From: Myxococcota bacterium
GTDB lineage: Bacteria; Myxococcota; XYA12-FULL-58-9; JABJBS01
Direction: 5' to 3'
Length of the DNA stretch: 64,000 bases
Assembly: GCA_036339465.1 (NCBI GenBank)
Contig: JAYZAY010000089.1
Span: 10,483 to 74,482, forward strand
The position numbers were made by a program, and so were the translations under genes. Numbering within the stretch: position 1 is the first letter of the stretch; every line of letters begins with the position of its first letter. The notes beneath the pieces were generated by a model that made no database searches, was not told the origin of the DNA, and saw nothing but the letters and a program-made list of their open reading frames with translations. Positions 1 to 64,000 of the stretch are shown one piece after another.

Positions 1-465
1 CCTGTCTTCTTCAAGTACTGCTTCCATTTGTGCTTTAATCTCTGGATTGTGGAGAGCGAGGATTCGAGCTGCCATGTAGGCTGCGTTTTTACCACCCGCT
101 GATCCAATGCCTAGGGTAGCCACAGGAACCCCGCCGGGCATTTGTGAAATGGCCAATAAAGCATCCATACCACCTAGGGTACCGCTGGGAATAGGCACAC
201 CTAGAACAGGTAATCGCGTGTGTGCAGCCACCACCCCGCCTAAGTGAGCGGCCATGCCTGCCGCTGCCACGATAATTTGGCAGCCCCTAGCTTCGAGGGA
301 GTCAAGGTATGCCACCAACTCATGGGGCGTTCGGTGGGCGGAAAGTACTTTGGCTTCGTGGGAGATCTTCAGCCGGTCCAGTGACTTTCTGCAACTGGCT
401 AAGACCTCCGCATCGGAAGTTGAGCCCATTAATATACTGACTAAAATTGGGTTTGAATCACTCAT
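1..465 (-). CDS. purE: N5-CAIR mutase PurE (runs off the left edge of the window)
   Basis: Manual translation from ATG 465: MSDSNPILVSILMGSTSD...SAHRTP...AGMAAHLGGVVAA...LPVLGVP...GGMDALLAISQMPGGVPVAT. ATGA overlap with the purD stop. Absent from the ORF track because its stop lies outside the window. Confidence 0.95.
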   Translation of the reverse strand, partial: MSDSNPILVSILMGSTSDAEVLASCRKSLDRLKISHEAKVLSAHRTPHELVAYLDSLEARGCQIIVAAAGMAAHLGGVVAAHTRLPVLGVPIPSGTLGGMDALLAISQMPGGVPVATLGIGSAGGKNAAYMAARILALHNPEIKAQMEAVLEEDR

Positions 466-1739
466 GATTGCACTCCTAAGTATTTGGATTCGCCGATATC
501 TTTTCGGAATTGCATGCCCTCAAATTGAATTTTTTCAAGACTTTTATAGGCATGGCTTCGAGCATTTTCTGGTGAGGTTCCCTTGGCCACAATGGCCAAG
601 ACCCTTCCACCGCTGGTTTGGAGCTCTCCACTTTCTAAGCGGGTAGCTGCATGAATAAGCCATTCGTTGCTACTCTTGGCTGCCATGGAAACAGAGATCC
701 GATCTCCTTTTCGTGGTTTCTCAGGATAACCGGCCGCGGCAACCACGATGGCGCAGGTTGAGAATGGTTGTTCGGCGAGTTTAAAGCCTCGGAGTTTTCC
801 GTTGGCGATCCGCGCACATAATTCTAGAAATTGTCCGTTTTCAATGCGTGGGAGAATCGCTTGTGTTTCGGGATCTCCAAGACGAACATTGTACTCGAGT
901 AGCTTTGGTCCCTTTTCAGTCAGCATGAACCCACCGAAGAGGAAGCCTCGGAACGGGATGCCTTTCTTCTTGAGTGTTTCTAGTGTGGGTACGATACATG
1001 TTTCATGTATTTCTTGGAGGAGCTTGTCATCGAGTAGAGGATTTGGACTGATGGCACCCATCCCCCCTGTGTTTGGCCCTTGGTCGCCATCCAAGAGACG
1101 CTTGTGGTCCCTTGCGTGGGGTAGAAGGAGGGCGTTTTCACCGTCGCAGGCATAAAACAGCGATGCTTCAACCCCAAAGAGTCGTTCTTCGAGAACGATT
1201 GTTTTGCCTGCGTCGCCGAGTTTGCCCGCGAGAAGCCCGAGGCCGATGTTGACGCCTTCCGCTTTGGTTTCAGGGAGAAACACGCCTTTCCCACCGGCCA
1301 ATCCGTCGGCCTTGATCACGGGCAATCCGTCCCAGTCTTCGATGGCACCTCTGAGGGCACTTTCTGAAGTCACCACTTTATAGATCGGGCTGGGGACGCC
1401 TGCGAGGTTGGCAATTTCTCGGGTGAAGTCTTTAGAGCCTTCGAGTAATGCAGCAGACTGGCTGGGGCCGCAGCAAGGGATTTTCGCTTCTAGGAGGGCG
1501 TCTGTCACGCCATGAACCAGAGGTTGTTCGGGACCAACGACCACGAAGTCAGGATCCAGCACTCTTGCTAAAGCGACCAAAGCGTCGATGTCTTCGAGGG
1601 AGCAATCCACATTGGTGCCACACTCAGCGGTGCCAGGGTTTCCTGGTACAATCACCAGCTCGGGGGGATTGTCACCACTGGTGAGGGCTCGACAGATAGC
1701 GTGCTCGCGTCCGCCATTGCCAATGACCATGATTTTCAT
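462..1739 (-). CDS. purD: Phosphoribosylamine-glycine ligase
   Basis: GxGGREHA, LEGSK, KADGLAGGKGV, DHKR...GPNTGGMG, EYNVRLGDPE motifs; pur operon context. Confidence 0.97.
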   Translation of the reverse strand: MKIMVIGNGGREHAICRALTSGDNPPELVIVPGNPGTAECGTNVDCSLEDIDALVALARVLDPDFVVVGPEQPLVHGVTDALLEAKIPCCGPSQSAALLEGSKDFTREIANLAGVPSPIYKVVTSESALRGAIEDWDGLPVIKADGLAGGKGVFLPETKAEGVNIGLGLLAGKLGDAGKTIVLEERLFGVEASLFYACDGENALLLPHARDHKRLLDGDQGPNTGGMGAISPNPLLDDKLLQEIHETCIVPTLETLKKKGIPFRGFLFGGFMLTEKGPKLLEYNVRLGDPETQAILPRIENGQFLELCARIANGKLRGFKLAEQPFSTCAIVVAAAGYPEKPRKGDRISVSMAAKSSNEWLIHAATRLESGELQTSGGRVLAIVAKGTSPENARSHAYKSLEKIQFEGMQFRKDIGESKYLGVQS

Positions 1740-1749
1740 TAAAAACTCC

Positions 1750-3342
1750 TTAGTGTCTGAAGTGCCTTCGGCCTGTGAGGTACATGGCTAGGCCGAGCTC
1801 ATTACATGCATCGATAACTTCCTGATCGCGTTTTGAGCCACCGGGCTGAACGATTGCTATGACCCCAGCTTTGGCGGCCAATCGCACGCAATCATCGAAG
1901 GGGAAGAAAGCGTCTGAAGCCAGTGAACTGCCTTGGAGTTTATCGCCGGCCTTGGTGATGGCATGCTCGGTTGCATCCACCCGGCTCATCTGTCCGGCAC
2001 CTACGCCTAGGAGTCTACGGTTTTTGGTGATGGCGATGGCATTGGATTTGAGGTGCTTGCAGGCGCGCATCGCGAATTCCAATTCCATGAGTTCCTCGGC
2101 ATTCAATGTCTTTTCCGTTGCGCATTTCCACTCCGAACTTGGGACCATGGATGCGTCTACCTCTTGAACCAATGCGCCTCCCCCGATTCGCTGAATGTGG
2201 AAACTCGGATGAGGGGAGTGGTCGAGGGAGACTTCGAAGAGACGAAGATTCTTACGGTTCGCCAGGAGTTCACGGGCTTCACGGGTAAAGTTTGGAGCCA
2301 CAATACATTCCACAAACAATTTTTTATCAAGAATGGTTTGAGCGGTGCTTACTTCTAGGGGTTGGTTAAATCCGATGACTGAGCCAAAGGCGGAAATAGG
2401 GTCACCCTCTAGGGCTGCCAAAAAACCATCGGCTTGATTGGATGCCTGGGCCAACCCACAGGTATTGGTATGCTTGACGATAGCGCAAGCGGTTCCGTCG
2501 AATTCCGCCACGGTTCGGTATGCGGCGTCCATATCTAGGTAATTGTTATAAGATAGCGGCTTTCCTTGGTGGAGAGTGCCGTGGGCACATCCCCATTTTT
2601 CGTTGTCAGCTTGGTAAATCGCTGCCGATTGATGGGGGTTTTCGCCGTAACGAAGGACGTCTGCTTTCTGGAATGCGCCGATCCTTGGGGGAAGTGGCGA
2701 CGGCTTGTCTTCATCTGGGCCAAGGTACCATGAAGAAATTGCTTGGTCGTATTGGGTAATAATACTAAATGCCTTTTTGGCCAGTTCTCGTCTCAATGTG
2801 TAATCGATGGTCGCTTGTTCACCCAGTGAATCCATGACGCACCCATAATCTTGAGGATCTACGATGATGCTTACGCCACCGATGGCGTTTTTTGCGGCGG
2901 CGCGTACCATCGTGGGGCCGCCGATATCGATATTCTCGATGATTTGTTGTTCGTTGGTGTAAGTGGCTGCGGCTTGCTCAAATGGATAGAGATTACAAAC
3001 GACGAGATCGATTGGCACATAACTACGTTTCTCTAGGTCTTGAAGATGGGACTCTTCACGTCGGTCTGCGAGGATACCCGCATGAATTTTTGGATGGAGG
3101 GTCTTTACTCTACCGCCCAAAACTTCGTCTGCCTGGGTGAAGGCGCTGACTTCGGTGACGGGGATACCTAGATTGGCAATATGCTTCGCGGTGCCCCCTG
3201 AAGACAAAAGGACGACGCCCTTTTCATGAAGCCCCTTGGCTAAGGTTTCCAGGTTGCTTTTATCAAAAACAGAAATCAGAGCATGTGTAACTTTACCTCT
3301 GGCTGGGGGGGCGTTGAGTAATGCGTCCGAAGTGGGGATCAT
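1750..3342 (-). CDS. purH: Bifunctional AICAR transformylase/IMP cyclohydrolase
   Basis: ALISVFDK, GRVKTLHP, IDIGGPTMVRAAAKN, LRYGENPHQ, SDAFFPF, C-terminal RHFRH. Confidence 0.97.
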   Translation of the reverse strand: MIPTSDALLNAPPARGKVTHALISVFDKSNLETLAKGLHEKGVVLLSSGGTAKHIANLGIPVTEVSAFTQADEVLGGRVKTLHPKIHAGILADRREESHLQDLEKRSYVPIDLVVCNLYPFEQAAATYTNEQQIIENIDIGGPTMVRAAAKNAIGGVSIIVDPQDYGCVMDSLGEQATIDYTLRRELAKKAFSIITQYDQAISSWYLGPDEDKPSPLPPRIGAFQKADVLRYGENPHQSAAIYQADNEKWGCAHGTLHQGKPLSYNNYLDMDAAYRTVAEFDGTACAIVKHTNTCGLAQASNQADGFLAALEGDPISAFGSVIGFNQPLEVSTAQTILDKKLFVECIVAPNFTREARELLANRKNLRLFEVSLDHSPHPSFHIQRIGGGALVQEVDASMVPSSEWKCATEKTLNAEELMELEFAMRACKHLKSNAIAITKNRRLLGVGAGQMSRVDATEHAITKAGDKLQGSSLASDAFFPFDDCVRLAAKAGVIAIVQPGGSKRDQEVIDACNELGLAMYLTGRRHFRH

Positions 3343-3959
3343 GGTTGTCTCCTAGGAAAGTTGTCCTGTGGCTGTCGCTGGATGAAGAGCCAAACGGCCC
3401 TCGGATAGATAGCGTGTTCGACTTCGAGCTGAATGCGTGTTTGTAAGGTTTCGGGGGTTTCGTCACCGCGCACATCAAGGGAGCCTTGAAGGATAATGGG
3501 ACCATCGTCAATTTCAGGGGTGACGAGATGGACAGTGGCACCCGCGACGCGGACTTTATCGGCGACTTGGCGTTCTACGGCGTGCATTCCCTTATAATCA
3601 GGGAGCAAGGAAGGATGAATGTTTAAGATGCCACCTTCAAAGTTTTCAAAAAAGTAAGCCGTTAGCACACGCATATAGCCCGCGAGAAGAACATGGTCGA
3701 CTTTGAATTCGCGTAGGGTATTGAGAATTTGTTTTTCGTGTGCTTCTCGGGTCATTCCTTGGTGTTGGATCAGCCGGGTTGGGGTGGTAAATTTTTCACC
3801 GATCGCCAAGGCACCCGCACTTGCTCGATTGGATAGGACAAGAGCGCATTGGCCAGGAATAGAGCCGGCCTCAAACGCTTTAAGCAGCACTTCCGCATTG
3901 GAACCCTTGCCAGAAGCAAAGATGGCAAAGCGTGGGTTATGGGCGGTTACGTTTTCCAT
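3339..3959 (-). CDS. purN: Phosphoribosylglycinamide formyltransferase
   Basis: ASGKGSN, LAGYMRVL, LNIHPSLLP, GATVHLV...DDGPII, EH motifs. Confidence 0.96.
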   Translation of the reverse strand: MENVTAHNPRFAIFASGKGSNAEVLLKAFEAGSIPGQCALVLSNRASAGALAIGEKFTTPTRLIQHQGMTREAHEKQILNTLREFKVDHVLLAGYMRVLTAYFFENFEGGILNIHPSLLPDYKGMHAVERQVADKVRVAGATVHLVTPEIDDGPIILQGSLDVRGDETPETLQTRIQLEVEHAIYPRAVWLFIQRQPQDNFPRRQP

Positions 3960-4986
3960 AACCTACGTCAACTCCATTTGTTTTTGAGGTAACCTGTCCT
4001 ATTTCCGTCCAATTGGTAAATTCATTTCTGACGGTGGCTGCGGTTTCCAAAGACACGATAGCGACAAAACCGATTCCCATGTTGAAGGTCGATGCCATTT
4101 CTTCAGCACGAATATTTCCAGCTACCTGAATTGCGTTGAAAATCCTTGGAGGAGGGAGCTTGTTGGGCTTTAGTGTTGCCCCAAGGTGGGGTGGGATGAG
4201 CTTGTCGACTCGTCCTAGGAGTCCACCACCTGTAATGTGGGCGGCACCCCGAATTTCTACTTTTTCCAAGAGGCTCAAGACGGGCTTTACGTAGAGCTCT
4301 GTGGGGGTCAGTAACTCAAGTCCCAGGCTTTTGTCCCATCCTTCAGGGACGGTATCATGCCGAAAGCCCCCATGGTCAAAGAGCGCTTTGCGGGCCAAAG
4401 ATAGGCCGTTTGAATGGACCCCAGAGGAAGGCAATCCAAAAATGATGTCGCCTTCAACCATGTCGGTTGACACCGGAACTCGATTTTCGTCCACGGTGCC
4501 TACGGCAAAACCGGCTAGGTCAAAGTCACCGGGTTTGTAGAGTCCGGGCATTTCTGCGGTTTCGCCTCCCACCAGTGCGCATTCTGCTTTTGCGCATGCT
4601 TCGGCGATACCGGTCACAATCTCCGAAAGTTGTGCTTGCTCAAGTTTTCCGGTGGCGATGTAGTCGAGAAAGAAGAGTGGTTTGGCCCCGGCGGGTAAAA
4701 GGTCGTTGACGTTCATGGCCACGAGATCTTGACCCAGCCCTTTAAATACCCCGACTTGTTGGGCGACGAGTAGTTTTGTTCCGACGCCGTCACAGGTGGC
4801 TGCGATCAGCGGGTTATCTCCAACCTTAGGCATTCGAACCATGCCAGCGTAGGCGGTTTTCTTGACTACATCGGCGAATTTATGGGTGGCCTGCACCGCT
4901 TCTTGGATGTCGTCCACGAATTGGTCTGCGCCGTGTACGTCTACCCCTGAATCTTGGTAGGTGAGAGAATCGTGGGTATCGGCCAT
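3937..4986 (-). CDS. purM: Phosphoribosylformylglycinamidine cyclo-ligase (AIR synthetase)
   Basis: YQDSGVD, DGVGTK, DLVAMNVND, GGETAEMPG, SSGVHSNG, HITGGG, TFNMGIG. Confidence 0.97.
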   Translation of the reverse strand: MADTHDSLTYQDSGVDVHGADQFVDDIQEAVQATHKFADVVKKTAYAGMVRMPKVGDNPLIAATCDGVGTKLLVAQQVGVFKGLGQDLVAMNVNDLLPAGAKPLFFLDYIATGKLEQAQLSEIVTGIAEACAKAECALVGGETAEMPGLYKPGDFDLAGFAVGTVDENRVPVSTDMVEGDIIFGLPSSGVHSNGLSLARKALFDHGGFRHDTVPEGWDKSLGLELLTPTELYVKPVLSLLEKVEIRGAAHITGGGLLGRVDKLIPPHLGATLKPNKLPPPRIFNAIQVAGNIRAEEMASTFNMGIGFVAIVSLETAATVRNEFTNWTEIGQVTSKTNGVDVGYGKRNRP

Positions 4987-5423
4987 CTTAATTTCTCCCT
5001 GGGATGTGGGGGGATTCCAGCCATCTTTCGAAGCTGTTGGGCGCGGTTAATTGCGACGGTAATGGCACTGAAGAGTTGGGTTGTTCCATGGGGCAAGCCT
5101 AGAATTGAAGGATGGGATTGAAAGGTCTGGGTGGAATGGGTGAGCGATTGATGGCCAATGTTGGGGCAGAGTTGCCGGTGGATGTGCTTGGGCGGATTTT
5201 GGGTTGCAGGACTCTCTGCTTCGGGAGCACCGAAGAGTCTTGCGTGGATGGGCGTAGCCCTTTGTGTGGTTGGCCATTTACATGATGGTCTTTTGCCAAC
5301 AAACCTATGGACATTATGAAAATCCTTAGGGACGAATTTGGTTGCTCCATGCCGAAAGATTGTCCGGGCTGTCAAGGGGCAGTGTAGTGGATTTTAGGGC
5401 AAGTCCCTATAGCTCTTTTGGAA

Positions 5424-6296
5424 TTATACGAGAATTTGGTCGTTGATCTCACGCGTTAAGCCGCTGATGACCGCGTCGTCGATTCCCAGAAGGGATTTTC
5501 CAATCATGATCATGGATTGAACACCGTCGTGGTCGGTAAGTCCCTCATATAACCCCTCGCGCTTTGCGAGTGCATTGGCAAATAGCACCGAATTTAGGGG
5601 CGATATTCGGTCGGATGCGTCATAGTCTTCAAATTCATCAATGATTCGAATGATGATAGTGGGAAGATTCCAGCCGGCGATGATGGCTTTCCCGATGTCT
5701 CTTTGGAGCTCTTCCACAATGTGTAGCCAACTGTCCAAGTCAATCCAGTCCATAGCCTCACGGGTGGGAAGTCCCCTTTCGAATTCGAGTAGGTAGGCGG
5801 CGACGACGATTTTACCGATATCATGGAGGAGTCCGGCGACAAACGCCGGTTCAACGTCGCGGCAGCCTGAAATACCGGCCACGTTACGAGCGAGGAGGCC
5901 TACCGCGAGAGAATGTTCGTATATTGCTGTAATTGTAGCGTTAATCCTTGGGTCATGGGAAACAAAGATCTGTCGTGAAATCGCTGTTAAGAGGATATTT
6001 TTTAGGCTTCGGAACCCAATCTGGCTGACTGCTTTACTCATGCTCTCTTGTTTGCCCGAGCGCCTGTTCATTGAGCTGTTGGAGACTTTCATGACGTGCG
6101 CGATTAGGGTGGGGTCCTTATCGATCAACTTAATGATTTTACTTTGGTCGGTTTTAGGGTCGTCGAGGAGTTGTTGGAGGTCCGATGCAACTTTTGGGAG
6201 GGTTGGCAGTACGAGGGTGCCTTGCTCAATCCGATGGAGTAAAATTTTCTTCAGAGTGGCCATCATTTTTGTGTAGTCATGGATTGCCATAATCAA
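5424..6296 (-). CDS. HDOD domain protein
   Basis: LPTLP, IDKDPTL...KVSNS, AVSQIG, EHSLAV, AGLLHDIGK, WNLP: the HDOD pattern. Confidence 0.9.
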   Translation of the reverse strand: MIMAIHDYTKMMATLKKILLHRIEQGTLVLPTLPKVASDLQQLLDDPKTDQSKIIKLIDKDPTLIAHVMKVSNSSMNRRSGKQESMSKAVSQIGFRSLKNILLTAISRQIFVSHDPRINATITAIYEHSLAVGLLARNVAGISGCRDVEPAFVAGLLHDIGKIVVAAYLLEFERGLPTREAMDWIDLDSWLHIVEELQRDIGKAIIAGWNLPTIIIRIIDEFEDYDASDRISPLNSVLFANALAKREGLYEGLTDHDGVQSMIMIGKSLLGIDDAVISGLTREINDQILV

Positions 6297-6442
6297 CCGA
6301 CGGTGTTTATAGGTGCGGCTTTTGTCGGACTACTTACCAATAAGAAAATCCCTAGTAACATCGACCGACGCTAGTTTGTCTTAAACTTGTTTCTTAAGAT
6401 ATCTTAATCAATCTGAACGATTTCGGCTACAAACTTGTTTAG

Positions 6443-7561
6443 TCAGCTGCCTTCAATTGCTTCTTTTACGGTTCCATAGATTGGAATATCTGCAGTTTCC
6501 GCAATGCTGGAGAGGGTTTTGCCCACCGCGTCGTCCCCTACAATTTTCAGGGCTAAGCCGACTTCCGAACATCGTTTCTGGGCCCCCATAAGAATTTTGG
6601 GTAGGGTTTCTGCGGGTGGAGAGCTGCTGAGATCCATGATGACGTCTTCATAACAAGCGGAGGCACATTTCTCGATGGCTTCTGTTGAAAGCGACATGAT
6701 CCGCCCCACGTAGTGGGCGCGACGATCTTTCGATTCGGGAAACGCCGCCAACGACATGACATTGTCTTCAAGGGAGAGAAGATCTTGAGCGTCGTAGTAT
6801 TGGGAAAGAAAATCGTTTACCTGTGCAGGATCAAAGGGTTTGGTGAGGAAGCCGTCAAAGCCACTGTCTCGGGCGTCCTTTCCGGGGTTTTCATAGTTCC
6901 TCATATACAGAGCAATAAATGCTGCGGTAGGTTGAAGGACTCGAAGCTGTGAGGTTAGGGCGGAGCTGTTGACATCGGGAATCACCATATCAACAACAAT
7001 GGTTCGGAAGATGCGTTCTCGACAAGCGGCTAGGGCGGATTGTCCATCCATGACGTTATTCACTTTGATGTGCTTGGGCATCATCGAGCGAAATTTTTTG
7101 GCCACGTTGTCCATATCGTCAATCATTAAGACGTCGACGAAGGGTTTACCTGCGGCGGGAGTGGGTCCAGAAAAAGTTTGAGCTGCGGGTCCAGGCTCAG
7201 CAACTTGAGGTCCAAGTACCTTGGTTATTTTCGCCATGAGCTCTTCGGGTTTAAACGGCTTAAGGATGTAATCATTGATCCCCAGCTGCATCATTGCACC
7301 GATGAGCGATGTTTTTGATTCCGCGGTGAGGAGAATGACTGGGGTCTTGTCCCCCCGTTCTCGCAGTTGCTTGAGCATTTCCGGCCCATCCATGACGGGC
7401 ATGGTAACGTCAAGCAAAACGATGTCTACGGTTTCCTCTGAAAGAACGCCGAGTCCCTTTTCGCCATCTTCTGCTTCAAGGATCTCGAAACTTGAGCGCA
7501 GAGTTTTGGCGATGATTGTTCGTACGGCACGGCTATCGTCGACGGTGAGAATCCGGCTCAT
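6443..7561 (-). CDS. Response regulator with two receiver domains and a C-terminal STAS-like segment
   Basis: Likely start MSRILTVDDS (ATG 7561, TAATG overlap with the upstream stop). REC1: LLDVTMPVMDG/LLTAE/KPF. REC2: IDD/VDMVIPD/KPF. C-terminal VIMDLS...LKIVG. Confidence 0.85.
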   Translation of the reverse strand: MSRILTVDDSRAVRTIIAKTLRSSFEILEAEDGEKGLGVLSEETVDIVLLDVTMPVMDGPEMLKQLRERGDKTPVILLTAESKTSLIGAMMQLGINDYILKPFKPEELMAKITKVLGPQVAEPGPAAQTFSGPTPAAGKPFVDVLMIDDMDNVAKKFRSMMPKHIKVNNVMDGQSALAACRERIFRTIVVDMVIPDVNSSALTSQLRVLQPTAAFIALYMRNYENPGKDARDSGFDGFLTKPFDPAQVNDFLSQYYDAQDLLSLEDNVMSLAAFPESKDRRAHYVGRIMSLSTEAIEKCASACYEDVIMDLSSSPPAETLPKILMGAQKRCSEVGLALKIVGDDAVGKTLSSIAETADIPIYGTVKEAIEGS

Positions 7562-8015
7562 TATTTCACGTACTCCTCTGCTACTGACGTTTGTGTTGTA
7601 AGTGATACAAGTATTTTCGCCTGACCTGCCCTTAATGGAAAGTGCTCCCAAGCATTGGAAGCACTTCCTGGGCGTTTTACGACGTTTGGCGATCCTATAT
7701 TCATAGGGAGTCGTGGGGAATTTGTAAGCTGAGGAATGCTCTTAATTTGACCGGTGGTCAGATTGGTAAGTTTTGTCATGGTGTGGTTGACCATTTCTGG
7801 GTCGACATCGGTGGTCTCCGCGGCAAACATTGCGGCTGTGAGTGGGGCAAAGGTCTGGGGATCCAGGTAAGGGGTATGGTTGCGCCATGCCTTCTAGGGG
7901 GCGGGGGTACGGCGGTATTGTGACTGTGCTGCAGTGCCGGGTTGCTGGAGCTGTCGTTGGCCATAGAGCAGTCGATATTGTCAATCAAAGTGTGTAGCAC
8001 AGCAATTTTCTCCAT
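7561..8015 (-). pseudogene. Frameshifted CheX-like chemotaxis phosphatase remnant
   Basis: The 3' frame AAMFAAETTDVDPEMVNHTMTKLTNLTTGQIKS...LP matches the CheX pattern (MF..E..EMV.D...ELxNxxxGxIKS). The 5' part (MEKIAVLHTLIDNI...) is in another frame, with the junction near 7860. ExxN has become KxxN. Confidence 0.6.
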
Positions 8016-8157
8016 CCTTCACAGAATACGGAGTCTACTAGGGTTTTGGTTCGAGTCAGATGCATGATTTTTTCGTGCGTTTGAGCATTATTGACTTTCT
8101 TGAACCCACTTTTATAGTCGCAGTACTTGGTTTTTGAATCAATAGTTGATGTAGAGA

Positions 8158-11100
8158 TTACTTTCTGCGTTCTTGTAGGTGAATGGGGGTAAGGGACTTA
8201 CATCTTATATGGGTAACTCCCTCTGCTTGTTGGATATTCCCTAAAACTTTGAGCGCGGCACATTGAGTTGCAAGTACCCGATTTTTTTTAAAAAAATTGG
8301 GTTCTAAAACGAGATTAATAAAGCCGAATTCATCTTCAAGGGTGATAAAGAAAAAGCCTTTCGCATTGGAGGGGCGTTGTCTAACGGTGACGATTCCTGC
8401 GGTTTCAATCAGGCTATGATTCGGGCATTGGGCGAGTTTTAGACTGGTTACCATGCTAGATGAGAGATGTGGACGAAACAGAGCCATGGGATGAGATTTT
8501 ATCGATAAACCAACATGTTGATAATCAGCCAAAATGTTTTCCAGTGTATCCATTTCTTTGAGAGGAGAATTGCTCAACGGTTTCGATAGGTTAGAGAATA
8601 AATCATGGTTTGAAGGATGAAAACGATTGATTTGCCAGAGTGAATTTCTTCGAGAGTGTCCAAAGCATTCTAATGCACCAGACTCAGCTAAGCTTAGGCG
8701 CTCAGTTTTATTCACTGTGGTTCGAATACAGAGGTCGTTTAAATTTTTGAATGGTGCTTCGCTGCGTGCCGACAAGATCGACTGCCCTGTGGAGCGGCGC
8801 AATTGATTCAGAAATCGAAGTCCAAGGCGAACGGTGTTTTTTTGGGGCATGGTACATTCCCAAGATGATTTTGAAATATCGATGGGGAAAACTTTTACGT
8901 TATGCCTTTGGGCGTCTTTTACCAAAGTGGCTGGTGAATAGAAGCCTAAGGGCCAGGCATTGAGCAATGCACAAAGAAAAACTCCGGGATAATAGACCTT
9001 TAGGTAAGCTGAAGCATAAGCAATTAAAGCAAATGAAGCACTGTGACTTTCTGGGAATCCATAGAGGGCAAAAGACTGTATATATTGTATGAGTTCATTT
9101 TGGGTCTCGACAGGTATATTATTTCGCGTCATACCGCTTTTAAGCTTGCTTATAATGTCGCTCATGCGTGTTTCAGAGCGCTTGAAGCCCATGGCCCTTC
9201 GAAGCTCCTCTGCTTCGCCACCACTAAAGTCAGCAATGGCCATGGCTATTTTTAGTAGCTGTTCTTGAAAAATAGGGATCCCTAAGGTCCGTTTTAAGAT
9301 AGGTTCTAGTTTGGGGTGGGGATACCGAATGGCTTCTGCTGCACTACGACGCTTAAGGTATGGATGCACCATTTTTCCGACGATGGGGCCGGGCCTTATG
9401 AGTGCGATTTCGACGACGAGATCGTAGAAGTTTTTGGGTTTAAGTCTGGGGAGCATGCTCATTTGGGCACGGCTTTCCAATTGGAAGACGCCCACGGTGT
9501 CGGCTTTTTGAAGTTGGCGATAAACCCGGGGGTCATTTTTTGGGATGTGTGCATAGTCGAGTTTAATATTTTCGGTTTGTTCTAGTAGTGGAATTGCCTT
9601 TTCAAGGGCATTGAGCATTCCCAAACCCAAAAGGTCTACTTTAATGAAGCCCAGGTCAGCACAGTCTTCCTTATCCCATTGAACGACGAATCTGTTTTTC
9701 ATTGTAGCAGGTTCTATGGGGCATAGGGTGTCTAGCCTACCTGACGCAAGTACCATTCCCCCCGAATGTTGCCCCAGATGCCGTGGAGTGTTTTGAAGTG
9801 ACTCTGCTAGATTGCACCATAGCTTGAGACGTTTATCTTGGAGGTTCAGTCCAGAGTTTGAAAATGATTCTAAGAGTTCAGAAATAGAGGTTAGTGAGCT
9901 CCACTGCCCACATATTTTCGTGGCTTTGTCTATCTGTTGAGTGTTGATGCCCAAACACTTACCAACTTCTCGAATGGCACTTTTATTACGATAAGTTATA
10001 ACATTTGCGGTCATAGCAATTCCATGGGGACCGTACTTTTTATACATATATTGAATAACCGCTTCTCTCTTCGCGCCAGAGGGGAGGTCCAAGTCAATAT
10101 CTGGCCATTCTCCTCGTTCCTCGGAAAGAAATCGTTCGAATAATAAATCCATTCCAATGGGATCGATGGCAGTGATTTCTAAACAGTAGCAGACAGCTGA
10201 ATTGGCAGCAGAACCCCTTCCTTGTACCAATATATTATGGGATTTTGCATACCGTATGATGTCCCAAACAATTAAGAAATATCCAGATAATTTGAGCTTT
10301 TGGATGATGCCCAATTCTTTATCAAGTTGGTACTTTATCTTTTTTGTTTGTTTTTTGTATCTTATGGCGGCTCCTTCATAGACGAGGGTTCTGAGGTATT
10401 GGTTAGATTCTAAGTCTTTCGGTGTATTGAATTTAGGGAATTCATAGGGAAGTGTCTCAAATTCGAACTCAATCCTTTCGGAGATCCTGTAGGAAGTGTG
10501 AAGTAAATTGGGGAGTCTTTCGAATACTTTTGATATCTCCAGGGGAGATTTTAGATACCTTTCCCGGTTTGGGTAGAGAAGGGTGCCGGCTTGGTCGAGG
10601 GTGGTATGGTGTTTAATACAGGTAACGATATCTAAAAGTGGTTTATCGTTTTTTAGTAGGTGTCGGACATTATTGGTGGCCACAGTTTGCAGGGAAAGCT
10701 CTTGGGCATATCTCAGTCCTTGTTTGACCTTTTCGATTTCGTTTCTTTCTAAATGGTAGTTGATTTCTAGGTAGAGATTTTCGCGTGAAAATATGTCGAT
10801 GAGTGTTTGGAAATTGAGTGAAGAACAATGGAGGCCAGGGCCCATGAGTGCGATGAGACCAGGGGAGAATTCTCGTAATTCTTGAGAGAGGACAAGACAT
10901 TTGGCTTTGCCACCTCGAAATCGTCCCAGGGTAATGAGCCGAGATAAATTTGCATACCCAGTTTTTGAGGTTGCTATGAGTCTTATCCACCCCAGATCTT
11001 GAAGGTGGATAATACTTCCAATGATTAGTTTGAGCCCTTGTTTTTGCGCTTCTCTGGCAGCTCGGGGAATAGCATACAATCCCCCGTAATCGGTGATGGC

Positions 11101-11211
11101 GAGAGCGGGGTAATTGAGCGCCGCAGCTTTTTGAACCAGTGCTTCCGGGGTTCCTGTGGATTGGAGAAAACTAAATCCTGTGCTGGCTCCGAGCTCGATA
11201 TAGGACGACAT
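8158..11211 (-). CDS. dnaE2: Error-prone DNA polymerase III alpha, DnaE2 family
   Basis: FSFL, QGRGSAANSAVCY, LLFERFLS.ER.EWPDIDLD, PRHLGQHSGG, QWDKEDC, KVDLLGLGML, RPGPIVG.MVHPYL, YGFPESHSASFA, RQRP.AKG..FITLEDE. Confidence 0.95.
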   Translation of the reverse strand: MSSYIELGASTGFSFLQSTGTPEALVQKAAALNYPALAITDYGGLYAIPRAAREAQKQGLKLIIGSIIHLQDLGWIRLIATSKTGYANLSRLITLGRFRGGKAKCLVLSQELREFSPGLIALMGPGLHCSSLNFQTLIDIFSRENLYLEINYHLERNEIEKVKQGLRYAQELSLQTVATNNVRHLLKNDKPLLDIVTCIKHHTTLDQAGTLLYPNRERYLKSPLEISKVFERLPNLLHTSYRISERIEFEFETLPYEFPKFNTPKDLESNQYLRTLVYEGAAIRYKKQTKKIKYQLDKELGIIQKLKLSGYFLIVWDIIRYAKSHNILVQGRGSAANSAVCYCLEITAIDPIGMDLLFERFLSEERGEWPDIDLDLPSGAKREAVIQYMYKKYGPHGIAMTANVITYRNKSAIREVGKCLGINTQQIDKATKICGQWSSLTSISELLESFSNSGLNLQDKRLKLWCNLAESLQNTPRHLGQHSGGMVLASGRLDTLCPIEPATMKNRFVVQWDKEDCADLGFIKVDLLGLGMLNALEKAIPLLEQTENIKLDYAHIPKNDPRVYRQLQKADTVGVFQLESRAQMSMLPRLKPKNFYDLVVEIALIRPGPIVGKMVHPYLKRRSAAEAIRYPHPKLEPILKRTLGIPIFQEQLLKIAMAIADFSGGEAEELRRAMGFKRSETRMSDIISKLKSGMTRNNIPVETQNELIQYIQSFALYGFPESHSASFALIAYASAYLKVYYPGVFLCALLNAWPLGFYSPATLVKDAQRHNVKVFPIDISKSSWECTMPQKNTVRLGLRFLNQLRRSTGQSILSARSEAPFKNLNDLCIRTTVNKTERLSLAESGALECFGHSRRNSLWQINRFHPSNHDLFSNLSKPLSNSPLKEMDTLENILADYQHVGLSIKSHPMALFRPHLSSSMVTSLKLAQCPNHSLIETAGIVTVRQRPSNAKGFFFITLEDEFGFINLVLEPNFFKKNRVLATQCAALKVLGNIQQAEGVTHIRCKSLTPIHLQERRK

Positions 11212-11217
11212 ATCCGA

Positions 11218-11237
11218 TACTGATCAAATGTTCAGTA
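11218..11237. promoter_or_regulatory. LexA (SOS) box immediately upstream of dnaE2
   Basis: Near-palindrome TACTGATCAAATGTTCAGTA (CTG-N10-CAG) 7 nt before the dnaE2 ATG. The coding strand CTGAACATTTGATCAGT fits the Myxococcus LexA consensus CTRHAMRYBYGTTCAGS at 15 of 17 positions. Confidence 0.8.
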
Positions 11238-11292
11238 TGATGCAACATAAAAAGCCCGTTGTTGGGAATAATTTGGATTAAAATCGTCTGTA

Positions 11293-14121
11293 TTACTGGA
11301 GAAGAGCCAGAACTTCAGAGGTTGTGATCCGTTTTCCTTGCGCACTACCTTCACTGGTGAGGATACTTTCGGCAATGGCTTCTTTACGCTTGGCCAGTTC
11401 AACCACGCGCTCTTCAATAGTCTCAGCACAAACGAGTTTATAGACGTTGACAGTTTGTGTTTGTCCCAAGCGGTGTGCCCGGTCTGTGGCTTGTCGTTCT
11501 ACCGCAGGGTTCCACCATGGGTCATAGTGAATGACGGTATCCGCTCGAGTAAGGGTGAGACCAACCCCGCCCGCTCGAAGAGAAACAACGATGATCGGAG
11601 GTCCTTCAGGATCTTGAAATTTGGCAACGACCTTATCTCTGTCCCGCGTACCACCATGGAGCCAAAGTGGATCCACACCCAAATCCTTGATGACTTCAAT
11701 CAAGAGCTTTTGCATTTCGACAAACTGACTGAAAATAATGATCGAGCGTCCGGAAGCCAATGCTTCTCTTACCAGTTCTCGGAAAAGTTCAAGCTTGGCC
11801 GAGTAGATGCCTTCTGGCATGACTTCCCCAGAGACCAAACGAGGATCGCAGCATAGTTGTCGAAGTTTTGTAAGAGCGGCAAGAATGTCTAAGTGCGCTC
11901 TTTCCACACCAATGTCGGTGATTTTTTCTTCCACTTCCCGTTTGAGTCGCGCGATGAGCTGTTGGTAAACTATCTTTTGTTCTTCCCCAAGGTCACACCG
12001 TAATACACTTTCCACTTTTGCTGGAAGTTCTTTGGCGACTTCTGTTTTCAACCGGCGTAGAATGAGTGGGCTCACACGAGCACTCAACATATCGAGTGCA
12101 TGTTGTTCACCACGACCGATGGGGCGAGCGTATTTCTTCCTGAATTGTCTTAGACTTCCGAGGAAACCGGGGGCGAGGAAATCAAATGTCGCCCACAATT
12201 CCTCTGGACGGTTTTCAATGGGGGTTCCGGTCAGGGCCAATCGTCTTTCACTGGTGAGCTCACGAATTGCGGTAGCATTCTGGCTAGCAGCGTTTTTCGC
12301 ACTTTGTGCTTCATCGAGGATGATGTACCTAAATGACATCTCTGCGAGCATTTCGACATCTCTTCTGAGAACACCATAACTGGTAACAATGATATCAGCT
12401 TGAGAAATATCGTGGGAATGGCGTACTTTGGGAGGACCGTGCCACAGGACCAGCTGTAGACTTGGGGCAAATCGCTCGAGTTCGTCTCGCCAAACAGTGA
12501 CGACTGACGTGGGAGCCACGACCAGGGATGACTTTGAGCCTTCTTCTTCCTGTGCTTTCAGTAGGAGGGCGATGGCCTGGATGGTTTTTCCGAGACCCAT
12601 GTCGTCGGCCAAAATACCCGTTAACCGGTGACGATGGAGCATGGCCAGCCAATCGAGTCCACGTGCTTGGTATTCCCGCAGTGTTCCTTGTAGTCCAGCG
12701 GGTGGTACAATTTCTCGAGGACTGCAGTTAAGTGCTAGCTCGTCTAACCAGGCTTTGGTTGAATCATCGGCTGCCCTAAGGGCATCGGAGTCATCCATAA
12801 GCTTAAGGAGTCCGATGCACAGTGGACTTACGAGAATTCGATTACTATCGGCACCGAGATCTTCTAGGATTTGTAATGCGCGCCGGAATTTTTCCGAGGG
12901 TGCCACGAAAGTACCATCTTTGAGTTTGAGGTACTTTTGCCCGGATTGTAGCCACTTGAGTAATTCCGTAATGGAGATCAGCTCAGTGATCACAATTTCT
13001 TCGTTATTTTCCGGGGACCAATCTTTGGGTTGTGCCAATACGTTAATTTTGAGGTCCAGTAGTCCCGACTCTTGAATGAGTTTGATCTCGGTATCGATTC
13101 TAAGATCTTGGTGAAAGCTGGGCATATCGTCTGAACGGATGATTTCCCAGTCACTTGGGAAGATGATAGCATCTGGATCCAAAGATTTTAGGGCCAGTTC
13201 CTGTTTACCGACGAAGACATCATTGTCTCGGCTGTATTTGAAACCGAGCATTCGAATATGTCGTCGAGCATCGTCTTCAGCGGCTAGGTCTCTTTCGAAG
13301 AGTCCTTCTACGGATCCTGAAGCTTCGATATAAGCTGAGCCGTGATTACCGGAATTAATACAAACCTTTTTACCGGCATAGGAAGCATCCAAAACCAGAT
13401 GGACAAGATGTTCTTCTGTTTCAAAATCAGGTTTGCCGATAGTGACAATAAACCGATCGGGAGCGCCTCGCTGGACTGAAAGTAAGTCTAGATCTTCTTC
13501 CGGAACGCCTGCGGCTAGAAGGTCTCGGGTGAGTTGGTCGCGCCTAGAGGGGGTGAGCTCTTTACTAAGTTTAATGCGTGGTGTTTGCTCCCAGAGATTT
13601 AAGTGCCATGGTTCTGGCGATTGGATCTTCAGGGTTTTATTATTGGCAATGAAGTAAGCCTGACTGCCCGAGATGACCCGCCCACCTTCAGGGGATAACC
13701 AATTGCCCTGATCATCGATGAACATGAGACAAAGTTCCAATTGACCCGATCCTACGGATGCACTTTTGGCTCTTGGTTGTAATTGGACTTCGCTCATTCG
13801 AAGTTTCTCGCCTTGGAAGTAGGTACGTCTCCGAGTCAAAAGTGGGATGAGTCGGGCGACTTGAACGTCTGAAAGCATACCAAAAGCTTGGCCTGCTCTG
13901 AGTTCTTTGGCTATTTCGTCGTCGAGAGGGTGAAGGTTTGGTAGAATTTCTTTGAACTCATTCTCATCAAGTGCTGTTGTTGAGCGATCCCGCTTTGCGA
14001 GGATATGAAAGCCCTGATTTCTACCGGAATTCTCTAGATCATAGACCAGACGAACTGCAGTTTCCCCTGCTGAGCGCGACCCCCCGAACGCATTTTTCGT
14101 ACTTCGTGCGTATGCCATCAA
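11293..14121 (-). CDS. SNF2/RAD54-family helicase-like ATPase
   Basis: LREYQ, LADDMGLGKT, DEAQ, LTGTPIEN, LRRLK, FSQF, SLRAGGVGLTLT, DPWWNPAVERQATDRAHRLGQ. Confidence 0.95.
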   Translation of the reverse strand: MMAYARSTKNAFGGSRSAGETAVRLVYDLENSGRNQGFHILAKRDRSTTALDENEFKEILPNLHPLDDEIAKELRAGQAFGMLSDVQVARLIPLLTRRRTYFQGEKLRMSEVQLQPRAKSASVGSGQLELCLMFIDDQGNWLSPEGGRVISGSQAYFIANNKTLKIQSPEPWHLNLWEQTPRIKLSKELTPSRRDQLTRDLLAAGVPEEDLDLLSVQRGAPDRFIVTIGKPDFETEEHLVHLVLDASYAGKKVCINSGNHGSAYIEASGSVEGLFERDLAAEDDARRHIRMLGFKYSRDNDVFVGKQELALKSLDPDAIIFPSDWEIIRSDDMPSFHQDLRIDTEIKLIQESGLLDLKINVLAQPKDWSPENNEEIVITELISITELLKWLQSGQKYLKLKDGTFVAPSEKFRRALQILEDLGADSNRILVSPLCIGLLKLMDDSDALRAADDSTKAWLDELALNCSPREIVPPAGLQGTLREYQARGLDWLAMLHRHRLTGILADDMGLGKTIQAIALLLKAQEEEGSKSSLVVAPTSVVTVWRDELERFAPSLQLVLWHGPPKVRHSHDISQADIIVTSYGVLRRDVEMLAEMSFRYIILDEAQSAKNAASQNATAIRELTSERRLALTGTPIENRPEELWATFDFLAPGFLGSLRQFRKKYARPIGRGEQHALDMLSARVSPLILRRLKTEVAKELPAKVESVLRCDLGEEQKIVYQQLIARLKREVEEKITDIGVERAHLDILAALTKLRQLCCDPRLVSGEVMPEGIYSAKLELFRELVREALASGRSIIIFSQFVEMQKLLIEVIKDLGVDPLWLHGGTRDRDKVVAKFQDPEGPPIIVVSLRAGGVGLTLTRADTVIHYDPWWNPAVERQATDRAHRLGQTQTVNVYKLVCAETIEERVVELAKRKEAIAESILTSEGSAQGKRITTSEVLALLQ

Positions 14122-14124
14122 AAC

Positions 14125-14892
14125 CTACTTTGGTTGATTGTGGGGCGATGAATTTATGCCGCTCTGCGTTATCATGCTTTGCTTCAAGACCAGGCCCTTA
14201 CAATTATTCTTTGCAAAGGACAACACGAAAGTAGAACTTTGATCTCCAAAGGCTGAAATTAGGGCAAACATTTCGCAAATCACTGGGGGGCCCTCGATGC
14301 TTTCACACAAGTTGTGGATGAGACTTTCATCGAACCCCAATGCCCTACTTATTTTTTCAGCAGATTTCACCCACTTTCTTTCCGTAACCCAAAGTATAGG
14401 GGTAGGCGCCATGTCCATTCGTAATGATAATAGAGAGGCTGATAACTCAGGGGCTGGGATGAATGGACGATTGGGCAACGTTAGCTCTGAGTATACTTCG
14501 AGTGTCCAGGGTGTGCCGGCGGCGGGCGGCGATGTATCCTTCGGGGGGCCGACACTTAAAATCGCGATCCTAAGTCGATTTGGAAAATACTTCGGTCGAG
14601 TGATGATGCAGAGGTTAAGGGACCCCGTAAAGATTTGTTTGTAGAAAATCCGTTCAATTGTGTCTGTGTCTGATAATTGAATGGTCTGAGTTTGGTCGAA
14701 GACGCCGAAGATGCGTTCACCTGCGATATTTAGGCCAAGAGGTGCCACGGTTATATCGATGACTGGTATTTTTTGGCCTCTAGAGTTGAAGGCTTGCTTT
14801 AGGGGTTCGGCGAGATCGGCGTAAGTGGGCGTGCCAGGGATCTCTAGTTCGGTGATCCAGTGCCAATTGAGATGAAAAGAGAATTCGTTCAT
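14125..14892 (-). CDS. Hypothetical protein
   Basis: 255-aa ORF co-oriented with, and 3 nt from, the SNF2 gene; no recognisable motif. Confidence 0.65.
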   Translation of the reverse strand: MNEFSFHLNWHWITELEIPGTPTYADLAEPLKQAFNSRGQKIPVIDITVAPLGLNIAGERIFGVFDQTQTIQLSDTDTIERIFYKQIFTGSLNLCIITRPKYFPNRLRIAILSVGPPKDTSPPAAGTPWTLEVYSELTLPNRPFIPAPELSASLLSLRMDMAPTPILWVTERKWVKSAEKISRALGFDESLIHNLCESIEGPPVICEMFALISAFGDQSSTFVLSFAKNNCKGLVLKQSMITQSGINSSPHNQPK

Positions 14893-14934
14893 GGAAGCCT
14901 ATTGGCTGATGGGTGCTTTGAACTTAGGTCTTTT

Positions 14935-15810
14935 TTATTCCGACGGTTCAGCAAGAGGGTCGGCACCCGCTGACTTCGCTTTTTCCCGAGCTTCTTGCGC
15001 TGCTTGGGCTTCGACTTGAGCTAGAGCTTCTGTTTTCATGGCTTCGATTCGTTTTTTGGCTTCCTCTACGCGACTGAAAATTTTGGTGACCAGATTACCC
15101 TGCAGCTCTACTTGGAGGTCGCCATAGTCTGCCGTCCAAGTGACATTGGTGGCTTCACGACGGTTTTTTGGGGGACCCACGGATACGAGCATCTCGGCTC
15201 TACTCATTCCCTGCAGGACCTGTCGACTCGAGATGGCTTGCTGAAGCTCTGGGGAGCGGTGATTGAGCCAGGTTAGAACCCAGCGTGAAGGTTTGAGACT
15301 TTCGCGTGCCGCTCGGGTGATGGTTTGTAGGGCTTTGTTCGCTGAAGGGAGTAATAAGTAGAGGTCTGTTGGTTGCTTCAACACGGCGGTTCTATCGCCG
15401 AGTTCTACGTGCAGCCAAATGTGCCCGCTGGGAGACTGATCCTCGGTGGATGCGGGTAGCATGAATTGGTACCAAGGTTGTTGAGGGTAGACAATCTTTT
15501 TGACCGTGATGGGAGATCCCGCGGGAATCACTTGTGGTGGAAGTGCTTTTGGCGTGACAGCGACCCCTGTTGTGTTTCGAAAATCTGCTATCTCTGAGCT
15601 TCGCGCATCGAGGAATAGTTTACCGGGAGCCGACTCAAATCTGATGCCAATATGGGTGGTGCCAAGTACAAATGCTTTCCCCACGAATTGCTCTTCGAGC
15701 TGGTTTTGGTGGCTTGGGGTGACATGGAGTGGTTCGTGCTTGGTGTCTAGGTGTTGGCAGGCCGAATTTGTTAGGATTAGCAGGCCGATAGATGGAATTA
15801 AGTATTTCAT
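14935..15810 (-). CDS. Putative lipoprotein
   Basis: Signal peptide with lipobox-like NSAC; SD GGGAG; C-terminal GMSRAEMLVSVGPP (BamE/SmpA-like) and an Ala/Glu-rich tail. Confidence 0.7.
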   Translation of the reverse strand: MKYLIPSIGLLILTNSACQHLDTKHEPLHVTPSHQNQLEEQFVGKAFVLGTTHIGIRFESAPGKLFLDARSSEIADFRNTTGVAVTPKALPPQVIPAGSPITVKKIVYPQQPWYQFMLPASTEDQSPSGHIWLHVELGDRTAVLKQPTDLYLLLPSANKALQTITRAARESLKPSRWVLTWLNHRSPELQQAISSRQVLQGMSRAEMLVSVGPPKNRREATNVTWTADYGDLQVELQGNLVTKIFSRVEEAKKRIEAMKTEALAQVEAQAAQEAREKAKSAGADPLAEPSE

Positions 15811-15911
15811 AGTCGCTCCCTAATTAAATGATGAAACCCCATCGAGCGCCGTAGGATGATTCGGGATTTATTACAATTGTTTCATGTGGAAAATAGCTCA
15901 TTGGGGATCGC

Positions 15912-16976
15912 CTACAGGATGGAAGTGGAGAGTCCGAGTTCTTTTTGCCATTGCTCCATGAGTTGTGAAATTTTGGTGGTTGAAATGCCGTGGTGCGTGA
16001 CGAGTCGACAGAGGTGTTTCTCGCGGTCCCAAACATAGAAGTGGGCGTATTTTCGCATTTTTTTCACTCGGTTTGGGGGCACCGCAACGAAAACCATGTT
16101 GCTTTCCACTGGAAATGCAGGGGCTTCAAATCCAAGTTGGAGTAATCCTATCTGGACACTTTGGGCTGAGGAAAGGGCCTGTTTTCCCAGTTCTCGCCAC
16201 AGGTTTGTACCAAAAAGTGTGAGGAATTGAGCCGCGACGTATCTTGATTTGGAACAAAGCTGCAGAAGTTGTTTACGTTGAAAGTGCAGGCTTTGTTTAA
16301 GAGGGGGGAAGCAAATTGATGCGTCCGCATTTAGGAGTCCGAGTTTTGTCCCTCCCAATGACAAGGCCCGACAATTGGAGGCTTGCGTTATGTCGGAGAA
16401 TGAACAACCGAGCCCGATGACCGCGAGAGGAAGGCGGGCGCCGTCAATATGAATGAGGCAATCTTTGGTCTGGGCAAAGTCAGCGAGGGTCCGAAGTTCT
16501 CCCAGTGTGTAGAGGGTTCCCACTTCCGTGGGTTGAGCAAAGGAGAGCACTTTGATTTGGGGAGTGTGGAGATCCCCCTTGCGTGCGAAGAATGGTTCAA
16601 GTTTTTTTGGCGTGAGTTTTCCACCGTGCGTTGGGGCAGGAATGAGGCGTGAGCCTAGAACTCTTTCTACTGTTGCGGCGGAGTCGTTGTATAAGTGCGA
16701 AGTTTCGGCACAAATAATTGCTTCCCCGGGGGCCGTGATGGTGGAGAGCCCGAGGATATTCGCCCCTGTTCCAGAACTGGTAAATGACAATTCTGCATCA
16801 GACCGTTTGAAGATGTGACGAAAAAGTTGGTGAACATCCCTGGACCAGGGATCTTGTTCGAATCCCGGATGGTCACCCACATTGACCTCAGTGAGTGCGT
16901 TTAAGATGGGTGTTGGGATGGGTGCTTGAGCATCGGATGCGAGACTCAAATGGGCTGGGTGAGCGGCAATGACCAT
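15912..16976 (-). CDS. Low-specificity L-threonine aldolase family (PLP-dependent)
   Basis: LASD, SGTGAN, QPTEVGTLY, HIDGAR, GGTK (PLP lysine), SKSRY, ESNMVF. Confidence 0.85.
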   Translation of the reverse strand: MVIAAHPAHLSLASDAQAPIPTPILNALTEVNVGDHPGFEQDPWSRDVHQLFRHIFKRSDAELSFTSSGTGANILGLSTITAPGEAIICAETSHLYNDSAATVERVLGSRLIPAPTHGGKLTPKKLEPFFARKGDLHTPQIKVLSFAQPTEVGTLYTLGELRTLADFAQTKDCLIHIDGARLPLAVIGLGCSFSDITQASNCRALSLGGTKLGLLNADASICFPPLKQSLHFQRKQLLQLCSKSRYVAAQFLTLFGTNLWRELGKQALSSAQSVQIGLLQLGFEAPAFPVESNMVFVAVPPNRVKKMRKYAHFYVWDREKHLCRLVTHHGISTTKISQLMEQWQKELGLSTSIL

Positions 16977-17086
16977 GGTTTTGAGATATATGGGGGGCCC
17001 CTCTAGTTAAATGGCACCGACTGCAATTTGTGCGATTTCTTATCCGATTGGATTGATCATTGATCGGGTTTCATAGAAAGACCTAG

Positions 17087-18718
17087 TTGAAAGGGGAAGC
17101 GGTGACCGAAGTAACTGAAGTAAAGCTTAAAGCGCTTGAGAATTTGATCGACGAATTGATGATGGGGCGAGACGATATGGAAGTCCTGCGGGGTAAGGAT
17201 TCTGCTTTAGAATCACGCCTTGACTGGGTGCTGTCGGGATTAAATCTTTTGGTAGAAGTCAATGTTTTGCGGCAATTACCTACCACGCGATTTCAAGAGC
17301 TTCTTACTGCGGCCGTGTCTACGGAGTGGTACGACAATATCATCAACAATATTCCTGAGTCTATCCTTGTGTTGGGACGAAGTGGTAGAGTGCAAACTGC
17401 GAATCGTGCGCTGAGTAAGCTACTAGATTATGAAGTGGAAGATTTGGTGGGGTATCCAGTCCAAGGGATTTTGGGTGATGGCCACGTTGATATTGGTCTC
17501 CTGCTAAGGGAGTCTACTCAAAAGGGCTATGACCAGATTAGGACCCATTACCGAGACCAGTCTGGGCACCTTATTCCCGTAGAGTTCTCCAGTAACCCTA
17601 TATTGGATGATGGTGGAAATTTACGTGCGGTTGTGTGCGTTGCCCGTGATTTACGAGCTCGAATGAAAACAGAGCAGGCATTGAGGGAAAGTGAGCGTCG
17701 TTATGAATTTGCCATGCGTGCTGCCAATGATGGTTTATGGGAATGGAACAAAGCTCAAGGTCGTTGTTACTTTTCTCCGCGGTTTTTGGAACTCTTGGCG
17801 TATATTGATACCGATGCCATTGTGCATCGAGATTTGGTGGGAGATTTGGTTCATCCTGATGACCAGAGCTTAGTCCAAGAGACTCTGGCTCGATTAGAGA
17901 CTGGTGGTATTCCCTTTGAAGTAGAGTGTCGCTTAAAATCCTGTGGTGGGGATTTTAGGTTTTTTAGTTTACGGGGGATCCATGTTGTGGATAAGAGTGG
18001 GGCTTTGGAGAGGGTGGTAGGCTCGGCTCGGGATATTACGGAACGCCGGCAAACCGATGATTTACGGAATCGTTTTATTGAAAAAGTTATTTCTGCCGAG
18101 GATGCAGAGCGGCGACGAATCGCCCGTGAGCTACATGATGAGACCAGCCAGTCGTTAACCTCTGTTTTGGTAGGGTTAAAGGCCGTGGAGAAATCCATTC
18201 CTTCCAATGAAATTCGTGAACAGGTGGCCCATTTGCGCGCCCTGACTGCTCGGACCATTGAAGAGGTCGGGCGTCTAGCACGCGGACTCCATCCCAGCAT
18301 TCTAGATGATCTAGGTTTTTCGGCGGCGATTCATCATTATGCAACGGTGTACTCGAAGGCCCACCCTATTACTGTGGATGTCCACATTCGGGGTATGGAG
18401 GAAGGCAATCGTCTGCCTTTGGTGGTGGAAACAACGCTTTATCGGATTTTACAAGAGGCGCTTACCAATGTGGTAAAACATGCGCGTGCAACCATGACCA
18501 GTATTGTTGTTGATCGACGTGAAGATGAGGTGCTGGCCATTATTGAGGATGATGGCTGTGGTATCGTTAAGGACAGTGAAAGCCAAGGTGTCGACTTGTC
18601 TGGAGGATTGGGACTCCACGGAATGCGAGAACGAGCCGCTTTGTTGAAGGGAACTGTGACGGTGGAGTCCACTCCCGAAGTGGGTACGACCCTCTATGTG
18701 CACAGTCCACTTTCCTAG
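17087..18718 (+). CDS. Cytoplasmic PAS-PAS sensor histidine kinase (HisKA_3, NarX/UhpB type)
   Basis: Two PAS/PAC domains (ARDL, VHPDD, ARDITERR); ERRRIARELHDE; QEALTNVVKHA; DDGCG; GLGLHGMRERA. Confidence 0.92.
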   Translation: MKGEAVTEVTEVKLKALENLIDELMMGRDDMEVLRGKDSALESRLDWVLSGLNLLVEVNVLRQLPTTRFQELLTAAVSTEWYDNIINNIPESILVLGRSGRVQTANRALSKLLDYEVEDLVGYPVQGILGDGHVDIGLLLRESTQKGYDQIRTHYRDQSGHLIPVEFSSNPILDDGGNLRAVVCVARDLRARMKTEQALRESERRYEFAMRAANDGLWEWNKAQGRCYFSPRFLELLAYIDTDAIVHRDLVGDLVHPDDQSLVQETLARLETGGIPFEVECRLKSCGGDFRFFSLRGIHVVDKSGALERVVGSARDITERRQTDDLRNRFIEKVISAEDAERRRIARELHDETSQSLTSVLVGLKAVEKSIPSNEIREQVAHLRALTARTIEEVGRLARGLHPSILDDLGFSAAIHHYATVYSKAHPITVDVHIRGMEEGNRLPLVVETTLYRILQEALTNVVKHARATMTSIVVDRREDEVLAIIEDDGCGIVKDSESQGVDLSGGLGLHGMRERAALLKGTVTVESTPEVGTTLYVHSPLS

Positions 18719-18749
18719 CTTCCTTGTGTGGGGTTTTCACAGATGAGCA

Positions 18750-20117
18750 TTATCGCATTAATACAAATTCTTCGGCTGAGGTTGGGTGGAGGGCGACGGT
18801 TAGGTCAAATTGCTCCTTGGTGAGTTGGGCGTTCACTGCGACTGCAAATCCCTGAATCAATTCAGGGGCATCAGGGCCGACCATATGGCAGCCCAGAACC
18901 ACGCCGGTTTCTCGGTGGGTAACCATTTTCATGAATGTACGTTTTTTTTGTGAGGGGGGGGCAAAACTATATTTGAGTCCTCCAAATTCCGAAGTGTAAA
19001 CCGCTATTTTCGAAGGGTAGGTTTTTTCGGCTTCTTGCTCAGAAAGCCCCACGGAACCGACTGGGGGCTGTGAGAAAATGTCGGTTGGTATATGGGGGCC
19101 TTTGAATTGAGTGGGTGGGGTACCGAAGAGAGATTCTGCTACGAATCTGCCGGCTCTTATTGCGACAGGCGTTAATGTCGCTTGTAACGTAACATCGCCT
19201 ACGGCGAATATCGTTGGAATGGATGTCTGGAAGTGGTTGTTGACGATAATTTCGCCCTGTTGACACAAAGCAATTGTTTCATTTTGAAAGCTCAGGGAGG
19301 ACGTGTTTGGAGTTCGGCCAATTGCGAATAGAATCGCTGTTTTCGTGGTTAGTTTTCGACCAGATAGTTCGGACGTATCGTAGGTTATTTTCGTATCCGA
19401 GGCCGTTTTCTCTATGTTTGTTATTGAGGCGGATTTAATCAGGCAGATACCCGTTTTTACGAGTTCGTTTTCTAGGAATGCAGCGATCTGCCGGTCGAAT
19501 CCACGTAGGATCGTTCGACGAATCATAAGTGTGGTGTGGCACCCCAGTGCGTTTAGAATCGATGCGAGTTCAATCGCGATATATCCGCCTCCCACCACGA
19601 CTGCCTCAGATGGCAGGGCCGGGATTTTCCAGAAATCATCGCTACTGATTGCATGTTGGGCGCCTTCTATTTGAGGAAAAATGGGCGCAGTGCCCGGAGC
19701 CAAGAGTATGTGCTTTCCTGTGAGTGTCCTGTTGTCTAGTTGAACGCGGTGTGGGGTGGTGATTTGAGCATGGCCTCTTAATAATTCGATACCCAGTTTT
19801 TTTAGTGTATTGGTATGAAGTGTCTCTAGCCGGGCAACTTCGGTGTTCCTATTTTCAACGAGGGTTGGCCAGTCGAAGCAGGGAGATGAATAGGTCCATC
19901 CGAAACTTTTAGACAGTTCGATGTCTTTTCCGAGTTGAGCAGCATAATACATTAGCTTTTTTGGGATGCAGCCCCGGATTACGCAAGTGCCTCCCACTCT
20001 ACTTTTTTCGATGATGGCTACTTTTGCGCCCAACTGAGCGGCGCGTTTAGCGCCAGCGAGACCGCCACTTCCAGCTCCCACGACGAGTAGGTCGAAATTT
20101 TCTGAAGGGTTTTGCAT
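18750..20117 (-). CDS. gor: Glutathione-disulfide reductase
   Basis: GAGSGG, GGTCVIRGCIPKK, GGGYIA, AVGDVT, LTPVAI, HPTSAEEF. Confidence 0.93.
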   Translation of the reverse strand: MQNPSENFDLLVVGAGSGGLAGAKRAAQLGAKVAIIEKSRVGGTCVIRGCIPKKLMYYAAQLGKDIELSKSFGWTYSSPCFDWPTLVENRNTEVARLETLHTNTLKKLGIELLRGHAQITTPHRVQLDNRTLTGKHILLAPGTAPIFPQIEGAQHAISSDDFWKIPALPSEAVVVGGGYIAIELASILNALGCHTTLMIRRTILRGFDRQIAAFLENELVKTGICLIKSASITNIEKTASDTKITYDTSELSGRKLTTKTAILFAIGRTPNTSSLSFQNETIALCQQGEIIVNNHFQTSIPTIFAVGDVTLQATLTPVAIRAGRFVAESLFGTPPTQFKGPHIPTDIFSQPPVGSVGLSEQEAEKTYPSKIAVYTSEFGGLKYSFAPPSQKKRTFMKMVTHRETGVVLGCHMVGPDAPELIQGFAVAVNAQLTKEQFDLTVALHPTSAEEFVLMR

Positions 20118-20174
20118 GCTCTTTGCCTCGCCAAAACTTGGACTTGTTTAACGACTCGTGCCTATAGTGCATTC

Positions 20175-20747
20175 GTGAGTTCCATTGGTACGACATACAC
20201 GACGTCTATTCCACAGCCGAAGAAAAAGAAAAAGGTTGTGAAGAAAACTTCCTCTAAGAAAAAACCCGCGAAACCACCAGGTCCACCGGGGTCAAAAAAA
20301 CCCCTTGGAATTGTCGCAGCGATTCTTGTCACCGCTGGCCTATCGTTTTTGTTTTTCGACCGGGGAATGGTGCCACAAGTGTCGAAAAAGCCCAAAAAGA
20401 AACCGGCAAGCATGCTGGTCTTGCCCAAGAAGCCGATGCCACAACGAGTGGCGGTTATGAGGGCCATCCAAGCTCTTAAGCCGAAGGTAGAACGTTGTTA
20501 TTTGAGATTGGTTCGTAAATATCCGGGGATATCGGGTATTGTTGTGGTGGAATTTGGCATGGATTGGGAGAAGGTTGAAGGTTTCATTTATGGAACGAAG
20601 GCCATCGAGCCTCCTTTTATTCCTGGAGCCTTTACGACTTGTCTAAAAAAGGAGGCCTTAGACCTTTCTTTCAAATTGCCAAAGGGATTGAATCGCGAAA
20701 CAAAACCCAAGGTTGTGGTCTTTCCGTTTTCATTTAGCAAACCATGA
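20175..20747 (+). CDS. Membrane-anchored protein with AgmX/PglI (TonB-C-like) C-terminal domain
   Basis: Lys/Pro-rich N-terminus, one TM helix, then VERCY...PGISGIVVVEF...CL...VVFPFSF; start uncertain (GTG 20175). Confidence 0.6.
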   Translation: MSSIGTTYTTSIPQPKKKKKVVKKTSSKKKPAKPPGPPGSKKPLGIVAAILVTAGLSFLFFDRGMVPQVSKKPKKKPASMLVLPKKPMPQRVAVMRAIQALKPKVERCYLRLVRKYPGISGIVVVEFGMDWEKVEGFIYGTKAIEPPFIPGAFTTCLKKEALDLSFKLPKGLNRETKPKVVVFPFSFSKP

Positions 20748-21352
20748 AGTACTTATATAAGTGTGTTTCCAATTGCAAAAAACCGTCTCAACTTACGACT
20801 TCTAAGGTATCGAAAGTACGTAACTTCATAATCTAATCCCATTATACTCTGGATATTGTTGACCCGAGATCCACGACCATATACTTATTGAAGATGTCTC
20901 TTTTATCGACGCAGGAACCAAAAACGATAGATTGGAGATTCGTATACGGACTTTCATTTCCGGAGCCAATTCCTGTGTGTCAGGATAAGAGAGAGCGTTT
21001 TAGTGAGGCGATATTGTGGAAAAACGTTCAACTGAACTTACTGGCTGAATCAAAGCAAGCTAGGTCGAATAGCAATGAATAGATATTGTGGCTTGATTTG
21101 GAGTGGCCATTGGAACGAACAGCGCTTTTAGAAAACGTCAGGGGATGTTGAGGGGGGGGGAGAAACAAGAATAAATGCTAGATAAGGATATAAATGACCA
21201 GGCAGTTTTGGCGTATCGGTTCGGGGGTTAGTTGTGTACGTCGCAGGGACGGTTTGGCCAGGAGAAGATTCAATATAGCTTGATAGTTAAATCTAACGTG
21301 ATATTTGGAACGCGTCCATTTTTAGGACGGTGGAACTTTTAGGAGGGAACAA

Positions 21353-21850
21353 ATGATGAGCAATGCTTCAAAGAATGCGCGTTCTGCGAAGCTCTCTGAA
21401 CCTCGGAAAGCACGGGGCCAAGCTAGGCCTAAGACGATGTCTCGCCGTGAGATGATGAGGGAGAAAAAAAGAAGAGAGAAGGCAGGGGACTTACTCGAAA
21501 TAATTTCTTATGACAGACCAAGAACGCGTTCGGAGTGTGGAGTGGGCCCTAGGCCCTGTCTGTTTGTGGCTTGTAAATATCACCTGTATTTGGATGTGAA
21601 TCCTGAGACGGGTTCTATAAAGGTTAACTTTCCCGATAGGGAGCCATGGGAATTAGAGGAGACTTGTTCTTTGGACATCGCGGAACGAGGCGGGGTGACT
21701 TTGGAAGAGGTCGGAGAAATATTGAACCTTACCCGCGAGCGGGTAAGGCAGGTTGAGGTCTCGGGCTTGACCAAGATGCACCATGTCGCAAGTGACCATG
21801 AGCTTGATGCATTTATGGATTGGGAAGTTGGAAGAGACAAAGTTGGTTGA
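21353..21850 (+). CDS. Sigma-70 region-4-like HTH protein with Cys/His-rich N-terminal module
   Basis: [20 protein letters not shown] (sigma region 4.2) preceded by [19 protein letters not shown]; no region 2; SD AGGAGG. Confidence 0.8.
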
Positions 21851-21859
21851 TACGAAAAC

Positions 21860-21892
21860 TTCAGAGGCTTTCGTTTCTTGAAAGCTTCTGAA
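21860..21892 (+). terminator. Probable intrinsic terminator hairpin
   Basis: TTCAGAGGCTTTC-gtttctt-GAAAGCTTCTGAA (13-bp stem with one G:U) just after the stop, followed by a T-rich run. Confidence 0.5.
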
Positions 21893-21942
21893 CTTCGTTT
21901 GGACTTCGTTTTATCCCCTGACGGTGAGCTTGTGACTATTCT

Positions 21943-22743
21943 ATGTCAAATTTAGCGGTCATCATCGTCAACTACAACCGTGGTGACCTACTGAAGGAAT
22001 GCATCGATTCGTTGCCGAGTTGCTGGGATATCGTCGTCGTCGATAATGCTTCTACCGATGTGGCTTCCAAGGAACTTGCGGAAGGTTTTAAGCGGGGAAT
22101 CTGGCTTCAACAGTCGGAAAACCTAGGGTTTGGGAGGGCATGTAATCTGGGGGCGAATCATACCACATGTGATTATCTCCTTTTTCTAAATCCCGACACG
22201 TATTTGTTGCCGGAAAGCCAGTTTTGTCCTGAGATGCTATTTTCTGAGGTTCCAGGAGCGTCAGCTTTTGGGTTTAAGCATTTGGATTGGCATGGTGATT
22301 ATCAGCTTTCCTATGGCTGGTATCCCAGATTGAGCAGTGAGGTTTTCCGGAAAGTATTGCAAGGCTGTTTTGATTATCCGATCAAACCGGTAGTGGAATT
22401 AACCCATAAGCTATTCAATAAGCGACAGGAAATATCGTGGGTTGCGGGTTCTTCGTTGCTGGTGAAGAGAGAGTATTTTTGGCAGGTAGATGGCTTTGAT
22501 GAGAATATCTTTCTCTTTTTTGAAGATATCGATCTATGCTTGCGTCTTGGAATTGAGGTGGGGCCTGTCATTTATGAACCGAAGATTGTTATCAAGCATT
22601 GGCGTGGGGCATCCGCGAACATAAACCGTGAAGTCTCAAGAACGCACTATCGCCAAAGTCAGATATATTTTTGGGAGAAATATCACGGTGCTTTTCAGGC
22701 GAAATTGTTGAAGCAATTGCTCATAAGGCTCAAGCGATATTGA
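21943..22743 (+). CDS. Glycosyltransferase family 2
   Basis: [41 protein letters not shown]. Confidence 0.92.
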
Positions 22744-22794
22744 ATTCAATAGACCGAACTTGCCTTCCTGATGTGTTTTCTTTAAGGCTTTTTT

Positions 22795-23907
22795 ATGGAT
22801 GTGCTCCACATAATGGCATCTGGAGCTCGCGGCGGGGGAGCTGAGCACCTAAAGGGGCTTGTGAAGGCGCAGAATGCCATGGGTTTGCTCACGGGTATAG
22901 TCACGAGTTCCGATGGACCGTTGTGTGATGATATTGCTCCGATGGGTGTCCCCGTGGAAATAATCGAAATGATGGGCTCGAGGCTTTCTGTCACTGCGAC
23001 CATGAAGTTACGGCGGGCGATTCGCTCTTTTGCGCCGTCTATTGTTCACATGCATGGGACCCGAGCGGCGTGGCTGGTGACTCTAAGCTGTCCAGGGCTG
23101 GTGAGAGAGAGAGGGGTTTATACCACCCATGGGTTGGCCCACCGTGCCCGCGTGAATGACATGGGTCGAGCCGTTGCTTTTCGAATGGAAGTCGAATTGG
23201 CGCGATGGATAAAGGGCTATATTTCAGTTTCGAAAACCGACTTAGAAGAGATCAAGGTATTTGTTCCATCCCTCAATACCCGTGGCTACTATATTCCGAA
23301 TTCAGTCGATTTACCGAGGTTCAATCAGATATCTAAGGAGCAAGCCCGCAAGCTCATTGGTATTGAGGGTGAAACTCTATTGGTGGGTACGGTGGGGCGT
23401 CTGGTTCGGCAGAAAGGGGTCGATTGTTTTGTTCGGGCCCTGGGTGGGCTAAAGGATATTAAGGGGATCGTGGTGGGAGATGGACCCGAGTGTGAGAGTC
23501 TAAAAGGAATTTCTTCGGCGTTGAATTTGGATGTCGCATTTCTTGGCTTGCGAAGTGATGTGGACCTACTGCTGAAAGCACTCGATGTTTTCGTGCTTTC
23601 ATCACGATGGGAGGGGCAGCCCATCGTACTTTTGGAAGCTATGGCAGCAGGGGTCGCTGTTGTTGCTTCGAAAACAGAAGGTGCTCAAGAGCTTATTCAG
23701 CATGAAATCAACGGATTGCTCTTTCCTATTGATGACAATGCTGAATGCGCAGTGCAGATTGAAAGGCTGAGGGACGGCGCCTTTCGGGAAAAATTGCGGG
23801 AGAAAGCCCGTGCGATGGTGGGGGAGAGATCCTACCGTGCCAATGCGGAAAAGGTCAGAACTGTTTATGGCCATATGCTTTCAGACACGTGGACGGTGGA
23901 GAGCTAG
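22795..23907 (+). CDS. Glycosyltransferase family 4
   Basis: GGAE, VGRL..QKG, SSRWEGQPIVLLEAMAAG. Confidence 0.92.
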   Translation: MDVLHIMASGARGGGAEHLKGLVKAQNAMGLLTGIVTSSDGPLCDDIAPMGVPVEIIEMMGSRLSVTATMKLRRAIRSFAPSIVHMHGTRAAWLVTLSCPGLVRERGVYTTHGLAHRARVNDMGRAVAFRMEVELARWIKGYISVSKTDLEEIKVFVPSLNTRGYYIPNSVDLPRFNQISKEQARKLIGIEGETLLVGTVGRLVRQKGVDCFVRALGGLKDIKGIVVGDGPECESLKGISSALNLDVAFLGLRSDVDLLLKALDVFVLSSRWEGQPIVLLEAMAAGVAVVASKTEGAQELIQHEINGLLFPIDDNAECAVQIERLRDGAFREKLREKARAMVGERSYRANAEKVRTVYGHMLSDTWTVES

Positions 23908-23910
23908 GTC

Positions 23911-26046
23911 ATGGAAGTGGCACTTTTACTTTGGATGGTCATGGGGACGTCTTTTGCCGACGTAGAGTCGGATTTGTGGGCACTTTGCGAGGATGAGTCA
24001 GCCGCAGTGCATGAAACAGGCTCTGGCGAGTTTTGGTGGGAATCATTGTCGGTATTGAAACAACATCGACAGGCCTGGCGCTCTAAGCAATTGGCCGTCA
24101 GCAGCAAGAAGAAATCTCCAATGCCAGAGGTCTTGTTAGACACTGCTCGGAATTACTTAGGGGTTCCCTATTTATGGGGAGGTGAGGGTCGTGGGGGGCT
24201 CGATTGTAGTGGGTTCACGAACAAAGTTTACGCAAAGAACGGGTATGATTTACCTCGAAACTCGCGTCAACAATTTAGGGTAGGGATGAAGGTTTCTCGT
24301 TGGAATTTGAAAGCGGGAGATTTGGTGTTTTTTTCATCTGAACCGAGTCGTAGAAAAATTACGCATGTGGGTATTTATGTTGATGACGACGAGTTTATTC
24401 ATGCCGCACGGGGAAAAGGGGAAGTGACCTATGACCGCTTAACCTCATCATACTATAGCCGTCGTTTCCGTGGGGGACGCCGGTTTTTGAGTCTCAACCC
24501 GGGACGCTATTCTGCCAAGGATGGGACAGCCCGCCGGAGTCGACTCTACGATGACCCCAAACAATTGGCGGATGCGAAAGAAGATGCAACGATTCTCAAT
24601 GAATTGGGATTGGACGGGTCTGGTGACACCGTGGCGGAGCATAAGCCGGGAGAAAAACCGATCCAGCTGGTCAACGGTTTCGTGAAAGGAAGTATTAATC
24701 AAGTTGGTCCAGCTCTGATATCTACCCAAGAAACGGCCTTGGGATTGCGATTTGCGGGTGGGGTGATGAAGGATGTCTCTGCGTTGGTTATTGCACCTGA
24801 ATTCACTTATTTTGGGCATGAGAATGCCTTTCAACTGAGTATTGGTATTCCTCTAGAGATTCCCATTACCGGATTTGAGGGCGAATTTGGAAAACGGTTT
24901 AAAGAAGGTTGGGGCAAGCTGTCAGATTATACAAAGGTGATCAATAAAATCCAGTTTGGCCAAAAGGAGAGTCAGCTCTATATCGAGTTAAGTAGAACAC
25001 TCTCTGGAAGCCTGGGACACGGCCAAATCATGCGCTACTATACGCCGAATATTGGGACATCTTATTTACCCAACTATACCATCAAACGAACTGCACTTTC
25101 GGCAGCCGTCGATGGTTTTTTAGATTCTGTTGGTAGTGAGTTTTTTATCGATGATGTCATTTCACCCCATGTTTTAGGAGCCCTCTTTTTCTTTCGACCT
25201 TCAGTATTATTGGGATCTCCTAGCGAGTGGAAAAAGCGATTTTCTGTGGCCGCAACTTACGCTTTGGATATGGATGCACCGTTTGTGAAGAAGGAAGATG
25301 GGAGCTATGAAAAAAGGTCATTGCATGGCATCGGCGTGGACATCGAATATAAATATGTGAAAACGAAGAGCGTTGATATTAAATCATATCTAGATTTATC
25401 TGGATTGGTTTATGATGGAGGAACTGGTTTTGGAGTAGCTTTTGGCACCCTGATTCGCACTAATCTACAATGGAGAGGCACCCACGTATTACGTGGCCGT
25501 CTAGAAATTCGGGCCAGCAATCCCAATTTTATCCCATCCTATTTTGATACGACCTATCCCGTAACCCGTTATGCCGCTCCGGTAGATGATTATAACGCTG
25601 AACCGATTACCAAATTAGGCCTTTTGGATGAACTAAAAAATGACCCATCCCGCTGGGGCTTCTATGGTGAATTGGTGTATCGATTTTCTCGAAGGGTTAG
25701 TTTTGTTACCTCCTACGAGGATGGGGATGCTTTTGGAGAAATACCTCCATCAGAGAGTTATTCAGGACGAAATTTCATGCTTTCCTTTAAAGTAGACAAA
25801 CTATATTTGCCGCGTTCCACGCGTTACATCGATTTTTATTTGGCCTACCATCTCCGTAATTTCAAAGATACCACTGGCGTTTTTAATTTGAAGCGTCCTA
25901 ACGAATATATTTTTAGTAGTTTGTCTATGCGCGTGAGTCGGTTCTTGGAGTTTCATTTATCGCTTCGGAAGGGGGTTAATGGCGACAGTCGACAGGTGGG
26001 AGGCTTTGATATAATGGCTGGCGCAACCGCTAAATGGGAACTATGA
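23911..26046 (+). CDS. NlpC/P60 cysteine peptidase fused to a long, probably beta-barrel, C-terminal domain
   Basis: Signal peptide; YLGVPYLWGG...LDCSG...LPRNS...GDLVFF...HVGIY...FIHA; then about 450 aa of alternating aromatic/hydrophobic strands ending ATAKWEL. Confidence 0.8.
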   Translation: MEVALLLWMVMGTSFADVESDLWALCEDESAAVHETGSGEFWWESLSVLKQHRQAWRSKQLAVSSKKKSPMPEVLLDTARNYLGVPYLWGGEGRGGLDCSGFTNKVYAKNGYDLPRNSRQQFRVGMKVSRWNLKAGDLVFFSSEPSRRKITHVGIYVDDDEFIHAARGKGEVTYDRLTSSYYSRRFRGGRRFLSLNPGRYSAKDGTARRSRLYDDPKQLADAKEDATILNELGLDGSGDTVAEHKPGEKPIQLVNGFVKGSINQVGPALISTQETALGLRFAGGVMKDVSALVIAPEFTYFGHENAFQLSIGIPLEIPITGFEGEFGKRFKEGWGKLSDYTKVINKIQFGQKESQLYIELSRTLSGSLGHGQIMRYYTPNIGTSYLPNYTIKRTALSAAVDGFLDSVGSEFFIDDVISPHVLGALFFFRPSVLLGSPSEWKKRFSVAATYALDMDAPFVKKEDGSYEKRSLHGIGVDIEYKYVKTKSVDIKSYLDLSGLVYDGGTGFGVAFGTLIRTNLQWRGTHVLRGRLEIRASNPNFIPSYFDTTYPVTRYAAPVDDYNAEPITKLGLLDELKNDPSRWGFYGELVYRFSRRVSFVTSYEDGDAFGEIPPSESYSGRNFMLSFKVDKLYLPRSTRYIDFYLAYHLRNFKDTTGVFNLKRPNEYIFSSLSMRVSRFLEFHLSLRKGVNGDSRQVGGFDIMAGATAKWEL

Positions 26047-27203
26047 TGGCCGCTCAAGTATTATGGCAGGATGATGAAACCGTAAAAGTGGCGTTGGTGC
26101 ACGACTGGTTGGTTGCTCATCGGGGAGGGGAGAATGTTCTGATGGAACTGGCCACCCTATTTCCTCAAGCCCCTATTTACACTTTGGTTTACGATCGTGA
26201 GAAGGCACCCACAGCTTTAAGTTCTAGAGAAGTACATACCAGTTGGCTCCAGAAGCTACCTTTTTCTGAAAAACATTTTCGGAAGCTATTGCCGCTGATG
26301 CCAAGGGCCATAGAATCCTTTGATTTAAGTTCTTATGACCTAATTCTCTCCACCAGTCATTGTGTTGCTAAAGGCATATTGACGCATCAAAACCAGGTCC
26401 ACTTAAGTTACATTCATACGCCAATGCGATATATTTGGGATCAAATGCCCCACTATCTACCGGGTAGGCTTCCCAAATTTGTTTCACACCCATTGGCGAG
26501 GGTAGCAACGATTCCCCTTCGGCAATGGGATCGCAAGTCCGGTCAGCGTCCTACCACCCTACTAGCCAACTCCGGTTTTGTCGCAGAGCGGATTGAGCGT
26601 TGTTGGGGACGTGAGGCTTCGGTGGTTTATCCCCCCGTCGATATTACCCGCTTCAAGCCACCAAGCCACCAAACGAAAAAATCGTATTTTCTGGTCGTAA
26701 GTGCCTTGGTCCCCTACAAAAACAATGCGTTGGCGGTGGCGTGGGCCTCCAAGCATGGGGAGTCTTTAAAGGTGGTGGGCAGTGGGTCGGAATACGCTCG
26801 ATTGCGTTCTATGGCTGGTCCATCGGTAGAGTTTGTGGGTGCTTTGGACTCCGTGGAGCTTGTGAAAGCCTATCAAGGTGCAAGGGCCCTCCTGTTCTGC
26901 GGTATCGAGGATTTTGGTATTGTCCCGTTGGAAGCAATGGCCGCGGGCTGCCCGGTGATCGCTTTAGCGCGAGGGGGGGCTTTAGAAACAGTATCGGTCG
27001 CGCCGGATCTTTTGACGGGGGTCTTCTTTCGAGAACCCAATCTCACAGCCCTTGAAACTGCCATCCACCAATTCCGAAAAGATGAGGAGGAAGGTCGTTT
27101 TGTTCCTGAACGGATGTATGGTTACACCCAGCGCTTCTCGCCGGCTAGGTTTCGAGACGAGGTGTGCAGGGTACTGCAAACCATGAAAATAGCAAAAATA
27201 TGA
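26043..27203 (+). CDS. Glycosyltransferase family 4
   Basis: VALVHDWL...GGE.VL, HTPMRY.WD, ANS, VVYPPVD, EDFGIVPLEAMAAG. Confidence 0.92.
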   Translation: MMAAQVLWQDDETVKVALVHDWLVAHRGGENVLMELATLFPQAPIYTLVYDREKAPTALSSREVHTSWLQKLPFSEKHFRKLLPLMPRAIESFDLSSYDLILSTSHCVAKGILTHQNQVHLSYIHTPMRYIWDQMPHYLPGRLPKFVSHPLARVATIPLRQWDRKSGQRPTTLLANSGFVAERIERCWGREASVVYPPVDITRFKPPSHQTKKSYFLVVSALVPYKNNALAVAWASKHGESLKVVGSGSEYARLRSMAGPSVEFVGALDSVELVKAYQGARALLFCGIEDFGIVPLEAMAAGCPVIALARGGALETVSVAPDLLTGVFFREPNLTALETAIHQFRKDEEEGRFVPERMYGYTQRFSPARFRDEVCRVLQTMKIAKI

Positions 27204-27332
27204 TCAGTTTATCACAATCTTGTGGAGCTGGGCTTGACTCTCGTCCATATCTTGGTAGCGGGGCTCTCAGGTAAATCTTGTTGGTGAAGCTGTGCAGTTC
27301 AATCTGTGCTTGAAATATAAAAGACCGCGATT

Positions 27333-28730
27333 ATGTTGAAACGATATGCGAAGTTATTCGAAACCGGGTTGATGCTGAGCGACACTCTCGTTGTTGGATT
27401 GGCGTTTCTTGCTGCTTATGTCATCCGGTTTTCTTTTCCTGAAAATCTGACTTATGAAACGATTTCTGATCTCAGGGAAACACGCTTTGTGGGTTGTCTG
27501 GTGACGATTTTGTGGCCTCTCATCGCTTATTCCGGAAAATTATATGTCAGCTACCGGGCCAAACCGATCTGGTCATATGGGATGAATATTTTAAGAACCA
27601 CGGTTCTTACTTTCTTGATGGTTGTTACCATCACGTATTTTGTACGGGATGTTCGGTATTCTCGTTTGGTCTTAATTCTATGGGGCGCGCTCACAGTTGT
27701 AGGGACTTCTTTTCTAAGGGTGGCATTTAGGTATGCTCTCCAAGCGATGCGAAAACGGGGATATAATTTACGTCATTTTGCAATTGTGGGTACGGGTCCC
27801 TTGGCCCAAAGGGTTCATAGGCAGTTAACCGAGCGATCTGAGTTCGGATTGTGTTTTGCTGGTTTTTTTGAGTTGGACAAAGTTGCCACTCCAGATGCAC
27901 CTGACGGGCTACTTCTAGGAAGAGTCTCGGATATGGCGCGAGTCATCGGCGAGCAGGGCATTGAACAAGTGCTCATTGCCTTACCTGTGGAGGAGTTGCC
28001 CAATGCTAAACCTGTGATGGACAGGCTATCAAAGTTGACGGTGGATGTTCGCCTGGTGCCCGGTTTCGATGAATTGGTGACACTATGTGGTAGTGTTGAG
28101 GAACTGGCTGGCTTGCCGATGTTCAATCTCCAGGATTCTCCTTTGGTGGGTTGGAATGGGATTGGGAAGCGGTTATTCGACTTAATGTTGGTGTTGGTTG
28201 GTTTTCCATTGGTCATGTTGGTCGGAGGCTTGGTTGCCCTTTGTGTTAAATCAACAAGTCATGGACCTATACTCTATCGACAGGTGCGGATGGGCATGGA
28301 TGGCCGGCTCTTTGAGATGTTTAAATTTCGAACCATGTATTGTGATGCAGAAAAAGATGGTGCCCAGATGGCAAGAGCTGATGACCCACGTTGTACGCCC
28401 ATCGGCAAATTTCTACGTCGAAATTCTCTCGATGAATTACCCCAGCTCTTGAATGTCATACGAGGAGAGATGAGTCTTGTGGGGCCGCGGCCTGAGAGAC
28501 CTTGTTTCATTGAGTCCTTTAAATCTGAAATACCTCGCTATGCATTACGTCATAAGACGAAAGCGGGGATGACGGGTTGGGCGCAAATTAACGGTTTTCG
28601 TGGCAATACGAGTATAGAGGAAAGACTGGATTTTGACCTTTACTATATTGAGAATTGGTCTTTGTCTTTCGATTTTAAAATTCTCTTAAAAACGGTTATG
28701 GGGGGATATCAATCTCCCCATGCGTATTAA
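27333..28730 (+). CDS. Undecaprenyl-phosphate sugar phosphotransferase (WcaJ/WbaP type)
   Basis: Four N-terminal TMs; KRLFD, FKFRTM, DPRCTPIGKFLRRNSLDELPQL.NV..GEMSLVGPRPE, GMTGWAQING, DLYYIENWS. Confidence 0.93.
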   Translation: MLKRYAKLFETGLMLSDTLVVGLAFLAAYVIRFSFPENLTYETISDLRETRFVGCLVTILWPLIAYSGKLYVSYRAKPIWSYGMNILRTTVLTFLMVVTITYFVRDVRYSRLVLILWGALTVVGTSFLRVAFRYALQAMRKRGYNLRHFAIVGTGPLAQRVHRQLTERSEFGLCFAGFFELDKVATPDAPDGLLLGRVSDMARVIGEQGIEQVLIALPVEELPNAKPVMDRLSKLTVDVRLVPGFDELVTLCGSVEELAGLPMFNLQDSPLVGWNGIGKRLFDLMLVLVGFPLVMLVGGLVALCVKSTSHGPILYRQVRMGMDGRLFEMFKFRTMYCDAEKDGAQMARADDPRCTPIGKFLRRNSLDELPQLLNVIRGEMSLVGPRPERPCFIESFKSEIPRYALRHKTKAGMTGWAQINGFRGNTSIEERLDFDLYYIENWSLSFDFKILLKTVMGGYQSPHAY

Positions 28731-28768
28731 TTTCCCCACCATCCTATCCTTTTTTCTGTAGAGGTCAC

Positions 28769-29413
28769 ATGCGGGAGTGCTACGCACGATATTCTAAGCA
28801 GGATCTGTTGCAGAATCTTTCGGCGGTCGAAGCCCGATTCGAGCAGGGTCAGCTCTGTGTATTTCCAACGGAAACCTTCTATGGATTGGCCGCAAGTATT
28901 TATCACCCTGAAGCTTTGATTCGACTTAGTGCTCTTAAGAATCGGGGGCAGCATAAGCCTATCGCATTGATCGCTCATTCATACGAGGAAGTTGAGAAGC
29001 ATTTTGAGCTGGCGGGTGAGCTAGAGAGATTGGCGAAAGTATCGTGGCCGGGGCCTCTAACACTGGTTGTCAAACCGAAGGTAGATTTTCCCGATGCATT
29101 GTTGGGTGAAAATGGTTTTGTTGGAGTACGGGTTTCTCCGAATACTGAGGCCACAATATTGGCTGGAGCAGCTGGAGGGTTAATGACCGCTACCAGCGCA
29201 AATTTCATGGGGGAGCCTCCAGTGTCGCATTATGATAGCATTCCCGATTCTCTTTTGGATGCGTTAGATTTCGGCATCGATGGGGGGGCAACTATGGGTG
29301 GAGAGCCTTCTACGGTTTTGGGGTGGGATGGCGATTTGCGAGTCTATAGGGAAGGCGCGATTTCTAAGAAAGAGATCAAACGCTTATTGAGTGGGTTAAA
29401 TGATTCTAAATGA
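28769..29413 (+). CDS. tsaC: L-threonylcarbamoyladenylate synthase (TsaC/YrdC/Sua5)
   Basis: FPTETFYGL, K.R...KP, WPGPLTLV, VGVRV, ATSAN, PSTV, REGAI. Confidence 0.9.
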   Translation: MRECYARYSKQDLLQNLSAVEARFEQGQLCVFPTETFYGLAASIYHPEALIRLSALKNRGQHKPIALIAHSYEEVEKHFELAGELERLAKVSWPGPLTLVVKPKVDFPDALLGENGFVGVRVSPNTEATILAGAAGGLMTATSANFMGEPPVSHYDSIPDSLLDALDFGIDGGATMGGEPSTVLGWDGDLRVYREGAISKKEIKRLLSGLNDSK

Positions 29414-30170
29414 CTTGCTGAGTCGGTCGAGTCTTTTGCAGGCGCGACTTACTCTCTGGCAACCCGGTAAGGGAGAAGGGTATCGCTTTAATTTAGATCC
29501 GGTCTTGTTGGCGGGTTTTACCGGTCCTGCTAGGCATACTCTTGAGCTTGGAGCCGGATGTGGTGTGTTAGGACTCCTTCTTCTCAAAACGGGAAAGTCA
29601 TCTAAATTGACATTTGTTGAGCGCCAAGAGTTACTTTTGGAGGCGATTGCTTTGAACGTCGAAGAGAATGATTTTTTGAAGAGTTCAGAAGTCAGGCCTG
29701 GAGATTTACGTCATTTGAACTTAGATAAGTACGACTCGGTGGTGTTTAACCCCCCCTACTATAAAGCAGACTCGGGCAGAGTGAGTCAGTCCCCTTCACG
29801 AGACGCAGGCCGTTTTGAACGATTTGGAACTTTGGCTGATTTTGTGAATGTGGCTGCTTGTGCTTGTTCTCTAGAAGGGCGAATAAGTCTTTGTATACCG
29901 CCGCTACGCGAAGAGGAACTCACGGATTTATTTACCGAGCATGGTTATGTCCGGTCCCGGATTCGGTATGTTCGCAGTCGGATAGGGGATCCGGTAAGGC
30001 TCGTACTGGCGGAATTTCAGAATCAGGATATTGTCGAAAACGAGAAAGTTGAAACAGAACTCTTAGTTCACGCCCCGTTGCCTAGCCAGGGTTACAGTGA
30101 TGAAGTCGTTCAGTGGCTTCAGGGGAGAATGCCTGGCGCAGAGCTTAGGGAAAGTTGTTTAGAAGAGTAG
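29400..30170 (+). CDS. SAM-dependent methyltransferase, tRNA1(Val) m6A37 (TrmN6/YfiC)-like
   Basis: GYRFNLD.VLLA, ELGAGCG, FNPPYY. Confidence 0.8.
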   Translation: MILNDLLSRSSLLQARLTLWQPGKGEGYRFNLDPVLLAGFTGPARHTLELGAGCGVLGLLLLKTGKSSKLTFVERQELLLEAIALNVEENDFLKSSEVRPGDLRHLNLDKYDSVVFNPPYYKADSGRVSQSPSRDAGRFERFGTLADFVNVAACACSLEGRISLCIPPLREEELTDLFTEHGYVRSRIRYVRSRIGDPVRLVLAEFQNQDIVENEKVETELLVHAPLPSQGYSDEVVQWLQGRMPGAELRESCLEE

Positions 30171-30231
30171 AGCTTTTTTTGTTGTGTCGGATTCGATTGC
30201 CACAGGGCCATGAGTTTCGTTGCTATGGGGG

Positions 30232-30771
30232 TTACGAATCATTGGATTTGTATTGCTTGGCTTTCTCTAGAATTCTTCGATTAGAGCGGTAACGTTCTGC
30301 ACGCATGCCTATTTCCATGGTTTTCTCAAATTGACGACGTAAATCATCGTCTTCGATATTTTGGGAGGTTTCTTTCACGTGGGCGAGATCTTTTCCCCGG
30401 GGTGCCAGACCCAGCCATGGTGGCGGAGCTTCTACTTCATCCTCCCGATTGTCGTCATGGCTTACATAACTTGGCGCGAATCTCAGGTCGGTTATCCAAG
30501 GTTCTCCGAGTTTATTGTTTAGCTTTTGGACTATATCCTGTTTTAGGAATGTTAGCTGGTTCTTCCATGCCGTTGATACACTGCTGAGGCGCAGAGTGCC
30601 ACGGGAAAATCCCATTGGGTGGCAACGCCCAGCGATGGTTTCACCAACAGCCTCTCGCCAGATTTGTTCAATCTTCATGCGTCTGGTGAAGTCGTTGAAT
30701 CCGTGGGCACCCAACGCGCTCAGAATTGCCTCTGCTGTCCCGACGGGAAATTTTTTCGTTCTTCTACTCAT
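30232..30771 (-). CDS. DUF721/DciA-family protein
   Basis: W.EAVGE.IA.RC.P....GTL....S.AW.NQL.FLK..I..KLN...I.DLRF. Confidence 0.8.
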   Translation of the reverse strand: MSRRTKKFPVGTAEAILSALGAHGFNDFTRRMKIEQIWREAVGETIAGRCHPMGFSRGTLRLSSVSTAWKNQLTFLKQDIVQKLNNKLGEPWITDLRFAPSYVSHDDNREDEVEAPPPWLGLAPRGKDLAHVKETSQNIEDDDLRRQFEKTMEIGMRAERYRSNRRILEKAKQYKSNDS

Positions 30772-30792
30772 AGATTTCCTTCTGTGCTGAGC

Positions 30793-31638
30793 CTAGCACA
30801 GTCTCAGGCCAGGTCCAGAGGTTGGTGCCCGCAAAACGCTGTGGATAAACGAGGCTACGGTGGCTTTGCTTGTAACTGCCCCCGGAGGAGCAGGGCTTTT
30901 TCGGTGAATGGAGAGTTCAAATGGCTCGGTACCGTCGTTTTGAGGGGGGCCCGGGAGTGTAATATCAATTAAATGGTGCTTGAGAGAGGCGTCGGCGACT
31001 AAACTTGCATGGATATTCGAGAGTGGTTTTCCGCATGCGAGTCCAAGAGCTGCCATGGTATTTACGTTGTTGGGGGCAAGTTCACATAGCTTGTCGAGGG
31101 GACCATCGTAGAGGCTGTGGGGACCGTCGCTTGGTTTGAGTTCGGGGGTGTTTCCTTTAAACCTCAGGGATGAGGGGTGTTTGACCATGGCTATTGAGGC
31201 TTTGTGAACCAGCCCCTGTTCTGCGAGGCGGCTAATTTCTTCATTGGCGGGAAGGGCACCCCGGGGTATGAGTAGTGGTTTTCCATTTTCTCGATTTGTT
31301 AGGTTGGTGAGAGCTTCATAGGTTTGTGGACGGGCGAATGCTGTGGGAGAACCCACGAAATAGGCGGCTTTTTGTAGAAAGCTTTCGCCATATTGATGGG
31401 TGATATTCGGATGGCAAACCTCCACAATTAGGTCGGGTACGTATTGGTCGAAGTTCTCGAGATCCTCTAGTATTAGAGATTCGGGGACATACGCTTTGAG
31501 TTTGTCCGGATTTCGATTCCAAACAAATCCGAGTTCATAAGACTGATTGCTGCTAGGGTCTTGGAAGTGATCGTACAAGGCTTGTCCTAATTTGCCAAAA
31601 CCGATAATTCCGACTCTTTTTTTTCGGGGATGATTCAT
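30793..31638 (-). CDS. Aspartate dehydrogenase domain protein (ASPDH/NadX family), eukaryote-like type
   Basis: RVGIIGFGKLG, FVWNR, DLIVEVCHP, GSPTA, KHP, YDGP...LC..APNNVNTMAA, PA.PGAVT..AT, C-terminal GPGLRLC. Confidence 0.85.
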   Translation of the reverse strand: MNHPRKKRVGIIGFGKLGQALYDHFQDPSSNQSYELGFVWNRNPDKLKAYVPESLILEDLENFDQYVPDLIVEVCHPNITHQYGESFLQKAAYFVGSPTAFARPQTYEALTNLTNRENGKPLLIPRGALPANEEISRLAEQGLVHKASIAMVKHPSSLRFKGNTPELKPSDGPHSLYDGPLDKLCELAPNNVNTMAALGLACGKPLSNIHASLVADASLKHHLIDITLPGPPQNDGTEPFELSIHRKSPAPPGAVTSKATVASFIHSVLRAPTSGPGLRLC

Positions 31639-31640
31639 GA

Positions 31641-32516
31641 TTAAAGTTCTTTGAGAGAAATGGTTGAAGAGCCGTGATTCTTCGCAAATCCTCCTACCTT
31701 CACGGAGCGAGTCTCTTTCTTTTCGCAGCGGAGTTCAACGTGGAGTTCGCCGGGGGCTGGGAGGTTGGGGCCTTGTTTAAAGCACAGGTTTTTAATCGGG
31801 TTGCTTTCCAGGCGCCCTTGTTGATGTAAAAAGCAAGCGAGTGCGGCTGCTGAAGTACCAGTGGCGCTGTCTTCAATAATACCTACTACGGGGGCAAAAT
31901 TGCGTGTGACTCCCCGGTGGGACTGATTGCAGTACACAAACAAGTAGATCCCCAAGGCGGTATATTTGCGGGCGAGCTTGTCTATTTCTGAAATATTGGG
32001 TGTTAACGTTTCAAGGGCCTTGGCGGATTCCACTTCCAGGAATATTTTCCAGAGCCCAGTGGAGACGAGTTTTCCATGGTGTACTAGATCGTTTTCCCCA
32101 ATATTTTTGAAACATTGTGCAAATTCAACTTTGGGTACCACTTCTCCAAACTCTGGTTTATTTTGGGACATGAATATCCGTCCATCGTTCATTACTTCAA
32201 CTTTTTGTGGTCCCGCGTTCGTTTTTAAATCAAAGGTACCCGGGGACAATATGCTTTCTTGCTGAAGTAAGTGATAGCTGGCGATGGTGGCGTGACCACA
32301 AAGTGGCACTTCCCGAGTCGGGGTAAAGTAACGAATGGCTTGTTTTTGCGGGGCCTCTTGTCGGACGAAAGCGGTTTCCGAGTAGTTGAGGGTTTTAGCG
32401 ATGGACTGCATTTGGTTATCGTTTGGAAAATCGTCTACCAAAACCACTCCTGCTGGATTCCCCCCTCCCCATGCTCCGGTGAAAGCGTCTATTCGCCATG
32501 TTTTCAAGTCTTCCAT
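31641..32516 (-). CDS. PhzF-family isomerase/epimerase
   Basis: DAF...GGNPAGVV, MQ.IA...YSETAF, RYFTP..EVPLCGHATIA, EDSATG. Confidence 0.92.
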   Translation of the reverse strand: MEDLKTWRIDAFTGAWGGGNPAGVVLVDDFPNDNQMQSIAKTLNYSETAFVRQEAPQKQAIRYFTPTREVPLCGHATIASYHLLQQESILSPGTFDLKTNAGPQKVEVMNDGRIFMSQNKPEFGEVVPKVEFAQCFKNIGENDLVHHGKLVSTGLWKIFLEVESAKALETLTPNISEIDKLARKYTALGIYLFVYCNQSHRGVTRNFAPVVGIIEDSATGTSAAALACFLHQQGRLESNPIKNLCFKQGPNLPAPGELHVELRCEKKETRSVKVGGFAKNHGSSTISLKEL

Positions 32517-32659
32517 CTCACCTCCTCGGGCAAGCTACCCATAGAGCTTGGAGGAGGCAAGAGTTCGAACCAGATTGAATTATAAAAAATCAAAGGTTAG
32601 GTTAGGCCGAATTTGGAATATTGGCTCACTCCAACTAGCTTAACACCGAGGAGACTCAC

Positions 32660-33277
32660 TTGTTTACTGGGATTGTAACACATGCGGCGCCTGTGAAGGC
32701 GATGGATATGCAGGACGGCATTCTACGGTTGGTCGTTGAGGTGCCTAATGATTTTAATAAAGGCGTGGTGATTGGGGCCAGCATTGCTGTTAATGGAGTC
32801 TGTCTGACGGTTGTGGCGTTCAATGAAAACTCCGTAAGTTTTGACGTCATTGATGAGAGCTTAAAGCGGACGAATCTAGGCGGCTTGACAGTGGGCTCTC
32901 TGGTGAATCTTGAGCGAGCGGCCAAGTTTGGAGATGAAATCGGTGGTCATTTGCTTTCAGGGCATATTCATGTGACCGCGGTATTACTGAGTCGTCAGGA
33001 GACGGGTGGCAATGTCGCTCTCGAATTTCAGGTCTCGGAGCAATGGTCTCCCTACATCATTTCCAAAGGTTATATTGCCTTGAATGGCTGCAGTCTTACG
33101 ATTGGGGAAGTGGATTCGGGGCGGTTTTGGTTACACCTTATACCCGAGACCCTTAGGGTGACGAATTTTGGTGATCTCGCAGAGGGAATGTTGGTCAATG
33201 TTGAAATTGATCATCAAACTCAAGTCATCGTGGAAACTGTCCACAGTTATCTTGAGGCACAAAAAGAAGAGGGTTGA
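32660..33277 (+). CDS. ribE: Riboflavin synthase
   Basis: MFTGIV, SIAVNGVCLTV, VNLERA, GGH..SGH, KG.IALNGCSLT, LIPETL..TN, VNVEID. Confidence 0.95.
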   Translation: MFTGIVTHAAPVKAMDMQDGILRLVVEVPNDFNKGVVIGASIAVNGVCLTVVAFNENSVSFDVIDESLKRTNLGGLTVGSLVNLERAAKFGDEIGGHLLSGHIHVTAVLLSRQETGGNVALEFQVSEQWSPYIISKGYIALNGCSLTIGEVDSGRFWLHLIPETLRVTNFGDLAEGMLVNVEIDHQTQVIVETVHSYLEAQKEEG

Positions 33278-33423
33278 TGCGCATCGTTCGTCCGGCGGTT
33301 CTATTTTTTGGCCGCGGAAGTGAATTCGAGATGTGGTTTCGAAGAGTTGTAGCCAAGTTTAATGAAGAGAGGATGGTTGTTGAGGGCATGAATAGGGAGA
33401 GTTCTGTTGGTCGGAATACTATT

Positions 33424-34422
33424 TTATGGGGCCCAGTTCACGCCGATGGCATTTCGCACCGCCGACACTAAGGCCTGGGCTTCGGGTTTTGCTTTATGTG
33501 CCCCCTCTTGGAGAATTTGCTCAATTTCTTTGGGGTTGGCCATGAGGTGTTCATATTTTGCGCGGGGTTGTTCAAGGAGCTTTTCAAGGGTTTCATAAAG
33601 AAGGTCTTTCATTCCACCCCAGCTAAGCTTGCCTTCCATCAGCTCAAGTCGAATGGATGCGGCGTCTTCAGGGATGGCTAATTCCTTGTAAAGCTTGAAC
33701 ACACTTGAATTATCTGCGTCTTTTGGTGCATCTGCGGCGCTGGAGTCTGTTTTGAATTTGCGAACGAGTTTTTGGAGTTTCTTACCAGACATAGTGAGCA
33801 GTGGAATGGTGTTGTCGTAGGACTTACTCATTTTTCGACCATCTAGGCCGGGCACACTGGTTTCTTGGCTGATCACTGGTTTTGGAAGTGTGAGCACGTT
33901 GCCATAGGTTTTATTGAAGGTTTCTACGATATCACGGGTAATCTCTAGGTGTTGAAGTTGGTCGTGGCCAATGGGAACCACATCGGCTGAGAATATGAGG
34001 ATGTCGGCGGCCATGAGAATCGGGTAATTGAAGAGTCCCATGTTGATACCGTCGTCAGGGTTTCTGTCTTGTTCCATGTTTCGGTCGACAGAGGCCTTAT
34101 ACGCGTGGGCCCGGTTCATGAGGCCCTTGGCAGTTGAGTTTGCAAGTACGGAAAATAATTGAAAGGTCTCGGGAACGTCGGATTGTCGATAGAAGGTGAC
34201 TTTATTGGGATTTAGTCCCATGGAGAGCCAGGCTGCAGCGACTTCGTAAGTCATTTGCTTGAGGGCTTTTGGATCCGTGATGGCATTGAGTGCATGATAG
34301 TCGGCGATGAAATAGAAAGCTTCGTAGGTCTCGGAAAGCTGCAGAGCTGGCCGCATTGCCCCGATGAAATTTCCTAAATGGGGAATTCCAGTAGGCTTAA
34401 TCCCTGTTATTGACCGTCTCAT
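33424..34422 (-). CDS. trpS: Tryptophanyl-tRNA synthetase
   Basis: TGIKPTG.PHLGN, ADYHA, YPILMAADIL, VPIG.DQ.QH, KMSKS; start taken at ATG 34422. Confidence 0.96.
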   Translation of the reverse strand: MRRSITGIKPTGIPHLGNFIGAMRPALQLSETYEAFYFIADYHALNAITDPKALKQMTYEVAAAWLSMGLNPNKVTFYRQSDVPETFQLFSVLANSTAKGLMNRAHAYKASVDRNMEQDRNPDDGINMGLFNYPILMAADILIFSADVVPIGHDQLQHLEITRDIVETFNKTYGNVLTLPKPVISQETSVPGLDGRKMSKSYDNTIPLLTMSGKKLQKLVRKFKTDSSAADAPKDADNSSVFKLYKELAIPEDAASIRLELMEGKLSWGGMKDLLYETLEKLLEQPRAKYEHLMANPKEIEQILQEGAHKAKPEAQALVSAVRNAIGVNWAP

Positions 34423-34518
34423 TGCTCGTTCCTTTGTTGATTCCGGATTGCAGGAAATGCCTAGAAAGCGGTAAGGAGTCAACTCTTACCGGGGTATTGT
34501 GTGTGGGGGGGACAAGGC

Positions 34519-35685
34519 TTAGGTTTTGTGAAGGTCACTGAGTTTGACCGTAGCGGTATCTACCTGAGAGGGTTCAAGGGCAAAGGTTTGGCGGTCGCTC
34601 ATGAATTGTGCCAGTTGTTGGGCCAAGAAGTCGAGTTGCACTCTGGCTTCTTCTTGAAATCCGTGGGGGGACAGAGCATTCAAAAGTTGGATGCAACCTA
34701 CGTTGCCCGAGTCCGATAGGATGGGCACGCAAAGCATGGATTGAACTTGATAGTTAAGTTTTTCAGCTATGTCTTGTCGAAATCTCGGATCTGTTTGGGC
34801 ATCACGGATGTGGAGGCTTAGGCCGGTATCGGTCGCGAATCCCGCCAAGCCTTGTCCCCAGCCTAAGGTTTTTCCGGCTAGGGTTTCGCTGGCAGGGCCG
34901 CGTACTGCGGCGAAGCAGAGGTTTTTTCGACTTGGCTCCACGAGATAAATTGTTCCTGCATTTGCCGGGATACTTTCCAAGGCCAAATCGAGGGTTCGAT
35001 TTGCGGCCTCGCGAAGGTCATTGGCCATGTGGAGATTCGCGGTTTTAAAAAAGAGTTGGGTTGTGGTTAAGTTGAGGTTTTCGGCAGCATCTTCTGGATG
35101 CCGGGGTATGAGGTGGCTGGGAAGCGTGAACTCTTCTGTGGTCTCATAGATAGAGTTAAAAATATTTTGGGCACCCTTGGTTTTTTCTTTGGTAACCAGG
35201 GGGGCTTTGGACTCTTCTGTGAGGCGCTTCCAATGGCCAGGCGCCGTCGCTTCGGTTGCTATTTCGGGGGCTGATGGGCTCGCTTTTAGTTGTTGCAGAT
35301 TGATCTCAGTCGTTTTTGCTTGTGCGTCGATTTTGGGTAGATGTCCAATGGAGTCGTGAGTTTGTCGGCTATGGGTTCGGGTTTCTTCCTCGAACGAAGT
35401 TTGGGGTGCTTTAGGTGTTTCGGGCTTAATTTCTGGAAGGAAAGGGTTCATACTGTCGGCGTCGGTGCTTAGGCACTGTATGTAGAACGTCCGACCTCCT
35501 TGGGGGTCTTGAATTTCGAGGCCAATATCTGAATTGACGCACTCCAAATGCTGGATGTCGACCAGCGCTCCGAGTTTCTTGATGGCGACTTTCAGGGCAT
35601 CAAGCCACGTTTCACCTTCAATATGTTTGATAAAGTCGATGCCGGTTGGGTTTACAGCCGGAACCAGTACTCGAAATAAAGCCAT
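34519..35685 (-). CDS. GAF-domain protein
   Basis: C-terminal GAF (GQGLAG...DAQTDPRF...SMLCVPI...GCIQLLN); small N-terminal domain and low-complexity linker. Confidence 0.8.
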   Translation of the reverse strand: MALFRVLVPAVNPTGIDFIKHIEGETWLDALKVAIKKLGALVDIQHLECVNSDIGLEIQDPQGGRTFYIQCLSTDADSMNPFLPEIKPETPKAPQTSFEEETRTHSRQTHDSIGHLPKIDAQAKTTEINLQQLKASPSAPEIATEATAPGHWKRLTEESKAPLVTKEKTKGAQNIFNSIYETTEEFTLPSHLIPRHPEDAAENLNLTTTQLFFKTANLHMANDLREAANRTLDLALESIPANAGTIYLVEPSRKNLCFAAVRGPASETLAGKTLGWGQGLAGFATDTGLSLHIRDAQTDPRFRQDIAEKLNYQVQSMLCVPILSDSGNVGCIQLLNALSPHGFQEEARVQLDFLAQQLAQFMSDRQTFALEPSQVDTATVKLSDLHKT

Positions 35686-36157
35686 GGTTGTCCTTGGTTT
35701 TCCTTAATTGTTAAAAATGCATAGTGCAGGTTGCCGACATTGAAAAGGGGAAAAACTGGAGGTTCGGAGTAGGGTTGTCCAAATTCTTCGTGGGGGCTCT
35801 GGTGACCTCCATCACTACCCCATTCAAGATTGGACCACAAAGTTGAGTCGTCCCATAAGAGTGAGGACGGTCATCATACTCAAGTTAAGGGCAGTTCTCG
35901 CACACCACCGAATCACGCCAATAAGGGGTACATCTTCCTCGAAATTGTCGTGGGGCTCTTATGGTCTGTTGAAGCGCGATATCGTCACCACTCCCAATGC
36001 CTTGTTTTTTCTTGAGTCGAAGCTCAACGACCAGGAGTGAGAGGGAGGAAAATGAGTGTCCATAAGGACCCGTAGGAAAAAGAAATGGATAGCTCGGGGG
36101 CGTGGCTCAAAACTGTCTTCAAAGTGACGATGTCTTGGGGCTGGACTCTGGTTGGGA

Positions 36158-36940
36158 TTATCTTTTGGCTGTGACTTGGCTCGCGACTTTTACAACGAGG
36201 CTTCTGGGGGAGAAGCGGTTTAGAAACACGCCCAATTGATTGATTGAACCATGAATTGCGAGAGGTTTTCCCTTGAGCATGGCTTTCCACCCATGGGTGG
36301 CCACAGCGGTTTTTTCGGCCACCGTGAGCTTGAAGAGGGTTGCTTCTTGAATGTCTGCAGTTTTGGCAAATTCTGTGGCCGTAGCCCCCGGACAATGGGC
36401 CGTGACTGAGATACCTGTATCGCGTAATTCGTGAGTGATTGCCTGGCTAAACGAAACGACAAAGGCTTTTGTTGCAAAATAGACCGCCATATTCGGGCCG
36501 GGTTGGAATCCTGCGGCGGAGGCGATGTTTAGGATTCGCCCGTGTCCCTGTTTTTTCATGTGATGGATGAAAAGGTGGGTGAGGGCGACGAGTGCGGAAA
36601 TATTGAGGTTGACCATACCCAGTTCTTTTTCGAGAGGACTCTTGTCGAAGGGGCCGCTGGTACCAAAACCTGCGTTGTTGATGAGAATTTCAACGTTAGA
36701 ACCTTTTTCTTCAATGCGTCTGAGAATTTCTTGGGGGGCAGTGGGGCTCGTGAGATCGAGAGGGATCACTGTGACTTCGACTTTGTATTGGGTCTCGAGT
36801 TCTCGAGCTAGGTCCTCTAGTTTTTCTTGACTTCGAGCAACGAGAATCGGATTGAAACCGGATTTTGCAGCTAATTTTGCGAATTCAGAACCGAGCCCCA
36901 TGGAGGCACCGGTGATGAGGGCGGATTTCGTTGATGTCAT
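36158..36940 (-). CDS. Short-chain dehydrogenase/reductase
   Basis: TGASMGLG, LINNAG, NIAS, YFATK, CPG.T.TEF. Confidence 0.93.
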   Translation of the reverse strand: MTSTKSALITGASMGLGSEFAKLAAKSGFNPILVARSQEKLEDLARELETQYKVEVTVIPLDLTSPTAPQEILRRIEEKGSNVEILINNAGFGTSGPFDKSPLEKELGMVNLNISALVALTHLFIHHMKKQGHGRILNIASAAGFQPGPNMAVYFATKAFVVSFSQAITHELRDTGISVTAHCPGATATEFAKTADIQEATLFKLTVAEKTAVATHGWKAMLKGKPLAIHGSINQLGVFLNRFSPRSLVVKVASQVTAKR

Positions 36941-37035
36941 GATGGGTGATATTCCTCACTGTGCGCAGATTAAGGTATGTGTGTGAATATGGAGCTTGGT
37001 GGGATGAGGTCAATGGTCCAATTGAAATGGGCCGG

Positions 37036-37815
37036 TCAGGGTGACTTTTGGGCCCAGAAAAGTTTTATGGCTTCACTGGCTGCAACGAATCCGAAGGTCC
37101 CGGTGACGAAAGTGGCGGCCCCGAAGCCAGCGGCGCAATCGAGTCGGAGTGAAGTGTCAGTTTTGGGTTGTTCACATACTTCGCCATCACTGCCAGGGAA
37201 GACCGGTGCTTCTGAGCTAAAGACGCAGGGGATCCCCCAACTTTTGTCGCCTCTTGGGAAATCGAATTCACGTCGTAGGTTTTTGCGAACACGTTTCAAA
37301 AGAGAATCATGGTTGGCTTGGGTTAGGTCGGTGGATTGAATACGCGTTGGATCTTGCTTGCCGCCAGCCCCACCAACGGTGACAACAGGCATTTCATTTC
37401 GCCGACACCAGTCTAGAATATGGCACTTATTTTCCGGTTGGTCGATGGCATCAACCACGACGTCATAGCTCGGGGTAAGGAGGCCATTTCTTGTTTTGGC
37501 AGTGAGGAAATCAAGTTTTTGAGTTACTTTGAGGTCCGGGTTGATGAGTTTAATCCGTTCCGCCATGACTTCAATTTTTGCCCGACCGATGTTCGGTTGG
37601 GTCGCAGGTACTTGGCGATTGGTATTGCTTGCACAGACTTCATCCAGATCGATCAGGGTTAGGTGTCCCACACCTGTGCGTGCCAATGCCTCTACGGTCC
37701 AGCTTCCCACGCCCCCGATGCCGATCACGCAGATGTGAGCCATGCGGAGTCGCTCCAGGTTGTTTTCACCGAAGAGTCTCCCAATTCCCCCAAACCTGTA
37801 TGAAAAATCAGACAC
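37036..37815 (-). CDS. tcdA: tRNA threonylcarbamoyladenosine dehydratase (TcdA/CsdL)
   Basis: GIGGVGSW.VEALARTG, D.V..SNTNRQ, DAID, GGAGG..DPT, CVFS.E, C..GFG....VTGTFG. Confidence 0.9.
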   Translation of the reverse strand: MSDFSYRFGGIGRLFGENNLERLRMAHICVIGIGGVGSWTVEALARTGVGHLTLIDLDEVCASNTNRQVPATQPNIGRAKIEVMAERIKLINPDLKVTQKLDFLTAKTRNGLLTPSYDVVVDAIDQPENKCHILDWCRRNEMPVVTVGGAGGKQDPTRIQSTDLTQANHDSLLKRVRKNLRREFDFPRGDKSWGIPCVFSSEAPVFPGSDGEVCEQPKTDTSLRLDCAAGFGAATFVTGTFGFVAASEAIKLFWAQKSP

Positions 37816-37969
37816 TTGGACCTACCTCCGCCGACTGTCATGGGCGAGACCTCTAAATTTGTCAATGATCTTCCTCTTTTATTGAGATTGAGTAGCGGTC
37901 AAATGATAATGGGTATGGAAAAATGATTTTTGAGGGTTGGGGTACATCTAGGAGACGGGGGAGAATACG

Positions 37970-38212
37970 ATGGATGAAGTTGTGGTAGCGGATACCAAGC
38001 CAGTGGTGGTAAAACTAAGCCCAGGAGAATATTGGTGGTGTGCCTGTGGTCGTTCAAAGAACCAGCCCTATTGTGACGGTTCCCACCAAGGAACGCGTTT
38101 TTCTCCGGTTTGTCTGAAAATAGAGAAAGAGAAAAATTATGCGCTTTGTACCTGTAAGCATTCGGAGAATGGTGCTTTTTGTGACGGTAGCCATAAAAAG
38201 GTCAAGGCCTAG
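37970..38212 (+). CDS. CDGSH iron-sulfur protein with two CDGSH motifs (CISD3/MiNT-like)
   Basis: WCACGRSKNQPYCDGSH and LCTCKHS....FCDGSH. Confidence 0.93.
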   Translation: MDEVVVADTKPVVVKLSPGEYWWCACGRSKNQPYCDGSHQGTRFSPVCLKIEKEKNYALCTCKHSENGAFCDGSHKKVKA

Positions 38213-38367
38213 GTCGGTCACTTCTGTTTGTTTTTTCCAAAAGGCTTACGATACTGGATGTCTATGCCTACGGCATATCAAGTTTCCCAAGAAGTTATTG
38301 AAGGATTGCAATGGCTAGGCTTTATTCAATAGACTACTTTTAGGGGCTAACCATAGGTGGTCTGGTT

Positions 38368-40224
38368 TTGGCGAAGTTACGTGTATGGCTAGTTGATGAT
38401 GACGAGCAATGTATTAAGCGTATCCAAACGTATGTAGAAGAGTATGGCGCTGAGCTTGTGCTATTTCGACATCCTGCTGAACTTTTTGACATTTTAGATG
38501 AAGAGCACAAGCCACCGGATTTGATCCTTTTGGACTCTGACCCTATTCTCTATTCTAGCAAGGATATTTGTACTTCGATTCGTTGCTCTAGCAATGCTGA
38601 GAGTGCCGTTATTTTTTGCCTATGTGACAGCTACGATGCGAACGCCCGAGAAGTGCAGCGATTGGTCGGGGTTGATGGGTGGATGTCGCGCCCCGTAAAG
38701 CCGGAGAGCATCCGAGAACTTTTTGAAGTCATTCAGTCTGGTGTTTATGTCGGATTCTCGGAACGACAAGATATCCCATTTGAGACTAAATTAGGACAAT
38801 TAAGTGTAGGGTATGACGGCGAGAATATCCTATGCGAAGGCACCCTCGATGAGAATGCGTCCTTCGACTCGATTCTAAGTCTTTTACCCACTGAATCAGG
38901 TAACATGGTTGGAGTCGACTGGTCTGGTTTACGAAACCTTAATATTCAAGGCTTAATTGCCTGGCGGGATTTTAGTCAGTCTGAGGCAGGAAGTGCGTAT
39001 CAATATCTGTTTTTTCGATGCCCTGTTGTCATGATTGAGTATTGTGAGATGATGCCGGAGTTCTGTGGAGATAATGTAACTGTGGTGTCTGTTGATGTTC
39101 CTTTTCGTTCGCATATTGAAACCGAATTGATGGATGCATTGATTGATTCAGCGAACCGAGTAGCAATGGGAGGTTTCTTGGACCGAACGATTCGAAGGCA
39201 GACCAAAGAGTTATCCTATGAGGATTTTCTGGGGTTTACTTCGGGTTTGCAAAATTCAGGGCGGGAGGCTGGTATCCTGTTCGAGTATCTTCCGTTTTTA
39301 CACCTTAATGTTCGTCATGTATTGTCCGAATTTTTTCTGACGCGACACACCATTCTCAACCAAGCTTCTCAGATGGCCGCACGATTTTCGAGTTTCGATA
39401 GAGCGGCGAGATCCTTGGGGACCGAGTGTAAGTTGAAACCTGCTAGCCGTAGCGCAATGATTCAATGTGTTTTTGAATCGTATGAGCCAATTCTATACAC
39501 TTTGACTGCAGCCGAGAGAATACTGAATTGTTTAGTGTTCAAGGTTAGCCCGGGTAAGTGTCAGAATAGAAGGCGAATATTCTCTGACCTAGCTTACGAC
39601 TTCGCTTCCCCTAGTTTTGCTCCAGCGAGATTTTATCTGAAGGTGAACAAAGTTGCTAAATTCGAGGTAACGTATGACCGAAGCAGGGATTTGGGTGACC
39701 TGAAGAAGCTCGTTTGTGGCGTTTACAGTACCATTCATGAACTCATGGCAGGGTTGATGGATGCAATTCACGATATTGGGATTGAACTCCTTAAGTTACT
39801 TGAAAGTTACGCCGAGGTGGAACCATTCGTGTTTGAGGCAGCGGCTGCACTCGAACAAAAAGCAATCAATATTGATGCTCAAGAGCTGTATCGATTCCTG
39901 CACTGCTCATTGCAGACTTGGGAAGGGACAACCTCTGATATTGGTGCTGCTGTTGAACGTGCTTCTTGCTTATGCCTTGATTACGAGTTTGAGATGAGTC
40001 GAATTATGCACTCTTTGAACTCACACGATGAGATGAACCAAGTGTTGGAACACCGTATGGTGGAACTCAAGCGACTTTTCGAGGGGGCTGAGCGTCAGGA
40101 GATTATGGACCGTATTCGTGACCGAGCGGTAACGATTATCGAGAAGAAGATTGTCTCATTTAGTTTCGAAGAGTTTAAGGACGCATTTGAAAATCCGACC
40201 GAGACCGAGATGGAGTTCTTTTAA
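38368..40224 (+). CDS. Multidomain signalling protein: receiver + STAS-like + helical C-terminal domain
   Basis: VWLVDDD...PDLILLD receiver; GTLDENASF...VDWSGLRNLN..G...W STAS-like segment; C-terminal HDEMNQVLEH...EMEFF. Confidence 0.65.
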   Translation: MAKLRVWLVDDDEQCIKRIQTYVEEYGAELVLFRHPAELFDILDEEHKPPDLILLDSDPILYSSKDICTSIRCSSNAESAVIFCLCDSYDANAREVQRLVGVDGWMSRPVKPESIRELFEVIQSGVYVGFSERQDIPFETKLGQLSVGYDGENILCEGTLDENASFDSILSLLPTESGNMVGVDWSGLRNLNIQGLIAWRDFSQSEAGSAYQYLFFRCPVVMIEYCEMMPEFCGDNVTVVSVDVPFRSHIETELMDALIDSANRVAMGGFLDRTIRRQTKELSYEDFLGFTSGLQNSGREAGILFEYLPFLHLNVRHVLSEFFLTRHTILNQASQMAARFSSFDRAARSLGTECKLKPASRSAMIQCVFESYEPILYTLTAAERILNCLVFKVSPGKCQNRRRIFSDLAYDFASPSFAPARFYLKVNKVAKFEVTYDRSRDLGDLKKLVCGVYSTIHELMAGLMDAIHDIGIELLKLLESYAEVEPFVFEAAAALEQKAINIDAQELYRFLHCSLQTWEGTTSDIGAAVERASCLCLDYEFEMSRIMHSLNSHDEMNQVLEHRMVELKRLFEGAERQEIMDRIRDRAVTIIEKKIVSFSFEEFKDAFENPTETEMEFF

Positions 40225-40450
40225 GGAACTATCTGTTTTATGATTCCTTTGCTGGGGTTTGATTCATCCCAAAGTCTTTTGGTTGCTCTATCCTGTCGTC
40301 GTGGGCGGTGGCGGAGCGATAATTGGTTTTGCAAAAAAAAGATCAGGATCTGCTCGGATTCTCCAAGGTTTTTATTTTTGTCATTGGCGTGGTTCTCAGG
40401 GTCTTTGGGCTCTTTGTTGTGCGAGCCACCTACCAAGGCATTATGGAGAG

Positions 40451-41890
40451 TTAACTTCGAACGTGTTCGTTGAATTTAACGTATTGGAATTCAATGGGTT
40501 GGCGATTGATTCCGGTTTTAGGTGGCGCTATCCAGTTTGCAAATTGTCCGGCTTTAGTGACGGGTTGCATGAGAGATTTCACGTATATCCGATCTTCAGT
40601 GGAAGGAATAAATTCGTAGAGGCGCTTTTGGAAGTCTTGCTCTGAGATGCGTGTTCCGTTGGGTGCAAAGGATAGGTTGGCGTAGAGTCCCTGCTGGCGA
40701 TAGAAAAACGTGGATGGCAGTGACAATTGGTAGGCGATCCCGTGTTTTTTGAGGATGGTATTCCATTTTTTCAAGGCACGCTCGCAGTCTTTGGCATAGC
40801 TATCACGAAGCTGAAGGTTCATGGCCCTACGAAGGGGGATTTCCTCGTGGACGATTTTACCGTCAGCGGTGGGCTTATCGACGAGGTATGAGCCTTCCAG
40901 GGCCACATGGTCGGTGATGTCTTTGGAGCTGGTTTCTTTGTAGCGCCCCTTAAGGCCCTGGCCGAAATAACTTGCGGCATTGGAGGAGTCTTCGGCACCG
41001 AAGAGGTCTAGGCACGATGCGTACCATTCGTTGAAATACCTTTGGATGATATCTAGGGGGATGCCACCGTTTAGTCGAACATCTTCACCGGGGGCCTGCT
41101 GCATCAATTCACAGGTTCGTGTGATGATTCTCCCGAGGCCGGTTTCACCGACAAAAAGGTGATGGGCTTCTTCGGTCAACATAAACTGTGTGGTTTGTGC
41201 GAGAGGAGTAAATCCACTCTCAGCCAAGGAAGCGAGCTGATATTTTCCGTCGCGGTCTGCAAACATGGCGAAACAGAAAAAGTCGAGCCAGTCTTGCATG
41301 GGTTTGTTGAAAGCGTCCAGGATTCTAGGGGAATCTTCATGTCCAGAGCGGCGCCCCAATAAATCCTCAGCTTCTTCTCGTCCATCTCGTCCAAAATAGG
41401 AATGGAGTAAGTAAACCATGGCCCACAGGTGCCGTGCTTCCTCGACGTTAACTTGGAAGAGGTTACGAAGGTCGTAGAGGCTGGGGGCGGTATGACCGAG
41501 AACTTTTTGTTGTTCCACGGATGCGGGCTCGGTGTCAGCTTGGGTCACAATGATTCGTCGGAGATCTTTTCGCATGTCTCCAGGAACCTGGTTCCAGGCT
41601 TTTTGTCCCAACATGTCGCCGAATGGGATGGTTCGGTCCGCTTCTGTGGGGGCCATGAATATGCCCCAACGATAATCGGGCATCTTGACGTAATCGAAGT
41701 GAGCCCATCCTCCGGCTTCAACACTAACGGCGGTTCGAAGATAGATCTGGTCTTGTTGGTAACCTTCGGGACCCATTTCCATCCACCAATCTAGGAAATT
41801 TGGCTGCCAGGTTTCTAGCGCGCGCTGCAGTTTTTTGTCACTGCTGAGATTCACGTTATTCGGAATTTTCTCATTGAGTTCTACAGTCAT
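40451..41890 (-). CDS. boxB: Benzoyl-CoA 2,3-epoxidase subunit BoxB (di-iron)
   Basis: EKIPNNV.L, WW.EMGP.G, YLRTAVSV, VKMPDYRWGIF, QADTEPASVEQQ, NVEEARHLWAM, DRDGK.QL, MLTEEAHH; start ATG 41890. Confidence 0.93.
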   Translation of the reverse strand: MTVELNEKIPNNVNLSSDKKLQRALETWQPNFLDWWMEMGPEGYQQDQIYLRTAVSVEAGGWAHFDYVKMPDYRWGIFMAPTEADRTIPFGDMLGQKAWNQVPGDMRKDLRRIIVTQADTEPASVEQQKVLGHTAPSLYDLRNLFQVNVEEARHLWAMVYLLHSYFGRDGREEAEDLLGRRSGHEDSPRILDAFNKPMQDWLDFFCFAMFADRDGKYQLASLAESGFTPLAQTTQFMLTEEAHHLFVGETGLGRIITRTCELMQQAPGEDVRLNGGIPLDIIQRYFNEWYASCLDLFGAEDSSNAASYFGQGLKGRYKETSSKDITDHVALEGSYLVDKPTADGKIVHEEIPLRRAMNLQLRDSYAKDCERALKKWNTILKKHGIAYQLSLPSTFFYRQQGLYANLSFAPNGTRISEQDFQKRLYEFIPSTEDRIYVKSLMQPVTKAGQFANWIAPPKTGINRQPIEFQYVKFNEHVRS

Positions 41891-41938
41891 TGATTTCTCC
41901 GGTGGTTTTAGGACGCGAGGCTCTCTACGAATAGGATA

Positions 41939-42004
41939 TGCAGAATGATGCATGTTGTAAACGATTTAATGGTTGTGGTGTGCATTACTAAGCATTATAA
42001 TGCA
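41939..42004. promoter_or_regulatory. BzdR/BoxR-type TGCA operator boxes between divergent boxB and boxR
   Basis: TGCA-N6-TGCA at 41939-41952 and TGCA-N6-AGCA-N6-TGCA at 41981-42004. Confidence 0.7.
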
Positions 42005-42008
42005 TTGA

Positions 42009-42755
42009 GTGAGGGTAAATGTGGATCAATTGCTTTTACTATTGGGACGGCGAGTTCGTGAATTGCGCAAGGAACAAAAGCGGACGGCCCAGAATGTTGC
42101 CGAGGCGGCGGGGCTGAGTCCGCGCTTTTTTGCGCAATTGGAGGCTGGTCATGCCAATATCTCCATTGGGCGCTTGTCGAAATTATCCCACGCCTTGGAT
42201 ATTTCTCTCTCGGATTTGGTGGATTTTGAGCCCGAGGTTCCTCGTTCTATCGCACTGCTCGGTCTTCGGGGGGCGGGGAAGAGTACCCTTGGCCCGCTTT
42301 TGGCTTGTGCCCGCGGGCTTCGGTTCGTCGAATTGGACGAAGAGATCGAGGAAAAAGCCGGCTTAGCCCTGACTGAAATATTTATCCTGCACGGTGAGCG
42401 TTATTATCGAAGAATGGAAAGTGAATGTTTGAACGAGTTGCTGGATGGCCCCGAACCGGTGGTAATGGCACTTTCGGGTGGAGTAGTGCAAAATGGGAAA
42501 GCATTCGGCCGGATAAAACGGGACTGTGTGACCATCTGGCTGCGGGCGAAAGCTCAGGATTATATGGACCGTGTTATTGCTCAAGGGGATTATCGCCCTG
42601 TCGCAAACCGCTCTAACGCCATGGGTGAACTTCAAACTTTGGTGGACAGCCGCAAACCGTTTTATTCAGAAGCACAAATAACCATCGATACGTCGGGATT
42701 GAGTCCAGAAGTAAGCCTGGAAGTTTTGCAAGACGCTTTGTCGGATTTGTCTTGA
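42009..42755 (+). CDS. boxR: BoxR/BzdR-family regulator (XRE HTH + shikimate-kinase-like domain)
   Basis: N-terminal XRE HTH (LSPRF.AQLE.G.ANISI), then IALLGLRGAGKSTLG, YYRR.E, RV.AQGD.RP; divergent from boxB. Confidence 0.88.
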   Translation: MRVNVDQLLLLLGRRVRELRKEQKRTAQNVAEAAGLSPRFFAQLEAGHANISIGRLSKLSHALDISLSDLVDFEPEVPRSIALLGLRGAGKSTLGPLLACARGLRFVELDEEIEEKAGLALTEIFILHGERYYRRMESECLNELLDGPEPVVMALSGGVVQNGKAFGRIKRDCVTIWLRAKAQDYMDRVIAQGDYRPVANRSNAMGELQTLVDSRKPFYSEAQITIDTSGLSPEVSLEVLQDALSDLS

Positions 42756-43590
42756 TTTATATTTGTTCGAACCTGCCATTGGAGCGGCAATTTTGAGTAT
42801 TTTTTCTGACTCTCGGTTATCATATCTGAATTTCCCCAATGGTTTTCCTCCGTTGGGGCTTTGCATTATTTCCGCCACTACCGTTTCTCTAAATGGGCAG
42901 ATATTCCGGCGAACCTTTTTTAATGCACCCAGTCATGGGGTGTCGGTCGGGAGAGAAGGACGTGGTGCCTGTGGAGGACCGCCTCACACCATCATTACTT
43001 AGAGGGGCAAACAACTCTGTGGCATGGCCTCTGTTGGTTTCGATAGCTCTAGAATCCGGTGCGATATTTTGCGTTGAGCCAGGCTAGACCACGTGTCGGT
43101 CGTGCCAGAAATAAAACCACCGCTGTGGATTTGTGTGCTGTGTTTCTAATCTGGATAATCTGTTTACAAGAAAAGGAACAGGAGGCTGGCGTGGTCTGTG
43201 TCGCCGCTGACCACGCTCGGTTGAGAACTTTTGGGTTACCATCGCCTTTTCCCCTGGTGTTGAAATCACAGAGGTGAGGTAGAGCTGAATCGATTGAGGT
43301 TCTATCTCGGCCACCGAGCCTACTTGGGAAGGGGCGAGGCGTTTATTACCGGGTGGCCCACAGAGCTAGGTGGGAATGTGCGGATATTGGGAAGGTGTGT
43401 CTCTACTTTGGTGGCGCTTCTGGTTTGGGTGAATCACAACCCCATGCTCTAAGGGCCAGGGGGAGCAAGGTTATGGGGGGGGAGTCCGCATTTTTCTTGG
43501 ACTGTTTTTCCGGCCTGGCAAATGGTTGGCACGGGTTTGTTTGAGGCTCAAACGTTTTTGTTCCGTGAGACTTAGGCTTTTTCTTTGTTG

Positions 43591-43608
43591 TAATCGGACG
43601 TTCGATTA
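43591..43608. promoter_or_regulatory. Palindromic operator overlapping a putative sigma70 promoter of the TetR operon
   Basis: TAATCGGACGTTCGATTA near-perfect palindrome; TTGTAA (43588)-N17-TATAGG (43611); SD GGAGG before ATG 43638. Confidence 0.6.
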
Positions 43609-43637
43609 ATTATAGGGAGTCCATTGGAGGATATGCT

Positions 43638-44261
43638 ATGGGGCGACCAGTTGGGGCAGATGCGCAATTGACCCGTCGGCGGGTTTTAAATTGCGCTGCC
43701 ATGTTGTTTGCGGCCCAGGGCAACGGTCAAACGAGCATGCGACAGATCGCAGGGGAGGCCGGTGTTAGTTTGGGTACGGTTCACCACTATTTTGGGAGTA
43801 AGGACGCACTCTATGATTCCTGTATCGAGGCAATGTACCAAGAACTGGGTGAATTAAGAGAGCACCTCCTGGGGGATTTTTCTCCGGATGGCAACCTTGA
43901 AGAGATGTTGGAGACGGTGGTCCGTGAGACTTTCCGTTTTACGCGAAAGAAGGTTTTAGCGGTTCGGCTCCTGATGCGAGAGGTTGTCGATTCTGGAGCT
44001 GTGGATTGTGCAAAGAGGGACCGGTTTGTGGCTCCATTTTTGGTGGACGCGGCGCGGATGTTGGAAGTTTTTTTTGGCTTTGAGCCTTTGAAAGCACGGC
44101 TTTTGTTCCAGTCCATTGTAAACACGTTGGTCCGCTACGCCATGAGTTCGGAGCAAGAGTTGGCCAGTATGAGCGGTTTTAGTGAGAAAAAGGCGTTGCA
44201 AGCAGTGGAGGACCATTTGGTCGAATTGGTACACAGCCTGATTTTGGTCGGGCAACGATAG
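43638..44261 (+). CDS. TetR/AcrR-family regulator
   Basis: MGRP...TR..VL..A..LFA..G...TSMRQIA..AGVS.GTVHHYFGSKD.LY. Confidence 0.92.
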   Translation: MGRPVGADAQLTRRRVLNCAAMLFAAQGNGQTSMRQIAGEAGVSLGTVHHYFGSKDALYDSCIEAMYQELGELREHLLGDFSPDGNLEEMLETVVRETFRFTRKKVLAVRLLMREVVDSGAVDCAKRDRFVAPFLVDAARMLEVFFGFEPLKARLLFQSIVNTLVRYAMSSEQELASMSGFSEKKALQAVEDHLVELVHSLILVGQR

Positions 44262-44270
44262 GAGGCTCTA

Positions 44271-45182
44271 ATGAGCAATGAAAAGATGGAAACCATGGTT
44301 GAGGTATTGCCCTGGAATACAAAATTCCAATTAGGGCCAGTGCTTACTCCGAAGCAATGTAAATTTTTGGAGGTGTATGGCTTTTTGCATTTCGAGGGTG
44401 TGGCCAGTGAAGAAGAGGTCGCTAGAATTATTTCAGAAACGGAACGAATCGAGGGCGAGTGGAGGCAAGAAAATCGCTCGAAGGTCAATGGTATTCCCCT
44501 CTTTTGGGGGCGCGACGGGCTCAAGCGACCTTATCTTCAGCGTTGGGCGTTTACTTCGATGTTCTCGCCGTACATCAGTGATTTCGTGACCGATGGTCGC
44601 TTTGAGGCCATTCGAAAGTGTTTCGGGGAAGATGCCCGGGTGGGGGAGCGTGAAAAAGACGGGGTGGTGGTGAATCGTTATCTAAACACTCCGGAGAGCA
44701 CGCGCACGCGTTTGGGATGGCACAATGATGGTTTGCGGGACCTCTTCTATCTCCGGATGCCTCAAGAAATGCTTAATGTGGGATTACATCTCGATGATTG
44801 TACGGTTGATGATGGTGGTTTGCGATTGATTCCGGGAACGCAGAAGCAGGGTTTTCTGAAGATGTGTTTGTATAAACCCCATTTCATTGGCCATGGGGTA
44901 GATCGGCATGAGATTTGTGTCGAAACAAAGGCGGGCGATTTGACCATTCACGATGGTAGATTATGGCATCGGGTGGCGCGGTCTAAATTCACCGGCGAGC
45001 GAAGTTTGAGACGGACCATGTTTGTGCCCTATTTGACCGGCCCCTATGAGCCGAAAAACGAAAGCAGTGCCACCCCTGCCTATCATACGCTGGGGCAAGT
45101 GATTCGCTTTGTTCGGAATGCAGTTCAAGGGGTTTTACGCCGGTTTTTAAAGCCTTTTAGGCGCCCAAATCTTTTGACCTGA
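44271..45182 (+). CDS. Phytanoyl-CoA dioxygenase (PhyH)-family Fe(II)/2OG oxygenase
   Basis: WHND (HxD), LDDC...GGLR.IPGT, GDLTIH....WH, RR. Confidence 0.85.
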   Translation: MSNEKMETMVEVLPWNTKFQLGPVLTPKQCKFLEVYGFLHFEGVASEEEVARIISETERIEGEWRQENRSKVNGIPLFWGRDGLKRPYLQRWAFTSMFSPYISDFVTDGRFEAIRKCFGEDARVGEREKDGVVVNRYLNTPESTRTRLGWHNDGLRDLFYLRMPQEMLNVGLHLDDCTVDDGGLRLIPGTQKQGFLKMCLYKPHFIGHGVDRHEICVETKAGDLTIHDGRLWHRVARSKFTGERSLRRTMFVPYLTGPYEPKNESSATPAYHTLGQVIRFVRNAVQGVLRRFLKPFRRPNLLT

Positions 45183-45226
45183 GGATTTTTCAACAGTTTC
45201 CTGTATTTTCGTCGACCCTACTCAGT

Positions 45227-45982
45227 ATGAGTAGTTGCACTATCTCGGTCTCTAGTCACCGTGAACGACTTGTGGAATTAGGTTATACGATTGTTCCCAA
45301 CGTCCTTTCAAAGGACGAGGTCTCCAATTATCGTCGAGTTATGATTGAATACTTTTCGTGTCACGGAAATCGAAGTCCTGACGGAGTTTATACTCAACCC
45401 GATGCCATCAACGTATTGGAACTTGAAGCCCTATGTGAAGTCTTTGGATTGAGTACGCTGAATCAGGTTTTGCGAGGGATCTGCGACGGGGAGTTGCGGT
45501 ATCTTCATCATTTTGACGTACACATGAATATGCTTACCCGATACCACGATGATACTCAGGCGAAATACCTTCAGGGGGAGTACAAACATCTCGCCTCGGA
45601 ATCCCTGCACGACAAGGCAGATTACGCTGTTTTTACCATCGCTATTTATCTTCAAGATCATGTAGACGGGGGCGGCTTGTTCTTGAGGCCGGGAAGTCAC
45701 CGTGACTTGAGTTGTTCGGACGAAGTTTATATTGGACCCAAGGCGGGGGATGTTTTGGTGTTTGATGCTCGGTGTGTTCATAAGGCTGACACCGACTCCG
45801 AAACCATGAGGGATGCTCCTAAGCGATGTGCGATTTTCTATCGTTTGGGAAATAACTCACGACACAGCATTGCCCATGCCCTGGGAGCGATTTCTCGTCA
45901 ATTAACTCAAAATAGATGTACGCAGTATCAGCTTCAGCCCCATGTCGCTTCCTATTTAGAATCACAGCAAATTCTATATTGA
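45227..45982 (+). CDS. PhyH-family Fe(II)/2OG oxygenase
   Basis: GY.IVPNVLS..EV, YHDD, IYLQDH...GGL...PGSH, GDVLVFD.R.VH. Confidence 0.8.
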   Translation: MSSCTISVSSHRERLVELGYTIVPNVLSKDEVSNYRRVMIEYFSCHGNRSPDGVYTQPDAINVLELEALCEVFGLSTLNQVLRGICDGELRYLHHFDVHMNMLTRYHDDTQAKYLQGEYKHLASESLHDKADYAVFTIAIYLQDHVDGGGLFLRPGSHRDLSCSDEVYIGPKAGDVLVFDARCVHKADTDSETMRDAPKRCAIFYRLGNNSRHSIAHALGAISRQLTQNRCTQYQLQPHVASYLESQQILY

Positions 45983-46025
45983 TTTGAGTTTGTTTGCGCT
46001 GCTGTGTTTGCTTGGGATGTTTTCG

Positions 46026-46928
46026 TCAAGTCAGCCCGTAAAATGCATTGAGCTTTTCATCCATGGCAACTTGGCGTTCGGATAGGACGGGCATTTTCGT
46101 GGGCATCACGCCGACCCAGCGTCTATGTATCTTACCATCCACGAGCCAAAGGGTGGTCGGACTTTTAAATGTTAGAGATTGGTAGCGATAGAGTTCCATT
46201 TCCCGAGTTGTAAATTCAGTTCGCCACGATTTCAGGGTTGGGTTTTCGTCATGGTCTGGTGGAGTGACGATAAGGATTTGGAGAAAGGGGCTTGTTTCAA
46301 GATTGCGTAGTTCCTCAATAAAGCGTTTACAATGTTCGCAGTTGGGATGTAAGAAAGCGACGATGGCGGAAATTTGGTTCTCAAGATTGCTTTTTGGTAG
46401 CCAATGGGAACTCCAGTTTTTACCGGGTTTACTTTCCGAAAAATCTAAGAGCGGTTTGTCGGTGGAGCGTCCTGCGATGAAGATGCCCAGGCCTCCGAAG
46501 AGAATAATCTGTGGCCAAGAAAGGTGGCTGGGCTCTAGTGATTCAATCAGGATCATGGGTATCCATAAGAGGAGGGCGGCGCTTAAATGAATGGTGATGC
46601 TTTGTGCCGGAGTCACGAAGAAAATTTGTCCATAACAACCACAGTGACCGATTCTATTTTTTAGGTGTCCCCTGAGGGTGATGAGGGAGAATCCAATGAG
46701 CAGGGTCATGGCAGTGGGAATGGTGAGGGAAGGTGCGTGGCCAGAGAAGAGTGTGATTGCCAGTGCCCATTCGAGACCGATGATTGCGAGCGCCAAGGCG
46801 GGAAGGGTTTTGGCTGGCAGGAGACGGTGAAGGCGGAGTTGTTCTAGAAAAGCGCGGGAGTGTAAGGCTTTAGAGATGCCGCTGAGAAGGAAAATACTGG
46901 CTGCGATGGCCATTATAAATTTCGCCAT
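46026..46928 (-). CDS. MauE/DoxX-family membrane protein with C-terminal thioredoxin-like CxxC domain
   Basis: IFLLSG.SK, CGCYG, several TM helices, then FLHPNCEHC and SPT. Confidence 0.75.
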   Translation of the reverse strand: MAKFIMAIAASIFLLSGISKALHSRAFLEQLRLHRLLPAKTLPALALAIIGLEWALAITLFSGHAPSLTIPTAMTLLIGFSLITLRGHLKNRIGHCGCYGQIFFVTPAQSITIHLSAALLLWIPMILIESLEPSHLSWPQIILFGGLGIFIAGRSTDKPLLDFSESKPGKNWSSHWLPKSNLENQISAIVAFLHPNCEHCKRFIEELRNLETSPFLQILIVTPPDHDENPTLKSWRTEFTTREMELYRYQSLTFKSPTTLWLVDGKIHRRWVGVMPTKMPVLSERQVAMDEKLNAFYGLT

Positions 46929-47166
46929 GGTTACCTATACTATGAGGCATCATCATAAATTCCAAGACCCGACCGCTTTTAAGCTTGCCCCTCTATCTAT
47001 GGGGAGGCAGTTTCCCCAGCATCTCGTGCTCGGGGGGCTTTTCGACTTGGGCGGGAATCAATTCCATCAAGCTACGGATCTTTGGGGGCATTGATTGACT
47101 GCGACGAGCCAGGACGATAGCGTTCCTGAGAATTTCTGCACTAAGCGCTTGGGTCTGAGGTAAATC

Positions 47167-47946
47167 ATGGAAGTTACGTACAATAGTTATCTGAAAATTG
47201 ATGAATTGCTGGGCCTGCAAAAGCCCCTTTCCGATGGCCCCGAGCATGATGAGTTTCTCTTTATTACCATTCACCAGGTCTATGAGCTTTGGTTTCAGCA
47301 GGTTCTTCACGAAATGGACGGTTTGGTGGCGGCTTTGGACGAATCGGATATTCCCAAGGCCCAGAAGACGTTGAAGCGGATTCTGACGATTCTTAAAACC
47401 TTGGTGGCTCAGGTGGATATTTTGGAAACCATGACCCCACTTTCATTTCTTTCTTTCCGAGATAGGCTTTCTACCTCCAGCGGTTTTCAGTCACTGCAAT
47501 TTAGGGTCTTGGAATTTCGATTGGGCAAGACCGATCCCAAATTCCTCCATATGCATGAAGAGGGCAGTAAGGGGAGAGCGCAGTTAGATGCAATTGTGGC
47601 GGGACCCAGTGTTTACGACAAACTGCTGAATCATTTGTTTAGGAGTGGTTACAACATTCCGCAAGAGGTATTGAATCGGGATTATACAGAAACCTACCAA
47701 TGCTCTGAAGAGGTTCAGGACGTTCTGATTCAGGTACATCGTCATGATCCCACCAATGCCCAACTTTGCGAACTTTTTGTGGACCTCGATGAAGGCCTTC
47801 AGGAGTGGCGTTATCGCCATATCAAGATGGTCCAAAGAACCATTGGTACCAAAAAGGGAACCGGCGGTTCCGGGGTTGATTATTTGTTGACGACTTTGTC
47901 CCAATCCTTTTTTGAAGATCTGTGGGCGATTCGAGCAAATTTCTAG
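47167..47946 (+). CDS. kynA: Tryptophan 2,3-dioxygenase
   Basis: Y.SYL.ID.LL.LQ, HDE.LFI.IHQ.YELWF, LETMTP..F..FR, SSGFQS.QFR, WRYRH..MV.R.IG.K.GTGGS. Confidence 0.95.
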   Translation: MEVTYNSYLKIDELLGLQKPLSDGPEHDEFLFITIHQVYELWFQQVLHEMDGLVAALDESDIPKAQKTLKRILTILKTLVAQVDILETMTPLSFLSFRDRLSTSSGFQSLQFRVLEFRLGKTDPKFLHMHEEGSKGRAQLDAIVAGPSVYDKLLNHLFRSGYNIPQEVLNRDYTETYQCSEEVQDVLIQVHRHDPTNAQLCELFVDLDEGLQEWRYRHIKMVQRTIGTKKGTGGSGVDYLLTTLSQSFFEDLWAIRANF

Positions 47947-48005
47947 GGTTTGATTGAACCGCCAAGATAAGCGGGGGCCGATGATTTCTCGGCCTATTCT
48001 CCCCC

Positions 48006-48965
48006 TTATGCGGCCAGTCCGTTTTCTGTGAGCCGGTTGGCAAGGTATTCGCCCGCGGTCAGGGATGGATAGGTGGCTTGTCCGCCACTGGCATCGATGC
48101 ATTTTTGAACGGGGCTCAGATCCACCTCCGGACGGGGATGGACGAAGAAGGGCATGGAATAGCGTGCTGAATGATTGTCGGGGGGATTGGTGACTCTATG
48201 GGTTGTGGATTTGATGATACCGTTGCTGAGGTTTTGTAGCATGTCGCCAGAGTCGACAATGAGATTCCCCGCATGAACGTGCACACCAACCCAGGTACCA
48301 TCTCGGTGTAGGATTTCGAGTCCCGGGGCTGTGGATTCACAAAGGAGCGTGATTAAATTGATGTCCTCGTGGGCCGCGGCCCGAAGCGCGCCCTTGGGAG
48401 CTGTTTCCGGAAGGGGGGGGTAGTGGATGATGCGTTGGATACTGTCTCCGTGCTCCGCAAGGCTAGGAAGAAAATCGGGGCCCAGTTTGAGAAAACTACT
48501 GCAGGCCTCGAGGAGGGTTTTGGCGCAGGCTTCGTATTGTTTGTAGAGCCTGGTGAACGCATCGCGAAATTGTTGTGGCGCATCATTGGATTTTGGCCAA
48601 AGGTTTTTTGGGTAGACACGCTCGAGGGGATGTCCTGCTGGCAGTTGCTGACCAATATGCCAGAATTCCTTGAGGTCGGCGGCTCCCATTCCTTTGGCAC
48701 GTTCCTTAGCAAACCCCACGTAACCGCGTTTGCCTAGGTATTCTTTTTTTTCATAAGCGTTTTTGACTTCGTTAGATTGCTGGAAGAAGGCAGCGGCCAC
48801 ATTATAGGCTTTATCCACCAAAGTGAGATCTACAGAGTGATTGGATACCGCGAAAAATCCCAGCTGGGTGAGGGCTTCACCGAGTTGTTGAACGAATTTT
48901 TGTCGTTCAAGGGCGTTACCATGAGTGTAGTGTTCTAGGTTGAGGGTAGGAAGTGTTTGTTTCAT
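48006..48965 (-). CDS. Isopenicillin-N-synthase-family 2OG-Fe(II) oxygenase
   Basis: GFF.V.NH, RGY, DLKEFW, R.IHYP, AHEDINLITLL, GDML...NG...ST.HRV, RYSMPFF.HP. Confidence 0.92.
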   Translation of the reverse strand: MKQTLPTLNLEHYTHGNALERQKFVQQLGEALTQLGFFAVSNHSVDLTLVDKAYNVAAAFFQQSNEVKNAYEKKEYLGKRGYVGFAKERAKGMGAADLKEFWHIGQQLPAGHPLERVYPKNLWPKSNDAPQQFRDAFTRLYKQYEACAKTLLEACSSFLKLGPDFLPSLAEHGDSIQRIIHYPPLPETAPKGALRAAAHEDINLITLLCESTAPGLEILHRDGTWVGVHVHAGNLIVDSGDMLQNLSNGIIKSTTHRVTNPPDNHSARYSMPFFVHPRPEVDLSPVQKCIDASGGQATYPSLTAGEYLANRLTENGLAA

Positions 48966-49301
48966 CGCTTGCCTCGGTGATTATTGGGGAGAATCAACGG
49001 CGCCTACCGATTTGATTTCACTTAGTCAAGAGGCCCTTGTGATGCACAGGGGTCGCACGTTTTTGGTGCGGACTTGAAAGAAACCACCGATGGCGGCCAT
49101 CGTCTGTTCTTTCGCGGGAGCAGGGTCCTAAGGGGTGGAAATAGAATGCCCATTTGCCGGTTATGGTCGTGGTCTGTCGGAGTCAAAGGGCGCAGGCTGT
49201 TCTATTCTTGCATCATGGGCTCAGAAGGGTAGAGTCGAGTTGGACGCCATTGCTTATAGAATTGAAGTGCTCCATAAATATCAAAATAGGGGGAAGCTGG
49301 C

Positions 49302-50249
49302 ATGGGTGAAGCCAAACTGATGACCTATCCTCGTGGTTGGTTTGTGATTTCGTTTTCCGACGAACTCAAGGTTGGGGAAATTAAAAACTTACGCTATTTT
49401 GCTCGAGACATGGTGCTTTTTCGCACAGAAGACGGGCAAGCATGCTTGATCGACGCCTATTGCTCTCACCTAGGTGCCCATTTGGGTCACGGTGGCAAAG
49501 TGGATGGCAAGAGCATTCGTTGTCCGTTTCACGCGTGGTCTTTCGATGGTCACGGTCAATGCGTGAGTACACCTTACGCAGACAAAATGCCCAAGCGAAC
49601 AGAGATTGAATCTTGGCGGGTGATGGAACGCAACGGCATGATTTTTATGTATCATGATCTTGAGCATGGTGAACCTGAATATCAAATTCCAGAGTTGCCG
49701 GAATACGGTGATGATGAATGGCTGGAGTGGGACCACAGCATTTTACATATTAAAACCCAGCCTCGAGAGATTGTGGAAAACGTGGCCGATTTAGCACATT
49801 TTATTCCTGTGCACGGCACCCATCCCGAAGTTTTTGAAAACGAATTTGTGGATCATATGGCCACGCAAATCAATAAGGGCATGACCTATCCCCGAGGAGG
49901 TGGCAAAGATCCCTACAGTCTTACGGCAACCTACTATGGCCCGGCTTATCAACTAACTCACATGGACGGCGTGCTCCAAAGCCGATTGGTCAATGCTCAC
50001 ACCCCGGTGGATGAACACAGCTTAGATTTACGTTTCGCGGTCACCCTCAAAATACTCAAAGACCAAGAGACGACTGCGGGTTTTGCGAAGCGGTATATTG
50101 AGAATCTTCGGGTGGGGTTTTTAGAGGATGTGGCAATTTGGGAGCACAAGATGTGGCGCGACCGACCGGCACTTTGTGATGGTGATGGACCCATCGGGAA
50201 ACTGCGGAAGTGGTACCGCCAATTCTACACCCCGCGTCAAGCTGACTGA
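49302..50249 (+). CDS. Rieske non-heme iron oxygenase (KshA/cholesterol 7-desaturase-like)
   Basis: YPRGW, CSHLGAHL...CPFHAW Rieske site, EN.AD.AHF..VH, D..IWEHK, R.WY.QFY. Confidence 0.9.
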   Translation: MGEAKLMTYPRGWFVISFSDELKVGEIKNLRYFARDMVLFRTEDGQACLIDAYCSHLGAHLGHGGKVDGKSIRCPFHAWSFDGHGQCVSTPYADKMPKRTEIESWRVMERNGMIFMYHDLEHGEPEYQIPELPEYGDDEWLEWDHSILHIKTQPREIVENVADLAHFIPVHGTHPEVFENEFVDHMATQINKGMTYPRGGGKDPYSLTATYYGPAYQLTHMDGVLQSRLVNAHTPVDEHSLDLRFAVTLKILKDQETTAGFAKRYIENLRVGFLEDVAIWEHKMWRDRPALCDGDGPIGKLRKWYRQFYTPRQAD

Positions 50250-50253
50250 TTTC

Positions 50254-51255
50254 TTAGGTAGCGCCTTCAATATATTCTGGGTTTGCCAGTTTCATTTGGA
50301 AGTTTTCAATGGGATTGGCAAGTTGCGCCCAGCTAAGCACCACCGCAATCCAGAGGATATCGGCGACAAAGAGGTGAATGAGTTGCATCCAACCCGGAGC
50401 GCCGAGGGAAATATTGATGATGCCCAGACCGACTTGAGTCAAGGTGAGAAATACAACCCCTTGGGCCAATTTTAGGGTGAGAGGGTGGTCAAACCCTTTT
50501 TGCCCCTCTCTTTGCGCCCTTCGTTGAACGTGGGTTGAGATCCCCACGAGAAAGAGGCTGAGTCCCACGGCGAGAAAGGGGTGAATGATGCGTAGCCGGA
50601 CTAAGAAATGTTCGGTGGGGGAGAAGTCTTGCCTGATCCGGGCCATAATGTTTTCGGTGTCCGCAGGATTGATGGGAAAAAGAGTGTCGCCCAGTGCGGT
50701 GATGGCGCCGGTCATGCCCACGATGAGTAGTCCTAAAATGGCGCCTTCAAAAAGACGTCTCTCTGTTTTTAAGTGGGGCGGCATGGCAAGGCGTGGATGA
50801 GACCACCAGGCGGTTAGGGTCCCAAAGGCGATGAGCCCATGGGTGTTGGCGAGGTGAAGAGCGACCACCACGGCTCGGGAAATGGAGGTATCTTTGGCTA
50901 CCAGTCCCTTCAATACCAAAATGGCGCCGAGGGCGGCTTCTGAAAGTACGAAAATGAGAGTGAGTACTGCCATTTTCCGGACGGGGTGGTCTTTGGGAAA
51001 TAAACGAAAAGCGTAGATGGTGATGAGCAAAGTGAAAATGAGGGTGAATCCACTGGTGAGTCGGTGGGTGAATTCAATGATGGTTTCAATCCCCGGATCC
51101 CGAGGAATGATTTCGCCGCCGCAGCTAGGCCAGTGGTCACCGCAGCCAGCCCCTGAACCGGTGATGCGCACCCATGCGCCCCATAAAATAACCATGAGGT
51201 TGTAGATGACCACCATTGCAGCGGCCTTTGAGAAATGTGTGGGGGTGTGTAGCAT
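50254..51255 (-). CDS. ctaA: Heme A synthase (COX15/CtaA)
   Basis: GA.VR.TGSGAGCG.HWPSC.G, IEF.HRL.SG, HL, IIHP, IHL. Confidence 0.88.
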   Translation of the reverse strand: MLHTPTHFSKAAAMVVIYNLMVILWGAWVRITGSGAGCGDHWPSCGGEIIPRDPGIETIIEFTHRLTSGFTLIFTLLITIYAFRLFPKDHPVRKMAVLTLIFVLSEAALGAILVLKGLVAKDTSISRAVVVALHLANTHGLIAFGTLTAWWSHPRLAMPPHLKTERRLFEGAILGLLIVGMTGAITALGDTLFPINPADTENIMARIRQDFSPTEHFLVRLRIIHPFLAVGLSLFLVGISTHVQRRAQREGQKGFDHPLTLKLAQGVVFLTLTQVGLGIINISLGAPGWMQLIHLFVADILWIAVVLSWAQLANPIENFQMKLANPEYIEGAT

Positions 51256-51372
51256 GGCTTACCTTTCCTGCCTGGGAGTTGGCGCGGGGTCAAGAGATTG
51301 AGGGAGGTGTGGCGTTTGGGTTTTAAGGGTCGCCCTTTTTCGGGCAAACAAACGCTTTTTGAGGGAGGCCCC

Positions 51373-52293
51373 TTAGGTGTCATTTCCGGTGGATAAAACG
51401 CTTCGGTCGCCTTTGTAGAAATCGGAATCGTCTTCGTCGTATTCTAGGGCGCTACCCAGAGCGGCATCGGGGGTGAGTCCCACCAAGGCGGCGCCGGATC
51501 CCCATACGGGTTGGTAGTCGTAGATCTTACCGGAGAATTGATTGGATTGTCCCATCACTGCTCCGAGCCACCATAGGGCCTTAAGCTTATTGTCGCCATT
51601 GGCTTGGGCGGTAAAAGTTCGGGCCAATTGACTCACGTCTTCTAGGCGCCCCTCCCTTAGAAGTTCGAGGAATTTGCGATTCCATTCGTCGTCTTTTCGG
51701 GAATGAATGCGGTCGTCGGCCGGATCGATCCATTCTGTCCACATGCGGTTGGAGAGGGCGGTCACGGAAATGGCCACTGCTTTTTTCCCACTCTCTTGGA
51801 GGGCGTCCACCGCCGCCTTGCCCAAGATTAGGGTTTCGGCTCGGTCGGCGTACATATTGCACGATACCACACAGGCAGGGATTTCGTTATGGGGATTGAG
51901 TAGTTTGAGGGCCACGATGGTGCCCGGGTCCATGGGAAAGCCGCGGTAAGCGACGGTGCGTGCCGTGAGACCGCGGGCATGCGCCGCAGCTTCGTAGACG
52001 TGGGCAAAATCTGAATCCATGCGTAATTTGTAATGCATGGTGCCCAATTCGTGGAAGTCTTGATCCACCAAGCGCCATTCGGGCTGGGGATCGGCTTGGA
52101 TTTGATGGCCGATGATACTGGGCCACTGACTGCTGTAAATTAAGAGTAAATCGGGCTTTAGGGCCAAAATATCTTCCCGCGCCTGGCCGAAGGAATCATG
52201 CATGGATTGCCAATTTGGATTTTTCTCCGGCGCGAGAAGGATGTGGGGTTTGCCTGGGGCGATAAAGCCTGCGAGTACGTGTTCACACGTCAT
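51373..52293 (-). CDS. amnA: 2-aminophenol 1,6-dioxygenase alpha-subunit-like (AmnA/CnbCa, LigB fold, non-catalytic type)
   Basis: F.APG.P, KPDLLLIYS.QW, VD..FHE.G, Y.GFP.D.GTIVA, IDPADDR, D.WN, G.GAA.V; ATGA overlap with the amnB-like stop. Confidence 0.8.
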   Translation of the reverse strand: MTCEHVLAGFIAPGKPHILLAPEKNPNWQSMHDSFGQAREDILALKPDLLLIYSSQWPSIIGHQIQADPQPEWRLVDQDFHELGTMHYKLRMDSDFAHVYEAAAHARGLTARTVAYRGFPMDPGTIVALKLLNPHNEIPACVVSCNMYADRAETLILGKAAVDALQESGKKAVAISVTALSNRMWTEWIDPADDRIHSRKDDEWNRKFLELLREGRLEDVSQLARTFTAQANGDNKLKALWWLGAVMGQSNQFSGKIYDYQPVWGSGAALVGLTPDAALGSALEYDEDDSDFYKGDRSVLSTGNDT

Positions 52294-53189
52294 GATTGTG
52301 CCTCCTCTGGGATCCATTCCACGATGGCATTGCCTGTGCCGATGACGCTTCCGTAACCATGGAGATAGCCAGGGTATTGGGGCGTGCCTAAGGCGCCGAG
52401 TAACCAGGTAAGGCCCCCTTCACGGCACTCCGAGAGGGCTTGCTCGATGAAATCAGGCATTTCGGCCAAAATCTGTTGGGTTTTGCCGCTTTGGATGAGG
52501 TCTAAGATGTGTGCGTCCCACGAGGCCTGGTTTTTGTTGTAGATATATTCGAAGCGGGGGTCTTCGGGATCCTCTGGTTCTTCGGTGAAGTGTCGGTGAC
52601 TGAGGGAAGTGGAGGCTAAGAGCACGGCTTTTCGCCCGGTTTTTTCGATGGCCGTGCGGGTCGCTCTTCCGAGGGCCAGCATTTCAGCATCGCCCACATC
52701 GTTGCTGAAATAGTGATAGGGGCTTGCCGACGAAAGAACCACGATGGGTTTGTCCCATTTTGGGTACGATAGATGACAGCTGGTGATGGTTCCGTAATCC
52801 ACACGAAAATCCGGGTTTCGCATCATCTTGGTGACCAAACCCTCGGCTCGGGCTTCGGCTTCGATGGCTTCGGATAAATCCACGTCCACGTCCATCTCGT
52901 AGTTGTAACGGAAGAGGTTGGGGAAAATGGGATCTACGGAGAGATCCTTGAAGTGGGGGACCCCTAGAAAATGATGACCGACCACTGTTTTCCAGTGGGG
53001 AGTGTGGACGATGAGCACATCGAAGTCTTTTTGGTTGAGGCTTTGGCGTAGGGATTCATAGCCATCAAGGAGTGACTTCCAGGCGCCTGAACCGGTGGCC
53101 TCGGGTTCGTTTTGGATGGGGTTGGTGGCGTAGACCAAGTGCGGTGGGTGGGGTGCTAAACATCCGGAGACGATTGTGCCTCGGGTCAT
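52290..53189 (-). CDS. amnB: 2-aminophenol 1,6-dioxygenase beta-subunit-like (AmnB/CnbCb, catalytic)
   Basis: G.I.SG..APHPPHLVY..NP.QNEP, HTPHW.T.VGHHF, SVDPIFPNLFR, GLVTKMMRNP.FR.DYGTIT, LSH.HF.EEP, YG.VIGTGNA.VEW; His/His/Glu iron ligands present; start ATG 53189. Confidence 0.9.
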   Translation of the reverse strand: MTRGTIVSGCLAPHPPHLVYATNPIQNEPEATGSGAWKSLLDGYESLRQSLNQKDFDVLIVHTPHWKTVVGHHFLGVPHFKDLSVDPIFPNLFRYNYEMDVDVDLSEAIEAEARAEGLVTKMMRNPDFRVDYGTITSCHLSYPKWDKPIVVLSSASPYHYFSNDVGDAEMLALGRATRTAIEKTGRKAVLLASTSLSHRHFTEEPEDPEDPRFEYIYNKNQASWDAHILDLIQSGKTQQILAEMPDFIEQALSECREGGLTWLLGALGTPQYPGYLHGYGSVIGTGNAIVEWIPEEAQS

Positions 53190-54307
53190 GGCGTGCTCCT
53201 TGGTTGGGCGTCGTTGTTTATGGAGAATGCTTCGTGGTCGAAGTAGTATTGATCCGTGTCTGGGTCCCACTCATCCCAGGTGGCAATTTCTTCGAGTTGG
53301 CTTAAGCGGTTTTCGGGGACTACGTTGGCAACGATGAAGGCTTTTTGGCGGTGGAGGGAATAGGGATTTCGCAATTCAAATCCCAGAGTTCCTAGGATGG
53401 AACGGGCGATGTACCAGGTGGCCTGGGAATTCCAGCCATGGGCTATTTTGACCACCACACCCAAACCCTCAGGGTAGTCGGGATGAACGATGGCCATGCC
53501 CAAGAGACCGTCGGCCCCTTCCTTGGCAATCACGGCTCCATTACAGGATTTCAAAATGGTACTGTCTAACCTGTTGAATCCGCCCACGAGATCAGGATGG
53601 CGCATCATCGCCTCCCAGATCCAATCCTCATCTTTTGTGGCGGCGAGGGCTGAGAAGAGTGTGGCCAATTCTCCCACGGTATTGGCGATGGTTGGCAAGC
53701 CGCAACCATCTCTTGAAATTCTCAAGGGCTGCCAGTCTGCGCCCAAAAATCGTTGGACCTGCTTTAAATATGCCTTGAAGAAGGGATGGTGAGGGAGGAG
53801 GTAGCCTGTGCAGGGCCAGCCTTTGGCTTCACAACCGCGAATGATGGCTGCATGCTCACCGGAACAGGTGTGGAACCATCGCCTGGGGCGTCTCACTTGG
53901 CGACCAAATTGCACCAGTGGCAGGTCTAAGGGGGTCTGCATAAATCCCCAATTTTCTTTTTTGAGCAGGGATTGGGCAGCGGCCACGTGCATGGCGTCTC
54001 CGTTGTGGCTGCTTACGGCGATGGCCCGCTGTTGCCAGGTGGTGTCTTGGGCGAGTTCTTCGGCGAAGACTTTGAGCATGAAGGGTTTCATCATACTTCG
54101 ACCGTAGCAGAGGACGTTGCCGCCAAAGGAATGAACGATTTTGCCCCCACTGGCCCATGCCACGGCGCCGTGGATGGTGGTTTCGCTTACGCCGTTGCGT
54201 CGATAGTCGATGAGGGGCTCCCATTCGACTTCCCGGCCGGTGGCAATACCAGGCATGTTTTCGCCGAGGGGGCTTTTGGGATAAAATTCCGTTCCGGGTT
54301 TGGGCAT
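53186..54307 (-). CDS. Type-II (Rhizobium AnsA-like) asparaginase-family hydrolase, altered active site
   Basis: RSMMKPF, SSH.G...H, TCSGEH, DGCGLP, HPDLVGG..R.D, AKEGADG, VVKI..G. Confidence 0.8.
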   Translation of the reverse strand: MPKPGTEFYPKSPLGENMPGIATGREVEWEPLIDYRRNGVSETTIHGAVAWASGGKIVHSFGGNVLCYGRSMMKPFMLKVFAEELAQDTTWQQRAIAVSSHNGDAMHVAAAQSLLKKENWGFMQTPLDLPLVQFGRQVRRPRRWFHTCSGEHAAIIRGCEAKGWPCTGYLLPHHPFFKAYLKQVQRFLGADWQPLRISRDGCGLPTIANTVGELATLFSALAATKDEDWIWEAMMRHPDLVGGFNRLDSTILKSCNGAVIAKEGADGLLGMAIVHPDYPEGLGVVVKIAHGWNSQATWYIARSILGTLGFELRNPYSLHRQKAFIVANVVPENRLSQLEEIATWDEWDPDTDQYYFDHEAFSINNDAQPRSTP

Positions 54308-54310
54308 GGG

Positions 54311-55528
54311 CTATTTCTCCTGAAGATTTGGAGTGACGTGTTCCATGAAGGCTTCCATATTGTCGATGACCCGTTGGCTGTTGTGGTTGAAGAAGTCAAA
54401 CCAGAGCATGAGTCGGTCGTGGGGATGAAACCTCTCTCTGGCCTGCTCGATGATATCGGCAGGGTTACCGATGAGGGCGTTTTTAGCGGCGTTGGTGACC
54501 CGCGAAGGATCTAGGGTGCCCTCCAAGGCTTTCCAGTATTCGCCCAGGGCCACCGCCGCTTCCTCATGGGCCTTTTTCCGCTGTTGCTCGGGGCTTAGGT
54601 GAGGTTGGGCATTGATGAACACGAAGGTTGTCCGGGGCATAAAGGAGCGTTTCCAAGGGCCGCCACCGGGGTGATAGACCGCGCTAAGGCGCCGGTGGGT
54701 ATCTTCAATCTTATCGGGTTGGGTGATGGATAGATTGAAGACCTGCACCGGGAGGATTTGATTGAGCGTTTCTTGGATTTGGGGGGCATGGCTGCCCACA
54801 ATGAGTTGGAGGAGTTCCCGCCGCCAATGTTTCGGAATAATTTGTAGCGGCTCAAACTTGAAGCGCGGCTCGATTTCGATGGTGTGGGCGGTGGTGTTCG
54901 CTGCATTTTGCACCGCCAGCCAATCTTGTTGGTTGCGGAAGTTTTCGCGTTTTAGGATGGTTGGGTGGATGTCGTGGCTCGAGAGCACATCTCCCCGGAG
55001 GAGTTTGCACAATATCTCCGCCGCCTCGGCAAAGACCATGCCCTTGAGGGCGGGCCAGGCCGCTTCTTCCAGCGGGTTTCGGGGCACAATGCCAAAGGGT
55101 TGATTCATATACTCGAAACGGCCACCGGAGAAGCCGATGTGAATGCGTCTCTTTTCCTCCGGATCGAGTCCGTGGAGGTTGGCGAAGGTGGCGATGCGTT
55201 CTGCTGCGGCAATGGGCCCGCCGTTGCAAAGAATATTCATCACTGCGGAACCGCACTCGATATTCTTGGTGCGGGCAAAGACCTTTTGGGCCACTTGGAC
55301 AAAGTCGGTCATGAGGCCCACTTCTCCCTGCCAGTGGGGTATGACGGGCTTCGCATTTCGCTTTTGAATGGTGCTTGAGAGATGGGCTTCGGCAAACCAT
55401 GCGGTTTGGTAACCCAATTGGTCGGCGGCTTCCACCTGGTCGAAAAAGTTGTGAAACATCTCTGCTTCCGTGGGAAGTTGCCCCTCCACGGGAGTGTGGC
55501 TGATGGAGAAAAAGATATCGAATTTCAC
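54311..55528 (-). CDS. Luciferase-like (LLM) flavin-dependent monooxygenase
   Basis: MKFDIFFS, QVEAADQLGY.TAWFAE.H, RT..I..GSAV, P..AAERIA, LIG.P..I, LMLWFDF; GTG start 55528 with SD AGGGG. Confidence 0.85.
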   Translation of the reverse strand: MKFDIFFSISHTPVEGQLPTEAEMFHNFFDQVEAADQLGYQTAWFAEAHLSSTIQKRNAKPVIPHWQGEVGLMTDFVQVAQKVFARTKNIECGSAVMNILCNGGPIAAAERIATFANLHGLDPEEKRRIHIGFSGGRFEYMNQPFGIVPRNPLEEAAWPALKGMVFAEAAEILCKLLRGDVLSSHDIHPTILKRENFRNQQDWLAVQNAANTTAHTIEIEPRFKFEPLQIIPKHWRRELLQLIVGSHAPQIQETLNQILPVQVFNLSITQPDKIEDTHRRLSAVYHPGGGPWKRSFMPRTTFVFINAQPHLSPEQQRKKAHEEAAVALGEYWKALEGTLDPSRVTNAAKNALIGNPADIIEQARERFHPHDRLMLWFDFFNHNSQRVIDNMEAFMEHVTPNLQEK

Positions 55529-55679
55529 AAAAAGCCCCCTGACTTTGTTGGGATCCAAACGGGGGTTCCCTTGGGATTTGAAGTATTGAATACCGTGATT
55601 GTGGGTAAAAAAAGCACACTCTATCGAACGACTTATTCAAAATCAATGAGCATCTTTTTGGGCAATTATGCCGAGCAAA

Positions 55680-55735
55680 CTGGGCTTAAACGGGGTCTAA
55701 GCTTGGGCCTAGGCTGGGTCTAAGCCGGGCTTAAA
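55680..55735. repeat. Five tandem degenerate ~11-bp direct repeats
   Basis: CTGGGCTTAAA CGGGGTCTAAG CTTGGGCCTAGG CTGGGTCTAAG CCGGGCTTAAA. Confidence 0.8.
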
Positions 55736-55884
55736 CTGGTTCTCGAAACTCCCTAAAAAGTTTGAGAAAAGCGGCCGTTTCGACGAGGTCTGAGAAGCGC
55801 TGAACAAGGTTTTCTCTGCGGTGAGTTAGATTTTTTGTGGTTTTTGCTTTCGGAGTTTGAGGTGATGGCGGAGGGTTTGTCGGC

Positions 55885-57204
55885 TTAGGAATGGCCGACC
55901 ATCTCGGGGTGTTCGGGTTTGGGTTTCTTGGCGGTTTCGAGATATTCCCGCTCGACGGCTGCGTAGTCCACTTCCACATTCAAGCGGGCGAGGACGGAGA
56001 AAAAACCAAATTGAAGTCGGTTGATGAAGAGAATCCCCGGAGGCAAGGGCACGAAATGGTCGTTGTTTTGAGTCATCAACTCTTTGCACATCAAACCGAA
56101 TTCCTTCACCACGCCGGCGGCATAATTGCGGGTGATGCGGAAGGGGGGGGCGGTGATGGGGCGGAAAATAGAGCGTATGTAGTTATCGACCATGCGTTCG
56201 TAGGCACCTCCGTGGGTTTCCAAAATGACATGGGCAGCGGCGTAGAAGTTATCCCAATCTCGTTGGTTTGCCGCGATATGGAGTTTCACCGCTTCGGCGC
56301 GATGTTTTTCCTGAAAGGGCTGGATACACCCAAAATCGATGAAGCCCACTTCTCCATTGGGTCGGAAGATATAATTGCCGGGATGGGGATCGGCGTTGAA
56401 GAGGCCCTCCACGAGGGACGCTTTGTAAACGAATCGCCATAGGGTTTCGGCCCACGCCCGTCGTTCGTTTTCGGGGGCTTGGCAGGCTTGCTTAAATGGG
56501 ATCCCCTCCACGAATTCTGTGGTAAGCACCCGAGCGGTAGAATGACTGGCGATGACTTTGGGAATATGGACGTTTCTGCTTTCTCGGTGGATCTCTCGGA
56601 AGCGCATTTGGCTTTCTGCTTCTCGGTGGTAGTCGAGTTCTTCGCGGAAGCGTTGCTTGACTTCTTCGGTGAGTCGCTTGGAGTCGAATTTTCCCATGCC
56701 AAAAGCGCGCATGGGCATTTCCACCATCGCGGCATTGCGTAAATCGGCTTCCATGGCAGCTTCGATGCCGGGGTGGTGCACTTTTACTGCCACCTGGCGT
56801 CCGTCGTGAAGGGTTGCCCGGTGCACCTGTCCGATGGACGCACTGGCTATGGGATCGTCTTCCCAAGTGGCGAAGGCTTCGGTGATGGTTTGGCCGAATT
56901 CCGATTCCACCAAGGCGCGGATTTCTCCCCCGTTGGATTTGGGGGCTTGAGTTTGGAGGGTCTCCATGGTCTTTTCGTAGAGTTCGTGTTTGCCCTCGGG
57001 GACGATGCCGTCAACATAGCTCATCATTTGCCCCATTTTGGCAGCCACCCCGCGAAGTTGACCCAAGAGTTTTACGGTATCCATGACGCGGTTTTCCGAC
57101 TGTCCTTTGGAGAGGAGATCGGCGCCGGTTTTGAGGCTGGCGGATGCGAGTTTGGTGATGCGGGAGAATCTGCCTAGGGGAAGCTTGGTTTTGTTATCAT
57201 CCAT
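55885..57204 (-). CDS. ABC1/UbiB/AarF-family atypical kinase
   Basis: K.GQ, ASASIGQVH, VAVKV, EELDY..EA, ADPHPGN, IDFG. Confidence 0.93.
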   Translation of the reverse strand: MDDNKTKLPLGRFSRITKLASASLKTGADLLSKGQSENRVMDTVKLLGQLRGVAAKMGQMMSYVDGIVPEGKHELYEKTMETLQTQAPKSNGGEIRALVESEFGQTITEAFATWEDDPIASASIGQVHRATLHDGRQVAVKVHHPGIEAAMEADLRNAAMVEMPMRAFGMGKFDSKRLTEEVKQRFREELDYHREAESQMRFREIHRESRNVHIPKVIASHSTARVLTTEFVEGIPFKQACQAPENERRAWAETLWRFVYKASLVEGLFNADPHPGNYIFRPNGEVGFIDFGCIQPFQEKHRAEAVKLHIAANQRDWDNFYAAAHVILETHGGAYERMVDNYIRSIFRPITAPPFRITRNYAAGVVKEFGLMCKELMTQNNDHFVPLPPGILFINRLQFGFFSVLARLNVEVDYAAVEREYLETAKKPKPEHPEMVGHS

Positions 57205-57462
57205 CTTGGGGAGAGGGTTATACTCTTGAGCCTACGAAAACAAGCGGAAGGCTTCATGGGGGGCAAAGGTTCAACTCTTTGTTATTGTACCTGATGCTCT
57301 GGGTTGAATGATGGTGTCGACCCTCAGGAAGTGGGGTAACTTCTAGAACTTCTAGCAAATAGAGTCGCTTTGATTTGTGTCTTTGAGACGGTCGTGACGT
57401 TTCTCACTTTCGGAAAATAAATTGTGTCCGTGTGTTTTTCAACCTTTGGCTAAGCCGTTGGG

Positions 57463-57940
57463 TTGATGCGGCTGTTTAATTTGGAGGAGCACAGGAGGAT
57501 TGACCTAGTGAATTGGGTTATCCGCCAAGACCACGTGGGTGCGGCTCTGTGGCTGCCTTCTGAAAAGCGAGAGACCTCCAGGGTGGTGCAGGCAGGTCTT
57601 TGGCCCATGTTCATCGGCGTCACCGGGTGGGGGATATTCACTAAGACTCTTCGGGCTTTTCATGCCACGGACAAGGTTCATTATTCAAGTCCCCATATGT
57701 ATCTCCTTTCTCTATCTTCCCATCCCAAGAACCGGGGCAAGGGGATCGGGGGGGGAGTTGCTGTGCCAGATGACAGAGCTTTGTGACGCCCAAGAGCTGC
57801 CCATTCACCTCGAGAATACCAAGGAGGCCAATGAAAATTTCTACCGGCGCTTTGGTTTCGAAACCCTCGGCGACATCGATTTAGGTGCGGGCTGTCTGTC
57901 CTATCTCGGGGCGATGCTTCGCAAACCAAAGGGCGTGTGA
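57463..57940 (+). pseudogene. GNAT acetyltransferase split by a +1 frameshift in a G8 run; 5' end apparently eroded
   Basis: Frame 1: GAALW...HMYL.SL..HP..RGKGIGG. Frame 2 continues ELL...CD....PIHLE......N..FYRRFGFE. Junction at GGGGGGGG 57748-57755. Confidence 0.7.
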
Positions 57941-58340
57941 AAAGGGGGACTAAAGGGGAGGTTTTGTTACGACAGGGATTGGGGTAGGGAGCCTTGCTTT
58001 GCAGCCCTATCCTATCGCTTCGGCTTTTCCGGTGAACTCCCTTTCCTACACGTGCATTACGCCTGTTTTTTTCCTACCATCTTAATGCAAGCAATGCCCA
58101 TTGGTCGATGTTGTGGGAGGGATAGCCCCCGGCGGAGTTGGCCTTGATTCACTGAGTATTCGAAGGGGAAAATCGGCCGACCTTAGAGAGCCAAACCGGG
58201 ATCGCCACCGGATTTGTCCATAGGGCAATCATGAATTTCCCTGTAATTTGCGGCAGCGGTTAAAGCTCAAGGGCTCTGATGGTTTGCAAAATGCCTATGA
58301 GGTTTGTGGCCCCGATTGGGTATCTGCCTATCTAGCGGGT

Positions 58341-58625
58341 GTGGAGGAGCGTCGGGAGTATTCTCGTTTGAATGTGGAGATTCTGTGGAATTGTTTGTGA
58401 ATGGCGAAGTGAAGGAAGCGCGATCCACCAATGTCGGCCACCGGTCTCTTTATTTGAGAGTGCCGTGCGATTTTCCAAGGGTCAAAGGGTTGAGTTGGTG
58501 GTCAGAGTTCGTTTGGATGGGGAAGATCTATCGGTGAGAAATGGATGGGGAAGTGGCTTTTGTGGCTCGCCGTTTTTCGGAAGGATTTTGGCAATACCAA
58601 CAATAGGCTTCAATTTACCAAAAAA
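58341..58625 (+). pseudogene. Frameshifted PilZ-domain gene remnant
   Basis: GTG 58341 MEERREYSRLNVE (RxxxR), then successive frames SVELFVNGEVKEARSTNVGHRSLYL / FSKGQRVELVVRV / MDGEVAFV. Confidence 0.55.
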
Positions 58626-58672
58626 TTTAGGTAATCAGTGCCCAGTGAATACCAGCGACATTGGAGGTTTTT

Positions 58673-59233
58673 ATGAAGGGTTTGGTTTTTAGTCTTCTTT
58701 TGGTTTTTCCTCAACTTGGGTTGGCGACTTCTAAGGTACAACCACCGGGAAGTGTCAAAGTACAAATCGACACTTCCATGGGAGATATCGTCGTTCAGCT
58801 CGATTCTCGGGCGTCGATTACGATCAAGAATTTTCTTTCTTATGTCGACAGCGGCTATTACGACGGAACCATCTTCCATCGGGTTATTTCAAATTTCATG
58901 ATCCAAGGGGGTGGAATGGTACCAGGTTTGCAGGAGAAGAAGCCCCAAGCGCCGATTCAGTTGGAAGTGGGCAAGGGGCTTTCCAACGTGCGTGGCTCTG
59001 TGGCTATGGCCAGAACCAACGCCCCCCATAGCGCGACCAGTCAATTTTTTATCAATGTCAAGGATAACAAGCGTTTGGATACCGCCGGTGGTGGTTACGC
59101 CGTTTTTGGCAAGGTGGTGCAGGGTATGGACGTGGTGGACAAAATCAAGGCTGTCGAAACCACCGTTCGCATGGGACAGCGTGATGTTCCAGTGAAACCC
59201 GTGATGATCAAAGCGGTGAAGCGTCTTCCCTAA
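58673..59233 (+). CDS. ppiA: Periplasmic cyclophilin-type peptidyl-prolyl isomerase
   Basis: Signal peptide; FHRVI.NFMIQGGG, RG.VAMART..PHSATSQFFIN, GYAVFGKV..GMDVV; SD GGAGG before ATG 58673. Confidence 0.93.
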   Translation: MKGLVFSLLLVFPQLGLATSKVQPPGSVKVQIDTSMGDIVVQLDSRASITIKNFLSYVDSGYYDGTIFHRVISNFMIQGGGMVPGLQEKKPQAPIQLEVGKGLSNVRGSVAMARTNAPHSATSQFFINVKDNKRLDTAGGGYAVFGKVVQGMDVVDKIKAVETTVRMGQRDVPVKPVMIKAVKRLP

Positions 59234-59629
59234 GCAACCGCCGATGTTTTGAGGTGGAACAAAGAGCTTTCGGTTGCACTTAACTGGTGTGCTTGTCTTA
59301 CCTGTTGAAAAGTGAATGTGCTGAAGGGACACTTGGGCCATGGTATTTCGCACCGAGCCCACCGTGGATGTGCGCACCAATCTTACGCTTTAGTTGGTGG
59401 GGTGCACAGCCTGCATCCCTTTAAGAGTGCGCCCTATTGTCTCGGTTTTACGGCTCCTTGGGTGGAGGGGGTGTTTGAGAGGGAAATCTTCGCCGCGATC
59501 CGCAAGCCCTCTAAGCGCTCTTATCTTCTTGATATGCTATTTCTTCGCAACGACTAGGTTTCCCGTGTTACGGTCTTGGAATTGAGTTCTGTGATCCAGC
59601 TGCTGACACTTGAGACGATTGGAGAAATT

Positions 59630-61177
59630 ATGGCCGATGGTGAGTCCCAAAAAAAGTTACAAATGAATCTGGTGGTCTTTGGCGCGAGTGTGGGGATCAT
59701 TGTTTTGATGTTGGTGGGCGCAGTGGTGGCCACGGATACGGTGGCCGGAGCTTTCAATACGATTCAAGCGGTCATTATGGAAAAGTTCGGCTGGCTCTAC
59801 GTCTTGTCCATAACTGGATTCCTGTTGTTTGCTTTTTGGATCATGCAGAGTAGATTTGGTCGAATCAAGCTCGGTCCTGACGATTGCGAACCCGATTTTG
59901 GTATGCTCACTTGGTTTGCTATGCTCTTTAGCGCGGGTATGGGCATTGGCCTCCTCTTTTTCAGTGTGGCTGAGCCCATGTCTCATTATGGCTCCCCGCC
60001 GAGTGGTGTAGGCAATACCTTGGAGAGCGCTAGAGGTGCCATGGGTGTCACTTTTTTTCATTGGGGACTTCATGGATGGGCGGTTTATTCGGTGGTGGGC
60101 TTATGCTTCGCCTATTTTAGTTTTCGTCGAGGGCTGCCTTTGTCGATTCGCTCTGCCTTTCATCCGCTCTTAGGGGATAAGATCAATGGACCCATTGGGG
60201 ATTTTGTCGATACCTTAGCCGTGGTGAGTACACTCTTTGGAGTGGCTACTTCCTTGGGATTGGGGGCCATGCAGGTCAATGCGGGATTGAATCATGTTTT
60301 TGGGGTACCGGAATCCATAACCATGCAGGTGGTGATTATTGGTTGTATTACGGCGATGGCGACCGCGTCGGTGGTGTCGGGGCTCGATGTTGGGATCCGT
60401 CGTTTGAGCGAGCTCAATATGGGGCTAGCGGTCCTACTTTTGATCTTTGTTTTTGTTGCTGGACCGACCGCATTTATCCTAAACGCATTTGTCGACAATA
60501 TCGGGTCCTATTTGACCCATCTACCCCGCCATTCCTTTTGGGTGGGTTCCTTCTCGTCTCCTCAAGAACAAACCTGGCTGAGTAACTGGACCATTTTTTA
60601 TTGGGCATGGTGGATCGCGTGGACGCCCTTTGTAAGCATGTTTATCGCCAGAGTTTCGAGAGGGCGAACCATTCGAGAATATATGGGGGCGGTTTTAGTG
60701 GCACCTACTTTGGCTGGTTTTGTGTGGCTTACGGTGTTTGGTGATGCTGCCCTTTTTGAAGAGATCTACGGTGGAGGGGGGATTGCAAGTGCGGTCAACG
60801 AAAGTATTCCCACGGCGCTATTCGTATTGCTGGACCGATATCCCTTGGCCTCAATCACAGGGCTCGTGGCCACGGTTTGCGTGATCCTATTTTTTATCAC
60901 GTCTTCGGACTCGGCATCTTTGGTGGTGGATACCATTGCTTCAGGCGGGGTTGAGGATCCACCGGTGATCCAGCGTGTGTTTTGGGCGGTTTTTGAGGGC
61001 GTGGTGGCGGGGGTGCTTCTTTTTGCCGGTGGACTCAAAGCGCTCCAGACCGCATCTTTGACCACGGCACTTCCTTTTTGTTTTGCGATTATCGTGATGT
61101 GTTGGGCTTTGGTGAAGGGGTTGAGAGAGGATGCTCTTGAGGTATCTGAGACAGAACAATCCAAGCCCGACTCTTAG
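59630..61177 (+). CDS. BCCT-family (betaine/choline/carnitine) transporter
   Basis: WFAMLFSAGMGIG, FFHWGLHGW.VY, GVATSLG, WT.FYWAWW.AW.PFV..FIAR.SRGRTIRE, TSSDS. Confidence 0.95.
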   Translation: MADGESQKKLQMNLVVFGASVGIIVLMLVGAVVATDTVAGAFNTIQAVIMEKFGWLYVLSITGFLLFAFWIMQSRFGRIKLGPDDCEPDFGMLTWFAMLFSAGMGIGLLFFSVAEPMSHYGSPPSGVGNTLESARGAMGVTFFHWGLHGWAVYSVVGLCFAYFSFRRGLPLSIRSAFHPLLGDKINGPIGDFVDTLAVVSTLFGVATSLGLGAMQVNAGLNHVFGVPESITMQVVIIGCITAMATASVVSGLDVGIRRLSELNMGLAVLLLIFVFVAGPTAFILNAFVDNIGSYLTHLPRHSFWVGSFSSPQEQTWLSNWTIFYWAWWIAWTPFVSMFIARVSRGRTIREYMGAVLVAPTLAGFVWLTVFGDAALFEEIYGGGGIASAVNESIPTALFVLLDRYPLASITGLVATVCVILFFITSSDSASLVVDTIASGGVEDPPVIQRVFWAVFEGVVAGVLLFAGGLKALQTASLTTALPFCFAIIVMCWALVKGLREDALEVSETEQSKPDS

Positions 61178-61843
61178 TTCGTGATGATGTTTTGACGGTG
61201 CGATGCTTCCTTTGTGATTTGTGACACGGGGCTGAGGCTTCTGATTCCTTTTCGGGATGGTTTGGTTTGTTTGGTGGTGGACCAGTTGCTTTCACCACGG
61301 ATATTTTTCATGCCACACCCTGTGGTTTTCTCTTTTAGGGATGATGCTTCTTGATGATGAAGGTATGGGTGTCATGGGTGGTGGGCGGTTTTCTATTTGG
61401 AGGTGGGTGCTTATCTCAAGAGAAAACGCTCCAGCCGCCCTTTTTCTCGTGGTAGGCTGGAAGGCGGTCTTTTTGGCCGGTGTTGCCATGGGCTTGGGGT
61501 GAGGATAAATTGGCGTCGGGCCCCACACTCTCACCGGACCGCAGTATACACAAGTTTTAAGAGGCAGTCTGCAATGGCGTGGGGCGCTTATCCCAATTTA
61601 GGTATGGGGTTAAACAAATCGAAAGGGAAAAACAATGTCTAATTTCTACCATACGAAGTTTTGAGGTCGCGTGGTCTGCGTTTTGAACTTCTGCTTGGAA
61701 TGTGTCGAAGCGGTTTTGGGAGATTGGTTGGCGTGGAGTTTTCCCGTGAATGCCTACCCGAAGAAGGTAGGCATTGGCCTAGGTGCTCTTAAGGGGGGGT
61801 AGGGAAATACAATTCCCAAGCCCAGCGGGTGGTGGGTCTGATT

Positions 61844-62260
61844 TTAGCTTAATCCTGCCAAGCGGAGAGCTTCTTTTGTTGTTTTCCCCATTTCGGAGCG
61901 GCATTCGCGGTAAATCTCATTCATCACCACCTCAAGCTCTCCTTTCCCTTTCCAGCAGGCTATGAGGTCGGAGGATGGGATCTCGTTGCGCAAAAGGCGA
62001 AATGCGTAGCTTGCCACATAGAGGTCGTCCACCAATCCAAAAGGCCCCAGTTGGTTTTCTGGATAGACATCTTCAGCCACCACAAAATAGGCCAACACCG
62101 AAGTTACAATGCCTTGATTCTCTCGGTTGAGATGGCCGCGGGTGAAAAGCAGCGCGTAGAATTCAAAGATCTCCGGCGCATATTTAACAGCCCGATCCCT
62201 GGCTCCATGATAATCTTTGCAAAACTCGCGGAGTTGTTTCCCATAGTCTGGAACGTCCAT
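61844..62260 (-). CDS. DUF1232/YkvA-family protein
   Basis: LAYFV...DV.PE...G.FG.VDD. Confidence 0.75.
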   Translation of the reverse strand: MDVPDYGKQLREFCKDYHGARDRAVKYAPEIFEFYALLFTRGHLNRENQGIVTSVLAYFVVAEDVYPENQLGPFGLVDDLYVASYAFRLLRNEIPSSDLIACWKGKGELEVVMNEIYRECRSEMGKTTKEALRLAGLS

Positions 62261-62463
62261 GCCGCGATTGTATCTTAAAAAGGTGGCCCAATTCCACACT
62301 CATCCCTCAATCTTTTCATCCTTCCATGGGAGAAAGCGCCGAATCCATATTTTTAGAAGAAGGGCGGTTTTGGGAGGCGTTCTTTTGAGGGGCGTTGTGG
62401 GGGATGGTGTGTTGTTTCGTTTTAAAAGACCCTACTTAGATGGGGGTATTTTCGAGGTTGTCT

Positions 62464-63234
62464 TTAGGAGGGGGTTTGGGGCAAAGCGGCTGCTTGAAGA
62501 TAGTGCGCTAAATCTACGGTTTCTCGAACGACGACTTCGTTTTGGACCACGTAGTCTCGGTCTTCGGTGATGCTATGGATGACCTTTTCCATTTTTCCAT
62601 GTTCACTGGATTCGGCAGAAACCCCTTCGTGTTTTTTGCCATATAGCCATCCTCGCGACAGGTGATAGTTGTTTTGGTCTAAGATCCCCGTGGAGAGATA
62701 GAGGGTACAGGGCTTACAAAGCGCGGGCTCGAGAATACCCGCTTCACTCTTTTCGTGGGTCATCTCCAGGTAGACTGAGGATTGGTATTCGGTCTCTCGG
62801 TATCCGTAATTATTTTTCTTCAAACGAACTCCCGGTTTGATGGTTCCCGATTCGAGAATGGCGGGAATGTTTGCACAATCGGTTTTGTGTCTAAGAAATT
62901 GAATGCCAGAGCGTTTGGCCATTTCGGATCTACGTCCAAGTTTGGGCTCTTCTTGGCTGCATTTGACAGCAAGAGCCATTGCGTTTTTGGCCGGTTGCAA
63001 TTGAACTTTCCCAAAGTTGGTGGTCATAGACGGTCTGGTTTTGACTGTGGTCTCGAAAGTATCTTGGGTTGAGCTATCTCGAATTTGAGGATCGGGTGTG
63101 GTTTCCGATTCTTCGGAGCAGGCATTGAGGGCGTGGGCTGCGGCGGCTGTGGCGAGGCCTAAGCCCAGCACTTTACCGACGGCATCAATCGAAAATAGAC
63201 GCTGGCCTAATCTTGACGCAACGCGTCCAAACAT
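62464..63234 (-). CDS. Putative lipoprotein with ADP-ribosyltransferase-like (DarT-like) C-terminal domain
   Basis: Hydrophobic stretch ending in lipobox LNAC; then LRHKTD..NIPAIL.SG.IK, SVYL, QNEVVV; SD AGGAAGG. Confidence 0.5.
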   Translation of the reverse strand: MFGRVASRLGQRLFSIDAVGKVLGLGLATAAAAHALNACSEESETTPDPQIRDSSTQDTFETTVKTRPSMTTNFGKVQLQPAKNAMALAVKCSQEEPKLGRRSEMAKRSGIQFLRHKTDCANIPAILESGTIKPGVRLKKNNYGYRETEYQSSVYLEMTHEKSEAGILEPALCKPCTLYLSTGILDQNNYHLSRGWLYGKKHEGVSAESSEHGKMEKVIHSITEDRDYVVQNEVVVRETVDLAHYLQAAALPQTPS

Positions 63235-63269
63235 GTTTCCTTCCTCATCACTCAGCTAGAGTTAAGTTC

Positions 63270-63637
63270 ATTGCTTTGGGTGATCATCGGCAATGGCCTT
63301 GAAGGGGTTGTTTGAATCTGAATGGGGTAGAGCCCTGGGAGGTGATTTTGTTGCTGGTAGATGCCTTCGGGAGGTGACCAGGGCTAAAATCAGATCGACA
63401 TCAACAGTCCTGAAACTCGAATGATAGGCGCTGCCGCCATGGAGCGTTTTAGAGCGATGAATTCTGAATGATCAGCTTCGGGCTTGGGATTGTGTAAGCT
63501 AAAGTCTCCGAGATTGGTTTAGATTTGTTTCGATGATTGATAGCAGCGACCAGGTTATGGCTGTGTACCGATGTGTTTTGACATTTTTTGACATTTGAGT
63601 TCGGTACCGTTTTTCTCTTTACCGTTAAAACCCGCAT
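63270..63637 (-). pseudogene. Degraded CheY-like receiver gene remnant
   Basis: MRVLTV...NLVAAIN..NKSKPISETLAYTIP, then shifted frames PEADHSEFIALKRS..APIIRVSG and TVDVDLILALV: receiver-domain element order with frameshifts and lost acidic residues. Confidence 0.45.
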
Positions 63638-63780
63638 CCAAGGTGATGACCTCGTTTCAATTTGGATGGGCTGCTCCGGCCTTGCCTTATTTACTTACTC
63701 AATTTCACCCGTTCCTAGCCACAACCCAGAAAAAGATGTTGTAATGAGCATAGATTCTGAAAATCCTGGCCCTAAGGAAT

Positions 63781-64000
63781 ATGCGCAACAAGTTTTTATC
63801 CATGGAAAACAGACCATTCACCAAAAGCTGTGACCCACCCTCACCTAGCTTAGCTAAGGAGGGGGCCAACCTGCGCGTGGTCTGTTTTTTGGGCTCAGCG
63901 GGCGCCTTGACTCAGCTAAGTGAAATATTTAACGACTTTGTGCCACCAAAGGACGTCGCTTGGGTTGTGGCGAATCATGGGCCTGCTTCGATGGTATTTG
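63781..64000 (+). CDS. CheB-type methylesterase-domain protein (runs off the right edge)
   Basis: Manual translation from ATG 63781 (SD AAGGA): ...LRVVCFLGSAGALTQLSEIF...AWVVANH, matching CheB GxSxGG and VxQH; not in the ORF track. Confidence 0.65.
   Translation, partial: MRNKFLSMENRPFTKSCDPPSPSLAKEGANLRVVCFLGSAGALTQLSEIFNDFVPPKDVAWVVANHGPASMVF

Follow-up and report, generated by a model that had tools for sequence, protein, structure and literature searches.

A co-conserved luciferase-like monooxygenase, asparaginase-like hydrolase and AmnBA dioxygenase set as the candidate core of a kynureninase-independent tryptophan catabolism

Results

A four-gene operon encoding a luciferase-like monooxygenase (LLM), an asparaginase-like hydrolase and homologues of the two subunits of 2-aminophenol 1,6-dioxygenase (AmnB and AmnA) lies in the window, by which we mean the whole 64,000-nucleotide stretch of a Myxococcota genome analysed here. 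The four genes are a real co-conserved unit, the set occurs commonly among uncultured bacteria and archaea of the ocean, and surveys of the genomes that carry it support a tie to tryptophan breakdown. We propose, with a probability of roughly 55%, that the set is the core of a kynureninase-independent tryptophan catabolism, in which LLM would perform a Baeyer-Villiger oxidation of kynurenine, the hydrolase would release aspartate and 2-aminophenol, and AmnBA would cleave the latter. The analysis shows the gene families, that they are co-conserved, that the set is linked to kynA and kynB, and that carriers lack kynureninase and HAAO; the two new reactions, and the sequence in which they occur, are inferred. 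A literature search found no paper describing such a pathway, and the route, if true, is probably undescribed.

Layout of the operon

The ORF list and translations place the four genes co-oriented on the minus strand. The features referred to below are:

54311..55528, minus strand: LLM, 405 aa, GTG start
53186..54307, minus strand: Asparaginase_II-like hydrolase, 373 aa
52290..53189, minus strand: AmnB-like, homologue of the 2-aminophenol 1,6-dioxygenase beta (catalytic) subunit, 299 aa
51373..52293, minus strand: AmnA-like, homologue of the 2-aminophenol 1,6-dioxygenase alpha (non-catalytic) subunit, 306 aa
47167..47946, plus strand: kynA, tryptophan 2,3-dioxygenase short form, 259 aa, PF03301 219 bits
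55529..55884: intergenic region 5′ of the LLM gene, 356 nt, presumed promoter location

The LLM stop codon (54313-54311) is separated from the hydrolase ATG at 54307 by a gap of 3 nt, and the remaining genes are joined by ATGA overlaps at 53189-53186 (hydrolase/AmnB-like) and 52293-52290 (AmnB-like/AmnA-like). Both overlaps presuppose that translation begins at an internal ATG, M28 in the longest AmnB ORF and M9 in the longest AmnA ORF, which are the points where the alignments to the solved AmnB and AmnA chains set in. The LLM gene has AGGGGG 7-8 nt 5′ of its GTG start. All three junctions are spanned with 0 differences by contigs of three other sequencing runs: 54307-54311 by run X3 record 14 and run X4 record 21, 53186-53189 in the AmnB region by run X3 record 12 (53016-53406), and 52290-52293 by run X5 record 27 (52174-52437). 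The ORFs, the translations and these three other runs bear out the arrangement of four co-oriented genes, one 3-nt gap and two ATGA overlaps given in the preliminary description. A putative operon promoter is presumably located in 55529..55884, a region with no ORF on the operon strand and in which a sigma-70 consensus scan found no site. No RNA sequencing run was found to contain the stretch.

The ring-cleavage subunits

The AmnB-like and AmnA-like proteins each match Pfam PF02900. The former aligns with the 2-aminophenol 1,6-dioxygenase beta chains 8ihg_A and 3vsg_B (E 3e-101) and is 53% identical to CnbCb of pCNB1, its iron ligands H14, H65 and E254 and catalytic H198 aligning with CnbCb H13, H62, E251 and H195. 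The latter aligns with the alpha chain 7txy_A (E 1.5e-53) and has G, Q, D and N at the columns of the beta-subunit iron ligands and catalytic His. The PDB matches and the CnbCb alignment confirm the preliminary assignment of both genes, including the intact iron site of the beta subunit. Because AmnB is close to proven 2-aminophenol dioxygenases and keeps their active-site residues, a small o-aminophenol substrate is implied. In the AmnB tree the window's beta subunit falls within a clade of cluster-linked beta subunits (SH-aLRT 96), nearest to Planctomycetota versions and separate from five plasmid-borne xenobiotic-type enzymes; since the cluster-linked subunits form a clade of their own, the substrate is extrapolated over a sequence difference of ∼47%.

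As in the amn clusters of Pseudomonas sp. AP-3 and Burkholderia and the cnb cluster of Comamonas CNB-1 plasmid pCNB1, adjacent LigB-type genes encode beta and then alpha, the beta iron ligands are kept, and a semialdehyde dehydrogenase and a RidA deaminase accompany them in the window's relatives. The amn/cnb clusters serve the degradation of nitro- or chloro-aromatics and carry a lower pathway (hydratase, decarboxylase, tautomerase), whereas no enzyme of these three types was found here or in 38 ORFs flanking the loci of 18 relatives, and the set studied here has instead LLM, the class-3 asparaginase-like hydrolase, SDR, kynA and kynB.

The asparaginase-like hydrolase

The hydrolase matches Pfam PF06089 (173.8 bits), the family of the class 3 L-asparaginases ReAV and ReAIV of Rhizobium etli (PDB 7os3, 8cly), with whose solved chains it aligns at low identity (E 1e-17). 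Its R70, S71, K74, S100 and K262, equivalent to ReAV Arg47, Ser48, Lys51, Ser80 and Lys263, do not vary in any of 32 orthologs. All 32 have another residue in place of the metal-site Lys of ReAV: the position of this zinc-site Lys138 holds Glu in 28 and His or Gln in four, and in the same four the Cys pair has become Ser and Asp. Orthologs from bacteria and archaea are 66-83% identical, whereas ordinary PF06089 members of the same phylum are only ∼30% identical to the hydrolase. According to the residue roles given in PMC12292245, ReAV works with a nucleophile and two Ser-Lys tandems, and its Arg holds the alpha-carboxylate of the substrate. By those roles, the hydrolase keeps the nucleophile, both tandems and the carboxylate-holding Arg, and would thus fit an aspartyl substrate. 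We propose that it is a class-3-asparaginase-like Ser-Lys enzyme and a candidate aspartyl-(2-aminophenol) ester/amide hydrolase; its gene, unlike those of ReAV and ReAIV, is fixed in a kynurenine/aminophenol operon.

The LLM monooxygenase

LLM is a divergent luciferase-like flavin monooxygenase of a small and isolated family, with 309 relatives among 1.84 billion representatives. Its Pfam PF00296 match (40.9 bits) is confined to the N-terminal third, and a sequence search of the PDB gave no match. The best Foldseek matches to its AlphaFold model (pLDDT 92.9) are luciferase-like TIM barrels (E 3e-15), a fold shared with bacterial luciferase and the type II (FMN, two-component) Baeyer-Villiger monooxygenases, which belong to the same luciferase-like flavin-monooxygenase family. 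Baeyer-Villiger enzymes do not stand out among the Foldseek matches, where 3,6-diketocamphane monooxygenase comes 29th with 12% identity, and what LLM shares with 2,5-/3,6-diketocamphane monooxygenases and luciferase, at 12-17% identity, is the fold. Unlike for the two-component enzymes, no partner reductase was recognised, and no flavin reductase was found among the 38 flanking ORFs of 18 relatives. LLM is proposed as a candidate kynurenine Baeyer-Villiger monooxygenase, in which a flavin peroxide would attack the carbonyl as in type II enzymes.

Conservation of the set

We surveyed 80 loci from other species of bacteria and archaea, whose genomes are interrelated and in many cases incomplete MAGs. 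LLM is present in 78 of the 80 and, in 68 of the 74 with room, is the gene immediately upstream of the hydrolase. Of the 51 loci that extend 6.5 kb or more downstream, 48 have both AmnB and AmnA, and the other three show no AmnBA nearby. The neighbourhood survey thus bears out co-conservation of the four genes across species. Over all 80 loci the counts are ALDH 76, SDR 60, AmnB 56, AmnA 55, RidA 52, TDO 15 and cyclase 15. The full operon in relatives reads kynA-SDR-LLM-hydrolase-ALDH-AmnB-AmnA-RidA-cyclase, with kynA and kynB at its opposite ends in several phyla.

Link to tryptophan breakdown

Among 50 carriers from several phyla, with kynA scored over a cut-off, kynA occurs in 49, as against two of 14 control genomes; one carrier lacks a kynA match. 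Kynureninase occurs in none of the 50 and HAAO (3-HAO) in one. Of 22 genomes surveyed in the window's order, 12 have a hydrolase ortholog; all 12 have kynA, and none has kynureninase or HAAO. The eight kynA-less genomes of the order have no hydrolase ortholog. For 15 of 80 relatives, the fetched flanks of the locus include kynA. The suspected link to tryptophan, and the lack of the classical middle enzymes in carriers, are both supported by these surveys.

In the window's order, kynureninase and 3-HAO are confined to one genome (G001), which has kynA but not the set. One of its contigs carries kynB-AMSDH-RidA, HAAO-ACMSD-KynU and a KMO-like FAD gene truncated where the fetched stretch ends, and thus the canonical kynurenine pathway (KynA, KynB, KMO, KynU, HAAO, ACMSD, AMSDH, deaminase). 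The G001 set and the LLM set share kynA, kynB, AMSDH and the deaminase, so that they differ only in the part from kynurenine to aminomuconic semialdehyde. The start (KynA/KynB) and the end (aminomuconic semialdehyde dehydrogenase, RidA-type deaminase) are common to the canonical pathway and the relatives' set, and LLM, the hydrolase and AmnBA, usually with SDR, stand in for KMO, KynU, HAAO and ACMSD.

Proposed pathway and alternatives

KynA would form N-formylkynurenine and a formamidase, in relatives the cyclase-type KynB, kynurenine. With reduced flavin and O2, LLM would oxygenate kynurenine between its aromatic ring and the ketone of the side chain; the predicted product, the beta-(2-aminophenyl) ester of aspartate, could rearrange to N4-(2-hydroxyphenyl)asparagine. 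From such a beta-aspartyl compound the Ser-Lys hydrolase would release L-aspartate and 2-aminophenol, which AmnBA would open to 2-aminomuconic 6-semialdehyde, and the AmnC ortholog encoded elsewhere in the window's genome would oxidize this to 2-aminomuconate. The route is balanced in mass (kynurenine + O + H2O = aspartate + 2-aminophenol), and the presence of AmnC and a RidA deaminase in the relatives' operon points to catabolism via 2-aminomuconate. The predicted by-product is aspartate, as opposed to alanine and CO2 in the canonical pathway, and the proposed route has no 3-hydroxyanthranilate or quinolinate branch point. In the 4-hydroxyacetophenone monooxygenase route, an aryl ketone likewise undergoes Baeyer-Villiger oxidation to an aryl ester, which is hydrolysed to a phenol before ring cleavage. 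The LLM-hydrolase-AmnBA order would follow the same logic, although 4-hydroxyacetophenone monooxygenase is a type I (FAD, NADPH) enzyme and its esterase and ring-cleavage enzyme come from other families. SDR, found in 60 of the 80 loci, has no role in the proposed route.

That LLM C3-hydroxylates kynurenine, AmnBA cleaves 3-hydroxykynurenine and the hydrolase then removes the acyl side chain appears unlikely, although the end products (aspartate and 2-aminomuconic semialdehyde) and mass balance would be identical, the same phyletic pattern would be explained, and the separation of the cluster-linked AmnB clade from proven 2-aminophenol enzymes might allow a bulkier substrate. Luciferase-like monooxygenases do not usually hydroxylate aromatic rings, and we know of no precedent for C-C hydrolysis by enzymes of the Ser-Lys class-3 asparaginase fold. 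That LLM and the hydrolase are neighbours almost everywhere (68/74) suggests consecutive steps, and AmnB is still 53% identical to CnbCb.

We consider it improbable that the set serves another aminoaromatic (such as an aminophenol with an N-acyl or O-acyl group, or a different aryl ketone) and meets kynA by a coincidence of amino-acid catabolic islands. The window's kynA is on the opposite strand beyond three unrelated genes, and only 15 of 80 loci have kynA within the fetched flanks; yet kynA occurs in 49/50 carriers against 2/14 controls, the set in 0/8 kynA-less genomes of the order, and kynA and kynB at the operon's two ends in several phyla.

In the model of the preliminary description, taken here as a route towards quinolinate, the hydrolase would be a formamidase or deacylase, LLM an ortho-hydroxylase and AmnBA a dioxygenase of the 3-hydroxyanthranilate type, and the three would replace KynB, KMO and HAAO. 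The kynA gene 3.4 kb away and the lack of detectable kynB, kynU and HAAO in the window's genome favour this model, which we nevertheless regard as very improbable. Relatives keep a cyclase-type kynB inside the same operon, which argues against a formamidase role of the hydrolase; 3-hydroxyanthranilate needs kynureninase, found in 0/50 and 0/12 carriers; and AmnC and RidA point to catabolism, not to a quinolinate/NAD route, the window's genome having NadA. No result of the analysis supports hydrolysis before ortho-hydroxylation, and Baeyer-Villiger oxidation followed by hydrolysis appears to fit the enzyme families better. That an ordinary asparaginase and an unrelated LLM stand by chance beside an aminophenol dioxygenase is scarcely credible, PF06089 being an asparaginase family but synteny being kept across phyla and domains, the ReAV metal-site Lys in 0/32 orthologs, and ordinary family members of the phylum being only ∼30% identical.

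A trimmed form in the window's genome

The preliminary description had placed kynA about 3.4 kb from the operon, and PF03301 (219 bits at 47167-47946) upholds this; the gene is on the opposite strand, and three unrelated genes separate it from the operon. It shares 42-46% identity with kynA of Planctomycetota cluster loci and likely encodes the first enzyme of the operon's pathway. The reported lack of aminomuconic-semialdehyde dehydrogenase and deaminase stands for 43638-63234 (Pfam) and the rest of the contig (whole-genome tblastn), but an unlinked AmnC (AMSDH) ortholog exists on contig C44 (E 4e-146 to 4u3w). Kynureninase, 3-HAO, cyclase-type kynB and an SDR ortholog were not found in this genome (92.8% complete), nor was a close deaminase ortholog, the best RidA match being 33% identical. 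The window's AmnA stands alone, whereas in many relatives it is fused to RidA in a protein of 450-480 aa. The window operon is thus a trimmed form, with AmnC moved out, AmnA unfused and no SDR or kynB found, and this form is common only to the window and its closest relative.

Organization of the four-gene operon

The four adjacent genes reported in the preliminary description were confirmed, and their positions are given here together with those of kynA and a transporter gene.

55528..54311, minus strand: LLM (luciferase-like monooxygenase) gene; start codon GTG, preceded at 7-8 nt by AGGGGG
54307..53186, minus strand: Asparaginase_II-family hydrolase gene (PF06089, 173.8 bits)
53189..52290, minus strand: AmnB-like gene (PF02900)
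52293..51373, minus strand: AmnA-like gene (PF02900)
47167-47946, plus strand: kynA (PF03301, 219 bits)
59576-61177: BCCT betaine/carnitine/choline transporter gene (646 bits)

The tight spacing described previously, a 3-nt gap and two ATGA overlaps, is borne out given the internal ATG starts of the AmnB- and AmnA-like genes, which are the points where alignments to solved structures begin. All three gene junctions are crossed without difference by contigs of three other sequencing runs (four DNA runs compared), and the junctions are thus not assembly artefacts. The LLM gene has an ABC1 kinase gene on its upstream side. In the 356 nt upstream of the LLM gene a promoter scan turned up no sigma-70-like site, and the terminator-like matches of a terminator scan are unconvincing. 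None of the runs listed as containing the stretch is an RNA run.

Three genes lie between kynA and the operon, assigned by Pfam to a 2OG oxygenase, a Rieske/KshA_C oxygenase and a CtaA/COX15-like protein, the last of which is encoded on the strand of the operon, only 117 nt beyond AmnA. The region 43638-51255 beside the operon is crowded with oxygenase-type genes, comprising TetR, two PhyH-family, MauE-thioredoxin fusion, 2OG-Fe(II), Rieske/KshA_C and CtaA/COX15-like genes. The Rieske/KshA_C, 2OG, CtaA, MauE and PhyH genes were rejected as pathway members on the basis of zero matches in 80 related loci; by tblastn, the TetR and ABC1 kinase genes have no counterpart there either, whereas kynA does.

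Conservation of the gene set in related loci

When one genome was scanned per GTDB species, at least 586 stretches were confirmed, from which 80 loci were kept, labelled mostly as Planctomycetota and Marine Group II archaea. LLM is found by tblastn in 78 of these 80 loci, and where there is room (74 loci) it lies directly upstream of the hydrolase gene in 68 and elsewhere in the locus in the other 6. AmnB and AmnA are both present in 48 of the 51 loci with ≥6.5 kb downstream, the exceptions being L003, L014 and L026. These counts uphold the co-conservation that the preliminary description had proposed as a check. Per 80 loci, ALDH (aldehyde dehydrogenase) is present in 76, SDR in 60, AmnB in 56, AmnA in 55, a RidA (deaminase) domain or gene in 52, and kynA and a cyclase-family gene in 15 each. 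The full operon, as read by Pfam in representative loci, is kynA-SDR-LLM-hydrolase-ALDH-AmnB-AmnA-RidA-cyclase (KynB type). AmnB straight after the hydrolase gene is seen in 0/80 loci, with ALDH standing between the two in 52. Hydrolase orthologs of 68-83% identity occur in bacterial and archaeal metagenomes and MAGs; across the two domains the orthologs are 66-83% identical, a range suggesting that the gene is strongly constrained and has spread widely by horizontal transfer.

A flank census, in which Pfam was applied to the nearest 38 of 106 flanking or inserted ORFs of 18 relatives, revealed no recurrent extra gene, flavin reductase or lower meta-pathway gene among those 38. A 2-oxoadipate dioxygenase/decarboxylase (PF07063) gene follows kynB in one of the 18 loci (L090:1717-2523) and hints that the pathway may go on via 2-oxoadipate. 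The AmnA-RidA gene of Marine Group II archaea is followed by one for an amino-acid permease (L032:14073-15071, L040:13146-14813), a possible importer of tryptophan or kynurenine.

Distribution of the set and its link to tryptophan

Within the window's order, a hydrolase ortholog is found in 12 of 22 genomes, and kynA in 14, namely the 12 carriers, G089 (86% complete, with kynA at contig ends) and G001, a genome without the set; the kynA-less genomes of the order have no hydrolase ortholog (0/8). Among 50 carriers of several phyla, taken as the first 50 of the 80 loci, kynA is over the cut-off in 49, kynureninase in none and 3-HAO in one; the 3-HAO model has matches in 0/14 control genomes, but matched G001. 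The genomes compared in the order and among the carriers are related to each other and in many cases incomplete MAGs. The tryptophan link proposed in the preliminary description is thus supported by kynA in 49/50 carriers and in 12/12 within the order, and the profiling suggested there agrees in its lack of kynureninase and near lack of 3-HAO. In a 301-genome sample of the phylum, orthologs (E <1e-180) occur in 12 genomes, all but one in the window's order, and the other 17 matches are paralogs of ~30% identity.

Kynureninase over the cut-off and 3-HAO occur in the order only in G001. One contig of this genome carries kynB-AMSDH-RidA (AMSDH being the semialdehyde dehydrogenase) and HAAO-ACMSD-KynU, the latter followed by a KMO-like FAD-binding gene that is cut by the end of the fetched stretch. 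The window's genome (92.8% complete, 1.44% contamination) has kynA, and the other canonical kynurenine pathway genes sought in it, those for cyclase-type KynB, kynureninase and 3-HAO, were not found. We put the probability that the set is a kynureninase-free tryptophan catabolic pathway at about 0.8.

A proposed route through 2-aminophenol

The gene set of G001 and the one studied here have kynA, kynB, AMSDH and a deaminase in common, whereas the middle consists of KMO, KynU, HAAO and ACMSD in the former and of (SDR,) LLM, hydrolase and AmnBA in the latter. As the sets differ only in the middle, the second must turn kynurenine into 2-aminomuconic semialdehyde; as AmnBA makes this semialdehyde from 2-aminophenol, LLM and the hydrolase are left for the conversion of kynurenine to 2-aminophenol. 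In the proposed mechanism, LLM would use a flavin peroxide to insert oxygen beside the aryl ketone in a Baeyer-Villiger reaction, yielding the beta-(2-aminophenyl) ester of aspartate, which could shift to N4-aryl asparagine. The asparaginase-type hydrolase would then split the aspartyl compound into aspartate and 2-aminophenol, with which the atoms balance, and AmnBA would convert 2-aminophenol to 2-aminomuconic semialdehyde. We consider this specific two-step chemistry via aspartate and 2-aminophenol to be slightly favoured, and give even odds to the joint proposal that LLM is a new flavin-dependent Baeyer-Villiger kynurenine monooxygenase and the hydrolase a new aspartyl-aminophenol hydrolase, together making up a third major tryptophan route. 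The SDR has no role in the proposed model, and a formamidase was not identified in the window's genome. The earlier assignment of the hydrolase as a formamidase or deacylase and of LLM as an ortho-hydroxylase was not supported.

In the openly accessible literature, no paper was found on a Baeyer-Villiger reaction of kynurenine or on a 2-aminophenol route for tryptophan. If the proposal is true, many uncultured marine bacteria and archaea, including Marine Group II archaea, Planctomycetota and other abundant ocean heterotrophs, would degrade tryptophan without kynureninase, KMO or HAAO and with aspartate yielded directly, a breakdown that genome-based metabolic reconstructions currently overlook. 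Two families would gain reactions, the LLM proteins a Baeyer-Villiger oxidation of an amino acid and the class-3 asparaginase fold the hydrolysis of an aryl aspartyl compound. A natural physiological substrate would in turn fall to the 2-aminophenol pathway, which is familiar from the degradation of nitroaromatics, and a natural job to the Amn-type 2-aminophenol dioxygenases, known so far from pollutant degraders.

The dioxygenase pair

Sequence and active site both place the dioxygenase pair in the AmnBA family: its two LigB-type subunits are paralogs encoded side by side in the order beta, alpha, and each matches PF02900. In the PDB, the best matches of both proteins are solved chains of 2-aminophenol 1,6-dioxygenase, beta chains for the AmnB-like one (E 3e-101) and alpha chains for the AmnA-like one (E 1.5e-53). 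When aligned with the pCNB1 enzyme, the beta subunit has H14, H65, E254 and H198 in the columns of CnbCb H13, H62, E251 and H195, which we take to be the iron ligands (2-His-1-Glu) and the catalytic base/His; the pCNB1 CnbCb translation reads H at positions 13, 62 and 195 and E at 251, and the window's alpha subunit shows G, Q, D and N in the four columns.

By its gene content the window's operon is not of the amn/cnb type. Dehydrogenase and deaminase genes beside amnBA, a feature of amn/cnb operons, are absent from the window but present in most relatives. The dehydrogenase, hydratase, decarboxylase and tautomerase genes found beside cnbCaCb in pCNB1 (cnb) are all lacking in the window, and Pfam detected none of the lower meta-pathway genes of pCNB1 (decarboxylase, hydratase, aldolase) near the operon. 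A further AmnBA context is described in the paper on the actinobacterial ARO microcompartment that reports structure 7TXY (PMC10470539). The accessible part of that paper does not contain the words luciferase, asparaginase, kynuren or tryptophan, and to that extent the ARO locus appears to be a different context for AmnBA.

In a beta-subunit tree with alpha subunits as root, a single clade (SH-aLRT 96) unites all 31 cluster-linked beta subunits and lies beside, not inside, five plasmid-borne, xenobiotic-type ones. Because the cluster-linked subunits form a clade of their own, AmnBA may act on a larger substrate, for example 3-hydroxykynurenine, and this is the main rival to the cleavage of 2-aminophenol. 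The route toward quinolinate and NAD envisaged in the preliminary description is rejected, as NadA is present and cleavage of 2-aminophenol cannot yield quinolinate.

Many archaeal and bacterial relatives have an AmnA that carries a RidA domain at its C terminus, giving fusion proteins of 450-480 aa (L032:12637-14049; also L006, L009, L011, L012 and L087-L090). The AmnA of the window is unfused, with 306 aa and a short acidic tail.

The hydrolase and the LLM protein

The hydrolase shares with class 3 L-asparaginases the PF06089 membership and the Ser-Lys tandems with the Arg47 equivalent, but not the zinc site (Cys135-Lys138-Cys189), as it has Glu at the Lys138 equivalent. R70, S71, K74, S100 and K262 are invariant in 32/32 aligned orthologs. 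Their equivalents in ReAV, according to the accessible part of PMC12292245, are Arg47, Ser48, Lys51, Ser80 and Lys263, where Arg47 holds the substrate alpha-carboxylate and Ser48 is the nucleophile. At the ReAV Lys138 equivalent, Lys occurs in 0/32 orthologs, Glu in 28 and His or Gln in 4, and the zinc-site Cys pair is kept in 28/32, with Ser and Asp in the other 4. The invariant Ser-Lys/Arg residues and the altered zinc site thus point to a hydrolase that keeps the beta-aspartyl catalytic machinery and in which the part thought to help recognise asparagine has been rebuilt. The metal site co-varies, being Cys..Glu..Cys in most orthologs and Ser..His/Gln..Asp in L007, L010, L087 and L091.

LLM belongs to the luciferase-like monooxygenase superfamily by both PF00296, matched over its N-terminal part only (40.9 bits, cut-off 27.9), and its predicted TIM-barrel fold. 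A sequence search of the PDB gave nothing significant, and 309 relatives were found among 1.84 billion representatives. A structure model (pLDDT 92.9, from 34 sequences) retrieved luciferase-like TIM barrels of 12-17% identity with Foldseek, the top matches being 8cbb (E 3e-15), RslO1 (7bip), 2i7g and 1luc. A diketocamphane monooxygenase, 4uwm, which is a type II Baeyer-Villiger enzyme, comes 29th in the list, with 12% identity. The modelled fold fits the Baeyer-Villiger proposal without singling out this reaction. One LLM relative, P0128, is a predicted protein of 1501 aa whose residues 1-211 belong to the LLM family (47% identity) and are followed by a GATase domain and then an ApbE flavin-transferase domain, an arrangement that may reflect either a real fusion or an artefact of gene calling.

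A trimmed version in the window's genome

Outside the window, the direct hydrolase-AmnB junction is found only in G094, the closest relative and a member of the same family, with the locus kynA-LLM-hydrolase-AmnB-AmnA (76-78% identity to the window's proteins) and an SDR-kynB pair at a separate locus. In the same-family genomes G059 and G069, an SDR-LLM-kynB locus is accompanied by hydrolase-ALDH at a separate locus, and in G069 and G301 this second locus continues as hydrolase-ALDH-AmnB(-AmnA).

Semialdehyde dehydrogenase and deaminase genes were found neither in 43638-63234 (Pfam) nor on the window's contig (whole-genome tblastn). An ALDH ortholog is present, unlinked, on another contig of the window's genome (C44:2845-4284), next to proline-biosynthesis-like and AlkB-like genes; its identity to the cluster ALDHs is 54-58%, and among solved structures it has a match at E 4e-146 to 4u3w, a 2-aminomuconate-6-semialdehyde dehydrogenase. 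Neither kynB nor an SDR ortholog (best match 27-31% identical) was found in this genome by tblastn, nor was a close RidA ortholog, the SDR and RidA matches being distant (27-33% identical). A RidA gene on contig C27 sits among ETF, SDR and ribulose-phosphate epimerase genes, without pathway context. Given that SDR and kynB lie side by side in G094, both could be missing from the window's genome through a single deletion or a single unassembled contig; the flanks of the G094 pair have no clear counterpart in the window's genome.

The beta subunits of the window and G094 group with those of Planctomycetota (SH-aLRT 100), apart from the same-family G069 and G301, a grouping that makes horizontal exchange of the trimmed operon probable. 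The window's copy is thus a trimmed, probably horizontally acquired form, and its genome would illustrate that the module can be trimmed and scattered yet still retained.

Two kynA forms, ~34% identical, travel with the set: a short one of ~260-280 aa in the window (47167-47946) and in Planctomycetota, and a long one of ~375 aa in G094 and Poseidoniales (compared example L083:4219-5253). Finally, the stretch occurs in marine/seawater metagenome runs of several studies.
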